This document shows, piece by piece, positions 1-64,000 of a stretch of 64,000 nucleotides of DNA (position 1 is the first letter of the stretch; each line of letters starts with the position of its first letter). A model generated the notes under the pieces. It worked only from the letters and a program-made list of their open reading frames with translations. It was not told the DNA's origin and searched no databases. Position numbers and translations under genes: made by a program. The DNA is from Nitrospirota bacterium. GTDB taxonomy: Bacteria > Nitrospirota > UBA9217. The stretch covers positions 864,001 to 928,000 of the forward strand of contig CAWCKW010000012.1 in the NCBI GenBank assembly GCA_963796285.1, given 5' to 3'.

Positions 1-105
1 AAGAGCCGTCCCGTAGAGCACGGAAAGCCCGGACAAGAGGGAACCCCAGAAGGGCGATGTCCTCTTCCCCTGCATAATATCTTCAAAGAATGACTTACTG
101 AGCAA
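1..105 (-). CDS. lpxK: N-terminus of probable tetraacyldisaccharide 4'-kinase (partial, runs off window)
   Basis: Manual translation from TTG at 105: MLSKSFFEDIMQGKRTSPFWGSLLSGLSVLYGTAL; LxxLSxLYG is typical of the LpxK N-terminus; directly follows waaA. Confidence 0.65.
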   Translation of the reverse strand, partial: MLSKSFFEDIMQGKRTSPFWGSLLSGLSVLYGTAL

Positions 106-1357
106 CGATCAACCTTCCAACAGCATCAATGGTTTTCCGCGCTGCGCCTGAATTCATCTCGATCACGCTGAATGCACGCTCCCCTACGCTTCTTGCAAGA
201 TCAGTATCGGACAGAAGGTTATCCATCTGAACATAAAGTTCTTTTTTATCCTTAACCATGAAACCCCCGCCTGCTGACAGCAGGGCCTCCGATATCTCTT
301 TAAAGTTGAACATATAACGGCTGAATATAACGGGCTTTTTCATTGCCGCCGGCTCCAGAAGATTATGACCTCCTACCTTGACAAGGCTGCCCCCGATAAA
401 TGCGATATCGCAAAGGGAATAGAACGACCGGAGTTCTCCAATCGTATCAAGAAGAAGCACATCTTTTACCGGGCCGTGCAGCTTTGTCCTCCGCTGGCAA
501 TCGTATCCGGACTTATTGATGAGTCCTTCAACTTCATCGAACCGTTCTGGATGGCGGGGGGCAATAATGAGCAGCAGATTGGGATATTTCTGCCTAAGCT
601 GCTTAAAAACATCAAGGAGCGCGGCCTCTTCCCCCCGGTGGGTGCTACCCGCGGTGATGACCTTTTTGCCGGATGCAATGGAGACCGGAGCGGACGTGTT
701 CACTGGCAGTTTCTGGTCGAACTTGAGGTTTCCCGTTACCATGACCTTTTCCGGATCAGCGCCGATGTCCTTTATCCTCAGGGCGTCCGCCTCGGACTGC
801 ATGCAGAAGAGGGTCACGTTGTCAAAGACCTGGCTGAAAAATTTATTGAACTTCCGGTAATTTCTGTGCGAATTAGGCGAGATCCGTCCGTTGATCACCG
901 CGGAAGGTATCCCGGCCCGCTTCAGTTCGCGAAAGAAATTTGGCCATAACTCTGTTTCAGCCACCAGAACGATCTGAGGGTTGATGCCCTGTATGACCCT
1001 GCGCACAATACAGGGGAAATCGAAGGGGAAGTAAAAGACCGCATCCGCTTCAGGCACCCTCCGCCGAGCCGTGTAATTGCCGGTGACCGTAACAGTCGAG
1101 AGGATCAGCTTCCGGTGGGGGTACTTCTTTTTGAGCTCACGGATGAGCGGATGCGCGGCCATCACTTCACCTACTGAAACCGCATGGACCCAGATGGGGC
1201 GGCTCCCCTTGATCACCTTCAGCACGCCCTTACGCAGGCGGCCGAGCTTTTGAGTCATCCCTCCGCGATACTTGGGCACGGTTATCAGTTTGAACAGGAT
1301 CACCGGAAAGAGCAGCACGGTCGCCATGATCAGGAGCAGGTTGTAGAGAATGTACAT
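95..1357 (-). CDS. waaA: Kdo transferase (3-deoxy-D-manno-octulosonic acid transferase)
   Basis: IWVHAVSVGE, ETELWPN, GNLKFD, PRHPER, GGHNLLEPA motifs. Confidence 0.96.
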   Translation of the reverse strand: MYILYNLLLIMATVLLFPVILFKLITVPKYRGGMTQKLGRLRKGVLKVIKGSRPIWVHAVSVGEVMAAHPLIRELKKKYPHRKLILSTVTVTGNYTARRRVPEADAVFYFPFDFPCIVRRVIQGINPQIVLVAETELWPNFFRELKRAGIPSAVINGRISPNSHRNYRKFNKFFSQVFDNVTLFCMQSEADALRIKDIGADPEKVMVTGNLKFDQKLPVNTSAPVSIASGKKVITAGSTHRGEEAALLDVFKQLRQKYPNLLLIIAPRHPERFDEVEGLINKSGYDCQRRTKLHGPVKDVLLLDTIGELRSFYSLCDIAFIGGSLVKVGGHNLLEPAAMKKPVIFSRYMFNFKEISEALLSAGGGFMVKDKKELYVQMDNLLSDTDLARSVGERAFSVIEMNSGAARKTIDAVGRLIVAQ

Positions 1358-1452
1358 GAAACTACCTCATCTTCGGGCTTTAGCCCGCTTAGAGCCGCTC
1401 CACAACAACGAAGCATCGGTTTATCCAGAACATATGGATATTAGCCACGGCT

Positions 1453-2100
1453 CTAACGGGCCTTATAATAGTCGTCCGCCTGCGCCATGAGTCTGTTCAG
1501 CGCAGTCTCTAATTCTTGCCGCTTTCTCTTGAGTTCTTCCTCATCTATACCCTTCACGATGATCGGCTCACCGTACATAACGATCCCCTTGGTGAACGGT
1601 TTCGGGAGCAGGTACTTGTCCCAGGTCTTTTCGAGGATCCAGTAGCTCTTTGCGCTTGTGGTCACCGGAACGATCTGCTTGTCCAATTTCCCCGCCAGAT
1701 AAACTACCCCCTGTTTTGCTTCATAGAGGGGGCCGCGCGGGCCATCTACCCCAATCGCAAGATCTTTGCCTTTGCGGAGCCCGCTGACCAGTCCCAGGAG
1801 TGCACGGTCCCCCTTCCTCTTGCTCGATCCACGAACAACGTCAAAACCGAACCGCTTCAGAATCCCGGCCTGGATCTCGCCGTCACGGCTTTCACTGGCA
1901 GGAATGACTTTCCCGGAATTCCGGTGAGTATGGAACAGCATGAATTGCCTCCCGTGCCAGAAGGCATAAATGATGTTCTTACCCTCGGATGCAAGCCGGC
2001 CGGGGATCGCTTTATTCACAAATTGTATTCGCAGTGTTCGGCTCCAAAGCGAAAGCACGATCCATCCGATGAACGATAATATCCTTGCCCTGAACATCAC
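1453..2100 (-). CDS. DUF374 / lysophospholipid acyltransferase family protein
   Basis: AFWHGR, SxSRDGE, VRGSS, DGPRGP motifs; usual neighbour of waaA. Confidence 0.88.
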   Translation of the reverse strand: MMFRARILSFIGWIVLSLWSRTLRIQFVNKAIPGRLASEGKNIIYAFWHGRQFMLFHTHRNSGKVIPASESRDGEIQAGILKRFGFDVVRGSSKRKGDRALLGLVSGLRKGKDLAIGVDGPRGPLYEAKQGVVYLAGKLDKQIVPVTTSAKSYWILEKTWDKYLLPKPFTKGIVMYGEPIIVKGIDEEELKRKRQELETALNRLMAQADDYYKAR

Positions 2101-3848
2101 ACGGTCCTTACCGGTGCTTCGTCCTTGAACTGCTGTTCGTAAAGGTTCTTGTACTCCCCGCCCCGGACAAGGAGTTCCTCATGTCTGCCCTGTTCCACGA
2201 TCCTGCCGTCTTTGAGCACGATGATCCGGTCCGCGTTCATGATGGTCGAGAGGCGGTGGGCGATCACGAAGCTCGTTCTGCCCTTCATGAGCGTGTCGAG
2301 GGCGTTCTGCACTTCCCTCTCGGACTGTGTATCGAGCGACGATGTGGCCTCATCGAGAATGAGGATCGGTGCGTTTTTGAGCAATGCCCTGGCGATCGCG
2401 ATACGCTGGCGCTGCCCCCCTGAGAGCTTGACGCCCGATTCACCGATGACGGTGTCGTATCCCAGGGGAAGTGCCCGGATAAAGTCTTCGGCATAGGCCG
2501 ATCGCGCTGCACGGACAATATCCTCAAAGGGCCTAACGGTATCTCCATAGGCGATGTTGTCCTTCACCGTGTCGTTGAACAGGAACGTCTGTTGGGTAAC
2601 GATGGCGGTCAAAGAGCGGAGAGAACCGATTGACAGATCGCGAATATCCGTGTCGTCGATCAGGATCGACCCGCCGGTGACATCGTAAAAACGGGGGATG
2701 AGGTTCACAAAGGTCGTTTTGCCCCCGCCGCTCTTGCCGACGATCGCGATCGTCTCCCCTTTTTGAACGGTCAGATTGATGTCCTTCAGGACCATCGCAT
2801 CCTCATATTTGAAGGCAAGGTTCCGGAATTCGATCGTTCTGAAATCACGGGACACGGAACGTGCGCCCTTCCGGTCCGTGATCTCCGGCTCGGTGTCGAG
2901 GACTTCAAAGATGCGATGAGCGGCGGCAACTCCGTCCTGGACCGTGTTGTTCACCCCGTTCAGGTCCCTCAGCGGTCGGTAAAATAAGATGAGCGAGGCC
3001 AAAAAAGAAAAGAAATCACCGACCGTCATTCTGCCGATGGTAATGTAGTACAGGCCAAAGAGAATGACCAAGGAAGTCCCGAGGATGGATATCACCTCCA
3101 TCACGGGGCGAGAGACAGCGCCGGTCTTGATCGAACGCATAAGGGAGTTGAAAAGATTCTTATTCTTTTCGGTGAACCGCCTGCTCTCGTAAGTTTCCAT
3201 GCTGAAGGCCTTGACGATCCGGATGCCTCCTATGGTCTCATGGAGGTGCGTCGTGAGAATGCCGATCTGCTCCTGCATCTGCGTGCTCGCCCGTCGTAAC
3301 CGCTTGCTGAATTTTGACAACGCGAAGCCGGCAAGGGGCAGAACAATGATCGAAAAAATGGCGAGCCGCCAGTTGAGATAGAGAATATATCCGGTAAGCG
3401 CAACCATGGTGAAGACGCCCTGCACCAGGCTTGACGGCGCCTGGGTGAGAGCGCCCTGCACCAGGTTCACGTCGTTGACGATTCGGGAGATGATGACCCC
3501 GGTCGGCGTCCGGGTGAAGAACGAAAAGGACAGGGACTCGACGTGCGTGTAAAGCTGGTCGCGAATGTCATTCACGACCCTCTGTCCGATCCAACCCATC
3601 ATGTAATCCCGGGCATAGGCCGCGCCGCCCTTCAGGATGGTTACGAGGACGAGCGCGGGCGGCAGATAGAGGCCGAGGCCCATGTCTTTTGCCAGGATTA
3701 CCTTGTCCAGCACGGGCTTTACCAGATAGGCCTGCGCCGATATCAGCACACTGGTTATCCCCATAAAGACGATGGACCAGCCGATCCTGGCTTTATAGGG
3801 CCTCAGATAGGTGAAGAGCCTTCTGTAGATTTTCAGATCCTTGTTCAT
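2097..3848 (-). CDS. msbA: Lipid A export ABC transporter permease/ATPase
   Basis: TM domain plus GKSGGGKT, LSGGQRQR, ILDEATS; lies in the lpx operon. Confidence 0.92.
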   Translation of the reverse strand: MNKDLKIYRRLFTYLRPYKARIGWSIVFMGITSVLISAQAYLVKPVLDKVILAKDMGLGLYLPPALVLVTILKGGAAYARDYMMGWIGQRVVNDIRDQLYTHVESLSFSFFTRTPTGVIISRIVNDVNLVQGALTQAPSSLVQGVFTMVALTGYILYLNWRLAIFSIIVLPLAGFALSKFSKRLRRASTQMQEQIGILTTHLHETIGGIRIVKAFSMETYESRRFTEKNKNLFNSLMRSIKTGAVSRPVMEVISILGTSLVILFGLYYITIGRMTVGDFFSFLASLILFYRPLRDLNGVNNTVQDGVAAAHRIFEVLDTEPEITDRKGARSVSRDFRTIEFRNLAFKYEDAMVLKDINLTVQKGETIAIVGKSGGGKTTFVNLIPRFYDVTGGSILIDDTDIRDLSIGSLRSLTAIVTQQTFLFNDTVKDNIAYGDTVRPFEDIVRAARSAYAEDFIRALPLGYDTVIGESGVKLSGGQRQRIAIARALLKNAPILILDEATSSLDTQSEREVQNALDTLMKGRTSFVIAHRLSTIMNADRIIVLKDGRIVEQGRHEELLVRGGEYKNLYEQQFKDEAPVRTV

Positions 3849-4984
3849 GTCGTAAGCAATTCCCTGACGACCGCGGCAGCCCTTGCTGACGCGCCGGCAT
3901 CTCCAAGCCGCTTCCGCACTCTGTCGAGGCCCTCTCGTATCTGATCATAATAGGCAGGATCGTTCAGCATCCTGGCAACGGCATCGGCCATGTGCTGCGG
4001 CGTCGACTCCTCCTGGATCAGCTCGGGAACAAGCCGTTCATCCGCTACGATATTCACGAGGCCTACATGCTTCAACCCGGCATGCACCAGCCTGCTGACG
4101 ATGTAGTATGTTATTGCCGATATACGATAAACGATCACCATCGGTATCGCCATAAGACCTGTTTCCAGTGTGGCCGTACCGGACGTGACGATGGCTGCAT
4201 CCGATGCTCGCAGCACGTCGTACACCCTCCCCTCGACCACTCGAACGGAGACACCGCACTGTTCCACAAATGAGCGAACGAAACTCAGTTCCAGTGTCGG
4301 CGCAACGGGAAGAATAAACTGCAGGTCCTGAAACCGGGTAGAGAGGATCTTTGCCGCAGCAAGCATGTCAGGCAGGAGATGCATCAGCTCTGATGTTCTG
4401 CTGCCCGGCAGCAGGGCGATGGTGCGACGGGACGCATCAAGGCCAAACGCGTTCTTCGCCTGTTCCTTGGTAAGGTCCGATTGCACAACGTCCGTGAGTG
4501 GATGACCCACGAACCGGACATCAACACCCGCCTTCTCGTAGAGCGTGACTTCGAAGGGGAAAACGACGATCATTGCCTTTACCAGCCGGGCGATCGTCTT
4601 GATCCTGCCCTTTCTCCATACCCATACCTGGGGGCTTATGTAATATAAAACCGGGATGCCAAGCCGTTGCGCTGCCTTGCCGAGCATGATATTAAAGTCG
4701 GGAAAGTCGATCAGGACAAGGAGGTCAGGCCGCTCGTGCTTCAGAAAACGCTTCAATATCGCATAGACCCGGTAGATCACGCGAAGATGGGTCAACACCT
4801 CCGTGATCCCGACGACCGAGATCTCCTTTGCATCGGCAAGCATCCTGACGCCGGCCTTCTGCATCTGCTTGCTGCCGACGCCGTAAATGTCTATCGCGGG
4901 ATCCTGCTTCCAGATCTCCCGCGCGAGGTTTGCGCCATGCAGATCGCCTGACGCTTCCCCCGACATGATCATGATCTTCTTCAT
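3845..4984 (-). CDS. lpxB: Lipid-A-disaccharide synthase
   Basis: GEASGDLHG, IDFPDFN, SPQVWVWR, LLPGSR, SGTATLE. Confidence 0.96.
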   Translation of the reverse strand: MKKIMIMSGEASGDLHGANLAREIWKQDPAIDIYGVGSKQMQKAGVRMLADAKEISVVGITEVLTHLRVIYRVYAILKRFLKHERPDLLVLIDFPDFNIMLGKAAQRLGIPVLYYISPQVWVWRKGRIKTIARLVKAMIVVFPFEVTLYEKAGVDVRFVGHPLTDVVQSDLTKEQAKNAFGLDASRRTIALLPGSRTSELMHLLPDMLAAAKILSTRFQDLQFILPVAPTLELSFVRSFVEQCGVSVRVVEGRVYDVLRASDAAIVTSGTATLETGLMAIPMVIVYRISAITYYIVSRLVHAGLKHVGLVNIVADERLVPELIQEESTPQHMADAVARMLNDPAYYDQIREGLDRVRKRLGDAGASARAAAVVRELLTT

Positions 4985-5027
4985 ATCGGTTTTCCGGCAT
5001 CTGTCTTGAGACTTCTGACATCTGTTT

Positions 5028-6128
5028 TCACAGCGCCTGCTTCACTGCTTCAGCCACTTTCTTGATCTGTTCTTCCGTTAGTTCAGGATACATGGGAAGC
5101 GACAACACCTCGAGCGCGGCTTGTTCCGATGCGGGAAGACTTCCAGGCTTCATGCCGAGGTCCTTATACGCAGTCTGCACATGCAGCGGAACAGGATAAT
5201 AGATCATGGATGAGGTTATGCCCCCCGCGTCAAGCTTCTGCTTCACCTTATCCCGGTTCTTGACCCTGATCGTATACTGGTGGAAAACATGTTTTGTTCC
5301 GTTCTGTTCCGATGGCGTATGGATGCCTGGGGCATTGAGGTATTTTGAGTATAACTGGGCATTGTTCCGGCGCTTTGCGTTATATTCCTCAATATGCTTG
5401 AACTTGACGCGGATGATCGCGGCCTGGATCTCATCCAGCCTGCTGTTGAACCCCACTTCATCGTGGTAATAGCGCACCTTGCTGCCGTGGTTCCTCAGGC
5501 TCAACAGATGCTCCGCTTGTTTTGCGTCATCAGTGATCACCATGCCCCCATCGCCGTACCCGCCAAGGTTCTTGCTCGGAAAGAAGCTGAAGCAGCCAAA
5601 ATCACCGATGGCCCCGGTCTTTTTCCCATGGTATTCGGCGCCAAAAGACTGGGCGCAGTCCTCGATCACCATGAGTTTGTGTTTTTTTGCGATCTCCATA
5701 AGCCCATCCATATTTACCGGCTGACCGTAAAGATGCACCGGGATGATGGCCTTTGTTCTTTTGGTGATGGCCGGACCAATCTTGGTAATATCAATATTGA
5801 ACGAATCGGGATCGATGTCCACGAACACCGGTATTGCGCCGACATAGGAGATGGCCTCTGCCGTTGCAATGAACGTGAACGGCGTGGTGATCACTTCATC
5901 ACCCCGCTTTATCCCCGCGGCAAGCAGCGCAAGGTGCAGGGCGTCCGTACCGGACGCCACGGCCACGGCATGCTTCACCCCGTGATAGCCGGCGATCTCC
6001 TCTTCGATCGCCTTGCCCTGCGGGCCGAGGATAAAATGTGCACTCTGCATCACACTGAGAACGGCGCTGTTGATCTCATCCTTGATCGCTTCGTACTGAG
6101 TCTTGAGGTCAACCATGGGTACTGTCAT
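5028..6128 (-). CDS. gnnB: DegT/DnrJ/EryC1/StrS PLP aminotransferase (GnnB-like)
   Basis: SGTDAL, EDCAQS, FSFFPSKNLG; position between lpxA/lpxI and lpxB. Confidence 0.8.
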   Translation of the reverse strand: MTVPMVDLKTQYEAIKDEINSAVLSVMQSAHFILGPQGKAIEEEIAGYHGVKHAVAVASGTDALHLALLAAGIKRGDEVITTPFTFIATAEAISYVGAIPVFVDIDPDSFNIDITKIGPAITKRTKAIIPVHLYGQPVNMDGLMEIAKKHKLMVIEDCAQSFGAEYHGKKTGAIGDFGCFSFFPSKNLGGYGDGGMVITDDAKQAEHLLSLRNHGSKVRYYHDEVGFNSRLDEIQAAIIRVKFKHIEEYNAKRRNNAQLYSKYLNAPGIHTPSEQNGTKHVFHQYTIRVKNRDKVKQKLDAGGITSSMIYYPVPLHVQTAYKDLGMKPGSLPASEQAALEVLSLPMYPELTEEQIKKVAEAVKQAL

Positions 6129-6182
6129 ACTTTTTTAGGAACTCCTTTGAAATTCTGAATTCAAAATGGCAGGGAAACTTTG

Positions 6183-6283
6183 CCACAGTGGTCACAGAGT
6201 AAAAAGAGAAAGTCTCAAATCACTTTATGAAGGCATAACATTTTTTCACCCTCTATGATATTTCATCTCTGTGTTCTCTGTGG
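6183..6283. repeat. Short intergenic imperfect inverted repeat (CCACAG..CACAGAG / CTCTGTG..CTGTGG)
   Basis: ccacagtggtcacagag and ctctgtgttctctgtgg flank an AT-rich spacer. Confidence 0.5.
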
Positions 6284-6314
6284 TAATTAACTTTACTGTT
6301 TTTATTTGTACGTA

Positions 6315-7262
6315 TCAAACTGGAACAAAACCGTTCATCCCTTTTTCAATATTCTCGGTAATGATACTTGCAAGGGCCAGCGCCCGTCTGCCTTCAATAC
6401 CGGACACGAGCGGTCTGACGCCGTTCTGAACGCTCTGCACAAACGCCCGGATTTCATCTTCCAGCGTATCCCGCCGGTCGCTCGAAATGTCCTGTGCGAT
6501 CAGATGGGGAACCGGACCGGGTTGATTACGAGAGACGGTCGCCTTCTGTGTGTGGTAATCGGATGCATAGATCGCATGTTCATCAAATACCCGGAGCAGT
6601 CGTTTTTTTTCATCCGAGACCCTGCTGGCCGTGATGTCGGCGAAACATCCGTCCTGAAAGATGATCCGCGCTGACGCTATGTCGATCTCCTGTGTGATGA
6701 TCGAAACGCCGACAGCGCTGACTTCTTTCGGCGCTGATCCGGCAAGGTCCATGACGATATCGAGGTCGTGGATCATAAGATCAAGGACCACATTCACGTC
6801 CGTGCACCTTACCGTGAACGGTGCAGCCCGTTCCGCCGTGATATATCTCGGCGTTCTGATCAACGACTTGATCGCCGTGACCGCGGGATTGAACCGTTCA
6901 ATATGTCCCACCTGCAGGATCATGCCCCGGCGGGCCGCAAGATCGATCAGTTCATCAGCCTGCTCAAGGGTCACGGTCATTGGCTTCTCGATCAGCACAT
7001 GGGCCCCCTGCTCCAGGAACTGTTTTGCAATGCGATGGTGCAGGACTGTCGGCACCACGATACTTACAGCATCCACCTTGCCGATCAAATGAGATGGATC
7101 GGTAAAAACCTGCGTTTTCAGCTTCCCGGCGAGCTGAGATACGCGGAGTGAATCAGGATCCACCAGTCCGACGAGTTCAACCTCGGGAATGCCTGCGTAT
7201 TTTTCCGCATGAAACTGCCCCAGATACCCGACGCCGATAACGCCCACCCGCACTTTGTTCAT
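6315..7262 (-). CDS. gnnA: Gfo/Idh/MocA NAD-dependent oxidoreductase (GnnA-like)
   Basis: GVIGVGYLG, EKP, VGHIERFNP, DLMIHDLD; adjacent to the aminotransferase in the lpx operon. Confidence 0.8.
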   Translation of the reverse strand: MNKVRVGVIGVGYLGQFHAEKYAGIPEVELVGLVDPDSLRVSQLAGKLKTQVFTDPSHLIGKVDAVSIVVPTVLHHRIAKQFLEQGAHVLIEKPMTVTLEQADELIDLAARRGMILQVGHIERFNPAVTAIKSLIRTPRYITAERAAPFTVRCTDVNVVLDLMIHDLDIVMDLAGSAPKEVSAVGVSIITQEIDIASARIIFQDGCFADITASRVSDEKKRLLRVFDEHAIYASDYHTQKATVSRNQPGPVPHLIAQDISSDRRDTLEDEIRAFVQSVQNGVRPLVSGIEGRRALALASIITENIEKGMNGFVPV

Positions 7263-8080
7263 GCGATATCCTTCAGGTCCTGAATTGCTATGATCGTAAT
7301 GCCTGCCCGATCTGCGTCGTTGATCACTGTTTCACGCTCGATGACAATGGTTTTACCTGCTTCAACGGCTAAACAGGATGCTTTTACCTCGAGCATTGAT
7401 TTGATCGTCTGGGTACCGATCGCCGGGAGGTCAAACCGGAGGTCCTGATGCGGCTTGCAGACCTTGACAACGACCGCTCCCTGACCACACAGCTTGCCGC
7501 CGCGGCGAATGGCCTCATCAGTGCCTTCAATGGCCTCCACGGCAAGAATGACCTGGTCCTTTACCACGACAGTTTGTCCGATGTCCAATCGGCCGATCTC
7601 TTTTGCCATCTGCCATCCGAACTCGATGTCCCGACGTTCCTCTTTCGAGGGTTTTCTTTTCGTCAAAACGCCCTGTTGCGCAACGATGTTGTCGAGGTAG
7701 AGCGTCGATTCGCGGACGGTAATTCCTTCGGACTTCAGTTCATCTGCAACAGCGCGAAGCAAGGAGTCATCTTTTTTATGGACCATTTTGGCAAGCATCG
7801 CCATACCCCGCATATCAGGCATGGTACCGCTGAAGAACCGTGTTTTCTTGATACCACCGGCCATCAGCACGTCAACGACTCCCTGCTCTTTTAAAATATG
7901 TATGATCTTGCCGAGCTGTCCGACCTTGACCCAGAATATCGCGTCAACCAACTGCGCCAATTCAGGCAGGGTCTCGCCTTCGTGCGCCACGGCGATGACC
8001 TGCAGCCCCTTCTCTTTTGCCGCCCGCGCAAAGGCGATGGGGAAATTGCCGTTCCCCGCTATTAAACCGATCTTATTCAT
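7259..8080 (-). CDS. lpxI: UDP-2,3-diacylglucosamine pyrophosphatase
   Basis: IGLIAGNGNFP, DIGQTVVV, AVEAIEGTD, QDLRFDLP. Confidence 0.93.
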   Translation of the reverse strand: MNKIGLIAGNGNFPIAFARAAKEKGLQVIAVAHEGETLPELAQLVDAIFWVKVGQLGKIIHILKEQGVVDVLMAGGIKKTRFFSGTMPDMRGMAMLAKMVHKKDDSLLRAVADELKSEGITVRESTLYLDNIVAQQGVLTKRKPSKEERRDIEFGWQMAKEIGRLDIGQTVVVKDQVILAVEAIEGTDEAIRRGGKLCGQGAVVVKVCKPHQDLRFDLPAIGTQTIKSMLEVKASCLAVEAGKTIVIERETVINDADRAGITIIAIQDLKDIA

Positions 8081-8126
8081 ACCCTGCATTACTTCCGGTT
8101 TCCGGCTCCTGACCTCTGTTGTTATA

Positions 8127-8900
8127 CTACCGCGTCACTCCCCGTTTTGATTTTCGCATGAAGTCGACCAGGTAATGCACTTCGCCGGTATCGGGAAACT
8201 CCTCCAGCGCTTTTTTGAATGCCTCGTCCTGCATGAGTCCCGACCGGAAGATGATCTTATAGGCCTTTTTCAGGTCGTTGATGACCTGGTCGCTGAAACC
8301 TTTGCGCTTGAGACCCACGAGATTCAGTCCATAGAGCTGCGCGCGGTTGCCGGTGGCGTTGACATACGGCGGTACATCCAGCACTATTGCGGACTGGCCG
8401 CCGATCATGGAGTACGCGCCGATTCTGATGAACTGGTGGATGCCGACAAAAGCGCCAAGCACGGCGAAATCCTCCACGGTTACATGACCGCCGAAGGCGG
8501 CGTTGTTGGCCATGATAATATTGTTCCCCAGCTTGCAATCATGGGCCACATGGACATAGGACATAAGAAAGTTCTTGTTGCCGATCTCCGTCTTCCGGTC
8601 CGCCTTTGTCGTGGCACGATGGACGGTCGCGAATTCCCGGATAACGTTGTCGTTGCCGATGATCAGATAGGTCTCTTCATTTTTATATCCAATATCCTGA
8701 GGAGGCGACCCGATGCACGAAAAGGAATGGATCTGATTCCGTTCGCCGATCGTGGTCCACCCCTCGATCAGGACATGGGATGCGATCTTCGTATCCTTTC
8801 CTATCGTTACGTGTTCGCCAATGACCGCATAGGGGCCGATCGAAACGCCCTCGGCGATCTGCGCCTTCGGATGCACAATTGCAGTTGAATGAATGTTCAC
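8127..8900 (-). CDS. lpxA: Acyl-ACP--UDP-N-acetylglucosamine acyltransferase
   Basis: Hexapeptide repeats, PQD, HVAHDC, GLNLVGLKR. Confidence 0.96.
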   Translation of the reverse strand: MNIHSTAIVHPKAQIAEGVSIGPYAVIGEHVTIGKDTKIASHVLIEGWTTIGERNQIHSFSCIGSPPQDIGYKNEETYLIIGNDNVIREFATVHRATTKADRKTEIGNKNFLMSYVHVAHDCKLGNNIIMANNAAFGGHVTVEDFAVLGAFVGIHQFIRIGAYSMIGGQSAIVLDVPPYVNATGNRAQLYGLNLVGLKRKGFSDQVINDLKKAYKIIFRSGLMQDEAFKKALEEFPDTGEVHYLVDFMRKSKRGVTR

Positions 8901-8919
8901 TGCCTCTCCTGTCGATCTT

Positions 8920-9357
8920 CTACTTATCCACGATCATGGCCATCATCTCGGCCTCGGCAACCACTGCACCGTCCACCGTCGCCACTGCCTTAAAGCTCAT
9001 GATGGTGCCGCGCGCCCTGAGCATGGTGAGTTCAAAACGCACCTGGTCGCCAGGCGTCACGGGCTTGCGGAATTTCGCTTTATCGAGGCTCATGAAATAG
9101 AGGACCTTTTTCTTGACCTCTTCCGCCGGCAACGACATGAGTGCCATTACGCCGCCCGTCTGCGCCATTGCCTCCAGGAGCAGAACGCCCGGCATAATGG
9201 GATGACCGGGAAAGTGCCCCTGAAAAAACGGCTCGTTGATCGTTACATTTTTAAGTCCCACGATCCGCTTGCCTTGCTCGAATTCGAGGATACGATCGAT
9301 CATCAGAAACGGATACCGGTGAGGAAGGAAATCCATAACCTCATTGATTGTGAGCAT
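8920..9357 (-). CDS. fabZ: 3-hydroxyacyl-ACP dehydratase
   Basis: LPHRYPFL, FFQGHFP, MPGVLLLEAMAQ. Confidence 0.97.
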   Translation of the reverse strand: MLTINEVMDFLPHRYPFLMIDRILEFEQGKRIVGLKNVTINEPFFQGHFPGHPIMPGVLLLEAMAQTGGVMALMSLPAEEVKKKVLYFMSLDKAKFRKPVTPGDQVRFELTMLRARGTIMSFKAVATVDGAVVAEAEMMAMIVDK

Positions 9358-9358
9358 G

Positions 9359-10381
9359 CTATTCCCCCTTCTTATTCAGTTCTTTTACCTGTTTCTCTAA
9401 CTCAGCCACGAGCTTTTTCAACTCCGGCAGCTTCGGCAGCACCGCCTGAACCTTGAGCCAGTCCCTCTGCGGCATTGAGTAGGTTCCACCCACCACCTGA
9501 GCGGGTTCAATGTCTTTAATGATGCCGGACTGCGCTGATGCCATGGCGCGATCACCGATTGTCACATGATCGGCAATTCCTACTTGTCCTCCCAAAACAA
9601 CCCAGTTGCCGATCGTGCAGCTCCCGGAAATCCCAACTTGAGCGATGAGAATGCAGTGCTCGCCGACCGTCACATTATGGGCAATATGCACGAGGTTATC
9701 GATCTTGGTTCCCTTTTTAACGACGGTGTTGCCGAGGGTAGCGCGGTCAATGGTACTGTTCGCGCCGATCTCCACATCGTCTTCTATGATCACCCCGCCC
9801 ACCTGGGGTATCTTATGGTGTCGTCCGCCGTCGGTCACGAACCCGAAGCCGTCTCTGCCCAGCACGGCCCCGGAATTGATGATCACCCTCTTGCCGATCC
9901 GTATGTTCTCACCGATACTCACATTTGCATGAATGACGGAATCATCATCGACAACCGAACCCCTTCCGATCGAGACCCCGGGGTATACCGTAACGCGTTC
10001 GCCGATCTTCACCTCATCGGCCAAAACGGCAAAGGCATGAATAGAGGGGTCGGCTCCGATAACAACGTTCGCGCCGATCGCCGCTTTCTCGCTGATGCCG
10101 CTCGCTCGATAGGATTTGACATAAAACAGCTTGAGGGTCTGTGCGAATGCAAGCCGGGGATTTTTCAGCCGGAGCAGCGGCAAATGCATTGCCGGGGTGT
10201 CCAACGGCACCAGGGCTGCTGAAGCCCGCGAGCGCTCGAGGTCCTTGAGGCGATCTTTTCCATCGATGAAGGTAATCTGTCCTTCTATCGCGTCGCTCAC
10301 GCCTGCGGCGCCTCTGATGTCGACGTCAGCGGGTCCGGTCAGTACCGCACCGAGTATGTCTGCCAGTTCTTTCAGCTTCAT
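9359..10381 (-). CDS. lpxD: UDP-3-O-acyl-glucosamine N-acyltransferase
   Basis: DGFGF, KIPQVGGV, TKIDNLVHIAHNV. Confidence 0.96.
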   Translation of the reverse strand: MKLKELADILGAVLTGPADVDIRGAAGVSDAIEGQITFIDGKDRLKDLERSRASAALVPLDTPAMHLPLLRLKNPRLAFAQTLKLFYVKSYRASGISEKAAIGANVVIGADPSIHAFAVLADEVKIGERVTVYPGVSIGRGSVVDDDSVIHANVSIGENIRIGKRVIINSGAVLGRDGFGFVTDGGRHHKIPQVGGVIIEDDVEIGANSTIDRATLGNTVVKKGTKIDNLVHIAHNVTVGEHCILIAQVGISGSCTIGNWVVLGGQVGIADHVTIGDRAMASAQSGIIKDIEPAQVVGGTYSMPQRDWLKVQAVLPKLPELKKLVAELEKQVKELNKKGE

Positions 10382-10390
10382 AGTCAGTAA

Positions 10391-10981
10391 TTACTTTTTG
10401 ATTTCTTCTTTTTTGGTTTCTTCCTTTTTGACTTCTTCCTTTTTTGCTTCTTCCTTCTTGTCCATTTCAGCAATGACCTTCTCGGTCAGGTCCAGGTCCT
10501 CATCAGCGTACAGGACCGCCGGGACCTCGGCTTTCGAAAGGATATTGATGGTCTTGTTCAATACAAGCGAGAACTTTTCCCGTTTGACGATGTCCTTGAG
10601 CACGACTACCAGCTGCTGATTGAAGTCGTTTGACAATTCCTCGTTCTTCTTCCCGATCTCACTGCTGAAGTCTTCACGCCTCTTCTGAAACTCACTGATC
10701 TTGCGATTGAGGGTCTCTTCCTTTTCCTTCCGCGCCTTTTCGCTCAGAACTTTGGCCTGCTTCTTTAAATCTTCCTGCAGCTTCTGTATCTCATCGGCAT
10801 CCTCGTCGAGGATCTTTTTGCGGCTTTCATAATATTCCCGCACGACATTTTGATATTTTTTGCCCAGCTTCGCCTTGTCGAATACCGCCTGGGTATCGAC
10901 ATAGGCTATTTTCCCTCCTGCCGCCATGGCGGTCGAGGCAAACAACATTATTGTAACGCACAACAAGACTATCTTTTTCAT
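10391..10981 (-). CDS. skp: OmpH/Skp periplasmic chaperone with KKEE-repeat tail
   Basis: Signal peptide from ATG at 10981, KIAYVD, coiled coil, VLYAD..DLTEKVI; between bamA and lpxD. Confidence 0.9.
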   Translation of the reverse strand: MKKIVLLCVTIMLFASTAMAAGGKIAYVDTQAVFDKAKLGKKYQNVVREYYESRKKILDEDADEIQKLQEDLKKQAKVLSEKARKEKEETLNRKISEFQKRREDFSSEIGKKNEELSNDFNQQLVVVLKDIVKREKFSLVLNKTINILSKAEVPAVLYADEDLDLTEKVIAEMDKKEEAKKEEVKKEETKKEEIKK

Positions 10982-11057
10982 CCCGGGGCCTCCTCTAAAA
11001 GTATTTTTTGTTTGTGATCGTTGTGTTGGATAATCGCGTTTCAGCCGTCGCGCATCC

Positions 11058-13397
11058 TTAAAACAGCGTGCCGATGGAAAAATCAAACTTACTTGCCTGA
11101 TCATCGGGTTTCTTGTGTATGATGTTACCCCATTCAAATTTGAGCGGCCCGATGGGAGAAAACCACCAGAAACCAAATCCCCAGGCCTGCCGCAGTTCGG
11201 AGAACTTCACGGTTTCGTAGGTGTCGAAAGCCTTCCCTATGTCATAGAAGAGCACACCCTTGAGCCGCGCAGCGGGAACGACCGGGAAGGTGTATTCGAC
11301 GTTATAGATCAGTTCCTTGTTCCCACCCAAACGGTTCAATACTGCGTCCATGGGGCCGTCGGACCCGTATCGAAAGCCGCGTACGGTCGAAGGGCCGCCG
11401 ACATAAAAGCGCTCGCCGAGGGGTACGGGTTTGTCTATAAGAGATTCCACGTACCCGTACCTGCCGCGGAACATAATGACGGTATCCCAGTACATCGGAA
11501 AATACCAAGCCGAATCGCCGATGGTCTTTATAAAATTCGGGTCGCCGCCGAGCGGTCCGCCCGCATATTCCACTAAGACGCTGTTCCTGGACCCGGTCTT
11601 CGGATCGAGGAAGACGTCCCGCGAATCCCGGGTAATGCTCCAGGAGAGCGCATTCGTGATGATGAGATCTCCATAGCTATTGAGCTGCTGCTGGAGAGCA
11701 AATGGCGCTGTCGTTGTTATATCCGTCACCAACGAGTTGTCGTAGCTGAATTTGAGCGAGGTCGATACATATTCACCGAAACTTTTTCCAACGCCGAGCG
11801 AAAGGCCGTTTGTTTTGAGTTTATAGCCGTCATAATCCTGCTCCTGTTTGTACAGGTCTGCTTTGCCGTACACTTCTTTGTCAAACAGATAGGGTTCCAT
11901 AAAACTCAGCATAAAAAGCTGCTGCGTTGAGCCCCATTGGACCTTGAATTTGAGCAGTTGGCCGCGACCGCCGAGGTTGCCCTGGGTAATTTCGGCAATG
12001 CCCATGAGCTTGTCCACGGAGCTATAACCGCCGCCGATGCTGAACGTTCCGGTGAGTTTTTCCTTCACCTTCACATTTAAATCCATGATCGGCTCCTGCA
12101 GCCGGCGGTCCGGGATGATATCTACGGTTTCAAAATAATTGAGATTGTTGATCCGCTCATAGCTTCTTTTGAGCGCTTTTTTGCTGTAGAGGTCCCCCTC
12201 GTCAAGCCGCATCTCTCGACGTACCACCTTGTCGCGCGTCTTGTTGTTGCCCGTGACATCGATCCGACCGATCCGAACTTCTCCGCCTTCCTGGATCTCG
12301 ATTTGGATAGCAACGGTTTTCTTGTCCTGGTCGATATTGAACTGCGGGGTGACGTTTGCGAAAGGCCGCGCGATGCTGTCGTAGCGGTCCATGATCCTGC
12401 TTACGTCCTGACGAAGCATCTCACGGCTGAAGATGTCTCCTTTTTTCAGCTTGATCTCTTTCGAAAGTTCTTCATCAGAGAGAAGCGTGTTCCCTTTCAC
12501 TGCCAGGGAACCAACCCGAAACTGATCGCCTTCTTTGACATTGATGTGTATGACGAGATCGCTCTTTCTGGTGAACGTTTTGGGCGGGCCCCAGAAATAG
12601 CATTCACGAAACGTAACGATCTCCGGTTTGATGACCGGTTCATCGACAATGACCTGGATATAACCTTTATTGTAGTAGAGGTTTCTGATGGTATCCAGGT
12701 CGTCCTTGAGTTCCTCCGTCCTCAGCGTTCCACTGTGGCCAAAGAAGTAATAGAATTTACGTTCCTGGTTCTTGAGGGCGTCCTTGATCTCCTTCGACGA
12801 CAGGGCCTTATTGCCGGTAATGATGACATCCGCTAATCGTACCTTGTTCCCCTCTTCAATAGAGAACACAACGTTCCGGTCGCCGCTGCGAAGTTCGGTG
12901 ACAACGGGCACCACGACAGCGTCGTAGAACCCGTCATCCTGGTACTTGAGCCGTATTTTCTCGGCATTGTCATTGATGAGCTGCATGTTGAAGGCGGTCC
13001 GCGGAAGCAGGGTCAGGCCTTCTTTCAGCTTTTCCGCAGTGTATTCATCATTGCCCTCAAAGGTAATTTCCCGGATAAGAGGCTTTTCCTTAACGGAGAA
13101 AATGACCTTGAGACCGTTTTCAAAACCCTCGGTCCTAACCTGAACGTCCTCAAAATGACCGAGCTGGTACAGCACCTTGATATCTTCCCGCACCACGGAC
13201 GGCGAAAAGACGTCCCCTTCTTTTGTTTTTATCTTGGCGAGGATCGTTGCTGTCTCTATTCTCTTGTTTCCCTGCACCTGGATCAGGGTCACTTTCGTAT
13301 CATCCGCCGCGCTGGAAATCGTAACAGCAGACAGGAACAACAACGTCAACACCCCGATTGTTGCAAGGTATTTATACACGATTAGAACATCCTCCAT
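11058..13397 (-). CDS. bamA: Outer membrane protein assembly factor
   Basis: POTRA repeats (GNKRIE, GNNKTRDKVVRRE), VRGF motif, C-terminal Phe. Confidence 0.96.
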   Translation of the reverse strand: MEDVLIVYKYLATIGVLTLLFLSAVTISSAADDTKVTLIQVQGNKRIETATILAKIKTKEGDVFSPSVVREDIKVLYQLGHFEDVQVRTEGFENGLKVIFSVKEKPLIREITFEGNDEYTAEKLKEGLTLLPRTAFNMQLINDNAEKIRLKYQDDGFYDAVVVPVVTELRSGDRNVVFSIEEGNKVRLADVIITGNKALSSKEIKDALKNQERKFYYFFGHSGTLRTEELKDDLDTIRNLYYNKGYIQVIVDEPVIKPEIVTFRECYFWGPPKTFTRKSDLVIHINVKEGDQFRVGSLAVKGNTLLSDEELSKEIKLKKGDIFSREMLRQDVSRIMDRYDSIARPFANVTPQFNIDQDKKTVAIQIEIQEGGEVRIGRIDVTGNNKTRDKVVRREMRLDEGDLYSKKALKRSYERINNLNYFETVDIIPDRRLQEPIMDLNVKVKEKLTGTFSIGGGYSSVDKLMGIAEITQGNLGGRGQLLKFKVQWGSTQQLFMLSFMEPYLFDKEVYGKADLYKQEQDYDGYKLKTNGLSLGVGKSFGEYVSTSLKFSYDNSLVTDITTTAPFALQQQLNSYGDLIITNALSWSITRDSRDVFLDPKTGSRNSVLVEYAGGPLGGDPNFIKTIGDSAWYFPMYWDTVIMFRGRYGYVESLIDKPVPLGERFYVGGPSTVRGFRYGSDGPMDAVLNRLGGNKELIYNVEYTFPVVPAARLKGVLFYDIGKAFDTYETVKFSELRQAWGFGFWWFSPIGPLKFEWGNIIHKKPDDQASKFDFSIGTLF

Positions 13398-13454
13398 TCG
13401 CCGCCATAAGAACGAAATAATATAGCATGGAGTGGTGAGTGTGTAAACATAAAT

Positions 13455-14585
13455 TTATGCGCATAGCCTCGCAAGGGCTTCATCCAACAGCAGAATCCCG
13501 CGGTCGGTGAGTGTCAGGCGCCCTTCCTTCACGCGGAGAAGTCCCGCATCCCTGAGCAAGACCGCATTTCTCTCAAGCCGGCGCAGAGGGTCGGGGCCGA
13601 ACTCCCGTTCAAACCGGGAAAGGTCCAGTCCCTGTGAGGTCCGGAGACTGAGAAGAACCATTTCCCTCGCTGACGACCGCGGACCGACAATCTCCTGGTC
13701 ATCGATTATTGTCCGGCCGCTTGACAGTCGTTGCGCGTATTCCAATGTATCGGCGATATTGGCATATCGCCTCCCTGAAATGAACGACCACGCCCCTGGA
13801 CCAAGACCGAGGTATTCTCCACGTTCCCAATAGTTCATATTATGACGGCACTCATATCCGGGCAGGGAAAAATTCGATATCTCGTAACGTCCATAGCCCG
13901 CGTTGGTCAACGTTATGACCGCGCGTTCATACATCGCTGCGCAGATCTCTTCATCAGGCAGCGCGAATTCGCCGGCCTCCGACTCCCGCATGAACTGTGA
14001 CCCAGCGTCCAGGGAAAGGTTGTATGCCGAAATGTGTTCGGGTTTGAGCGCGATGGCCGCGTTCAGGGTCTCATCCCAGTCGGCAACGGTCTGTCCCGGT
14101 ATTCCGTAGATCAGGTCAATGCTGATATTTTTAAAGCCAACGCTTCTTGCAACCCTGAAAGCATCGGCGGCCTGCTTCGCTGTATGAAGCCTGCCAAGGA
14201 TTTGCAGTACCTCACCGGAGAAAGACTGTACGCCAAGGCTGAGCCTGTTCACGCCCTGTGAACGCATAAGCGATAGTTTCTCATGCGTGACCGTGTTCGG
14301 GTTTGCCTCGACAGTAAATTCAACGCTATCATCAATCGTGAAATGTTCCCTGATGATCCCCACGAGCAGACCAAACTGTTCAGAAGAAAGAACAGTCGGG
14401 GTGCCTCCGCCGATATAAATGCTGGAAAAGGCCCGATTCCTGAAAGCCTTCTTGTAGAGTGCCGCCTCGTGTTTGAGTCCGGATATGAATGCATCAGCAC
14501 TGCCGGATGAGTACTCTGTTGAATAAAAGCCACAGTACCGGCACTTTCTGACACAGAAAGGGACATGGATATAGAGGGATAACAT
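13455..14585 (-). CDS. hemW: Radical SAM heme chaperone
   Basis: LYIHVPFCxxKCxYC, GGGTP, YEISNF, HNxxYW. Confidence 0.92.
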   Translation of the reverse strand: MLSLYIHVPFCVRKCRYCGFYSTEYSSGSADAFISGLKHEAALYKKAFRNRAFSSIYIGGGTPTVLSSEQFGLLVGIIREHFTIDDSVEFTVEANPNTVTHEKLSLMRSQGVNRLSLGVQSFSGEVLQILGRLHTAKQAADAFRVARSVGFKNISIDLIYGIPGQTVADWDETLNAAIALKPEHISAYNLSLDAGSQFMRESEAGEFALPDEEICAAMYERAVITLTNAGYGRYEISNFSLPGYECRHNMNYWERGEYLGLGPGAWSFISGRRYANIADTLEYAQRLSSGRTIIDDQEIVGPRSSAREMVLLSLRTSQGLDLSRFEREFGPDPLRRLERNAVLLRDAGLLRVKEGRLTLTDRGILLLDEALARLCA

Positions 14586-14737
14586 ATTGATTTATCTATT
14601 CACTGTGATGCTCAACTGCACCAATTTGTATTGATCAGGCGATAAATGCAAGCCGAATGCCAATAAAAGAGAACGCCCGATACCGGGCAGCGAATGATGA
14701 GTACATTTATTCATAAATACGATGGCGTATTTGTCTT

Positions 14738-14806
14738 GGTAGCCGCAGGCTTTAGCCTGAGTTTATAATGCATTGAAAATCACGCAAACTGAAGTTTGCG
14801 GCTACC
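14738..14806. repeat. REP doublet (REPIN-like, GTAG class)
   Basis: GGTAGCCGCAGGCTTTAGCCTG ... CGCAAACTGAAGTTTGCGGCTACC: two hairpin units in inverted orientation. Confidence 0.75.
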
Positions 14807-14942
14807 GATATGAATTTAGACTTTTTAAAAACCTCCCATAAATAAGTTACCGATTATGCATGGAGATGATTTCGATATCGAATTAGCGCCGTTCGATTGC
14901 TGCGAAGATGAAGTGAGTGAACAAATGAATGATATTCGTCAG

Positions 14943-15587
14943 CTACCAGAACCCTTCTTTATCTCTCGGAGTCGATCCAGATCCCCCTGCTGACGTTGCC
15001 GTGTAGTTATGCTGAACAAATATCCCGACAATCCCTATGAGAATACAAATCAATAACATAACAAAGAATTGACCGCCAACGTCTCGCAATCCATGAAATT
15101 GCTGAAATCCGAATAGAGTGTTCGGCATCCCTATAAATTTGCCGACGGAAACTACGATCAAATACGCACCTATAAAAGAGGTCGAAATAATGATCATGCT
15201 TTTGTGCTTGCTTATCGTTACAAAACCTCCAACAATCGCAAGCGGAATCGCAATAGCTGGATAAGCCGTACCAAAAATACTTGCGCTAATAGCTCCACCT
15301 ATGAGAAATCCAAGTGCTGCGCCTAAGATAAACAATCCAAAGACAAAAAAAACGATCATCAATGAGCTTCCAATCGTTCCGCCGACTAATCCTGCCAGTA
15401 TCGCGATCAGAGGATGGTTTCCTATGGAGTCAAATACAATCCTTGCACACAGCAAACCCCCAATAATAAAGCCAGTAACTCCCAGTACTAATTTTAACAA
15501 TCTATATCCAAAAAAACACTCGATTATCCCAATGATGAAAGTAAATCCTGACAGGGTATTCAATATGTTGTTTCCAACATTATTCAT
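14943..15587 (-). CDS. DUF4203/TMEM198-like membrane protein
   Basis: CFFGYRL motif, Gly-rich TM helices, STSFIGAY; visibly AT-rich. Confidence 0.75.
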   Translation of the reverse strand: MNNVGNNILNTLSGFTFIIGIIECFFGYRLLKLVLGVTGFIIGGLLCARIVFDSIGNHPLIAILAGLVGGTIGSSLMIVFFVFGLFILGAALGFLIGGAISASIFGTAYPAIAIPLAIVGGFVTISKHKSMIIISTSFIGAYLIVVSVGKFIGMPNTLFGFQQFHGLRDVGGQFFVMLLICILIGIVGIFVQHNYTATSAGGSGSTPRDKEGFW

Positions 15588-15757
15588 ATCTGGTTCCCCT
15601 CATTGTTTTCCAAGATGATCTGTTTTTTGACGCTCACCTTTGCTGATCAATGCTTTTCAACCTGACTCCTCAAGGGATTTCATTGGGTTCAACTCTCATT
15701 TGCTGACAAATGCAAGGAGAAAGACTTGGCCCTATATGGTCCTGGAAAAATAGATTG

Positions 15758-16120
15758 TTATACTGGATACTCGAAACCAGGGGCATCGACCATCTCGACA
15801 GGGAGCGGGAAAAGCACGGAAAAGACAACAAGATCTTCAGAACCGGAATTAAAAATCCCATGCACATCCCCTGGTAAGGCAACCGCAATATCCCCAGGCT
15901 TGACTGTTATTTTCTCTTTTGATGTTATATAATATTCCCCCACTCCCAGGACAATATACCAAATATCGTCGTTGTGGGGATGAATATGAGGATAGATCCA
16001 ATCCCCAGGGCTTACTCTCCAGAGATTTATGTCATGGTTTTCTGGATTATTTAGGACTTCTCTATATGTACGACCCTTATTAGGAACCACATCAAATATT
16101 TTGAATATTCTCTCGTTCAT
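15758..16120 (-). CDS. Cupin domain protein
   Basis: PHIHP...DIWYIVLGVG and PGDVHGIFN cupin motifs. Confidence 0.85.
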   Translation of the reverse strand: MNERIFKIFDVVPNKGRTYREVLNNPENHDINLWRVSPGDWIYPHIHPHNDDIWYIVLGVGEYYITSKEKITVKPGDIAVALPGDVHGIFNSGSEDLVVFSVLFPLPVEMVDAPGFEYPV

Positions 16121-16295
16121 TTGACAAACAGGAAAGGAACTTCCTCCTCCTTATTATAAATATCAAACGCTTTATATTGTAAAACGCATCTTTTACCTTT
16201 CAGGATGCCCACTGACACACATTATCTAAGCATGAGGGTTGACACTGTGAGCGTCAAGCCGCAAGACCTGATCCTATAGGTTTGGACATCATCTT

Positions 16296-16943
16296 CTAGG
16301 CAACTTTGCGCAGGATGACGTGCGTTGCACGTTCACCGTGTATGGTCTCGGCGCATGCATACCCCAGTGCCCGCATATTGATCCCGTTCAGCAGATGCTC
16401 GCCAGCACCAAGCAGAACCGGCCGGACCACGAGATGCAGCTCGTCGATCAACCGGGCGTTCAAATACTGCCGGATCGTGGCCACACCGCCGCCCAGGCGG
16501 ATATCCTGTTCGCCAGCAGCGGCCTTTGCCTGCTCCAGGGCAGCATGGATGCCTTCGGTCACGAACCGGAATTCAGTGCCGCCCTTCATCACGATCGGCC
16601 GGCGCGCATGATGCGTCAGCACGAAGACCGGCACGTGGTACGGCGGCTCCTCCCCCCACCACCCCTTCCAGCTGTCGTCCGGCCACGGACCCCGCACAGG
16701 ACCGAACATGTTCCGTCCGAGGATCCACGCGCCGATATTGACAAAGCTCTGCTCCGCCATCCGGTTGTCCACGCCTGTCTCGCCGCCCTCCTTCCCGTGC
16801 ATGCGCTGCCACATGTGCGTCCGGAAGAACCACTCGAACAGCTCCGGCCCGTGCGTGCCCAAAGGGTTTTGCAGGCCCTGGTCCGTCCCGGCGCCGTACC
16901 CGTCAAGCGATAAAGAAAAGCTGCTTACCTTGAGCTTCGACAT
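16296..16943 (-). CDS. Dihydrofolate reductase-like (RibD C-terminal domain) protein
   Basis: SLDGY, ILGRNMF, VFVLTH, GGVATIRQYL, DELHL; RBS before ATG at 16943. Confidence 0.9.
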   Translation of the reverse strand: MSKLKVSSFSLSLDGYGAGTDQGLQNPLGTHGPELFEWFFRTHMWQRMHGKEGGETGVDNRMAEQSFVNIGAWILGRNMFGPVRGPWPDDSWKGWWGEEPPYHVPVFVLTHHARRPIVMKGGTEFRFVTEGIHAALEQAKAAAGEQDIRLGGGVATIRQYLNARLIDELHLVVRPVLLGAGEHLLNGINMRALGYACAETIHGERATHVILRKVA

Positions 16944-17024
16944 GACGCCCCCCCTTTCAGACTTTTGTATCAATTATAGCGCGAACGCACTGATAATCTG
17001 CCGCTTGTTGAAGAGACGCTGTTC

Positions 17025-17090
17025 AGCTGCCGTTGGAGTCTTGACAAGCAGGTGGTAGTGGTTGTCTATCAGGCAATGCGTAGGCAGTAT
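17025..17090 (-). mobile_element. Scrap of a REP-associated (Y1/HUH) tyrosine transposase
   Basis: Manual translation HCLIDNHYHLLVKTP matches the CLMxNHYHLL HUH motif; no full ORF. Confidence 0.65.
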
Positions 17091-17141
17091 TTATTTCGGG
17101 AATCCTGACAATAAGAATCAAGAAGGCAGTTAAAAAGATGG

Positions 17142-17756
17142 TTATTTCAATTTGTCGTCCTTGGTATACAACGCCGGATACATTTTCTGTGCGCATTCCG
17201 GACAGATCCCATGGGAAAATTCCACTCCCGAGTGCATTCTGATATATACCTCCACCTGCGTCCAGTAGCCCTTATCATCGCGGATCTTCTTGCAATTCAT
17301 ACAGATGGGAAGAAACCCTCTCAGTAGTTTGATTTCCTTCATAGAATCTTCGAGCTGGGTGAGCAATTTCTTGCGCTCGATGGCGTAACGGATTGCGCGT
17401 CCCAACGCTGGGCCGGTGACCAAGCCTTTCACCAGATAGTCCTGTGCGCCTTTGTGGACCGCCTCGACCGCAAGATCATCATCGTCGTGCCCGGTCAGGA
17501 CAATGATCGGGATATGGGATGTTTGAGCATAGACCGTTTCAAAGGTCTTGATGCCCATCGGTCCATCCGGAAGCGTAAGATCCAGCAGAATGACGTCAAA
17601 GAGAATGCGTTTCAGGCTTTCCAGACCGTCAGCGAGCCTCTCGACGTGGATCACATTGTATTTGATCTTCCGGGAAATGTTGAGATATCTTTCGATCAGC
17701 ACTGCATCATCGGGATTGTCTTCGATAAGCAGCGCAGTAATGGCTGTTGTTTGCAT
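17142..17756 (-). CDS. Response regulator with C-terminal Cys-rich domain
   Basis: REC (LIEDN, LLDLTLPD, YLVK) plus LPICxxCKKIRDDKGYW...SHGICPEC. Confidence 0.88.
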   Translation of the reverse strand: MQTTAITALLIEDNPDDAVLIERYLNISRKIKYNVIHVERLADGLESLKRILFDVILLDLTLPDGPMGIKTFETVYAQTSHIPIIVLTGHDDDDLAVEAVHKGAQDYLVKGLVTGPALGRAIRYAIERKKLLTQLEDSMKEIKLLRGFLPICMNCKKIRDDKGYWTQVEVYIRMHSGVEFSHGICPECAQKMYPALYTKDDKLK

Positions 17757-17880
17757 GGGTTTCAACTCCCGTGGGCCCACTTCGAAGATAGTGAAGGATC
17801 GGATGCTTCCTGATCGCACCAGAGGCATTTGGGGTCACTCATATGAAGGCTCCCTGTCCTGGACCTGTATCATTATGGAC

Positions 17881-18450
17881 CTATACCCACTTCACCTTCG
17901 GTTCCTTCTTGGAGGGCCTATTCGTTTCGCCCTTCGGATATCCCAACAGGATGGGGCCGAAAATCGCGTCCTCTTCCTGTAATTCAAGGAGGTCTCTTAC
18001 TTCCTGATCATCCGTCACCATCGCGCCAAAACCGACCCAGCAGCTACCCAGTCCCAGTGAATGAGCGGCAAGCATCATATTCTCGCATGCCAGGGGGCAG
18101 GAATGAGCGGCATAACGTCCATTGCCAATGACAAACACCACAGCCGGCGCTGAATAGTAAATGGGATCAGGCAGCTCGGCATAGCGTTTTTTTATAGACT
18201 CATAGCGTTCCGGGTCAACATCCTTGACCCCTTCGGTAAGCTTTTTAGCATTCGGCATTGCCGCGCCAAGGAGCTTTCTTTTTGCCGTGACATCCTGGAC
18301 AACGACAAACCTCCAGGGCTGGCTGTTCATCGCTGATGGCGCCTCATTCCCCGCCTCAATGATGGCGTTCAGCACCTCCCGGGGAATCTCTTTTGAATCA
18401 TAGGACCGGACAGAGCGTCTTGTTTTAATGGTTGCGATAACTGTGTTCAT
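17881..18450 (-). CDS. Nitroreductase family protein
   Basis: RRSVRSY, APSAMNSQPW, ENMMLAAHSLGLGSCW, LGYP. Confidence 0.93.
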   Translation of the reverse strand: MNTVIATIKTRRSVRSYDSKEIPREVLNAIIEAGNEAPSAMNSQPWRFVVVQDVTAKRKLLGAAMPNAKKLTEGVKDVDPERYESIKKRYAELPDPIYYSAPAVVFVIGNGRYAAHSCPLACENMMLAAHSLGLGSCWVGFGAMVTDDQEVRDLLELQEEDAIFGPILLGYPKGETNRPSKKEPKVKWV

Positions 18451-18467
18451 AACCTGTCTCCTCTCGC

Positions 18468-18646
18468 TTATTCTTTATAAGATGAAGCACTCTTTTCACC
18501 CAAATCCCCCACGATCTCCCTGAACTGCTCCAGCGCCGCTTCAAGGTCTTCGACGATCTCCTGGGCGATGACGTCGGATCGGGGAGGTTGTCGGAGGCTT
18601 CGAGGGATTCGTCCTTGAGCCAGAAGATGTCGATGCTGGCGTTATC
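18468..18646 (-). pseudogene. 3' remnant of a type I restriction-modification methyltransferase (HsdM)
   Basis: Manual translation DNASIDIFWLKDESLEASDNLPDP/DVIAQEIVEDLEAALEQFREIVGDL (one frameshift); typical HsdM C-terminus, 5' part missing. Confidence 0.75.
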
Positions 18647-18725
18647 ACCTCACCATGAAAACCGAACGCCACTCAAAAAACAAGTTAACCTCAGACGAAA
18701 CGTCCCCAAAGTTCTCTGGCTTTAA

Positions 18726-19592
18726 TCAAAGATGATTTACTAATTTTGTTATAACAGAAAATGTTGCATGATGCGCACTCACAGCTGCGTGCAAATCCGC
18801 CTGTTCTTCACCATATCGTATGCCCGGCGAACAAAACACCGATTTAATTTCGCTCCTAATATCCAATTTAGGGCCAATAGAATTTATCTGTTGCGCCAAT
18901 AAATTCAAATCATGTGTTTTCTTAAATACGCCATTATTTTTCTCTATCACTACTTTCAATATTTTTTCTGTGGCTTGCAGCGATGCCCATTTTGATAGCC
19001 CATATTCTGGAGTTGAAGCCATTATATGGTTAACCGCCGCTTCGATATCTGCCTTTGCCAACTCGATCATCTTTGTCCCTTTGCAATACTCTAGTCGAGA
19101 TAATGCCTTGAACGATAATTGGTAAATATTTAACATGTATTTTAATTCTTCGTCTGTTAGAGACTTTTTCAGTCCGTCTGGAAAATTAGGTATTAACTCA
19201 AGAAATTAGAGACATTGTACCTCAACTTTAGAAAGTTCTTTTGACGATTTGTCACGCGAAGCCGTAAACACATTGTTCCCATAAAACAATGGGAAATGAT
19301 AATACCAAGGGTCTCCTCGCAAAGAAAACGCAGCCTTGCCAAACCCAATCAACACCCAAACGGCTTCCGTATTGCGCATCAAACCACTTTATAATAAATT
19401 CGGTAATGGGCCAATTAACATAAACGCTGTGATATGTTCCGGGAATAGGCTCCGTTAATGGAAGAGCAATGTTACGTCTCTGGAAAATTCCATGGTAGCT
19501 GCTATTGGACGTGCGGAAATAGGTACCGATTTGTCCCTAAGCTGACGGTCAATTTCAACAAGTTCCTTGATTAATTCATCTTTGGAAATCAT
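18726..19592 (-). pseudogene. HEPN-like domain protein, frameshifted
   Basis: C-terminal ORF has SLQATEKILK...KTHDL; upstream AT-rich coding-like sequence starts MISKDELIKELVEIDRQLRDKSVPISARP at 19592 and is interrupted. Confidence 0.6.
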
Positions 19593-19760
19593 ACTTTTAT
19601 TTCCCTTAACTGAAGACGGTTAAACTGGCGCACATCTTTGATCCTCTTACTCTGCCTAATACATCTGCGTATGCTACAAATCGCTTTTCGTATTTGTTAT
19701 TAGTCATATTCTCCAGCCGGTAAGTCATGAACACAAAACGAACTGCCTTTATCGTTTAGT

Positions 19761-22652
19761 TCAACTGCTACTAACTGATATTATTTTTATTTCCTCTTCC
19801 GTGAAGCCATACAACTCATAAACCAATTGATCGATCTGGTGATCGGCGGCATCGATTTGGCGCTGAAGGGCGGTCTTTTCTTGGTCGGTCTTGACTGCTG
19901 CGATACGTTTTTGCAAGTCAATGTGCTGATCAACAAGTTGAACTACCTTTTTGCCCTCGTCTGTTCCAATCGTCCGAGGGTATGGAAATTCGCGCAGATT
20001 TTTTATGACCACCTTAGGAAATACTTTTCTCACACTCTTTACAGCTTTCTGCTTATAAAATATCGACATCAAGCGACTGTTTAATAGGCATAGTAGCTTT
20101 TTCAAAGCTGCATCATCATTATCGCCATGAAGAACGTTCAAGATACTCTTATTATTCAAATAAGCGCCAGTAACAAACATTGCATTTAAGCAGTATGGAT
20201 AATCTGAAGTAATTTCGCGCAATAGCACTCGAGGTCTTTTGAATATATCAATTTCGCGTGGTTGCGATAGCCATGGCCCGTATTGCATCCACATACCTGA
20301 CCAATTCAATTCATAACGGCCAACATCTCTGCCCTGTAAATATTTGACGCTATTTTCATCAACTCGCTTTTCACAGTCGAAAACATGATTTTTGACATCA
20401 GCAGCCGACTGAGGTGGCGTCCCTTTTCCATCCTCATACGCCTGCAGGCCTGTTCTGACGTCAAAAACCTCGCCTATAGTCATTGAATTTCGTATAACCT
20501 TATCAACAATCGCTGAAACGTCAATATTGTTGGAAAATACAATGCGATGATTCGTCTCGTTCCATTTTCTTCGGTCAAATGATTCCGGCTTTGCTTCCAC
20601 TAATCTATCCTCAGAATTTACTCTTAAGGTCAACACCTTATTCTGAAGATCATGTCCTGTAACCGTAAAAATACAGGGTTCCATCGATACTCGATGAAAG
20701 ACCAAATAGTTTAGATCAGCTAAAAGCTCCAATCGCGGAACATACGCTTCACGCAACAGTTTAGCGCTTTCAATGGTCAGCCACGAGTTTGGAACAATAA
20801 AACCACCTTTGCCGTTTTTTCAAGCAGCCGAAGCAGCCGCTCCATGAAGAGCATGAACGTATTATGCTTTTCCCATGACAATTGATATCTGGTCGCGAAG
20901 TATTGGCGCTCTTCTTCTGATAACTGTTCGCGAGTAAAGATATAAGGCGGATTCCCAATCACTGCATCGAAGCCTCCCGCTTTCATGATTTCAGGAAATT
21001 CCTTTTCCCAATCGAAGACATTCACGCGATACCGCTCTTCATCGTCCAGCATCGTCTGCTGCTGGTAGAAATCGGAACCGATAAGCGAATTCCCGCATTT
21101 GATGTTATCACCAAGATCTGGTAGCGCGCGCTCATGGAACATGCGGAGTTGATTTGTGAGGGTCTGGTTGTTCTCGCCTTCGAGGACTTTCAGAAGCAGC
21201 GAAAGCTTGGTCACTTCCACCGCCTGGGAGTCGATGTCCACGCCGTAAATATTATTCAGCAGGATTCGCTTTCTTCTCGGCAGTGGTGAGATGCCAATTC
21301 GGGGTGCGGGGATCGGGCGATGGGCCTTGGTAAATTGCAGGCTGCTTTGTCTTTGCCCATTTTTCAGGTTCATTGTCGATGTACCATTTCAAATGCCAGT
21401 CAAGGAGATATTGGTACGCGCCAAGCAGGAATGATCCAGAGCCACAAGCGGGATCGAGGATCTTCAGTTTCTCGACCTCCTTCGGTTTCTTGTCCGCGAC
21501 CAGCTTCCCTACTGTATTCTTTACAATGTAATCAACGATGTACTTCGGCGTGTAGTAGACACCACCTGCTTTTCTGACCTCGGGCTTTTCCTCCACCTTT
21601 GCCTGATGTCCCGCTGTGAGGCGAATGACCTTGCCGAGGAATTGCTCGTACACCTGGCCCAAAATGTCGGCGGAGATGACGGAGAATTCATAAGGACTTT
21701 CGGGATAGTAGAGCCGATTGATGATGTCTTTAAGCGGCTTATCGTCGATTGAGATGTTTGGGGTGAGCTTGTCCGGCTCCTCGTGCCGGTCCTTTTCCCG
21801 CTGGAAATGAAACAAGCCGGAATTGTACCGGTCATCTGCCTGGCTGAAGAGTTGCACAAGCCGCTTGTAAACGTTGGTTCCGTTCAGTTGGGTCTGGAGC
21901 CTTCCGTATTCCTCGATGCCCCGGTCCTCGCAGATGCGCAGGAACACGATACGGTCGATGGTGCGCTGCACAGCAAAGTTCAGCTCGCGCTGGGAGAGAT
22001 CCGGGTTTCGGATTGCTATGTTGCGCGCGAGGAGGTCGCGCCAGTCTTCGATCTCGGTCAGGAATGCATCGTCTACCGTTGCCGTACCCTTCTTGAGCTT
22101 CGAGGACTCGGCATACTTGTCAAAGGAGCCTTTGAGCACGGCTTCTCGTGAAAATATGTTGACGAGTTCATCCCATTTAGCCGGATAGTCTTTATAGGTG
22201 AAGTACAACACTCTCCCGGTGGAGGCTTTATCTATCTGAACAGGTTTAATGCGGCAGTCGTAGACAGCGAATTCTTCGAAGTCGGTGAGAATGCTTAAAG
22301 GAAGTTTTGCTGACCAGGCATAACGCCTGAGTTGGAAGGCCGGACTGACATCGTCTTTGAGATTGACTGAGGGCTTTTTTGCTTCCACGAAGAACTTTTT
22401 GACGCTGCCGATTCGGAAGCAGTAATCCGGGGCCTTGGTTGCGCCACCGATCTTGAGCGCATCTTCGTGGATAACATCTTTGTACGCTTCGGCGTAACCC
22501 TGCTTGTTCTCGACATCCCAGCCCAGGACGCTGAAGAACGGATCGAGAAATTCCCGCCTGAGCTGTGTTTCATTATATGCCCCGGACATGTAGGATTCAC
22601 GGTTTCGCTCAAAGCGTTCGATCAAATCTGCGATTTCTTTCGGCAGCCCCAT
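19761..22652 (-). CDS. Type IIG (Eco57I-like) fused restriction endonuclease-methyltransferase, split into three ORFs by two frameshifts
   Basis: PDY...VEAKK nuclease, GVYYTP, ILDPACGSGSFL, IYGVDID, VIGNPPY, TaqI-C-like tail (IDQLVYELYG); breaks near 21270 and 20815 in A-runs. Confidence 0.9.
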
Positions 22653-22694
22653 CAGCACCCCACGTTAGAATCTGGTTAAAAAGTATTCCGATTT

Positions 22695-23042
22695 TTACAA
22701 CTCAGTATATTTCTTGGCCGAGCCCTTTGCCTTGTGAACCGGATACTTCGTTTCGTTCTTCGCAATCTTCTTCTCCACTTCCGTCAACAAGTCGATCTTA
22801 TATTCCTCGCTGAGATAGGTGAGGAATATAAAGATATCGGCCAGTTCTTCTTTTACGTTCTTAAGTTCTTCGGTGGAAAGATTGCGGGACTGCTCGGTCG
22901 TCTTCCAGAGGAAGTTTTCAAGCAGCTCCCCCGCTTCAATGGAGAGGGCTTCGGCGAGGTTCTTGGGATCGTGGAATTGCGCCCAGTCACGCTCGTTCCG
23001 GAATGAAAGGATCTTTTTCTGGATGGATTCTAAATCAGCCAT
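22695..23042 (-). CDS. MazG-like nucleotide pyrophosphohydrolase
   Basis: RDWAQFHDPKNL, EAGELLE, EELADI, KIAKNETKYP. Confidence 0.92.
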   Translation of the reverse strand: MADLESIQKKILSFRNERDWAQFHDPKNLAEALSIEAGELLENFLWKTTEQSRNLSTEELKNVKEELADIFIFLTYLSEEYKIDLLTEVEKKIAKNETKYPVHKAKGSAKKYTEL

Positions 23043-23159
23043 GCCACTCCTGAACCTCATCACAACTGTTTGAAAACCTTACTACAAGTTGCCGTAAATG
23101 TCCAGAAAAGAGATGGGTGATTTTGGGGGATGGATTTTACTTCAAATCCGAGTAGTTTA

Positions 23160-23621
23160 TCAGATTTTTTGTTCGATCTTGATAATGAGCGCAGTTTCAT
23201 CGCAGTCGGGGAATTTGACGCAGTTCAGGCAATCAGTCCATATCTTATGAGGAAGTTCCTTTTTGTCCACCTCGGCAAAGCCGAGCTTTCTAAAAAATCC
23301 GGCCTGGTAGGTCAGCACAAACACGCGCTCAACCTGCAGCTCAGCGGCCTCTGCCAGGCACTGCCGCACCAGCTCGGCACCGATACCGTGCCTGACCCGG
23401 TCCCGATGCACGGCCAGCGAGCGTATCTCGGCAAGTCCATCCCAGCTTACATGGAGCGCGCATACGCCAACAAGCGAATTTTTGTCCTCGTACACGTGGA
23501 AATCGCGGAGGTGCTCATAAATTTCGTTCAAGGTGCGGGGCAGCATCTGTCCCGCATCGGCATACTGGTTCACGAGCGATTGGATCGCCTTGACGTCGGT
23601 TAACTTTGCCTTGCGTATCAT
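23160..23621 (-). CDS. GNAT N-acetyltransferase (short ArgA-like N-acetylglutamate synthase)
   Basis: MLPR, AEIRSLAV, VFVLT, LPHKIWTDCLNC...CDETAL. Confidence 0.85.
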   Translation of the reverse strand: MIRKAKLTDVKAIQSLVNQYADAGQMLPRTLNEIYEHLRDFHVYEDKNSLVGVCALHVSWDGLAEIRSLAVHRDRVRHGIGAELVRQCLAEAAELQVERVFVLTYQAGFFRKLGFAEVDKKELPHKIWTDCLNCVKFPDCDETALIIKIEQKI

Positions 23622-23906
23622 GAGGAAAAACTACTATGTTACTCGGATAAAGTCAAACAAATAAATAGAACCGCGCGAACGCTAATGGCGGCTAGACGCA
23701 AAGGACATACTTCATTCTCATGCCCTGCGGCCTCCCGCATGCGGAGCAACTCATTTTTATTTTAGCAAGTGAATTTCTCTCATGCGTTCTCAAAAAAATT
23801 GCACTCCAAAGAGCAAAAGGACTATTGACTTTAACCTGATGATTGGAGTATATTTTAATTCAGGTAAGCGAAAATTCATTGAAGCAGTGAAGGCGGTTAC
23901 CATACT

Positions 23907-26348
<2,442 letters not shown>

Positions 26349-26361
26349 CCTGTCTCTCTCA

Positions 26362-26395
26362 TCTTCAGGAAAGAGTCAAACCTCTTTCCTGAAGA
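26362..26395. terminator. Hairpin after clpC between convergent genes
   Basis: TCTTCAGGAAAGAG-tcaaac-CTCTTTCCTGAAGA, perfect 14-bp stem. Confidence 0.65.
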
Positions 26396-26546
26396 AATCA
26401 TTCTTCAACTCCCCTACCAACTCTTAATATTTTCTTTTCCCGGCAATACAGCGGGAGCCATCGTATCGGCCTTGCTCATGAAAGCAATCACGGGTTCACG
26501 TCACTACCCGCATGACACTACCACGGGAATTGAACGCATCTGCTCA

Positions 26547-27788
26547 CTATCCGCTTACTTTTTTTACGAACCGATTGACGGCTGATATCACCTGAAGCGG
26601 CGATTTCCGTGCATTGTCCAGCAGGAATATATGCTTTTGGGAACCCCGGGAAAGACAGGACCTTCCCTCACCTGATCGAATGGGCTTAAATGTAATACCC
26701 GCCGGCAGCGCAATTTCTCCGTCTGTTGTTCTCTGTTCGTCTTTATAAACCAGATAATCGTTTAAAAACGGGATAAGCCTGTTCCCCTGGTCTATAATGG
26801 CCTGCATATCGACGGCGCTGTTTTGTTCCGACCTGTATGACATACTCAGCACTCTCATCCCCTGCGGAGCGCATGCCACGTCATCTTTGGCACTGAACGA
26901 GAGCGTAATAAAATCTCGAGGCCTCGTATAGTCCGGAAGGAAAAGCACTTCCGGGCACATACCAACCGGTATGACGGTATCTCGGATTCCCAGGTAGATC
27001 GTTGACGACTCATATTGCGGCGCCACGTTCAGGAGTATCGTGTCGGCCTCGATGACCCCCTGTTTAGTTGTAATACCGCTAATACGGTTGCCGCTCGACG
27101 CGAACTCACCAACCGTCTGGTTATATGCTATTTCACCACCCTGATGAAGGATCGAGCTGGACAACTGATCCGCGAATTTTTTGAAGCCGCCTTCGAGGTA
27201 GAGAGGCGGCGTATCGCATAAAGCGATAAGGTTCACCAGGGAAAGATCTGCAATCTGTCTCTGAAAGAAATAAAGCGACTGGATGTCGAAAAACGCCATC
27301 AATTCCGTGCTGAAGCGGTATCTCCCGATAAACCGGGCGGCAGACCGGTGCCTTGTCAAGAATGCCGAAAGACGATTTGTTGCCGCCTTCTCCGCCAGTC
27401 TATGCAGATCCCGGTAAAACTTCATCAACATACTTGATTCCCGGGGGAATTCTCTTCTGAGTTCTTCCAGAGTTTCACCCTGATCGGCATAGATCGTGAT
27501 CCTGTGGTCAGGCAGCGCCACTTGATAACAGGGAGATTGCACGGACACACTATGAACTATCCCGAGGGAAGAAGACAGCTCGTAAAATGCTCCTCCTCGT
27601 TCAAAACCGTATGATAACGTCGGTGCAGCACAGGAGGCATATCCATCCTTTTCATATACACCCACAGCCCTCTCACCTGATCCGCTGCGTTCAAGGACAA
27701 TAACTTTTTTCTTCCTGCTGGACAACAGTGCTGCAGCGGCAAGTCCGCCGAGCCCTGCGCCGACTATCGCAACGTCGTATTTCGGCAT
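26547..27788 (-). CDS. FAD-dependent oxidoreductase, phytoene-desaturase-like family
   Basis: DVAIVGAGLGGL Rossmann motif, RREFP, GGF..FAD.L. Confidence 0.75.
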   Translation of the reverse strand: MPKYDVAIVGAGLGGLAAAALLSSRKKKVIVLERSGSGERAVGVYEKDGYASCAAPTLSYGFERGGAFYELSSSLGIVHSVSVQSPCYQVALPDHRITIYADQGETLEELRREFPRESSMLMKFYRDLHRLAEKAATNRLSAFLTRHRSAARFIGRYRFSTELMAFFDIQSLYFFQRQIADLSLVNLIALCDTPPLYLEGGFKKFADQLSSSILHQGGEIAYNQTVGEFASSGNRISGITTKQGVIEADTILLNVAPQYESSTIYLGIRDTVIPVGMCPEVLFLPDYTRPRDFITLSFSAKDDVACAPQGMRVLSMSYRSEQNSAVDMQAIIDQGNRLIPFLNDYLVYKDEQRTTDGEIALPAGITFKPIRSGEGRSCLSRGSQKHIFLLDNARKSPLQVISAVNRFVKKVSG

Positions 27789-27941
27789 GGGTACTCCTTT
27801 GAATAGTTCAGCCCGATAAGACGCCAGGACACAAGAAAAGACTTGACCTGATTCGATCCGGCTGTGAACTTGTTTCGGTCTTCTCTGTGCGTTAGTGTCA
27901 TCTGGGCAGATTCTGTTCGAGCCTGGCCGGGTGATATGTTA

Positions 27942-27990
27942 AACAAAAAAGGAAATAGGGAATCTCATCGAGTCTCCTATTTCCTCTTGT
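27942..27990 (-). terminator. Intrinsic terminator after pnp
   Basis: AGGAAATAGG...CCTATTTCCT stem followed by a T-run on the minus strand. Confidence 0.7.
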
Positions 27991-28027
27991 TCATTTTCTG
28001 CATTGCCGGTGACAATGATGGGGAAGG

Positions 28028-30122
28028 TTATTTTGTGGTTCCTCTTTCACGCATGGCTTCTTTGCGAGAGAGGCGAATTTTCCCCTGCCGGTCGATTTCA
28101 AGCACCTTCACGAGGACCTCGTCGCCTTCCTTGAGCGCGTCCGTTACCTTTTCGAGCCGCTGATCGGAGATCTGCGAAATATGGAGCAGTCCGTCGGTAC
28201 CGGGGAAGATTTCAACAAAGGCGCCGAAATCCATGATCTTTCTGACCTTGCCCATATAGATCTTGCCGACCTCTGCGTCCTGGCAGATGCCCCGGATGAT
28301 CTCTTTTGCCTTGAGGGCGGCAGCTTCGTCGGACGATGCGATGTTGATCGTACCGTCGTCCTCAATATCGATCTTGGCCCCGGTCTGTTCCACGATGCTG
28401 CGAATGACCTTGCCTCCGCTGCCGATGACGTCCTTGATCTTTTCCGTGTTGATCTTCATGGTGATGATGCGCGGCGCGAAGGTGCTCAGGTTCTTCCTTG
28501 GCGATGCAAGCGTCTCAAGCATCTTGCCGAGGATATGCAGCCGCCCGTCCTTCGCCTGTTGAAGCGCCGTGCGCATGACGTCGATCGTAATGCCCTCGAT
28601 CTTCATGTCCATCTGCAGGGCGGTGATCCCCTTGCTTGTTCCGGTGACCTTGAAATCCATGTCTCCGAGGTGGTCCTCGAGCCCAAGGATATCAGAAAGC
28701 ACGATGACCTTGCTGCCTTCCTTGATGAGGCCCATGGCAATGCCCGCAACAGGGGCCTTGATCGGCACACCGGCGTCCATGAGAGACAGCGTCCCGCCGC
28801 AGACCGTGGCCATGGACGAAGAGCCGTTGGATTCAAGGATGTCGGATACGATCCTGATGGTGTAGGGGAACTCCTGCTTGGTCGGCACCATTGCCTTGAG
28901 CGCGCGTTCAGCGAGCGCCCCGTGACCTACTTCACGCCTGCCGGGTCCCCGCAGGGGCTTGGTCTCACCAACACTGAAAGGCGGAAAATTGTAATGGAGC
29001 ATGAACGTCTTGAAGTACTCGCCCTCAAGGGAGTCAATGCGCTGCTCGTCTACTGATGTCCCGAGAGTCGTAATGACCAGCGCCTGGGTCTCTCCGCGGG
29101 TAAAGAGCGCTGAGCCGTGCGTCCGCGGGAGGAAACCGACCACCGAGCTGATCGGCCGGATCTGATCAGGCCTTCGTCCGTCAGCGCGAATGTTCTTTTC
29201 AAGGATGATCTTCCGGACTTCGTCCTTTTCCAAACCGAAGAATATCGTTGCGATCTGGAGGTTCCTGGTGGGGTCTTCGTTTTTGAGCTTCTGCTTGATC
29301 TCATCGAGCAGCGCATCGAGGGTCTTCTGCCGTTCCATCTTGTCCGGGATGACGATGGCGATCAGCAAACGGTCCATGGCCAGTGCAGCCACCTGCCCGG
29401 CAAGTTCCTTGTCGATCTCAACGGTCTTCACGGACCGTTTCGACTTACCTACCTTTGCGACCAGTTCGTTCACCAGCGCAACGATCTTCTTGATCTCGCG
29501 ATGGGCGGTCTCGAGGGCTTCGAGCATCTGGTCCTCGGTCAACTCGCTTCGCACCGCCTTCGACCATCATGATGGCGTCGGCAGTGCCTGCTACGACCAG
29601 GTTGAGTTGCGTGGTCTCGATCTCCTTCTGGCCGGGATTGATGATGTACTTGCCGTCGACAAGCCCGATCCGGACTGCGCCGATGGGGCCGTTGAACGGG
29701 ATGTCCGATATTGCAAGAGCCGCCGACGATGCGATCATCCCCATCAGGTCCATGGAACTCTCGTCGCCGATCGAGAGCACCGACGCGATGACCTGCGTGT
29801 CGTAATAGTACCCTTCAGGAAACAGCGGCCTGATAGGCCGGTCAATGAGCCTCGACGTCAGGATCTCTTTTTCGGTTTGCCGTCCCTCCCGCTTGAAAAA
29901 TCCGCCCGGGATCCTTCCGGCAGCATAGGCTTTTTCCTGATAGTCCACCGTCAATGGGAGAAAATCAACATTAGCACGTTCTACCTTGGAAGAAACCGCC
30001 GTTGACAGGACTACCGTATCACCGTACCTGACAACAACAGCGCCGTCTGCCTGTTTGGCCATCAATCCCGTTTCCAGGATCAGTCGTTTTCCGCCTATTT
30101 CTGTTTCTACTGTTGTTACCAT
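28028..30122 (-). CDS. pnp: Polyribonucleotide nucleotidyltransferase (one frameshift near 29550)
   Basis: [36 protein letters not shown] and S1 domains across two ORFs. Confidence 0.96.
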
Positions 30123-30154
30123 GGAACCTCACTTTTCCCATTACGTTCGTAATA

Positions 30155-30418
30155 CTACTTTCTTATGCCGAGCTGCTCAATAACCTTGCGGTATCGGTCA
30201 AGATCGTTCGTCTTCAGGTAATTCAAATGCCGACGCCTCTGGCCGACCATTTTCAGGAGACCTCTCCGTGAATGTTGATCGTGCTTGTGCGCCTGCAAAT
30301 GCTCCGTCAGATGGCTGATCCTTCCGCTCAGAATTGCTATCTGCACTTCCGGAGAACCTGTATCTGATGGATGCCTGCGGTACGTATTGATCAGACCTGT
30401 TTTCTGTTCCTTATCCAT
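30155..30418 (-). CDS. rpsO: 30S ribosomal protein S15
   Basis: [10 protein letters not shown], [12 protein letters not shown]; exact start uncertain. Confidence 0.96.
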
Positions 30419-30517
30419 TCAACCGTCCCTCCTTTCTTCAAGATGTTTACCTTGTTTCTGAAGCGTGCTAAAATATCATATTTACAGCCAGTTGTAAAGC
30501 ATTTTATTCGTTCCTTG

Positions 30518-31400
30518 TTACGAAAAAACCAGATCCGGTTTGAGGACCCCGGCAACGATGCGGGCAAGTCCCAAGAGTCTTCCCGCCGGGCTATGAAGCC
30601 TGACCCGTTCACTCGTTGAGTTCGCAATGGACAGCGGACAGGATATCGCATTGCCGTGCATCACCTTGACTGTCTCTGTCTCACTGATCGGGACCGAGGG
30701 GAACGCTGCAAGCGCATCGTCAATCGTCGTGAAAGCCTGTTCTACTGTGCCTTCCGCCATCATTTTTTGAAGCTGTTCCAGGGTCACTGCTCGATCGATG
30801 CTGAAACATCCTGAGCGCGTTCTTTCGAGACCGGCCAGATGCGCTCCCATGCCCAATGCATCCCCTATTTCGGCGCACAACGTGCGGATGTATACTCCTT
30901 TTGAGCACCGCACCAGAAGACTCACCAGGGGGTCCTCGAACGCCGTCAACTCGATACTGAATATCGTTACCGGACGCGGTTTGAGCAATTCCGCCCTGCC
31001 TTCCCGTGCCAGCTTGTATGACGGGACCCCTGCCACCTTTACAGCAGAGTATGCGGGCGGCCGCTGCATGATCGAACCGGTGAATCCCTTCATGACTTCA
31101 ATGATCCGCTGCTTTTCCGGCGGTGTATAGGACTTCGTTGCCACAACCTGTCCCTCGGCATCAAGCGTATCGGTGCTCACGCCGAGCCGCATGACTGCCT
31201 TGTATTCCTTTTCCCCTGCTTCAAGGATACTGGGCTATCCTTGTCGCCTTTCCAGCGCAGAGAACGAGGACGCCGGTCGCGAGCGGGTCAAGGGTTCCCG
31301 TATGGCCGATCCGCTTTTCATGGAGGATCCTGCGAACGCGCTCGACGACATCGTGCGACGTCATTCCCGATGGTTTGTTGATATTAAGAACGCCGTCCAT
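30518..31400 (-). CDS. truB: tRNA pseudouridine(55) synthase (frameshift near 31225)
   Basis: [40 protein letters not shown]. Confidence 0.95.
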
Positions 31401-32386
31401 CCGGGATCGTGCCCCCGTTTCCAAGCTGCGCCGCGATAGCCTTCTCGACTTCGCCGAGCACCCGCTTTTTTACTTCCTCGATAGTCCCGTCGAGCATGCT
31501 GCCGGCAGCGTTCTTGTGTCCGCCGCCGCCAAAAGACTGGGCCAGTCCCGAGAGATCAACCCTTCCCTTTGAGCGCATGCTGATCTTATACTGTGCACTG
31601 CCTGTTTGTCTGAACAGGATCGCCACCTCGACACCTTTGGCAGACCGCACGAAATTTACGAAGTTATCAGTGTCCTCGGCCGTGGTCCCGGTTTGGCGAT
31701 ATAACGTCATCGGTCACCACGATCCATGCGGTCCTTCCATCCCCGTTCCGTTCCATGTTCGCCATAACAGTACCAAGGAGTTTCAATCGCGGGAACGAAA
31801 ATGATTCATATACGTTTTCCGTGACGAGCCAGGGATCGGCGCCGGATTCGATCAGCGTTGCCGCTATTCTCATGCATTCCGGCGTTGTATTTGAATACCG
31901 GAAGGACCCCGTGTCCGTAAATATCGCGGCATAGAGACAAAGGGCGATCTCCTGATCGATCTCGACACCGAGCTCTTTGATAAGCTTAAAGACCATCTCG
32001 CCGGTGGCGGACGCGTCAGTATCGAGCCAGGTTAGAGGCCATTCTATGGGATTCGTGATGTGATGGTCGATATTGATCAGTATGTCGGCGGGAGTGGACT
32101 TGTCAAACAGTCCGGTTCGAGGCGGGTCTGCATCAACGACAATATACGCGTCATACCGGCCCTGCACCGGCTTGCCGATCCTGATCCGATGGTTCTGCGG
32201 CAGGAAACGGTAAATCTCCGGTACCGGATCCAGATTGTGCGCAATCACCGTCTTGCCCATTTTTTCCAGCGCGAGCATGAGCCCCAGTTGAGATCCGAGG
32301 GCGTCTCCATCAGGGCTTTTATGCGTGGAAATGAGAACGCTCGTGCACCCTTTCAGCGACTCAGCGATGCTCGCAAGGTTATTCAT
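31384..32386 (-). CDS. nrnA: DHH/DHHA1 oligoribonuclease / PAP phosphatase (frameshift near 31710)
   Basis: [31 protein letters not shown]. Confidence 0.9.
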
Positions 32387-32768
32387 GCTCCGGGTCTTTC
32401 TTTTCCTTCTCTTCAGTCGTCTGCTTTTCCTCGATCTCGTGCAGCAGTTCCATGATATGCGCGCCCTGCTCGACCGTACTGTCGAAGCGGAACAGTATTT
32501 CCGGAACGCACCTCATCGTCATCCGCCTGCCGAGTTCCGACCGGATAAATGGTGCGGCGCTTTTCAAGCCCTTGAAGGTCTCTTCCTTATCGCCGCCATA
32601 GACGCTCACGAAGACCTTTGCATTCCTGAGGTCGTCAGACAACTCGACGTCGGTTACCGTGACAAACCCTATTCGGGGGTCCTTGATCTTTCTCATCAGG
32701 ATATCGGCGATCTCCTGTTTCATCTGGTCGCCGACGCGTACTGATCTTTTGTATGTTGGTTTGGCCAT
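32379..32768 (-). CDS. rbfA: Ribosome-binding factor A
   Basis: [34 protein letters not shown]. Confidence 0.96.
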
Positions 32769-32773
32769 GGTTA

Positions 32774-32878
32774 AAATCAGAAGACAGGAGTCAGAATGCA
32801 GGAGTCAGGAGAAAAATAGCGCATCAGGTTCACATCAGATTTTATGCTGGCTTCTGGATACTGGCTTCTGGCTCCTGT
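32774..32878. repeat. Intergenic inverted array of degenerate heptamers
   Basis: CAGAAGA CAGGAGT CAGAATG CAGGAGT CAGGAG ... CTGGCTT CTGGATA CTGGCTT CTGGCTC CTG. Confidence 0.65.
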
Positions 32879-32881
32879 TCC

Positions 32882-33163
32882 TTAAAATATTTCGATGTGA
32901 TAATCCAGGAGGCTTATTTCCGGAACACCGCGGACCATGTTCAGCACATGATCCAGCGTCTGGTTCAGGTGGGATTTATCATTGCTCACAGCGGCCACTG
33001 CCAAGGACGCCTTCTGCCAGAGATCGTTGTTGTCGACCTCAGCCACCGAGACATTGAACTTGTTCCGCATCCTGTCCTTCAGGCTGTGGAGAGAATGCCT
33101 CTTTGCCTTAAGCGACCCGCTGTCGGGAATATGGATTTCTATGGTACAAACACCGATAAACAT
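32882..33163 (-). CDS. DUF503 (YlxP-like) protein
   Basis: SLKAKR, KFNVSVAEVD..DLWQ; canonical position between infB and rbfA. Confidence 0.9.
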   Translation of the reverse strand: MFIGVCTIEIHIPDSGSLKAKRHSLHSLKDRMRNKFNVSVAEVDNNDLWQKASLAVAAVSNDKSHLNQTLDHVLNMVRGVPEISLLDYHIEIF

Positions 33164-33219
33164 CGTTCAACCACTGCCGGATCCCGGGAAAATCGCCTCC
33201 GGAAGCATGGCCAGGCACC

Positions 33220-35866
33220 TTACAGTTTTCCCGCCACCTTGTCGATCACATAAGCCTCAATGATATCGCCGACCTTGATATCGTTGAAGTTCTCAATACC
33301 GATACCGCACTCATATCCTGACTGCACCTCGCGTACGTCGTCCTTGAACCGTTTGAGCGAATGGAATTTCCCCGTGTACACAAGCACATTGTCGCGGATC
33401 ACTCGTACGCCGTCGCACTGGCGGGAGAGGACACCTTCCACGACATGCGATCCCGCGATCGTGCCGACCTTGGACACATGAAAGGTCTGACGCACTTCAG
33501 CACGTCCGAGGATTCGCTCTTTGAGCGTTGGCTCGAGCAGGCCTTCCATGGCGGCTTTAATGTCATCGATGGCGTTGTAAATGATGTTGTATAAGCGGAT
33601 GTCCACTCCCTCGCGCTGTGCCAGTTCGGTTGCCTTGGGTTCCGGACGGACACTGAAACCGATGATGATGGCATTCGAGGCGGCAGCAAGCATCACGTCC
33701 GTTTCCGTGATCGCACCCACGGAAGAATGGATGACCTTGAGTTTGACGGCAGAAGTCGACAGCTTTTCGAGTGAATCCACGATGGCCCCGGCCGAGCCCG
33801 ACACGTCGGCCTTGATCACGATATTGAGCTCCTTGACCACGCCTTCCTGGATCTGGGCGTGGAGATCTTCGAGCGTAACCTTCTTCATCGTTGCCATTTC
33901 GGTGCTTCTCTGCTTGGCTTGCCTGGCCTCTGCGATCTGACGGGCCTTGCGTTCCTCCTCAAGCACGACAAATCGATCGCCCGCAAGCGGAACATTTGAA
34001 AAACCGATGACTTCGGCGGGCATGGATGGTCCGGCGCTCTCCACCCGTTCACCCTTATCGTTAATAAGCGCCCGCACTTTTCCGAACTGCGAACCGGTCA
34101 CAAAATAATCGCCGACCTTCAGGGTGCCGGACTGTACCAGCACCGTCGCCACCGGGCCTCGTCCTTTGTCCAGTTTTGCCTCGATGACCGTACCACGCGC
34201 CATTTTGTCGGGGTTCGCTTTGAGCTCAAGCACATCGGCCTGGATAAGGATCATTTCGAGCAGATGTTCGAGGCCGATCTTTTTCTTCGCCGATACCTCG
34301 CAGAAGATGGTCTGACCGCCCCATTCCTCGGGTGTGAGTTCAAACTCCGCAAGTTCCTGCTTGACCCGATCCGGCTTGGCTTCGGGTTTATCGATCTTGT
34401 TGATCGCTACGATGATGGGAACGCCGGCTGCTTTGGCGTGGTTGACTGCCTCGCGCGTTTGCGGCATCACACCGTCATCGGCGGCAACGACGAGGATCAC
34501 AATGTCCGTTACCTGTGCGCCGCGGGCACGCATTGCCGTAAACGCCGCATGGCCGGGTGTGTCGAGGAACGTAATGTCGCGTCCTTTCAGGCTCACCTGA
34601 TAGGCGCCGATATGCTGGGTAATGCCTCCGGCTTCCCTCGAAACAACATTCGTTTCCCGAACAGCGTCGAGGAGCGACGTCTTTCCATGGTCCACATGGC
34701 CCATGATCGTAACCACGGGCGGCCGCAATACCTGGGATTCGGCCGTATCGGCCTTTTCCTCCAGAATGTCTTCGGCCGTCTCTATGCTCGTGATCTCGGC
34801 CTTGATGCCGTATTCCTCGGCAAGGAGCATGGCTGCATCAGTATCCATGACCTGGTTTTGCGTCGCCATGATGCCGTTGACCATGAGCTTCTTTATCACA
34901 TCGCTGACCTTCTGACCGATTACCTCGGCGAATTCCTTGATAGTGCACGCCTTCCTGTATCTTGACAACCTTCTTTCGCGGCTTGGTGATATCGGCCACA
35001 TCGGTCTGCGGCGCATGACGTTCGTCCTTCTTATGCGGTCTTTTGCCGAGGGGCAACGTCTTGAGATCGGGAAGTTTCTTGAACGATGGTTTTTCGCGGA
35101 ACTCCCGATCCGTCTTGCTCTCGAATTCACCTTTTTTCTGCCACTTTTTCTTTGATGGTTTGCCGGGGATCGGCATCAATGACGGCGGCAGCTGCGTTGG
35201 TTCAAGCACCGGCGATCTGAACGAGGATCTTTCGACAGGCCGCCCTGCTGTCCGCGGCGGCGCACCAGGACGCTGCGGCGAATATCCCGGCCGCGCTGGC
35301 GCGCCGGGGCGCTGCGGTGCGAAGCCTGGCCGCACCGGTGCGCCGGGACGCTGCGGCGTGAAGCTGGGCCGCGCCGGCGCAGTGGGGCGCTGCGGCATTG
35401 GGGCCGGCTGCGCTGTCGCTGCCGGCTGAGGTTGTATGGCGGCTTGCGCGGGCTGAACAGAAACGCTTATTTCTTCAACCTTGGCAGGCTGAACTGGCGC
35501 TGCATGGGAAACAGGCGGAATGACCGGCGGAGCGGGAAGGGTCGGCTTCGGCGGAGGAACAGGAGCTGGTTTCGGTTTTACCCCTGGTTTTTCGAGCGTT
35601 GACGAAAATTTACCAATGAGTGCCGCGGCCTTCTTCAACCGGTCCTCTTTGGAGACGATCGCATCGGCCGGTTCTTTCTTTACCTTGTCTTTTTCCTTTT
35701 CTTTTCGACTCGCCTTCAACTTCTCGATCAGGGACTTGGCCTCCTTGTCATCAAGACCGCTCGACGGCGTTTTGCTCTTGATGCCCATCTTATCAAGGAC
35801 GGAGATGATGTCCTTGCTTTCGACTCCCATTTTTTTGGCCAACTCGTGTACCCTGATTACCGTCAT
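33220..35866 (-). CDS. infB: Translation initiation factor IF-2 (frameshift near 34948)
   Basis: IRVHELAK N-terminus, [35 protein letters not shown]. Confidence 0.97.
35255..35400 (-). repeat. 39-bp coding tandem repeat in the IF-2 N-domain
   Basis: [13 protein letters not shown] / [13 protein letters not shown] / [13 protein letters not shown] / PQRPGAPPR. Confidence 0.8.
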
Positions 35867-35913
35867 AAAATCACATACCCCCAAAAGGTTGTTATTGAAT
35901 GTTGCATTTTACT

Positions 35914-36505
35914 CTACTCATTGATATTTATCAAGCCCTTTAATCTTTCGGTCTCTTTCCAGAGCGCATTGGCAAGTCCGTTATCCTCTATCCCGATCAC
36001 CCCGACCAGTTCACGATTCAGCAGTGTCCCAAGCTCTTCCCGGGTGAAAAGAGTCGCACACCGCACTGATGCGGCAGAGGGGGTCGCCACTTTGTCCTTC
36101 GTCCCTTCGGACAGGTCGAGCGTGTACAGGAGCATGGAAACACGGCCTTTTTCCACAGCATCATGGACCGCGGAGTATCCGGCCGCCAGTTTGCCCGCCT
36201 TGGCCGACATGACAATGAGCGCCTTGATTTTCTCCGTAATGAGTTCCGACAAGCTGAGCAATAAAGACCTCTGCGTCCGGCGGCCTGACCCTGCTATGCA
36301 GCGCTCGTGAAAGGTTTTCTTTGCTGAGCGATTTTGTTATGCACTCCACCGTCGGACAGACATAGGCCGCGCGGCCCGGGAGCTTCTCCCGGTAGTCGAT
36401 AGCGACACCCAGGGGTCCTGCAACGATCCGCACGACAGCGTCCTTCTCAAATACGCCACGACAACCGATGCACGTTCTTTCCGGCTCATGTTTCATCTTA
36501 TTCAC
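35914..36505 (-). CDS. YlxR (DUF448)-L7Ae fusion protein (frameshift near 36255)
   Basis: PERTCIGCR...GRAAYVCP N-half; KAGKLAAG...TREELGTLL L7Ae C-half; ORFs overlap in adjacent frames. Confidence 0.8.
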
Positions 36506-36519
36506 AGTGCGGGCAATGA

Positions 36520-37873
36520 CTACTTCCGGATAAGCGCACTCGCAGACAACAGTATCTTTTGTGCAGTTTTCTCACCGATACCGGGGATCGCCAGGATATC
36601 CTCACTGGACATGGCGGCAATCTTCTCCACCGTATCATAGCCTGCCTCAATGAGCTGTTCCGCCGTTTTCTGTCCTACGCCCTCGATGATCGTCAGGTCT
36701 GGACCTGACTTCGCTTCACCGGAGTCGGTCCCGGCGACTTCAGCCTCCATGGTCTCGGCAGCTTCGTTCTCCTCTGCCATTTTCCGAGTTTCTTCAACGA
36801 TCGCTGCTTCGATCTCCTGCTCACGTTCCTTTTGCCGCTCCTGATCGTATTCGGATTCGCTCAGAATATCGATCTTCCAGCCGGTGAGCTTTGCCGCAAG
36901 CCTCACATTCTGGCCTTTTTTCCCGATGGCGAGGGAAAGCTGGGAATCGGCGACCACGATCAGGGCCGAGCGGTCTTCCTCGGTCACGCCTACCTTCTCA
37001 ACCACGGCAGGGCTCAATGCCTTGGCGATAAAAATGCGCGGATCTTCGGACCAGGGGATGATATCGATCTTCTCTCCCCGCAGTTCTCGGACCACGGCCT
37101 GCACGCGGGAACCTTTCATTCCAACGCAGGCGCCGACCGGATCAACCTGCGGTTCTTTTGACGCTACAGCTATCTTCGTGCGGTCTCCTGCCTCGCGGAC
37201 AACTGCCTTTGACCTCAACGATATTCTCGTAAATTTCCGGCACCTCCATCTCGAATAACCGGGAGACGAAATCCGGATGGGCGCGGGAGAGGACCACTTG
37301 CGGACCTTTCGAGGTGTCGCGGACCTCAAGCACATAGGCCCTGACGCGGTCTCCCCTGCGGTAGCTCTCACGCGGTACCTGCTCGCGCGCGGGCAGAACA
37401 GCTTCGGTCTTGCCCAGGTCGATGTAGTAGGCGCCCTTCTCATGACGCAAAACAATGCCGTTCACGAGCTGGCCGATTTTATCGTTGAACTCCCTGAGGA
37501 TAACATCGCGTTCGGCCTCGCGCACTTTCTGCACGATGACCTGGCGGGCGGTCTGCGCCGCGATCCTTCCGAAGCCTTGAAACTCGACCTGCAAGGGAAC
37601 TTCTCCATCCATCTGCGCATCCGGGTAGAGCGTCAGCGCCTCATCAAGGGTGATCTCCTCCTCGGGGTTTGAGACCTCCGCCACGACCTTCTTGTAGGCG
37701 TACATGATGATGTCTCCCCGCTTGGGGTCGATCTGCACCGCGATCCGCTGGGAGCCGTATTTCTTCTTGGCCGCGCTCACCAGCGCCGACTCAACAGCCT
37801 CTACGACCATCTCTTTCGCGATGCCCTTTTCCTTGCTGATCTGATCGATCACATGAATCAGCTCTTGACTCAT
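36520..37873 (-). CDS. nusA: Transcription termination/antitermination factor (frameshift near 37210)
   Basis: [50 protein letters not shown]-terminal HhH repeats. Confidence 0.96.
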
Positions 37874-37983
37874 AAGCTTTTCTCCTCCTGATAGATCTTT
37901 TAAATTAATTTTTCAGAGATTAAGAAAACAGATATTCAGATATTACCCTAACCCGGACAAGCCGGAAACTAAAGGGCGTCTCT

Positions 37984-38153
37984 CGTACCCTGCTCTTGCG
38001 ATAACGCGGGCACAAGCAGAGCTCGCGGAGCACGCAGAGTTAAATAAAAACTTTTTTTAAGTCTTAGTTTTAAACCGGAATATTTTTTAATCTTTTCTCT
38101 GCGAACTCTGCTTGTGCCCGCGTTCTGGCTACAGCAGGGTACGCCTCTGCGAG
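37984..38153. repeat. Long imperfect inverted repeat (MITE/REPIN-like) between rimP and nusA
   Basis: CGTACCCTGCT-N9-ACGCGGGCACAAGCAGAG occurs on both strands around an AT-rich spacer. Confidence 0.8.
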
Positions 38154-38183
38154 AAATTTTTCCCCGTTTTGATAAGTTAATGG

Positions 38184-38645
38184 CTAAAACTCCACCTCTA
38201 GCGAGGCTTTGGTGATACCGGTCATCGGTATCTCAAGTACCACTCCCGTTTCGAGTTCCATGCTTACCCTGCCTTCAACCAATCCAAGAAGCGTTCCGCG
38301 GAAGACCTTCTGCCCGTTGATGGACTGAAAGGTCTTTATCTTTACCCTGCTTCCCGTGAACCGGGCAAAGTGCTCGGGCTTCGAAAGTGACCGGTCAAGA
38401 CCTGGTGACGATACCTCAAGGGTATACGCGTGCGATATTATGTCCTCCACGTCCAGTGCCGCGCCGAGGTCTCTGTTCACGGTCTCGCAGTCGTTCAGCG
38501 TGACACCACCGGATTCGCGGTCAATAAAAATACGGAGAAGCCACTGGGGCCCCTGTTTATGGAACTCCAAGTCCCAGAGCGTCAAACCCATGGATTCGAG
38601 GATAGGAATCAGGATCTGCCGGATCTGCTCCGCAATATCAGACAT
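38184..38645 (-). CDS. rimP: Ribosome maturation factor
   Basis: LRIFID, DC, YTLEVSSPGLDR. Confidence 0.96.
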   Translation of the reverse strand: MSDIAEQIRQILIPILESMGLTLWDLEFHKQGPQWLLRIFIDRESGGVTLNDCETVNRDLGAALDVEDIISHAYTLEVSSPGLDRSLSKPEHFARFTGSRVKIKTFQSINGQKVFRGTLLGLVEGRVSMELETGVVLEIPMTGITKASLEVEF

Positions 38646-38662
38646 TCAAACCCCCAAATAAA

Positions 38663-38689
38663 AAGAGTGGGCAAAAGATGCCCACTCTT
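38663..38689 (-). promoter_or_regulatory. rimP leader hairpin
   Basis: AAGAGTGGGCA-N5-TGCCCACTCTT followed by a T-run just upstream of the rimP start; GAGTGGG/CCCACTC stems are recalled upstream of rimP in other bacteria. Confidence 0.6.
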
Positions 38690-39100
38690 CAAGGAATTTC
38701 CCAGAGTGTTGGATAGTATTTAACACAGTAAACTAAGGAATGCAAGGGAAAAATGGCCTCATTTCTTTTGTCCATGGATGTGGGATCCGGAATGCATACG
38801 GGTGTGTCGAGGTTCAAAGCATTTTATGGGAGGATTGCGCTATGTTTCAGATGTGAAAAATCTGCTGATTGCATGTGAATGCAGCCCGAATGCAAGTATG
38901 TTGCATCTGCAAACACGAACCACCGGAACGCCGGAGGTGCATCGACGCTTGCCTTGAACGTCTTCTTCCTGGATTTTGTCAGTCTTCAGCCACCGTCCGC
39001 ATATTCTTTATGCGCACAGGTCAAGCGACGGTGGAACAAAGGCAAAAAAAAGCAGGCACTGAAAACGATCAGGGCCTGCTTCAAAGGGTTAAGCGTTCGC

Positions 39101-39301
39101 TTAGAGCTTTACAACGTTGGATGCCTTGGGGCCCTTGGGTGAGTCGACAACGTCGAACTGCACTTGCTGGCCTTCGGCCAACGACTTAAAGCCGCTGTCC
39201 TGAATGTCGCCGAAATGAACGAACACATCGCCGCCTTGTTCACGGGTAATGAAGCCAAAACCTTTGGCATCATTGAACCACTTGACTGTACCATTTTCCA
39301 T
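39101..39301 (-). CDS. cspA: Cold-shock protein
   Basis: [27 protein letters not shown]. Confidence 0.95.
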
Positions 39302-39633
39302 GATGAGCTACCTCCTTCTTAATGTATTGAAGCCGACGGAAAGGACAAAAAAAATACCGCAAAGTCGAACTGTCTTTGCGGTTACCCTACAAGTACATCC
39401 GGAACTTCTAGGCATCATAGTCTCACTTTGGCGCCAGGAAGTCAAGGGTTATTATTTTGAGCGTTATTCTTTCGGGGAGAAGAACCCTTGCTGGGTCACT
39501 TCTATTAGGTATTGCTGAATACATTATTTTTGCCATGGTTCGGCAGGGGCGGTAAAAAAGTTCTTGTCAATACAGTCTTAATGGCTTATAGTTGCTGCAT
39601 TGCAGCACCATTCTAATTCACAGGAGGATAAAT

Positions 39634-39921
39634 ATGGCAAAGGCAATGACGAAGTCCCAGTTGGTGACGAAGCTCGCGGAGAAGGCATCACTCACCAAGA
39701 AGGCAGCCGGTGAGATATTGGATTTCATCGCAGAAGTGGCCTATAAGGAAGCAAAGAACACGTTCACGTTGCCCGGGCTCGGCAAACTCGTGCTGGTACA
39801 GCGCAAGGCCCGCATGGGCAGAAACCCTGCAACCGGTGAAACCATCAAGATCAAGGCAAAGAAGGTCGTCAAGTTCCGGGTTGCCAAAGCCGCCAAAGAC
39901 GCGATCCTCGGCGCAAAGTAA
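39634..39921 (+). CDS. HU family DNA-binding protein
   Basis: MTKSQL, RKARMGRNPATGE; AGGAGG RBS before ATG at 39634. Confidence 0.95.
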   Translation: MAKAMTKSQLVTKLAEKASLTKKAAGEILDFIAEVAYKEAKNTFTLPGLGKLVLVQRKARMGRNPATGETIKIKAKKVVKFRVAKAAKDAILGAK

Positions 39922-40091
39922 ACGATCCCTTACAATACAATACGACGCCCGCTCCTGACACGAGCGGGCATAATTAGTACCAGGTACATCTTAGCGATCT
40001 CCTCTACTGCTCTGTCAGAATTCGACAATAACGCTGTTACACCCTTCGTCCTCATCGAACCATGAACAGGTTGAAAAAGAATAATGATGCT

Positions 40092-40370
40092 ATGACCGAT
40101 CCTCAGTCGATACAGCTGCCTATAGACGGCACACTCGACCTTCACACGTTCCTGCCCAACGAAGTTACGGACCTTGTGCCCGAGTATCTGGCAGCCTGCC
40201 GGGAACACGACATATTCCAGGTCCGCATCGTACATGGAAAAGGCATCGGCACGCTCAGGCGTACCGTGGAATCCGTCCTCCGCAAGCTCTCATGCGTGGA
40301 ATCATTCAGAACAGCCCAAGAAGACGCCGGGGGCTGGGGAGCGACGATCGTGACGCTTCTGAGAAAATGA
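40092..40370 (+). CDS. Smr domain protein
   Basis: LDLHTF, RIVHGKGIG, GGWGAT. Confidence 0.9.
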   Translation: MTDPQSIQLPIDGTLDLHTFLPNEVTDLVPEYLAACREHDIFQVRIVHGKGIGTLRRTVESVLRKLSCVESFRTAQEDAGGWGATIVTLLRK

Positions 40371-40966
40371 CCATGATGGTCAATCATTTTCAGAAGATGA
40401 TCAGTATCGTGATCTGCGCCGTTGTACTGCATTCCTGCGCCCCTTCCCCTTCACGGATCGATACCGGGTCGCTCAAGATGCGATCGCGGCCGAAGATATC
40501 CGCGGCCGGCTTGGAAAAGCAGATCCACACCCTTATAAATAGGGAACGACACAAACAGGGCTTGTCACAACTCGAATGGGATGATGCTCTGGCAGGCATT
40601 GGAAGGAAACACAGCCGGGACATGGCCGCGAGGAATTACTTTGACCATAACTCGCCGGAAGGGCATGACTTCTTGTACCGGTACCAGCAGGATGGATATC
40701 AGTGTGGTATCCGGATCAACAAGACAATACACATGGGTGCTGAGAACATCGCTCTAAACAACCTGTATGATTCCATTACCACGGTAAACGGCGTCGCATT
40801 CTATGACTGGAATTCACAGGAAAAGATCGCTGATACAACGGTACAGGGATGGATGAAAAGCCCGGGACACCGGAAGAACATTCTTACGCCTCATTTGAGA
40901 CATGAGGGCATAGGCGTGATCGTGGCTCCGGATGACAAGGTCTATATAACGCAGAACTTTTGTTAA
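40367..40966 (+). CDS. CAP/SCP domain lipoprotein
   Basis: Lipobox-like LHSC, HSRDM..RNYFDH, AENIA, WMKSPGHRKNIL, TQNF. Confidence 0.9.
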   Translation: MTMMVNHFQKMISIVICAVVLHSCAPSPSRIDTGSLKMRSRPKISAAGLEKQIHTLINRERHKQGLSQLEWDDALAGIGRKHSRDMAARNYFDHNSPEGHDFLYRYQQDGYQCGIRINKTIHMGAENIALNNLYDSITTVNGVAFYDWNSQEKIADTTVQGWMKSPGHRKNILTPHLRHEGIGVIVAPDDKVYITQNFC

Positions 40967-40967
40967 C

Positions 40968-41363
40968 CTACCCTTTCCATGCAATAAAATCCATTTCAAT
41001 TGACACATCCTTCGGAAGACGGGACACTTCAACCGTGGCACGGGCAGGCGGGTCAGAGGGGAAATATCCACCGTACACCTCATTCACTTCAATGAAATCA
41101 GAAATGTTCTTTAAATAGATCGTGGCCTTTACCACCTTTGACATGCCGCACCCGGCTGCCGAGAGTATGGCATTAGCATTCTCCATGACCTGCCTGGTCT
41201 GTGCTTTTATGTCAGCCTGTACCACATTTCCTGATTTAGGGTCTAATGGTATCTGACCTGATATGAACACAAAACCACCTGCCTCAACAGCTTGGGAATA
41301 AGGCCCGATTGACTTGAGAGCATTAGCAGTTTTTACGATTTTCTTGTCCAAAATAACCTCCAT
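40968..41363 (-). CDS. ridA: RidA family enamine/imine deaminase
   Basis: [25 protein letters not shown]. Confidence 0.92.
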
Positions 41364-41480
41364 AATATATTTAACTTAACGTTATAACATATTATTATTT
41401 AAAGCTATTTATAATATGAAGTAAACCATTAAGCTAATCATATAAACAATATGATCCTAAGCTCCTGAACCTGATCTTCC

Positions 41481-43628
41481 CTACCCCGTCCTGACTCTCT
41501 TCACATCAATGACCCCATTTATTGCCTCGATATTCTTGATGATCCTGTTCAGATGCTCCACGTCTTTAATTTCGATGGTAAAGTTGAGGGTGGCTTGTTG
41601 TTCCGCACCGGTAATCGCCTCGGCATGCGTGATGTTTGCCTCTGCCGCACTGATGGATGATGAGACGCCGGCAAGGAGGCCCGGCTTGTCCTCGGTCCGG
41701 ACGGATATTTTGACCGAATGCGCCACAGCCTGCAGATCGCCCCAGGACACGTCGACGATCCTGTCTTTATCAAAGGTAAGATCACCAATGTTCGTACAGT
41801 CCGCAGTATGGACGGAGACCCCTCTCCCCCTGGTGATAAATCCGATTATTTTGTCGCCTGGCACCGGATTACAGCACTTGGAAAGGTGGATCATCATATT
41901 GTCCATGCCGCTGATCTTCATGCCTCCGGATGGGGTTTTTGCGAGCTTCTGGGGCGGTTTTTTGGGAATCGGCTCTATATGCGGCTTCTCAGGCGCAAGC
42001 TTGTTCGCCACCATGTGCGCGGACACCTTGCCGTAGCCGATGGATGCCAGCAAGTCTTCGATCGAGTTCTGGGACAGCTCGTTCGCGACAACCGGGAGTT
42101 CTGTTGATTTAAACACTTTGGAGGGGCTGAGTTCGTGCTTGCGAAGCTCTTTTTCGAGCAATTCCTTCCCCAGCAGGATGCTCCGCTTGCGCTCATCGAC
42201 CTTGAGCCATGCCTTGATCCTGGTCCTGGCCCTTGAAGTCTTGACGAACTTGAGCCAGTCGCGGCTTGGCGTGTGGCCGGTCTGGGTGATGACCTCTATC
42301 TTGTCTCCGTTGCGGAGCACATGTTTGAGCGGCACGATCTTGCCGTTGACCTTTGCTCCTACGCACTGGTTGCCGATATCGGTATGTACGGAGTAGGCAA
42401 AATCCACGGGAGTAGAGCCCTGCGGCAGCTCTTTCACATCCCCCCGCGGTGTAAAAACATAGACCACGTCCGGGAACAGGTCGCCCTTGACCGTTTCCAT
42501 GAACTCCCTGGCGTCCGGGACGTCCTTCTGCCATTCAAGGAGCTGCCTGAGCCACGCATACTGCTGCTCTTCGCGCTGGCTGATGGCTGATTTTTCCTTG
42601 TACCGCCAGTGCGCGGCGATCCCTTCCTCTGCAATGCGATGCATTTCATCGGTGCGGATCTGGAACTCGACGCGCTCTCCTTTAGGGCCGATGACCGTGG
42701 TATGGAGCGACTGATAGAGGTTGGACTTGGGAACACCAATAAAATCCTTAAATCGCCCCGGTACGGGCGTCCAGAGCGAATGGATAAGCCCGAGGATGGC
42801 GTAGCAATTCGCCTTGGTATCGGTGATGATCCGGATCGCGATCAGGTCGTAAATGTCCTCAAAGGCGATCCCCTGCTTTTGCATCTTCTGGTAGATGCTG
42901 TAGAAGTGTTTTGGCCTGCCCTTCACCTCAGCTTTATACCCGTGCTCCGCGAGCTGGCGTTTCATGACATCTATGAGTTCATTGATATAGGACTCGCGCT
43001 CGACACGGCGCTGGTTGACCTTCTGGACCAGGTCCTGGTACGCTTCGGGATTAAGGTACATGAACGATAGGTCTTCAAGCTCGATCTTGATCCTGGAGAT
43101 ACCCATGCGATTGGCGAGGGGGGCGTAAATATCGAGCGTTTCCTGGGCAATACGCTTCTGTTTCTCCGGCGAGAGGTGACTAAGCGTCCGCATGTTGTGA
43201 AGCCGGTCTGCCAGCTTGATCAGGATCACCCTGATGTCCTTGGCCATGGCCACGATCATCTTGCGAAAGTTCTCAGCCTCGCGCTGCTCGCGGCTCTGAA
43301 GCTCCATGCGGGAGATCTTTGTCATGCCTTCCACCAGCCTCGCTACCTCTTCACCGAACATTACTTTGAGCTCGTCAGGCGTGGCGGTGGTATCTTCGAT
43401 CGTGTCGTGAAGCAGGCCGGCTGCAACCGTGGCCGCATCGAGCTTGAGGTTGGCGAGGATGGCGGCTACTTCGATAGGATGGTTGAGATAGGATTCACCA
43501 GAAAGCCGCGTCTGTCCCTGATGGACCTTTGCCGAGAAGATGTAGGCGCGCCTCAGAAGGTCCACATCCGCGTCGGGGTTGTAGTTCTGGATCCGTTCAA
43601 CTATGTCTTCGAGGCGAACTGCAGGCAT
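41481..43628 (-). CDS. relA: Bifunctional (p)ppGpp synthetase/hydrolase
   Basis: HP, LLHDTIED, KLADRLHNMRT, YQSLHT, TGS, CC and ACT domains. Confidence 0.95.
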   Translation of the reverse strand: MPAVRLEDIVERIQNYNPDADVDLLRRAYIFSAKVHQGQTRLSGESYLNHPIEVAAILANLKLDAATVAAGLLHDTIEDTTATPDELKVMFGEEVARLVEGMTKISRMELQSREQREAENFRKMIVAMAKDIRVILIKLADRLHNMRTLSHLSPEKQKRIAQETLDIYAPLANRMGISRIKIELEDLSFMYLNPEAYQDLVQKVNQRRVERESYINELIDVMKRQLAEHGYKAEVKGRPKHFYSIYQKMQKQGIAFEDIYDLIAIRIITDTKANCYAILGLIHSLWTPVPGRFKDFIGVPKSNLYQSLHTTVIGPKGERVEFQIRTDEMHRIAEEGIAAHWRYKEKSAISQREEQQYAWLRQLLEWQKDVPDAREFMETVKGDLFPDVVYVFTPRGDVKELPQGSTPVDFAYSVHTDIGNQCVGAKVNGKIVPLKHVLRNGDKIEVITQTGHTPSRDWLKFVKTSRARTRIKAWLKVDERKRSILLGKELLEKELRKHELSPSKVFKSTELPVVANELSQNSIEDLLASIGYGKVSAHMVANKLAPEKPHIEPIPKKPPQKLAKTPSGGMKISGMDNMMIHLSKCCNPVPGDKIIGFITRGRGVSVHTADCTNIGDLTFDKDRIVDVSWGDLQAVAHSVKISVRTEDKPGLLAGVSSSISAAEANITHAEAITGAEQQATLNFTIEIKDVEHLNRIIKNIEAINGVIDVKRVRTG

Positions 43629-43675
43629 GAGTCATACCTCAACTATCTCTATTCAGTGCACAGATCCGGTAGATA

Positions 43676-43790
43676 AAGTTCAAATTCCAAGGTGAAAATG
43701 CCAAATCAAACGACAATGACAAAGAATCAAGCTGTTTGATGTTTTGGGTCTTGAAATTGATTTGAACTTTGAGTTGTGATATTTGTCATT
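43676..43790. repeat. Degenerate intergenic inverted repeat (CAAA-rich arm / TTTG-rich arm)
   Basis: caaattccaag..atgccaaatcaaa..aatgacaaa versus ttgatttgaactttgag..atttgtcatt. Confidence 0.5.
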
Positions 43791-43829
43791 CACTCAAATC
43801 AGCGACCGCAGCGATCTTAGTGGTGAAAA

Positions 43830-45627
43830 TCATTTTTCGGTCTTGATGTCCCGTATTTCCAATTCCACAGCCGTCTTCCCATTCCAGACATTGAGGCGCG
43901 GGGTGAACACCGCGGCAAGCCGCGCTCCGTCCCTCACCTGGTTCCCGAGAAGATTGCCGCGGTTGAATGCGATGGCATCAAGAAAAACACCGCTCTGCTG
44001 CCGTAAGCGCACTTTCAGATGATTGTTGCCCACGATACGCGAAGAAACCACGCTGAGGTCCCGCGCGCCGAGCCGGGGCTCGGGATTGCCCTGTCCAAAG
44101 GGCGCCAGTTTTTCCATCTTCTCCATCAGGTCGAACGTCAATTCGTCGAGTGTCACGGCGCTGTCCACCGAGAGCGTACGCACGAATCCCTGAGTGCCGA
44201 TCCTTTCCAGGACAAGAGCGCTCAGCCGCTCGCGGAACTTCGGGATATTTTCCTGTGCTATGGTGAAACCCGCGGCATATTTGTGTCCACCGAATCCCAA
44301 CAGCAGGTCTTTGCACCTCACCAGGCCTTCATAGAGGTCAAAGCCGGGGATGCTCCGGGCCGAACCCTTTCCCACGCCGTCCTTGACGGAGATGAGCGCC
44401 GTGGGGCGGTAGAACTCCTCGACGATCCGCGAGGCAACGATGCCGATGACCCCCGCGTGCCACTCCTCGGATGACAGCACGAGCGCTCCTGCAGCATCGG
44501 TATCCGTCATACGACAGAGCCTGCGGGCGTCTTCCCATATTCCCATTTCCACGGACTGGCGCTCCTTGTTCACCACGTCGAGCGCCGTAGCAAGTTTCAA
44601 AGCCTCTTCCCGCGAGCTTGTAGTGAGCAGCTGAAATGCCGTATCAGCCCTCTCCAGCCTGCCGCTCGCGTTGATCCTCGGCGCGAGCGTGAAACCGACG
44701 ATGCCCACGCCGATCTTTTTATTGTCCAGCCTCGATACCTGCTTCAGCGCCGCAATCCCCGGCCGCTGCAATTCCGCGTCCTGACGAAAGCCGGTCAAGG
44801 CCGTGTTTCACGAGTATCCGGTTCTCACCCGAGATACTGCCCACATCAGCGACGGTACCGAGGGTCACGAGGTCGAGATAGGTCGTCAGGCGCTCATCAT
44901 CGAGACTCACACCCAGAAGGGCCTGGGCCAGCTTAAAGGCGATGCCTACGCCCGTCAGTCCGCGTACGGACGCGCGGAGAGCAGGTGAAACGCCTGGCGA
45001 CAGAAGACCGGGATGGAGGACCGCGTAAGCATTGGGGAGAATAACATCGTCAGAATTGTGTGACGCGTTTAAACTGTCAGAACCGTTCGAACGGTTTAAA
45101 CGCTCAAATTCATGGTGGTCCGTGATGATCAGATCCAGACCTATTGAACGGGCTCGTTCTGCCTCACGGAGAGCGGTGATACCGCAATCAACTGAAATGA
45201 CGAGATGGACGCCGGCGGTCTGTAATGCTTCAAGGGCCTTTGCGTTCAGCCCGTATCCCTCGGACATCCTGTCCGGTATGTAGCAGTCCACCTTGGCGCC
45301 CAATTCCTTGAGCGCGAGGTACAGGAGGGAGGCACCGGTCACGCCGTCGACATCATAGTCTCCATACACCACGATCCTTTCACTGCTGACGATAGCTGAA
45401 CGTATCCGTCCAACGGCTTTTTCCATCTGAATGAAGATGCCGGGGTCGGACAACGTTGACAAATCGCAGGCAAGAAACGACAATGCGGCCTTGGGTTCTG
45501 TAATGCCCCGGTTGACCATTAGCCTGGCAATGAGCGGATGCAGTCCAGCCTGTTCGGCGAGCGCGGCCGTACAAACATCATCAGCCTCTGCAAGGACCCA
45601 TTTCATACCCTGCCGGACCTTCGTCAA
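43830..45627 (-). CDS. recJ: ssDNA-specific exonuclease (frameshift near 44780)
   Basis: GDYDVDG, EGYG, VDCG, TDHH, PRINASGR, GSARS, GGHKYAAG, PFGQGN. Confidence 0.95.
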
Positions 45628-45813
45628 TCAGGATTTGCCTTCTTTTTTATCTGTATCCTTCGCGCTTTCGTTTGCATCGGAAGAAATGCCCTTCTTGAAC
45701 CCCTTGATGGCTTTTCCGAGCCCTTCGCCCAGCTGCGGCAGGCGATTCGCGCCAAAAATTACCAGTACAATTACCAAAATGACGATCAGCTCCGGCATTC
45801 CAAGTCCAAACAT
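45628..45813 (-). CDS. tatA: Twin-arginine translocase TatA (core copy)
   Basis: [41 protein letters not shown]. Confidence 0.93.
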
Positions 45814-46377
45814 GCTGCCTCCTTGTATTCCTCTGGCGTATTAAGATTTTTTAACGATCGTTTTTCCGGATCGTAGCGAACGATCTCTGATTCCGTTACA
45901 TACAGCACCCGTGCTTCATTGAAGATCCCCTGGATCTGACGGGCATCCTCGTGGAGCCGCTCTCTCGATAAGCGGCAGCAGCCCTTTCGAGTAGATCGCA
46001 TGGAGCGGTTCGACACGACCGGCCACCCTCGGCACAACAATGTCATAACCCTGGACAAGACCGGCCATATACGAGATAAGACCCGGGTTCAAAAAAGGCA
46101 TGTCGCAGGCCACCACAAAGTTATATTCATCCGTCGAGTGAAGGAGACCCGAATAGATGCCTGTAAGCGGCCCCCGCTTGTCAACGGCATCAGTGATTAC
46201 GACGGCATCGTACGAGACATAGGCCGACGGGGTGTTGGTAACGATAATGGTCTTCGGGAAAATACCACGAAGCGTCCGCAGCACATGCTCGATCAGAGGA
46301 ACACCATCAAGTTTGAGGAATGCCTTGTCCCTGCCCATGCGACGGTTTTCACCGCCTGAAAGCACAATGCCTGTCAT
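45786..46377 (-). CDS. mobA: Molybdenum cofactor guanylyltransferase (frameshift near 45960)
   Basis: [40 protein letters not shown]. Confidence 0.92.
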
Positions 46378-46547
46378 GTTTAAAATTACAGCATTTACCA
46401 TGAGGTGTCAACTAAGAACTTGAGCTTTTTCATTGTGATATCCGATAATAGTGCTGAACAGTGCTAGTTTATGTACGCCCGAAAAGAAACATGATACGCG
46501 AATGTGGCAAAGTAAGTTTATACAAACAAGAAAATAATGACTTCATG

Positions 46548-46576
46548 TTGACATGATTGTTTATTTGACCTATATT
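46548..46576 (+). promoter_or_regulatory. Sigma70-type promoter of the cytochrome-rhodanese operon
   Basis: TTGACA-N17-TATATT; the -35 lies inside the near-palindrome TCATGTTGACATGA. Confidence 0.6.
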
Positions 46577-46667
46577 TATTCCTATATGTGACCATTTCGT
46601 TGGTTTTTATGATATTTTTTAATTATTTTCTTGGCAATCTAAACTAACCAAACTAAGGAGGCCACTA

Positions 46668-47930
46668 ATGTTTAAAACAAAACATATGATAGCCGCAGGT
46701 TATGTCATGTTGATGATGTTTATGATGTTACCATCTGTTGCTAAAGCGGATGATTTTCTCGACAAGACCAAGGCTGAGAGGGAAAAAACCCGGGCTTTCC
46801 TGGTAGAACTCGGGGCAACAAAAGAAGAGGCCACCAAAATCGTTCCAAAAGATGAGGATTGTGCCGTATGCCATCTTGACCAATTCAAAGAGTGGGCCCA
46901 GGATGCTCCGCACTATCAGGGGATATCCTTCGCCAGGGTCGCCTATAACCATTTTGTACGTGACATGAAGGCGAATGGCCTGAAAACCGACCAAAAGGTC
47001 ATGGCCTCTTGCGACCGCTGTCATGCACCCACCCTTCATCGGTACGGGTCCGAGAAACTGTATGCGGCGATCACGAATATCATCGGCGAAGATACGGAAG
47101 ATGCAAAGACAAAGGCTAACGAAAAGATCACTGCCCTGAGATCCATCGGCGTAGGCTGCATTGAATGCCACACCGCACAGCTGACAGGCGGAAACCAGGA
47201 AGGGCCACGGTATGGCACGAAGAAAGATGCAAAATCGCCCCATGAAACGAAGTATGCCCCGGAAATGGCCAAGAGCGAGTTCTGCGGGAAATGTCATGCC
47301 ATGAATGCAAAGGATAGCGAAGCGATCAGAGGTGCCAAGATCGGAAAGACGCAGCTTATCTGGTGCGCGCTTAATTATGACGACTGGAAGCTCGGGGGTT
47401 CAAAACAACAGTGCCAGGACTGTCACATGGAAAAAACAGGCGGCCGGCACAACCACAGCTTCCCGGGATCGAACAACACTGAATTCCTGAAAAAGGCGGT
47501 CGATCTTTCCATTTCCGGAATGAGGTTGAGCGATGAAATCGCCGGGGTGAAGGTGACGGTGCATAGTAACGCAGGACATATCTTCCCGGAGGGCTGCATC
47601 CTCTTAGCCGATGTCGTGTTGTCGCTCACCGTGAAAGATGATACCGGGAAAACAGTGCTCTCCACGGAGCGGACCTGGTATTCTGAGTCAAATGGCTTCC
47701 TCCCCCTCGTGTTCTCACCGGAATTAAAAGAGGTCCCGAGAACGCCGGCGGTCTGGACGGTCGACGACTATATACGTTCCTTTGCCGTTCAGATGGGCGA
47801 TAATATTGTTGACACCTCCTTTTACATCGCGGCCGGCACTAAGAAACTGACCGTAGAAGCCGCTATGGGTTACCGGCAAAAAGATAAGACGGTTCCGATG
47901 ACTAAGGTCACCAAAGAAATAACCCTGTAG
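46668..47930 (+). CDS. Periplasmic pentaheme cytochrome c, ExtKL/MccSep-like
   Basis: Signal peptide; five CxxCH (CAVCH, CDRCH, CIECH, CGKCH, CQDCH); extra Cys233 (IWC) and Cys310 in NAGHIFPEGC; heme-free C-terminal domain. Confidence 0.8.
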   Translation: MFKTKHMIAAGYVMLMMFMMLPSVAKADDFLDKTKAEREKTRAFLVELGATKEEATKIVPKDEDCAVCHLDQFKEWAQDAPHYQGISFARVAYNHFVRDMKANGLKTDQKVMASCDRCHAPTLHRYGSEKLYAAITNIIGEDTEDAKTKANEKITALRSIGVGCIECHTAQLTGGNQEGPRYGTKKDAKSPHETKYAPEMAKSEFCGKCHAMNAKDSEAIRGAKIGKTQLIWCALNYDDWKLGGSKQQCQDCHMEKTGGRHNHSFPGSNNTEFLKKAVDLSISGMRLSDEIAGVKVTVHSNAGHIFPEGCILLADVVLSLTVKDDTGKTVLSTERTWYSESNGFLPLVFSPELKEVPRTPAVWTVDDYIRSFAVQMGDNIVDTSFYIAAGTKKLTVEAAMGYRQKDKTVPMTKVTKEITL

Positions 47931-47939
47931 GCCGACAAC

Positions 47940-47960
47940 GAGGGGGACACTGTCCCCCTC
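47940..47960 (+). other. Intercistronic palindrome/hairpin
   Basis: GAGGGGGACA-C-TGTCCCCCTC, no U-tract. Confidence 0.55.
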
Positions 47961-47989
47961 CTCAATTTCACAACAAAGAGAGAGGATCC

Positions 47990-48562
47990 ATGAATATAAA
48001 GCTGCTGTCCGCACTGCTGATCTCATGTGCGTTCATGATGGCCCTTACCGTCTACTCACCGCTTCAGGCGGGCAGCGGGCCGGACGAGGTCCTGTCCGCG
48101 CTCGAAAAGACCTTCGATATGATACCCGAAGACGGGTATATCATCTCTGCCGATACCCTGTACACCAGAATGAAATCAGGCAAACAGGATTTTGTGATCA
48201 TTGATACCCGTCCGCATATAGAAGATTTTGAAGCTGGTCATCTTCCCGGCGCTCTCTTTGTCCCCTGGCGGGAAATCGTCAAGGAGGACAGTCTCAAAAA
48301 GCTGCCCAAAGACAAGGACATTATTCTTTATTGCAGCACGGGACATCTGGAGAACCAATCTCTCATCGCATTGCGGACACTCGGCTACAAGGCCTATGCC
48401 TTAAAATGGGGAATGATGTCCTGGGCCGAGACAAGACAATCTGATCAGGCCCGGGAAGAGATAAACAAGGCCAGAAAGGCGGGTTATCCTGTCGAGAAAG
48501 GGATGGACGCCAAGCTCAGGGAAGAGTATAAGAAAAAGATGCTGCAACACATGGGCTGCTAA
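47990..48562 (+). CDS. Exported rhodanese-domain sulfurtransferase with C-terminal Gly-Cys
   Basis: Signal peptide, IIDTR, GHLPGA, active loop YCSTGH, LKWGMMSW, ends QHMGC. Confidence 0.9.
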   Translation: MNIKLLSALLISCAFMMALTVYSPLQAGSGPDEVLSALEKTFDMIPEDGYIISADTLYTRMKSGKQDFVIIDTRPHIEDFEAGHLPGALFVPWREIVKEDSLKKLPKDKDIILYCSTGHLENQSLIALRTLGYKAYALKWGMMSWAETRQSDQAREEINKARKAGYPVEKGMDAKLREEYKKKMLQHMGC

Positions 48563-48886
48563 ATAACCGCTATGCTTCTTTATCCGGCTTCCTGTCGAAG
48601 AATCAAAGACATCAAGATAATCTCTTGAGAAATGCCCGCCGCAGGTTCAGTGACTTGAAAATAACCTAAAATTTGAATTTTATATGTAATTCCGAGGTTG
48701 AAAAATGATTATATATGGTTTAATATCAATCATTATACGATTGCAATGGATATGGGGAAGGGACGGGTAGTGTTGACATGAACAATACAATCGTCTTTGT
48801 TCTACGGGTTCGCATCATCCCGGTTCGACGGCAGCCTATCTCATACCCGGCTTACTTGAGAGTATGCACTCTTCAGGAGCCTCGGC

Positions 48887-50671
48887 ATGAAAATACATAA
48901 CGTGATCAGTCATGCGGAGGATTTGCTCTCCGTGAATTACAAGGAGTCTTTGCTCAGGTACGTGGTCTTTCACCTGGATGATGTAGAAAGCGGGCATTCA
49001 GCGATCAGTCGGAAAAGGCTTCTTTTCCTCACCTTTTTTGTCTTGGCCGCTGTCGCCTCCGTATCAGTCGTCGAATGGCTCTTCATTCCAATGGCACACG
49101 ATCGCCTCTTTGTGGATGCTTCAAAACACGCGAACCTTGAAATATTCTGCGGTCTCATCTCAGGTATCATTGCATTTATCCTGACGTGGGAATATCAGGT
49201 TTCGGGAAAGAAGAACATACTCTGGCTTGTTTTTGCGTTTTTTTCGATGGGCATCCTCGACATTTTTCATGCTTTTTCCAACCATGATCACTACGCGTTT
49301 ATCTGGTTCCACTCTCTCAGCGCCTTCTATGGATCTGTATTCCTCGCGGTTTCAGCCTTTCAGAACGGGAAAATAAGCGACCCCGCAAGATCATCGTGGA
49401 CGAGAAGCGGTCATGTTGCATCGGGGTTCGTCTTGATCGTTCTAATCGCCCTGTTCGCCCTGCTGACCCCGAGATTGGACGAGTTCATTCCCAACGTCCT
49501 GTCAATGTCGCTGCCGCACAAGGTACGCGCGGTCGATGTGCGAGGACAATTCAGCAATCTCATTTATGCCGTCAATTTCATATCGGGCATATTGTATCTC
49601 CTTGTGGGCATCGTTTTCGTGAAGGGATTTCTGAAAACAAGCGACGTCATTTACCTGATCTTCGGGACCGCCGCGCTCCTTCTCTCTGAAAGCGAACTGC
49701 TGTTCGCGTTTTCAAACCTCTGGGACCCCCTCTGGTGGTACTGGCATATTATCAAGGTAATGATCTTTTCCGGCCTGCTCATAGGCCTTGCCTACGGTTT
49801 CACCCACACCGTCTACCGCCTTCATGAATCAAGGATAAAGCTTGCGGCCGTCCTTCGGGAGATCGAAAAGAAAAATTTCGAAATCCGCGATGCTTATGAT
49901 CGTCTGAAAGAAACACAGAAATATCTGAAGGAATCGGAAAAGTTTGCCTCCCTAGGCAAAATGTCCGCCATGGTGGCACATGAGATCAGAAATCCTCTCG
50001 GCGCCATTTCCAATTCCCTTGGTGCACTCAAGCGCTACAGCTCCATGGGCCGCGACGATCTCGAATTGATAGGGATCGTCGAGAAGGAAATGGACCGGCT
50101 CAACAACATGACCGAGGATTTTCTGAGCTTCGCCCGCCCGTCGCAGCTCAAGAAGGAGGCGACCGATATCCATCCCCTCATCGAGGAAACGATCGCGCTG
50201 CTCCGGAACGGCGAGAAGGGCTGGACGGAGGTCCGGATCGAGCGCTCCTTTGCGCCGGACATGCCGAGTCTGATGCTCGACGAGAACCGATTCAGGCAGA
50301 TCCTGCTCAACGTGCTGATCAATGCCCGGCAGGCGACGCCGGCGGGAGGAGAAATATCCATTTCAACACGGCTCAAACGGTCCGAGAACGAGGTGGAGAT
50401 CACGATCGCCGATACTGGTACCGGCATGTCCCAGGAAGTACTGTCGCAGGTTTTTCAACCTTTTTTCACGACAAAAGACTCTGGACTGGGCCTGGGGCTC
50501 AATATCGTGCACAAGATCGTGAAGGAACACGGTGGATACATACTTCTCTCGAGCACCCTGACTAAGGGGACCCATGTTCAGCTCATTTTTCCCGCCCCCG
50601 GGAAAGATGAGACCGCTAACGAAGATGTGAGCACGCATGAAGGGGAACGGCCGTTCCGAGGCGGGGAGTAA
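48887..50671 (+). CDS. Membrane sensor histidine kinase (multi-TM, MASE3-like input)
   Basis: Several TM helices; H-box AHEIRNPL, N-box NVLINA, DTGTG, FFTTK, GLGLGL. Confidence 0.9.
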   Translation: MKIHNVISHAEDLLSVNYKESLLRYVVFHLDDVESGHSAISRKRLLFLTFFVLAAVASVSVVEWLFIPMAHDRLFVDASKHANLEIFCGLISGIIAFILTWEYQVSGKKNILWLVFAFFSMGILDIFHAFSNHDHYAFIWFHSLSAFYGSVFLAVSAFQNGKISDPARSSWTRSGHVASGFVLIVLIALFALLTPRLDEFIPNVLSMSLPHKVRAVDVRGQFSNLIYAVNFISGILYLLVGIVFVKGFLKTSDVIYLIFGTAALLLSESELLFAFSNLWDPLWWYWHIIKVMIFSGLLIGLAYGFTHTVYRLHESRIKLAAVLREIEKKNFEIRDAYDRLKETQKYLKESEKFASLGKMSAMVAHEIRNPLGAISNSLGALKRYSSMGRDDLELIGIVEKEMDRLNNMTEDFLSFARPSQLKKEATDIHPLIEETIALLRNGEKGWTEVRIERSFAPDMPSLMLDENRFRQILLNVLINARQATPAGGEISISTRLKRSENEVEITIADTGTGMSQEVLSQVFQPFFTTKDSGLGLGLNIVHKIVKEHGGYILLSSTLTKGTHVQLIFPAPGKDETANEDVSTHEGERPFRGGE

Positions 50672-52015
50672 ATGGCAAAGATACTGGTAATAGACGATCA
50701 GGACGGAATGAGGCGAAGCCTTGTGATCCTCTTGCGGAAAGAGGGTTATGCCGTGGAAGAAGCGGAAAACGGAGAGCGTGCCATTGCTCACCTCGGGTCA
50801 GGTCAATTCGATCTTGTTATCACTGACCTGAAAATGTCGCCGGGCACGGGACTCGACGTCCTGTATTATGTCCTCGAAAGACATCCTCAGACCGACGTGA
50901 TCATCATGACGGGGTACGGTACGGTCGATTCCGCCGTTCTGGCCATGAAACTCGGGGCCTTCGATTACATCGTAAAGCCTTTTAAGAACGAAGAGATACT
51001 CCACCGGGTAAGAAAGTCCCTTGCTCATAGAGAGTCGGAACGGGAGATAGCGGTCCTGCACACAAAAAAGGACATCGAGATCTCCATCCTCGGAGACAGC
51101 GATGCAACAAAAACGCTGATCGCCATGATACGCAAGATCGCTCTAGTTGACCTGACTGCCCTTATATCCGGAGAGACGGGTACAGGAAAGAACCTCGTTG
51201 CCAAAACAGTGCACAGCCTCAGTTCCAGGAGCGGGAAACCTTTTGTGGCCATAAACTGTTCGGCCATCCCGGAACACCTGCTGGAAAGCGAGCTGTTCGG
51301 CCATGCTAAGGGAGCGTTTACCGGGGCGATCCTTGAGAGGCAGGGTTTATTTGGAGCAGCGGATGGCGGGACCCTGTTCCTCGATGAGATCGGCGCCATG
51401 CCGTATGCCATGCAGGCAAAGCTGCTCGACGTCCTGCAGGAACATACGATCCGACGGCTCGGCGAGAACAAACAGAGGACTGTGGACGTCAGGATCATCG
51501 CTGCCACGAACCGGGACCTTGAACAGGCCATTGAGGACGGCACGTTCCGGGAAGACCTCTACTACCGTATCAAAGTCACCCGAGTTCACATCCGGCCGCT
51601 CAGGGAGAAGCCTGATGATATTCCCGTCCTGACCCGGCACTTTTTAGACGACGTCAGAATCCTTCATCAAAAGCCTGATATTGACCTGTCGCCGGATGCA
51701 CTGGAATTCCTTCTTCGGTATGATTTTCCCGGGAACGTGCGTGAACTGCAGAACATCATAACCAGCGCAGCCGCACTCGCAACTGGGTCCCTGATCACGG
51801 TGCCCGATTTGTCTCTCGGGTTTACGAACCAGCTGTTTGATGTTTCCGTCGGAACGACAGGTGAGGCAAATCCCGGCACCCTGGAAGAATGGGAAAAAGA
51901 TATCATCGTGAAGAGCATCGAAAGAAACAACCATAATCTCGGAAAGGTATGCAGCGAACTGGGAACCAGCAGGACAACGCTCTGGCGTAAGATGAATAAA
52001 TACGGTATTACATGA
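50672..52015 (+). CDS. Sigma54-dependent response regulator (NtrC family)
   Basis: REC, GETGTGK, ESELFGH, GAFTGA, FLDEIG, FPGNVREL, Fis-type HTH. Confidence 0.95.
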   Translation: MAKILVIDDQDGMRRSLVILLRKEGYAVEEAENGERAIAHLGSGQFDLVITDLKMSPGTGLDVLYYVLERHPQTDVIIMTGYGTVDSAVLAMKLGAFDYIVKPFKNEEILHRVRKSLAHRESEREIAVLHTKKDIEISILGDSDATKTLIAMIRKIALVDLTALISGETGTGKNLVAKTVHSLSSRSGKPFVAINCSAIPEHLLESELFGHAKGAFTGAILERQGLFGAADGGTLFLDEIGAMPYAMQAKLLDVLQEHTIRRLGENKQRTVDVRIIAATNRDLEQAIEDGTFREDLYYRIKVTRVHIRPLREKPDDIPVLTRHFLDDVRILHQKPDIDLSPDALEFLLRYDFPGNVRELQNIITSAAALATGSLITVPDLSLGFTNQLFDVSVGTTGEANPGTLEEWEKDIIVKSIERNNHNLGKVCSELGTSRTTLWRKMNKYGIT

Positions 52016-52019
52016 AAAC

Positions 52020-52316
52020 CTACTTGAGCCAGCCGACCAGATCTATCGTTAAATGGAAGTTCTGACCTTCTTCTTCCCGGACCATCTGGTAAAACCTGCA
52101 TTTCCGGCAATCCTCATATTTCCTGGCAAAGCTCCCCTGGGCCTCTCCACCGCACATCGTGCCCGCAATGATCCAACATACCCGGCCCGCATTTTCCCCT
52201 CCATGAGTACTGTCAAGCTTAGCGCAAGTCACGGCAGGGCATACCCCGAGCACTGCCGCATTGCTCCCTCCGGATTCTCTCCCGCACTTCATGACTTCCC
52301 AGCAGTTCTTCTTCAT
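52020..52316 (-). CDS. Two-CW domain Cys-rich protein
   Basis: NCWEVMKCGRE...CPA...CWIIAGTMCGG...CRKCRFY. Confidence 0.8.
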   Translation of the reverse strand: MKKNCWEVMKCGRESGGSNAAVLGVCPAVTCAKLDSTHGGENAGRVCWIIAGTMCGGEAQGSFARKYEDCRKCRFYQMVREEEGQNFHLTIDLVGWLK

Positions 52317-52429
52317 TTCTCAGTCCTCCGCCGGACATTTTCTTTGTGCCCCTTCTGCCGCTCATAACCGCGAACCGCTTGTGAATATTCTTTGACGCTA
52401 TATATTACCACTATAGCTTTTTAAATAAA

Positions 52430-52802
52430 GCCACATTCAGCTCTGAAATGCAACAAATGAGCGAGCGACTTTCAACGGTGTTGTGAAGTCCAGACACTTA
52501 CTGGGTCTGTTGTTGATAAGCTTCTCGATTTTCTTTATTAGCTCTTTGTCAATCTGACTGAAATCAGTGCCATTGGAAAGTAGCTTTCGAATGAGGCCGT
52601 TTATCCGCTCATTCGATCCTCGTTGCCACGCTGCAAAGGGATGGGCAAAGTAGCACGGAAAAAGCCTTTGCCTTCCAACGCATTGATGCTATGAGCTAAC
52701 GCTCTGTTTCGTTAGGATGAACATAGCTTTTTGTCATAGACACTTAGAATAGCAGATTCCTTCCTGCATACCCAAATGTTGCACTTCACAATTGAATTTG
52801 CG
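52430..52802 (-). mobile_element. Internally deleted IS30-family element
   Basis: 26-bp imperfect terminal IRs (19/26); transposase start scrap MTKSYVHPNETER* joined to C-terminal YFAHPFAAWQRGSNERINGLIR..YFPMGTDF..INNRPSKCLDFTTP. Confidence 0.85.
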
Positions 52803-52967
52803 TTACTTATGTGCTATCTCTTCATCATCACCGCCTTTTATCGCCTTTTTAAAGGACTGGATGCTTTTACCCAGCCCTTCGCCGAGTTGCGGCAGACGGT
52901 TTGCGCCAAAGATTACAACCACTATGACCAAAATAACCATCAATTCCGGCAGTCCTAATCCAAACAT
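52803..52967 (-). CDS. tatA: Twin-arginine translocase TatA (island copy, 54 aa, absent from ORF track)
   Basis: Manual translation [54 protein letters not shown]; AAGGAGG RBS. Confidence 0.9.
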
Positions 52968-53035
52968 GTTTCCTCCTTAAATATGCAGGGTTTTAATGTA
53001 ATGCTATCGATCAGACTTTCATTATTTCTGTAGCA

Positions 53036-53371
53036 TCAGACTTTTTCCTCCTTCCAAAGAAGCGTACGCCAAGACTGCACGTGCTCATTCTCCGCTTGTT
53101 CATATTCCGCCACGCCTTTCGGTACAACGGTCTGTTCATGTCCAACGGCGGTGATCTCCTGGCCGATCGTCTTGAGTTCCTCAACTTGAGCGGTCTTTTC
53201 CACTTCCTTCATTTCTTCCTTTACGGAATCCTGAAACTCCTGCGAAGCCTTCTTGAACTCTGCTATGGCCCGACCGACGGACCTTCCCAGAGCCGGCAAG
53301 CGCTTGGGGCCAAACACAACTAGCGCTATCACAAAAATAACCATCAATTCCGGAATTCCGAAACCAAACAT
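53036..53371 (-). CDS. TatA/TatB family translocase subunit
   Basis: MFGFGIPELMVIFVIALVVFGPKRLP.LGRSVGRAIAEFKKA. Confidence 0.88.
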   Translation of the reverse strand: MFGFGIPELMVIFVIALVVFGPKRLPALGRSVGRAIAEFKKASQEFQDSVKEEMKEVEKTAQVEELKTIGQEITAVGHEQTVVPKGVAEYEQAENEHVQSWRTLLWKEEKV

Positions 53372-53735
53372 GATTTTCTCCAGTTTTTTCCGTTGGGCTT
53401 AGTACCATAAAAGATGGGCGAGCAGCGTTTTCCCCGCCTGTCTGCTCTATCACTACTTCCATTTGCGAATGCATTCCATGGAAAACGTTTTGCACTGTTC
53501 TCCCACACTCTTTGCGAGAGGGTAGAAAATCCTGTTTATCGCGGTGGAAACGCACCACACCGCCTGCTGAATAATGCAATCTCCTGGCCAGACTGCCAAG
53601 CTCATCGCCAGTCCCAAGAGTTAACGGCAGAACGTCGGAAACTCGCCGCGCATAGTCCATCCTACGGCATGTCACGGGACTCATAATAAATCGCTTTAAG
53701 GACAGGTGAGTGGTCCGTCATGGCGAATGTCACCT

Positions 53736-54275
53736 CTACATTCCCTCCCTGAGCACCCATTGGTTCGTTCGCGGCCGCACCCAATAAGCGCTCTCCCCTG
53801 CATCTTTACCGTCTCCGGGAGAAAAGGCACCGGTGAATGTGAGCTTATACCTGAACCGCACATTCACGTCACCCTCATGGTTTCTGTACAGGTGATGAGC
53901 CGCGGGCGATAGGGTGATGATCTCCTTTGCCTTCCATTTCCCTGCGCCGACCATGGCGAGCCCGCCGCTGTGCGCCGGTCCGCCGGCCATGCGGCGATCG
54001 AGTTCAATCCATTGACCGAGTATCTCGCTCTGCGCGGAAAAACTCGCCTCATATCCTTCCAATTCCAAGGCCCCGCCGGACCTGTTTCCTATGGCAGTTT
54101 CTACAAGATACTCGTCGTTGTTCAGATAAGTGATGTTCACAACTTCTACGGTGAGGTGGTCCGGTATCATATCTCCTGCAAAGCCGGCGCCGGTAAGGGA
54201 ACACAGAGCAACGAAGATACAGATATGGGCTGTTTTTTTTATGCCGGCGTTTAACATGCCTTGAGCAACGATCAA
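53736..54275 (-). CDS. Exported hypothetical protein (distant paralogue of the 54704 and 55384 proteins)
   Basis: Signal-like N-terminus; shares Y....I.N, Q...W.E, (E/K)IIT, (N/H)VRF and Y..(R/K)P pattern. Confidence 0.7.
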   Translation of the reverse strand: MIVAQGMLNAGIKKTAHICIFVALCSLTGAGFAGDMIPDHLTVEVVNITYLNNDEYLVETAIGNRSGGALELEGYEASFSAQSEILGQWIELDRRMAGGPAHSGGLAMVGAGKWKAKEIITLSPAAHHLYRNHEGDVNVRFRYKLTFTGAFSPGDGKDAGESAYWVRPRTNQWVLREGM

Positions 54276-54685
54276 CGGGCTACGTGAACAGTAAAAACTG
54301 CCGAATCATCTTTTTCGCCCTCACGCAACTTGAGGTACACATCCCAGTCTCCCGGCATGGTGAAGTTTATTCCTTCTACACGATACTGCCCTTTTCCGAG
54401 GTATGTTACCACCGCAATATCGCTCGAGCCGTGCTCCATGGCCGTCATCCAGGGTATCACATCCATGTCCAGCTTTCTTTCAATGGGCTTCATGGATTTT
54501 ATGTCGTTTATTTTGACGGTCATGTTGTTTTTGCCTACCGTTACCGGATTTGCGGCGCACTGCACATCGATCGAGTAGAATCCCTGTTCGCTATTGATTC
54601 CTTTCTGCTCGAAGGCCATCAGAAATAAACTCACGACCAGGATGGAGAAAAATCCTGTCCACCGGATCATCGCATCTCTACGCAT
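54272..54685 (-). CDS. YtkA/FixH-like exported protein
   Basis: PWMTAMEHGS, GQYRV..INFTMPGDW motifs. Confidence 0.8.
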   Translation of the reverse strand: MRRDAMIRWTGFFSILVVSLFLMAFEQKGINSEQGFYSIDVQCAANPVTVGKNNMTVKINDIKSMKPIERKLDMDVIPWMTAMEHGSSDIAVVTYLGKGQYRVEGINFTMPGDWDVYLKLREGEKDDSAVFTVHVAR

Positions 54686-54703
54686 TGTTTTTTCCTCCTT
54701 CGC

Positions 54704-55330
54704 CTAATGGGGCGGCATCGGTATCATAACTGGTATCTTATTATCAGGAAATTTCACCTGCCGGGCAATTTCCCGGTCAGGCATGTAATAGGGCTTCAGA
54801 TACATATAGGCATCGGAATACCGGTCAACGACCTCTTCTTCCTTGAAGGCGCTTTCCGGCAGCACGAACAGGGAAAGACGGACACGGACGTGCATGTAAC
54901 CAAACATCTGATAATAGCTGTATTTTATAGAGCGGCTGATCGTGATAATCTTCCGGTAACGATGGACTCCCGGTTCGATTCGGATGACCTGCTCCTCCGC
55001 TTTTCGTTCGCCCTCGCTTACCGGGACTTCCGTCCAGGACATACCGGTCTGAACGTACGCAACCGCTTGCGGATAGGATATATATACAGGCTCATCTGCC
55101 AGGTTTTCTATCTTGATAACAATCTCGTATTGCCCCGGCTTTCCCTTGATGATCCGTGCGTCCTCGACGTCGGGCATGATCTGATAGAAGGCCCGTTTTT
55201 GCAGCCGCTCCTTTTTTGCCTCCTTTTCCCTGATGATGGCGGTCTCTTTCAGCCCGACCAGGTAATCAGCGGCAACGAAGAGGAGGACAACCCCGATAAG
55301 AGAGGCGACCAGTTTTCTTTTCCTGAGCAT
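54704..55330 (-). CDS. Membrane-anchored hypothetical protein (paralogue pair)
   Basis: N-terminal TM; AYVQTGMSWTEVPV, YMHVR, YLKPY shared with the next gene. Confidence 0.8.
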   Translation of the reverse strand: MLRKRKLVASLIGVVLLFVAADYLVGLKETAIIREKEAKKERLQKRAFYQIMPDVEDARIIKGKPGQYEIVIKIENLADEPVYISYPQAVAYVQTGMSWTEVPVSEGERKAEEQVIRIEPGVHRYRKIITISRSIKYSYYQMFGYMHVRVRLSLFVLPESAFKEEEVVDRYSDAYMYLKPYYMPDREIARQVKFPDNKIPVMIPMPPH

Positions 55331-55383
55331 TTCTGTAATCTCCCCCGTCTCAATCTCCAGAACGAGCGCAGCCCGGACGTCAA

Positions 55384-56058
55384 CTAGTTCCAGTTCCTGA
55401 ACGACGATATGGGCATATAAACCGGGATCTTCGTGTCACCGAAATCTATCGCCTTAGCGATTTCCCTTTGGCTGATCCAGTAGGGTTTAAGGTAAATGTA
55501 GATATCGCTCTTCCTTTCCACGACTTCTCCCTCCTTAAAACCGCTTTCCGGAAGGACATCCATGGTTATATAGAACCGCACATGCATGTACTTCGGGATC
55601 AGGTATTTGTTGTAGGGTAAACGCTGGGAGACCGTAAGTATTTTTCTGAAAAGCAGGTGGCCTTCTGCGATCTTGTATACCTGTTCCTGTTTCTCACCGG
55701 TCTTTTCCGCCACGGGCACTTCTGTCCACGAGATGGTTCCGGTCTGAATGTAGGCCTTCACTGATGGGTGCGTCAAGTAGGCCGGCTCTTCACCGACGTT
55801 GTCTATCCGTACGAGCAGCTCATAACGTCCCGTGCGGGTGATGCCGGCCGTTTCGGTGATATCACGAACATCGACGGAAAGCATGCGAAACGCCTGCACC
55901 TCGAGGCGTTTAATCGCTGCTTCTTTCTCCCTGATAATACTTTCCTGCCAGCGCCCGACAACCATGTCAGCAAGCAGAAGGACGACAATTATTGCCGCGA
56001 CCGAAACGGCTATTTTCCTGCTTTTCAGTGCGGCGAGTATCGCAGTTCTGTTTTTCAT
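55384..56058 (-). CDS. Membrane-anchored hypothetical protein (paralogue pair)
   Basis: N-terminal TM; AYIQTGTISWTEVPV, YMHVRF, YLKPY. Confidence 0.8.
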   Translation of the reverse strand: MKNRTAILAALKSRKIAVSVAAIIVVLLLADMVVGRWQESIIREKEAAIKRLEVQAFRMLSVDVRDITETAGITRTGRYELLVRIDNVGEEPAYLTHPSVKAYIQTGTISWTEVPVAEKTGEKQEQVYKIAEGHLLFRKILTVSQRLPYNKYLIPKYMHVRFYITMDVLPESGFKEGEVVERKSDIYIYLKPYWISQREIAKAIDFGDTKIPVYMPISSFRNWN

Positions 56059-56087
56059 GCCTGCACCCTTTCATATCGGCGCCGGCC

Positions 56088-56831
56088 TTATGTCGGACAG
56101 ACCGGGCACAAGGAGGGCTCATCCTTTAGCAGCACGCCGTCCTTCATTTGAATGATACGGTCGGAGCTATTGGCTATCTCAAGGTCATGAGTGGAAAATA
56201 CTATGGTTATCCCCCGTTCGCGGCAAAGTCGTTTAAAGGTCTCGATAACGAACAGCCGGTTATCCCGGTCGAGATTGGCGGTCGGTTCGTCGGCAAGGAT
56301 GACTGCCGGACTGGTTATCAGCGCACGGGCAATGGCCACGCGCTGGATTTCTCCGCCGCTTAGCTGGCTCGGCATATGGTAAAGCCGGTGCCCCAGCCCC
56401 AAGGATTTGATGATCTCTATTCCGGTGTCCTTTATGTTCCCGTTGCTGTGCTTCGGTTTGAAAAAGCTGAAGGGGAGCAGGGTGTTTTCGAGCACGTTCA
56501 GCATACGCAGCGGTTTTGCGTCCTGAAATATAAAGCTGAACTTCTCTCTGCGGAACTGGACCAGTTTCTCTTCCGACAAACTGTCGATCCTGACCCCCTC
56601 CAGCAGTACCTCCCCCTGGGACGGTTTATCAAGAGCACCGATGATATTGAGAAGGGTGGTCTTGCCGGACCCGCTCGGTCCCACGAGTGCGACCAGCGTG
56701 CCCCTTCCGATACTGAGAGAAATGCCGTCGAGTGCCTTTACCTCCCCCGACGCCAGTCTGAATGCCTTGCTGACATCCCGAAGTTCCAGGAATGTTTCCC
56801 CTTCGTTGTTGTCCAAAATCACACCTCCCAC
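56088..56831 (-). CDS. ABC transporter ATPase, LolD/MacB type, with C-terminal CxxC
   Basis: GPSGSGKT, LSGGEIQRVAIAR, ADEPTANLD; ends CPVCPT. Confidence 0.92.
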   Translation of the reverse strand: MGGVILDNNEGETFLELRDVSKAFRLASGEVKALDGISLSIGRGTLVALVGPSGSGKTTLLNIIGALDKPSQGEVLLEGVRIDSLSEEKLVQFRREKFSFIFQDAKPLRMLNVLENTLLPFSFFKPKHSNGNIKDTGIEIIKSLGLGHRLYHMPSQLSGGEIQRVAIARALITSPAVILADEPTANLDRDNRLFVIETFKRLCRERGITIVFSTHDLEIANSSDRIIQMKDGVLLKDEPSLCPVCPT

Positions 56832-58009
56832 TGGGATCTGAAGCTGTCGGATATTTTTATCCCCGACAGCTTGTAGGTCGGGTAAAAACCGGCCACCAAA
56901 CTGCAGAGAATACCGGAAGCGACAGCAGCAAAAAACACCGTGAGGCTAAACCGGACGCCTGCGCCAAGGTTCAGAACAAAGGAATCGAGGACGTAGGTCA
57001 TGAACATGCCGATCGGATAACCCACGATACCGGCCGCAAGGCCCATCGCGGAGTACTCGCCGAGAAGAACGAGAAGCAGCTGCGACCGCGATGCGCCCAC
57101 GGTCTTCAGCAGGCCAATCTCCCTGATGCGGGAATAGAGAACACTCGTAACGATATTGAAGATAGCGAATATGCTGATGAACACCGTTGCGGCTACGATG
57201 GAAAGAAGAAATTTGAAGGTTTTCTTGAGAAAGATATACTTCATCGTGCTGAACTGCTGGGGTACGAGGGTCTTGACATCAGGAATGGTGCTGTTCAATT
57301 CAGTGACAACATCGCGCAGGAGGTCCCGGTCCCGGTCAAGGGAAACATTCTGCACATTTACGAGCGACACGAAACCTTTTTTATCGGAAAGGGCCTGGAG
57401 AACCCTGAATGGGACAAAAACCATATAATCGTCGGAGACGTTATAATTTTCAAGGATACCCGCAACCGTAAAGGCCCTGCCGTCCACCGAGATTACCGCA
57501 TTCTCCGAGAGATTGTTCGCGCGGGCAAAAGTCCCGCCTATCACAGCCTCCCCTTCTCCCGTCGGCCATTGCCCGCTCGCCAGACTCCAGGACGGTTTGG
57601 CCGCCCGTTCGGATTGAAAATCGATACCGGCGACGACCGTACTGACGGAAGACTTCCGGATCACGGCATCCGTCCGCTGGTATATACGCGGCGCGATGAT
57701 AATCGCTTCTTGCTTGTTCCCTGTCCTTCTCCTGACAATCCCCTCAATTGACTCAATGACGGTCTCCGGCAGGAACTCATCAATCACCACACCGATCTGA
57801 TCGATCCGTTCGACCTTGATGTTCTTCGGCTGCACAGTCATGGTAAAGCCGAATTTCAAGGCGAGGGTTGCGAGGGACCTGTCCGCGTTGTCGACCGTCA
57901 GCAGGATCGTACTGAGAATAACCACAGGAATAAGCATGGCGGTCAGCAGATATACGCTTTTCCCCTTTCTCCGCGTTATGTCTTTAGTCGCGAGCGACAA
58001 TAAGTTCAC
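56819..58009 (-). CDS. ABC transporter permease, FtsX/MacB type
   Basis: TM + periplasmic domain + REIGLLKTVGA + 3 TM. Confidence 0.9.
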   Translation of the reverse strand: MNLLSLATKDITRRKGKSVYLLTAMLIPVVILSTILLTVDNADRSLATLALKFGFTMTVQPKNIKVERIDQIGVVIDEFLPETVIESIEGIVRRRTGNKQEAIIIAPRIYQRTDAVIRKSSVSTVVAGIDFQSERAAKPSWSLASGQWPTGEGEAVIGGTFARANNLSENAVISVDGRAFTVAGILENYNVSDDYMVFVPFRVLQALSDKKGFVSLVNVQNVSLDRDRDLLRDVVTELNSTIPDVKTLVPQQFSTMKYIFLKKTFKFLLSIVAATVFISIFAIFNIVTSVLYSRIREIGLLKTVGASRSQLLLVLLGEYSAMGLAAGIVGYPIGMFMTYVLDSFVLNLGAGVRFSLTVFFAAVASGILCSLVAGFYPTYKLSGIKISDSFRSQWEV

Positions 58010-59467
58010 CTAAACCTCCCACTCGGTTCGAAACGTTTCCGTGATTTTTATGCCCGACAGTTTATATGCCGGGTAATAAATGGCGAGGAGGCTGCAAATA
58101 ATGCCGAGAGTCAGTGCGTGCCATAGCACGCCAACCTCGACCCGGACGACAGCTCCAATACCGAGGAACGTATTCATGATATGCGCCATGCCGACACCCG
58201 CCGCAAATCCGCCGAGCCCCGCAATGATCCCGATTATAAGATGTTCGTACAGAAATATCCTGAGAAGCTGAAAACGCGATGCGCCGACCGCCTTGAGCAG
58301 GCCGACCTCCCGCGCCCGCGCGTACAGAGAGCCGGCGACAATGTTGAAGATCGAAAAGATACCCACAGCGATGGTGGCAACCACGACTGCCAACAGGAAG
58401 CGATACAGCATATTAAAAAAGTCGTACTGCAAGCCAGCGACGTCGAGCTGGGAGACCGCGGTAATGCCAGTGATGTTCTTGTTCAGCTCCACCATGGCGT
58501 CTCCAACGGGGCAGTTAGGGCACATGGCCCTGACGCTCAGCAGCGATATAAATCCTTCCTTGTGAAACATTTTCTGGGCCGTCAGCAACGGAATGAAGAC
58601 CATATAATCATCGGCGGAGTTCGTTTCCTCCAGGACGCCCATGACCTTGAATTGCCGCGATGCAACCGTCATGGTATCTCCGACTTTCAGTCCCCTGGCG
58701 GCAGCATACCCCCCCCCGAGATAGGCATCGTTTCTGGTCTCATCGGCAGCTCCATGCCCATAGGCAAAATGGCGCAGCTTATCGTCTGATGACCCGGCAG
58801 CGTTGCCATGTTGGCCGTCATCGTATACGGTCTTCCCCTGTTCATCAAGCCGGTATTTCGGCTTCTTCACGGTTACCTGTCCGTCGCGCCCCATGACATA
58901 CATGGCATCGATCTTCGTATCGACATTCTTAACATCCACATCTTGCGGCCACTCGCCGCTGGACAAGGTCCACCAGAAACGGACGAAATATTCCTTGCTG
59001 ATATCGATTCCCGTAACGATAGCCTCATGACCGTCCACCACCGCCTTCACGTAGAGCCGGGGCGCCCAGGTCGGCGGTTCGATGCTCGTGTCTGGGATTC
59101 CCGGGTTGCTTACCAGCCCGCCTTTCCGTTGCCATCCCTCCCTAATTGCCTTGTCATATGTCTTTGAAATCTCCTGCACCGCCGACTCGGGTATATATTT
59201 ACCGAAAACCACCTCCGAAATGGTGAGGTTCTGCAGTGCACTCTTGTCCACCTCGTCGATAGCGGCGGTTATGACGGGACGAACGGTCAGCGTATGACCT
59301 GTCTTTGTGATCACTTCCAGAATGTTTGACGTCGCCGAAGTGCTTACGATCGAAAGCGAAGACAGGAGCGCAACGGATATGACGATCGCAAAGACGATCA
59401 GCCCGCTCTTTTTCGGCCTTCGCATCAGGTCAAGTAGCGCAAATTTCAGGATGGTCATGGCTTGCAA
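58010..59467 (-). CDS. ABC transporter permease, FtsX/MacB type, with insertion and CxxC
   Basis: REVGLLKAVGA; periplasmic MCPNCP; insertion containing His residues relative to its paralogue at 56819. Confidence 0.9.
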   Translation of the reverse strand: MQAMTILKFALLDLMRRPKKSGLIVFAIVISVALLSSLSIVSTSATSNILEVITKTGHTLTVRPVITAAIDEVDKSALQNLTISEVVFGKYIPESAVQEISKTYDKAIREGWQRKGGLVSNPGIPDTSIEPPTWAPRLYVKAVVDGHEAIVTGIDISKEYFVRFWWTLSSGEWPQDVDVKNVDTKIDAMYVMGRDGQVTVKKPKYRLDEQGKTVYDDGQHGNAAGSSDDKLRHFAYGHGAADETRNDAYLGGGYAAARGLKVGDTMTVASRQFKVMGVLEETNSADDYMVFIPLLTAQKMFHKEGFISLLSVRAMCPNCPVGDAMVELNKNITGITAVSQLDVAGLQYDFFNMLYRFLLAVVVATIAVGIFSIFNIVAGSLYARAREVGLLKAVGASRFQLLRIFLYEHLIIGIIAGLGGFAAGVGMAHIMNTFLGIGAVVRVEVGVLWHALTLGIICSLLAIYYPAYKLSGIKITETFRTEWEV

Positions 59468-60186
59468 ATCTTTCCCATCAAGGCTTCAACGGGATCTGCT
59501 ACATCCCGATACAAGAACCCGTCCTTCATGACGACAACAGTCTTAGCAGATTCGAGCCAGGTGAGGCTGTGGCTCACAACGATTATGGTTTTTTTGTATT
59601 GCGTGTTGATCATCCGGAAGATGTCAATGACCTCCTGCTCCGTTCTGATATCGAGTTCGCCGGTCGGCTCGTCGGCAAGGATAATATCGGGGTCGTTTAT
59701 GAGCGCACGCGCAATGGCCACCCGCCGCTGTTCCCCCCCCGACAGTTCCGAAGGATATGACTCGATCTTTTTCTTCATGTCGAGGCCCTCGAGGATGGAT
59801 ATCGCACGATCTCGGACGACATCCGTATCGCGGTCCCCGTTCTTGTTGAATATCACAGGCATAACGACATTGTTGAGGACGTTCAGCGTCGACAGCAGGC
59901 TGAAGGACTGGAATACAAAACCGATCTTGCGGTTCCTCAGGATGGAAAGTTCCCGGTCGTTGAGTTTCCAGATGTCAACGCCATCGATTGATACGGTCCC
60001 CTCGGTTGGTTTCGTAAGCCCACCGATGGTGCTGATGAGCGTGGTCTTACCTGATCCCGAATGGCCCATAAAGACCACGAAATCAGACGAAGGAATGTCG
60101 AGATCGATGCCCTTCAGGGCCTCAACGCGCTGATCGCCCAGATTATAGATCTTCTTTAGAGCACGAGTCCGAATGAAGTCTGCCAT
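59455..60186 (-). CDS. ABC transporter ATPase, LolD/MacB type
   Basis: GHSGSGKT, IGFVFQSF, LSGGEQRRVAIAR, ADEPTGELD. Confidence 0.93.
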   Translation of the reverse strand: MADFIRTRALKKIYNLGDQRVEALKGIDLDIPSSDFVVFMGHSGSGKTTLISTIGGLTKPTEGTVSIDGVDIWKLNDRELSILRNRKIGFVFQSFSLLSTLNVLNNVVMPVIFNKNGDRDTDVVRDRAISILEGLDMKKKIESYPSELSGGEQRRVAIARALINDPDIILADEPTGELDIRTEQEVIDIFRMINTQYKKTIIVVSHSLTWLESAKTVVVMKDGFLYRDVADPVEALMGKICKP

Positions 60187-60187
60187 G

Positions 60188-61402
60188 TCATAACCCCTGC
60201 TTCATAGTTTCGTGAGGATCTATCCTCACGGCGAGGATGGCCGGATACATCGACCCGCTTACCCCCATGATAAGAGCCACCCCGATCGCTCCCACCATCA
60301 TTGATGCGATCATTTCGAAGGGCGGCAGCATAAACGGTATGTTGAGCAGGTTCAGGTAAAAGATAATCGACCGTTGGAACAGTTTCAGGAGAACTCCCCC
60401 GATGACCATGCCCATAAAGCCGCTGATGATGCTGATCAGGGTCGACTCATAAAGAATGAGCATGAATATATTGGCTTTCGTAGCCCCGATAGCCCTGATA
60501 ATGCCGATTTCTCTTTTGCGTTCATTCACAACAGCGGAGAATATGGCATTAATCATAAGGACATTGGAAAGAATGAGGACAACGATGAGCACGATGATGC
60601 CAAAAAATACGGCGACCGTCGTCTGACGAGCCGAGGTCGCGATATTTCCCGTGGTCACCACCTTCAGACTGGGATTATCCTTCAGGATCGAAAATGTGAT
60701 GAACGGGATCTTTGCCCCTACGTCGAGTTGGACCAATCCGCCGGATATCCTGTTTCTCAGCGGCGCAAGAGGCTTCACCAAGGAATCGCTCTGCGACTTC
60801 TCGGACATTTCATAGGCCCGGTCGATATTGAAAAAAACGGCGTTATCGTACAATCCGATCCCGGTCCGTTCGAGCTTGGCCCATACTTTCAAACGAACAC
60901 CGTAGAATTTAAGGCCGTCCTCCAGATTCCAGGGCGTCATTGCGCCGACAATCGCTCCATCGGGCGGGAACGGTTCCTTTGCGCTCTTGTCCACCCACGG
61001 CATCACGGTGAAATCATCTTTGGGATTGAAACCAATGAGAAATGAATTTCCCATGACGCAGCAATCTCCCGTTGCACTGGTCAGAAAAATCTGTCCCGAT
61101 ACCTTCTTAACGCCCTTCAGCACCCGTATCTTGTCGAGCACTGCGCTGTCCATATAAAAGGCGGAAGGCTCTCCCGTCAGGAGCGCCGACTTGAGATTTA
61201 CCAGGGATTCCTTGGGAATTACGAGCAGGTCAGCCCCGAGTTTCGAGAGGCCCTGGTTAAGAGTGTGGTTGATCCCCATAATCAGGATAGAACTTGCAAA
61301 GAACGCCCCGATGACAATGCTAACGCTGACCAGAATGATGTAGAAACGCAGATGTTTCACCTGTAGATTCTGATAAGCAAGTCCAAAGAGAGACCTGATC
61401 AT
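60188..61402 (-). CDS. ABC transporter permease, FtsX/MacB type, with vicinal CC
   Basis: KLGADLLVIP, GDCC, ERKREIGIIRAIGA. Confidence 0.9.
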   Translation of the reverse strand: MIRSLFGLAYQNLQVKHLRFYIILVSVSIVIGAFFASSILIMGINHTLNQGLSKLGADLLVIPKESLVNLKSALLTGEPSAFYMDSAVLDKIRVLKGVKKVSGQIFLTSATGDCCVMGNSFLIGFNPKDDFTVMPWVDKSAKEPFPPDGAIVGAMTPWNLEDGLKFYGVRLKVWAKLERTGIGLYDNAVFFNIDRAYEMSEKSQSDSLVKPLAPLRNRISGGLVQLDVGAKIPFITFSILKDNPSLKVVTTGNIATSARQTTVAVFFGIIVLIVVLILSNVLMINAIFSAVVNERKREIGIIRAIGATKANIFMLILYESTLISIISGFMGMVIGGVLLKLFQRSIIFYLNLLNIPFMLPPFEMIASMMVGAIGVALIMGVSGSMYPAILAVRIDPHETMKQGL

Positions 61403-61457
61403 GTTTAATCTCCCATGGTCGCGGGATATATGGTCGCGCCATCGTGCATCGGGCCTT

Positions 61458-61497
61458 AAACCCCTTGATGGGGAGCTAGTCTTCCATCAAGGGGTTT
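61458..61497 (-). terminator. Hairpin between the TcDH gene and the ABC genes
   Basis: AAACCCCTTGATGG-N12-CCATCAAGGGGTTT, 14-bp stem with only a short U-tract. Confidence 0.7.
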
Positions 61498-61532
61498 TCG
61501 ACATTCCGCGCGGGTCGCCCGCGAATAGTTTG

Positions 61533-63071
61533 CTAAGTGGTAGGGCACCTTGAAAACGCTAGACCGGCAACCGATTTTGGTACGATGACGGAATCGTGGC
61601 TGCCGTAAGGGCTCGGCAGATAACCATAAAATTTGTCATCCTTGACACGGACCACGTAGGTCCCGGTCTTGGTCTTCTGATAACCACTGAACACGCCGAA
61701 CAGCCATTTCCCGTCATCGGTGATCGCGATTGTGTGCGTGTCCGGTCCTATATCTATGGTCTTGGTAATTTTCCAAGTCTTGGTGTCGATAGCGGCAATG
61801 CCGTTCGTGCTCGGGGATGGCCACCAGAGCGTGACATACATCTTGCTGCCATCGGGCGTAAAGCACATGTGGAACGGATTAGGATAAGCACCGCGCCAGC
61901 TGGGATCTCCGACTCCCGCAATTCTTCTCCAACTCGTAGGATCTGACTGATTGCTCGAATCGAAGACCGCCATAATGTTCTCCCGGCTGTTGTTCATGAG
62001 GATAAAACGGTTTCCGTCGGGACTGAAGCCCGCCTGATGTGCCGGCGTGGGAACATTCTTAAAGACAGCCTTCCATTCCCCGTTGCCTACTTTCTGTACC
62101 GGTACCTGGAAGCCCTGCTTGGCATGCTTATCGGATCCCACGCAGATGGCTTTCGGTTCCCACGTGGTCGTATCGAAAACGACGCCGCATCCGGGGAGGC
62201 GGAGGGCTGCAATAGCATAGTTCTTGTGGTTCGGATCCCAGCAAAGGGAGTCGAGGGCGACGAGGTTCTTCAGCCGGGGGCCGGGCACTTTCCCCTGCTC
62301 AGCGAAAAGTTCACCGCCGGGAACAAGCTCCCAGTCAGTCTTGCATCCCTTGGTCCCTTTCAGGTCGTAGGGGGCATGAAGCTTTTTGATGGTGAGCGTT
62401 CCCCCGTCCAACCAAACCCGCGAAAGTTCCGAATTGTTATACTCCCAGTCAAAGAGGACTGCGGCCTCCACGGTAGAATGACCCGCGCCTTCACCCTTCT
62501 TGAATACCGCCATGATGTCCTTCTGGCCGTCACACACGGAGAACCGTTTGTTATCCGGCGCCACAGTGACGTGCACACCAAGGCCGATGCCCGTAGTTTC
62601 CGCAACGTCTTCCAGGACGTTCATCTTGGTGCCATCGTAATTGCATCTCCAGATATTGAACCCTTCTGCGGGGTCCTTCACGGGTGTGGTCACACCGTAG
62701 ATATACAGGTTTTTCCCCCCCTGGGAATCGACGATCCACTCGAATTCCTTGTAGGGGTCTGGAGAAGCAAATGCGGCGAGATGGTGAACGATGGGTGTTT
62801 TATTTCCGGCCCATATGCTCATATTCATCGAGGCAAGACATTGACCGGTCGACATATCATGGGCGGCGACGCCGCCGGCGAACTTGCCCGGGACCAGATG
62901 AATGTATTTCCCGATCTGGTCGTAGACATCCTGGAACGTAGGGTCCCCGAATATGCCGGCTTCAGCGGTGTTGGGTGACATGCCAACTCTTATGGAACCC
63001 ATTTTGGATGCCAAACCGGCTGCTGCACTTGCAATACCAAACTTGAATAAACCGCGTCTCGTTAGTTTCAT
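61533..63071 (-). CDS. tcdh: Thiocyanate dehydrogenase (thiocyanate desulfurase) homologue, Tat-exported copper beta-propeller
   Basis: TRRGLFK Tat signal; matches the recalled Thioalkalivibrio TcDH along its length: PGKF, HHLAAF.SPDPYKEFE, QGGKNL.IYG, GLGVHVT, DGQKD, DWELVPGGEL, HQAGFSPDG, WRGAYPN.FHM, WWPSP, GPD.HT, SGYQ, LPSP.G.HD. Confidence 0.92.
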   Translation of the reverse strand: MKLTRRGLFKFGIASAAAGLASKMGSIRVGMSPNTAEAGIFGDPTFQDVYDQIGKYIHLVPGKFAGGVAAHDMSTGQCLASMNMSIWAGNKTPIVHHLAAFASPDPYKEFEWIVDSQGGKNLYIYGVTTPVKDPAEGFNIWRCNYDGTKMNVLEDVAETTGIGLGVHVTVAPDNKRFSVCDGQKDIMAVFKKGEGAGHSTVEAAVLFDWEYNNSELSRVWLDGGTLTIKKLHAPYDLKGTKGCKTDWELVPGGELFAEQGKVPGPRLKNLVALDSLCWDPNHKNYAIAALRLPGCGVVFDTTTWEPKAICVGSDKHAKQGFQVPVQKVGNGEWKAVFKNVPTPAHQAGFSPDGNRFILMNNSRENIMAVFDSSNQSDPTSWRRIAGVGDPSWRGAYPNPFHMCFTPDGSKMYVTLWWPSPSTNGIAAIDTKTWKITKTIDIGPDTHTIAITDDGKWLFGVFSGYQKTKTGTYVVRVKDDKFYGYLPSPYGSHDSVIVPKSVAGLAFSRCPTT

Positions 63072-63165
63072 TTTACGCTCCTTTTGTCTGTTATTTTATT
63101 TTAGATCCCGCCCTGATGAATCACTACGTTAAGCACCCCTTTTCGCCTCCTCTCATGCTCAAGAT

Positions 63166-63181
63166 AGCAAAACGCATGCCC
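63166..63181 (-). promoter_or_regulatory. Sigma54 -24/-12 promoter of the tcdh operon
   Basis: Minus strand GGGCATGCGTTTTGCT = GG-N10-GC with TTGCT, 95 bp upstream of the start codon. Confidence 0.85.
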
Positions 63182-63196
63182 AACCATGCCTATTTT

Positions 63197-63209
63197 CAAC
63201 TAACTGATT
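63197..63209 (-). promoter_or_regulatory. IHF-type binding site
   Basis: AATCAGTTAGTTG fits WATCARNNNNTTR; lies between promoter and enhancer. Confidence 0.65.
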
Positions 63210-63245
63210 TATTGGAATCCCTAGAATGGAACGCACAGACTATAT

Positions 63246-63291
63246 TTTCAAAGTGAAACATTGAAATGAAGGTGGTTTTCCAATGTGAAAC
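63246..63291. promoter_or_regulatory. Tandem upstream activator sequences
   Basis: TTTCAAAGTGAAAC (63246) and TTCCAATGTGAAAC (63278), near-palindromic, 32 bp apart. Confidence 0.65.
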
Positions 63292-63615
63292 GTTTTTTGC
63301 CGATAAAGCTTACATTATAATATTGTGTTGACACTGCCTGGAATGACGGACATCTGAGCATCGGCTATGAATACAATGACAACCATGACGATGCGACTGT
63401 CGGCATGGGTCCCTCCAAACTTATGACTCTGATATGGTAGACAGTGTCAGGATCAGCAAACCTGCATTCCGCACTGTTATCTTATGTACTCATGAAAGTG
63501 ATCATTGCAATCATTGAACAATCGCATGCTTCCACCCTTCATGGCCTGGTTTATGCCGCGCATTTTTTACGAAACTTCGAGAAGCGATGTGAAAACGTAT
63601 AATTATAATTTTACA

Positions 63616-63644
63616 TTGACAAGCTTTTTTGTTCGCCTTATATT
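63616..63644 (+). promoter_or_regulatory. Sigma70-type promoter, probably giving a leaderless mRNA
   Basis: TTGACA-N17-TATATT, 6 nt before the ATG at 63651; no SD. Confidence 0.7.
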
Positions 63645-63650
63645 GCAAAC

Positions 63651-63935
63651 ATGAAATGGAAGGCCATCATCATACTTTTGGCAATCGCCCTCAGTATCGT
63701 TGTTCCTCCATCGCTGCCTTTTCTGTCCGATCAAGGCGCGATGGCAGCAATTGGGACTCTTGATATCTGCCATTCCTCAACGCCTGCCCTGTCTTCAAAC
63801 GGCGACATGCCGTGTATCAATGAGTGCCCCTGCGGTCCCCTTCCTATGGAGCTGGAAAACGCAGCGGAAATTGCACCCTCCCCGTGTAAACCTTTCTTGC
63901 TTGCCTATCAAGACGAACGTCCTCCGAAACACTAA
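63651..63935 (+). CDS. Small signal-peptide protein with Cys motifs and C-terminal RPP (CutF/CruR/DUF2946-like leader)
   Basis: Hydrophobic N-terminus, LDICH, PCINECPC, ends DERPPKH. Confidence 0.65.
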   Translation: MKWKAIIILLAIALSIVVPPSLPFLSDQGAMAAIGTLDICHSSTPALSSNGDMPCINECPCGPLPMELENAAEIAPSPCKPFLLAYQDERPPKH

Positions 63936-64000
63936 TCTGTAGTTCAAAGCCGAAGTCGTCAGTATTCCCCCTCGGAATAGGTATGCGTAAGGTATGCGCA

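Follow-up and report, generated by a model that had tools for sequence, protein, structure and literature searches.

The window, the 64,000-nucleotide stretch of DNA analyzed here, carries on its reverse strand a predicted gene for a Tat-exported thiocyanate dehydrogenase (TcDH) with a series of helper genes downstream, and on its forward strand a pair of regulatory genes and the start of a divergent gene set. The features are as follows, with the basis of each assignment in brackets where one applies.

48887..50671, forward strand: sensor histidine kinase (family match, locus comparison)
50672..52015, forward strand: sigma-54-dependent response regulator of the NtrC type (family match)
52803..52967, reverse strand: TatA, 54 aa (PF02416, E 1.7e-18)
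53036..53371, reverse strand: TatB/TatA-family protein, 111 aa (PF02416, E 3.4e-20)
53736..54275, reverse strand: exported protein, 179 aa, kept in Nitrospirota TcDH loci (locus comparison)
54272..54685, reverse strand: YtkA-like domain protein, 137 aa, candidate periplasmic copper chaperone (PF13115, E 3.7e-11)
54704..55330, reverse strand: membrane-anchored beta-sandwich protein H, 208 aa, ending IPMPPH
55384..56058, reverse strand: membrane-anchored beta-sandwich protein I, 224 aa, a paralogue of H
56088..56831, reverse strand: ABC ATPase 2 (family match, locus comparison)
56819..58009, reverse strand: FtsX/MacB-type permease, 396 aa (family match, locus comparison)
58010..59467, reverse strand: FtsX/MacB-type permease, 485 aa (family match, locus comparison)
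59455..60186, reverse strand: ABC ATPase 1, LolD/MacB-like (family match, locus comparison)
60188..61402, reverse strand: FtsX-type ABC permease, 404 aa, the first helper gene (family match)
61458..61497, reverse strand: hairpin with a 14-bp stem just past the TcDH stop codon, without a U-run (RNA folding)
61533..63071, reverse strand: tcdH, predicted Tat-exported TcDH, 512 aa (ORF, homology, active-site alignment, AF2 model)
63166..63180, reverse strand: sigma-54-type promoter GGCATGCGTTTTGCT, about 95 nt ahead of the TcDH start codon (motif search)
63651..63935, forward strand: small exported Cys-rich protein, 94 aa, first of the divergent copper-handling set

The tcdH frame opens with ATG, preceded by AAGGAG 6–7 nt upstream, and the N-terminus of its product, MKLTRRGLFKFGIASAAAGLA, contains the twin-arginine motif T-R-R-G-L-F-K at residues 4–10, followed by a hydrophobic stretch. 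The corresponding motif of Thioalkalivibrio TcDH is given as [ST]-R-R-x-F-L-K in PMC5328954. No Pfam family, the TAT_signal model included, matched TcDH at E ≤ 0.01, so that the basis for the Tat signal, which a preliminary description of this DNA had called intact, is the motif itself together with its conservation in the clade, where an RR pair is found in 13 of 13 loci. In phmmer searches the protein matched nine distinct PDB TcDH sequences over its full length (E 4e-175 to 5e-155; best values 4e-175 against 8q9x and 7e-158 against 5f75; query residues 12/46–512 covered), and the gene is full length in 12 of the 13 loci of its clade. A library of representatives at 50% identity yielded few full-length TcDH relatives, the best at 42% identity. 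The L-NosZ model gave 15.6 bits, its cut-off being 700, which places the protein outside the NosZ family.

We placed the active-site residues by hand on a HMMER alignment to PDB 5f75, taking the 13 residues that Tsallagov et al. 2019 (PMC6504805) name in the legend to their Figure 4. All 13, together with Phe436, are kept in the window TcDH according to both the HMMER alignment and MAFFT:

PGKF: K63, equivalent to Lys103
IVHH: H96 and H97, equivalent to His135 and His136
Q117, equivalent to Gln156
GVH: H167, equivalent to His206
DWELVP: E248, equivalent to Glu288
ALDSL: D274, equivalent to Asp314
PAHQ: H345, equivalent to His381
NPFH: F400 and H401, equivalent to Phe436 and His437
DTHT: H446, equivalent to His482
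GSHD: H492 and D493, equivalent to His528 and Asp529
R508, equivalent to Arg544

The columns of the 81-row MAFFT alignment agree with the HMMER mapping, and 31 of these rows, among them those of Thioalkalivibrio thiocyanoxidans and Pelomicrobium, have the full set in common. Every ligand and catalytic motif listed in the preliminary description is thus present in the translation and maps onto 5f75, and the alignment to the T. paradoxus TcDH structure that it had proposed revealed no ligand substitution. The AF2 model (pLDDT 86.7) superposed on 20 TcDH chains with TM 0.95–0.97 and rmsd 1.3–1.9 Å, compared to TMq 0.48/TMt 0.61 for the closest non-TcDH fold; TcDH itself is a functional homodimer (PMC9456337). 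The window TcDH is a clear orthologue of a solved enzyme, and the earlier suggestion of an apparently intact TcDH agrees with the presence of the full ligand set, the predicted fold and the operon.

The helper genes vary in how widely they are conserved. A homologue of the 404-aa permease adjoins TcDH in all 31 of the related loci L003–L033 and protein H occurs in 28 of them, while the genes for the YtkA-like and 179-aa exported proteins have homologues in Nitrospirota loci only, among the TcDH loci compared. Proteins H and I matched no Pfam or NCBIfam family and all their listed homologues are hypothetical proteins; for the AF2 model of H (pLDDT 90.6), Foldseek returned only generic Ig-like sandwiches (TM 0.2–0.5). 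We rejected an ORF at 53181–53684 (167 aa) as a gene because it shares bases with the TatB-like gene, read in a different frame, and is unusual in composition. Beyond the window, in locus L002, the divergent set continues with TlpA/ResA-like, probable outer-membrane, redoxin, NosL, CopC, CopD and FtrD-like genes. The cluster described for thiocyanate-growing Thioalkalivibrio has TcDH followed by ABC subunits and two hypothetical proteins, with a sigma-54 two-component system and with copCD and tatA nearby (PMC5328954), and the window gene sits in such a canonical TcDH cluster. No cytochrome c gene, fccAB or terminal oxidase was found within the block of about 23 kb; CytC552, the Thioalkalivibrio partner of TcDH, has been described as typical of that genus (PMC9456337). 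A rhodanese gene and a five-haem cytochrome gene (46668–47930) adjoin the block, and since both are also present in a TcDH-less genome of the same genus, they lie outside the TcDH unit.

The sigma-54 motif occurs twice in the window, where 0.55 occurrences would be expected. Among 31 related loci, 13 have a strict form of it in the 400 nt preceding TcDH, and 23 have a looser form. Homologues of the NtrC-type regulator were found in 23 of the 31 loci L003–L033, with two further partial ones. At the other end of tcdH, the RNA of the 133-nt intergenic stretch has a folding energy of −52.3 kcal/mol (z −4.54), with none of 200 shuffles as stable, and the hairpin it contains may stabilize the mRNA or act as an attenuating element.

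In the TcDH tree, whose construction had been recommended earlier, the window protein falls into an all-Nitrospirota clade that is sister to the proteobacterial enzymes. The stem of this clade is long (0.78 changes per column), and second-shell changes accumulated along it could alter the substrate or the acceptor. Few Nitrospirota have the trait, and those that do are scattered: of the 64 genomes of the order, 5 encode TcDH, and a phylum-wide sample of 401 genomes contained 9 that do. The gene is present but unannotated in at least 18 publicly available genomes of Nitrospirota species. Genome hits to TcDH numbered 367 in all. It is missing from all eight other species of the host genus and is therefore not core to the lineage's way of life, and the distribution is island-like in that the 40 kb examined in a genome of the same genus do not contain the block of about 23 kb. 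For three relatives belonging to other genera, identity is 95, 90 and 87% in TcDH, compared to 86, 85 and 78% in Rel and 89–95, 91 and 89% in the Clp ATPase. Against one relative in another genus (L011), the operon core is 91–98% identical, after which identity falls to 61–67%. The upstream flanks of the cluster differ in every genome compared, and an IS630 transposase adjoins the TcDH cluster of L003; no tRNA gene that could serve as an integration site was found in 36000–64000. The identity values, the drop beyond the core, the variable flanks and the IS630 element are suggestive of exchange, but not decisive between recent lateral transfer and vertical inheritance followed by loss, and the composition carries no signal. 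An apparent "empty site" joint in run X1, from 48685 to 63766 (skipping 15,080 bases and with them the genes from the histidine kinase to TcDH), was discounted, its shorter side being 20 letters; no repeats were seen at these two places.

The host had been proposed to lie outside the Gamma- and Betaproteobacteria, in Nitrospirota or a deltaproteobacterial-like lineage, and the evidence places it in Nitrospirota. The 13 nearest TcDH loci (71–95% identity) all stem from records labeled Nitrospirota, Nitrospirae, Nitrospiraceae, Thermodesulfovibrio(nales) or Ca. Sulfobium. For two such Nitrospirota records, the flanking genes other than TcDH match elsewhere in the host genome at 70–97%. The bifunctional Rel named earlier was confirmed as Rel/SpoT (TIGR00691, 831 bits), and the three Rel homologues listed with organism names comprise two from Nitrospirota/Nitrospirae and one from Betaproteobacteria. 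As for the claim of clpC rather than clpA, the protein misses the equivalog cut-offs of both ClpB and ClpA, so ClpC fits but is not proven.

The host genome carries dsrA, dsrC, dsrMK, aprA, cytochrome bd at two loci, a PhsA/Psr-like molybdoenzyme, several divergent PF00115 haem-copper oxidase homologues, one of them fragmented, and, as the only marker bearing on whether its Dsr pathway runs reductively or oxidatively, a weak TusC/DsrF-like match (35 bits). NarG, NapA, NrfA and the cbb3 subunit CcoN gave nothing above cut-off in this genome. cynS was likewise not found in the 96.2%-complete assembly (best tblastn E 2.1). Among five other TcDH-positive Nitrospirota genomes, one encodes a cyanase, and there it lies beside TcDH: in L003, whose TcDH is 89% identical, the cyanase (213 bits, cut-off 150) is 1.06 kb upstream on the same strand.

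Taken together, these comparisons make it likely, in our view, that tcdH specifies a functional thiocyanate dehydrogenase (EC 1.8.2.7) of the periplasm, which would operate as follows. TcDH would be exported folded via Tat, with dedicated tatA/tatB genes in the operon, and three copper ions would be loaded at the center of its seven-bladed beta-propeller. Loading would be aided by the co-transcribed set of two FtsX/MacB-type ABC systems, the anchored proteins H and I and the YtkA-like protein, and also by the divergent NosL, CopC, CopD and thioredoxin-like genes. The predicted reaction is SCN− + H2O → cyanate + zero-valent sulfur + 2 H+ + 2 e−, with the electrons passing to a periplasmic acceptor, and the histidine kinase and NtrC-type regulator would switch expression through the sigma-54 promoter at 63166–63180. 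Our best guess is that TcDH serves as an accessory trait of Dsr/Apr-bearing Nitrospirota from peat, wetland or soil. The cell would draw electrons and sulfur from thiocyanate at oxic–anoxic interfaces, with the zero-valent sulfur entering the Dsr/Apr system; given that the host genome showed no cyanase, the cyanate would leave the cell.

The enzyme could also be a true TcDH that serves solely in nitrogen or sulfur scavenging or in detoxification, with the electrons dumped on any periplasmic carrier and no gain of energy. The lack of a dedicated cytochrome c, fccAB or terminal oxidase in the block, the rare, accessory distribution and the missing cbb3 oxidase and nitrate reductase all fit such a role. 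However, cyanate nitrogen is not readily usable without cyanase, and the size of the operon, its tight regulation and a core this similar across genera argue for a strong selective benefit. We regard this role as possible but somewhat doubtful.

We consider it very unlikely that the same fold and copper site act on another natural substrate, a small sulfur or selenium nucleophile of anoxic sediments (such as selenocyanate, polysulfide, thiosulfate or an organic thiocyanate), with thiocyanate oxidation at most a side activity. The long stem branch would be compatible with such a change, as would the anaerobic appearance of the host (dsr, apr and the PhsA/Psr-like molybdoenzyme, with cyanase not found), the neighboring rhodanese and five-haem cytochrome and, for selenium, an in-frame TGA in an Fdh-like frame of the genome. 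On the other hand, the window TcDH matches the two characterized enzymes at each of the 14 first-shell and catalytic positions, the backbone rmsd of the AF2 model is as low as 1.3 Å, a cyanase adjoins the closely related TcDH of L003, and the rhodanese and cytochrome also occur where TcDH does not.

Finally, a contaminating proteobacterium or a chimeric contig, for which one might cite the 5.04% estimated contamination and frameshift-split genes such as PNPase and dsrA, is exceedingly improbable, given that tcdH lies 925 kb inside a 2.06-Mb contig, that both flanks of the block are syntenic with two same-genus genomes (68–96% identity), that GC content (0.518 vs 0.534 ± 0.022 for the contig) and tetranucleotide correlation (0.926 vs 0.942 ± 0.079) are ordinary for the contig, that a contig assembled from short reads of a different run spans the left junction (48526–48974), and that the nearest TcDH relatives are all Nitrospirota. 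Contigs of four other metagenome runs cover the operon at ≥95% identity, one of 6.6 kb spanning 57240–63337, and none of the indels listed for these contigs falls within the tcdH coding region. At this locus, synteny, composition and independent contigs thus refute the chimera that had been raised as a caveat.

Studies of the cyanate pathway of thiocyanate oxidation have concerned a few sulfur-oxidizing Proteobacteria, mostly halophiles and alkaliphiles. An intact TcDH with its usual helpers in a Nitrospirota host with sulfate-reducer-type genes suggests that this chemistry probably extends beyond the known proteobacterial hosts, and possibly into a different physiological setting. Related DNA was found in peat, soil, wetland and sediment metagenomes, and the enzyme may therefore act in ordinary freshwater anoxic soils. 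The sequencing runs listed as containing this DNA are 20 DNA data sets from 11 studies, with no RNA data set among them, and are uninformative on expression. A broader scenario, which we put forward only as a speculation and hold to be unlikely in full, is that Thermodesulfovibrionia-like, Dsr/Apr-bearing Nitrospirota use a canonical His-type TcDH under anoxic or micro-oxic conditions in peat, wetland and sediment, passing the sulfur to Dsr/Apr (for oxidation, disproportionation or reduction) and, for want of a cyanase, exporting cyanate to neighbors such as nitrifiers, with the block exchanged among related genera. If so, these organisms would represent an unrecognized non-proteobacterial thiocyanate sink and cyanate source in freshwater anoxic soils. 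The clade would provide a new marker for bioremediation and for sulfur- and nitrogen-cycle studies; primers and HMMs built from gammaproteobacterial sequences may fail to detect Nitrospirota TcDH, and in databases such genes are annotated as hypothetical. The clade is likewise a natural test case for the assembly of the three-copper site and for the choice of electron acceptor where no CytC552-type partner is present.

Among known systems, NosZ is an analog, likewise a periplasmic seven-bladed propeller with a histidine-ligated multi-copper centre, encoded beside an ABC system and a NosL-family protein. Its chains align to the window TcDH model with TMq 0.45–0.47 and TMt 0.43–0.44 (E about 6e-11). 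In contrast to NosZ, however, the window protein lacks a CuA domain and differs in ligand set and reaction, and its ABC system is of the FtsX/MacB type instead of NosDFY.

The glutamine-type TcDH relatives of Afipia, strain THI201, Reyranella, Methylocella, Planctomycetota and Melainabacteria belong to the same family and share most helper genes with the window. Where the characterized enzymes have His482, they carry Gln (49 of 81 rows), and they are 41–46% identical to the window TcDH, which keeps the histidine (H446) and groups with the characterized enzymes. Afipia is reported as a thiocyanate degrader by way of the glutamine-type enzyme (PMC8061750).

The TcDH of Thioalkalivibrio paradoxus and T. 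thiocyanoxidans (5f75) is 51% identical to the window protein (TM 0.95–0.96 to its model), with identical active-site residues. The Thioalkalivibrio cluster described by Berben et al. 2017 (PMC5328954) shares with the window the ABC genes, two hypotheticals, sigma-54 system, copCD and tatA. Compared to that cluster, the window has three permease genes instead of two, adds the YtkA-like, 179-aa, NosL and thioredoxin-like genes, and its block lacks fccAB and the small cytochrome c. Unlike Thioalkalivibrio, the window host is not haloalkaliphilic, nor, judging by its sulfur genes, a Calvin-cycle sulfur oxidizer.

Among the solved enzymes, the closest match is the TcDH of Pelomicrobium methylotrophicum (pmTcDH; 8q9x, 8q9y, 8z75), also a seven-bladed beta-propeller. 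The window model superposes on it (8q9x, 8z75) with TM 0.97 and rmsd 1.3–1.4 Å at 55–56% identity, the listed copper-site and catalytic residues and a Tat-type signal are common to both, and a Pelomicrobium sp. locus (L025) carries the same helper genes as the window. Relative to 8q9x, the window TcDH has four additional residues near 193–196 and lacks five near 233. The two enzymes differ in the phylum of their hosts, the window TcDH, with its predicted activity, belonging to a Nitrospirota-only clade on a long stem.

We found the thiocyanate dehydrogenase (TcDH) gene to be uninterrupted, starting at an ATG codon with AAGGAG placed 6-7 nt 5' of it:

61533-63071, minus strand: tcdH (TcDH), one open frame, 512 aa

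A phmmer search against all PDB chains matched nine distinct TcDH sequences with E values from 4e-175 to 5e-155, and the next-best match was an archaeal YVTN propeller at 3.5e-13. The alignment to the Thioalkalivibrio paradoxus enzyme (5f75) covers the window protein from residue 12 through its last residue. The active-site residues listed in the Figure 4 legend of Tsallagov et al. 2019 (PMC6504805) were placed on this alignment by hand, and all were kept without substitution (K63, H96, H97, Q117, H167, E248, D274, H345, H401, H446, H492, D493 and R508), as was F400, the equivalent of Phe436. Identical columns were obtained when the window protein and 80 genomic relatives were aligned with MAFFT, and every ligand and catalytic motif named in the preliminary description was recovered in the translated protein. 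That description had also proposed an intact Tat signal. The N-terminus does carry a twin-arginine motif (T-R-R-G-L-F-K, followed by a hydrophobic stretch), conserved in 13/13 loci of the protein's clade; the claim held at the level of the motif and did not extend to the Pfam TAT_signal model, which, like all other Pfam families, gave no match at E <= 0.01.

An AlphaFold2 model built from a 24-row alignment reached a pLDDT of 86.7, with only residues 1-41 (the signal peptide) poorly predicted. It superposed on the Pelomicrobium methylotrophicum TcDH with a target-normalised TM score of 0.97 (55-56% identity, rmsd 1.3-1.4 A) and on the T. paradoxus enzyme with 0.95-0.96 (51% identity), while the best match to a fold other than TcDH gave TMq 0.48 / TMt 0.61. 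The window protein is a member of the TcDH family, and not a new kind of enzyme, on every feature that can be tested in silico, and its orthology is clear-cut.

To place the protein within its family, we searched one genome per GTDB species, which returned 367 related stretches, and kept the best 80. Among these, the closest tier comprises 13 loci at 71-95% identity, all with Nitrospirota-type titles and one (L011) split by a frameshift. Five more Nitrospirota fall into a second tier (50-56%) together with Pseudomonadota including Thioalkalivibrio, Pelomicrobium and Thioploca, and a third (41-46%) holds mostly Alphaproteobacteria, Planctomycetota and Melainabacteria. Gln replaces the copper-site His482 in 49 of the 81 aligned rows (loci L034-L082), which belong to the third tier and form a separate branch. 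Engineered H482Q and H447Q mutants of two model TcDHs exist in the PDB. A quick IQ-TREE analysis of 42 rows took 11 of the 49 Gln-type rows as outgroup, omitted the other 38 as well as the frameshift-split L011, and placed the window TcDH inside a 13-row, Nitrospirota-only clade (SH-aLRT 100, stem 0.78). Its sister group is formed by the remaining five Nitrospirota (95), and both groups together are sister to the 12 Pseudomonadota (99). Members of the second Nitrospirota clade (L016, L017, L018, L024 and L027) have Sec-like N-termini without a twin arginine, one example having a hydrophobic stretch after a lysine-rich start. TcDH occurs in 9/401 genomes of the phylum sample, in 5/64 of the host's order (source genome counted) and in 0/8 other species of its genus.

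The suspicion of a host outside the Gamma- and Betaproteobacteria, with Nitrospirota or a deltaproteobacterial-like lineage suggested, was borne out in favour of Nitrospirota by the record titles of the closest TcDH loci, by the flanks of two of these (L003 and L004) and by Rel names. The non-TcDH flanking genes of L003 and L004 match other parts of the host genome at 70-97%, and two of three organism names among the Rel matches listed fit the Nitrospirota label, the third being Betaproteobacteria. This last record (P0382), 87% identical to the window's Rel and listed beside neighbours labelled Nitrospirota or Nitrospirae, is probably mis-binned. The region is covered at >=95% identity by contigs of four other runs (labelled peat, soil, wetland and sediment). 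Among these, a single 6.6-kb contig covers 57240-63337 and the left junction is crossed by one of 455 nt; chimerism of the source contig is unlikely.

The source contig measures 2.06 Mb, in a genome of 3.58 Mb and 13 contigs (96.2% complete, 5.04% contaminated). Several core genes are split between frames (window 28028-30122 and 33220-35884; G000:C13:69167-70310, in the source genome): the PNPase match to its model begins at position 185, with the remainder on a separate upstream ORF, IF-2 has an overlapping upstream ORF, dsrA is divided over two frames, and one haem-copper oxidase gene lies in at least five pieces. The pattern looks like indel errors of a long-read assembly and not like pseudogenes, and the TcDH gene is whole. 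In-frame TGA codons in a formate-dehydrogenase-like frame and the dsrB region (G000:C13:493617-497123 and C13:68190-68996) could be explained by either selenocysteine or sequencing error.

The host genome encodes the divided dsrA, a dsrN-like gene, dsrC, dsrM and dsrK, aprA (912 bits), formate dehydrogenases, a PhsA/Psr-like molybdoenzyme, two cytochrome bd loci and several homologues of haem-copper oxidases, of which one is fragmented. Cyanase, NrfA and cbb3 CcoN were not found in this 96% complete genome, and neither NarG nor NapA scored above the cut-off. The introduction of PMC9456337 gives a summary of the TcDH mechanism, in which thiocyanate binds at three coppers and electrons are released one at a time. 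On the strength of its orthology with the solved enzymes, the window protein would bind thiocyanate between three coppers in the tunnel at the centre of the propeller; water would attack the carbon to yield cyanate and zero-valent sulfur, and two electrons would exit singly to an external acceptor. The sulfur may then enter Dsr/Apr, and the cyanate may be exported. The cyanate plus sulfur/thiocyanate couple, roughly estimated from standard free energies at about -0.17 V, would be low enough for reduction of cytochromes c and quinones. Among high-potential sinks, genes were found in the host only for the bd and haem-copper oxidases, and a micro-oxic role for TcDH is therefore our best guess.

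Relative to the literature searched, what is new is the host phylum, together with a clade confined to Nitrospirota. No title among the listed matches for 'thiocyanate dehydrogenase' named Nitrospirota. In the papers searched, we found none joining thiocyanate with Thermodesulfovibrionia, or joining thiocyanate, Nitrospirae and 'cyanate pathway'; the reports examined on thiocyanate with Nitrospirota or Sulfobium assigned TcDH to a Thiohalobacteraceae bin or gave no host. The orthology is unsurprising once searched for. The host's physiology prompts a question that can be tested, on the turnover of thiocyanate and the release of cyanate in anoxic freshwater soils.

We also compared the TcDH block with related genomes. 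In a same-genus genome (G043), a MacB-type gene lies within 400 bp past the rhodanese gene; the same gene lies 25 kb further on in the source genome. The segment that begins with the histidine kinase and ends with an FtrD-like gene (window 48.9 kb to ~71.4 kb, into L002, the locus continuing past the window's end) had no counterpart in the 40 kb of G043 examined, and a second same-genus genome (G050) holds at this place only divergent copies of four copper/redox genes. The operon core is 91-98% identical to that of L011, dropping to 61-67% beyond; for L003, L004 and L011, the flanks on the upstream side match different places in the source genome. At L003 (TcDH 89% identical), TcDH has a cyanase gene (213 bits) and a split transposase of the IS630 family immediately upstream (L003:6604-8919); a cyanase occurs within 10 kb of TcDH at 1/80 loci. 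Housekeeping proteins are only slightly less conserved between these genomes than TcDH, and the composition of the block is ordinary; exchange among related genera is plausible, not proven. The left edge of the block (46668-48562, plus strand) encodes a five-haem c-type cytochrome, ExtKL-like at 135 bits and under the cut-off, and an exported rhodanese, both of which occur in a same-genus genome without TcDH.

On the same strand, TcDH is followed 3' by an FtsX permease, an ABC ATPase, two FtsX/MacB permeases, a second ABC ATPase and two paralogous anchored proteins without a family, I (55384..56058) and H (54704..55330). Beyond these lie a YtkA-like protein and an unknown 179-aa protein, and, past a gap, a TatB-like gene and a tatA gene. 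After tatA, at the operon end, a 98-aa Cys-rich ORF (start MKKNCWEVMKCGRE; 52020-52316, minus strand) matched no Pfam family and may resemble the 'two-CW' N-terminal domain. A histidine kinase and a sigma-54-dependent response regulator are encoded on the opposite strand, and a sigma-54-type site, GGCATGCGTTTTGCT, lies about 95 nt 5' of the TcDH start (2 sites observed in the window vs 0.55 expected). The only other exact match to the pattern in the window is GGCATTCGGCTTGCA at 14647-14661, minus strand. The strict motif occurs within 400 nt upstream of TcDH at 13 of 31 related loci (23 in a looser form). A divergent upstream set, mostly past the window's end, begins with a small Cys-rich exported protein. 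A TlpA/ResA-like thiol-disulfide oxidoreductase and a probable outer-membrane protein come next, then a redoxin, NosL, CopC, CopD and the FtrD-like protein.

When window proteins were queried by tblastn against the 31 loci (L003-L033), the first permease had a homologue at all 31, H and I at 28, the other three being cut by contig ends, and the regulator at 23, with two more partial. The full helper set is present at the T. thiocyanoxidans (L033) and Pelomicrobium (L025) loci. NosL, CopC/CopD and YtkA-like proteins are copper-handling families, and YtkA has been linked to copper-site assembly. Together with the C-terminal end of H, IPMPPH, and the way in which the helper genes travel with TcDH across phyla, this suggests that they load copper into TcDH. 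In its description of thiocyanate-growing Thioalkalivibrio, PMC5328954 places ABC subunits, two hypothetical proteins and a sigma-54 two-component system in the TcDH cluster, with copCD and tatA nearby, and the window cluster shares the architecture described there.
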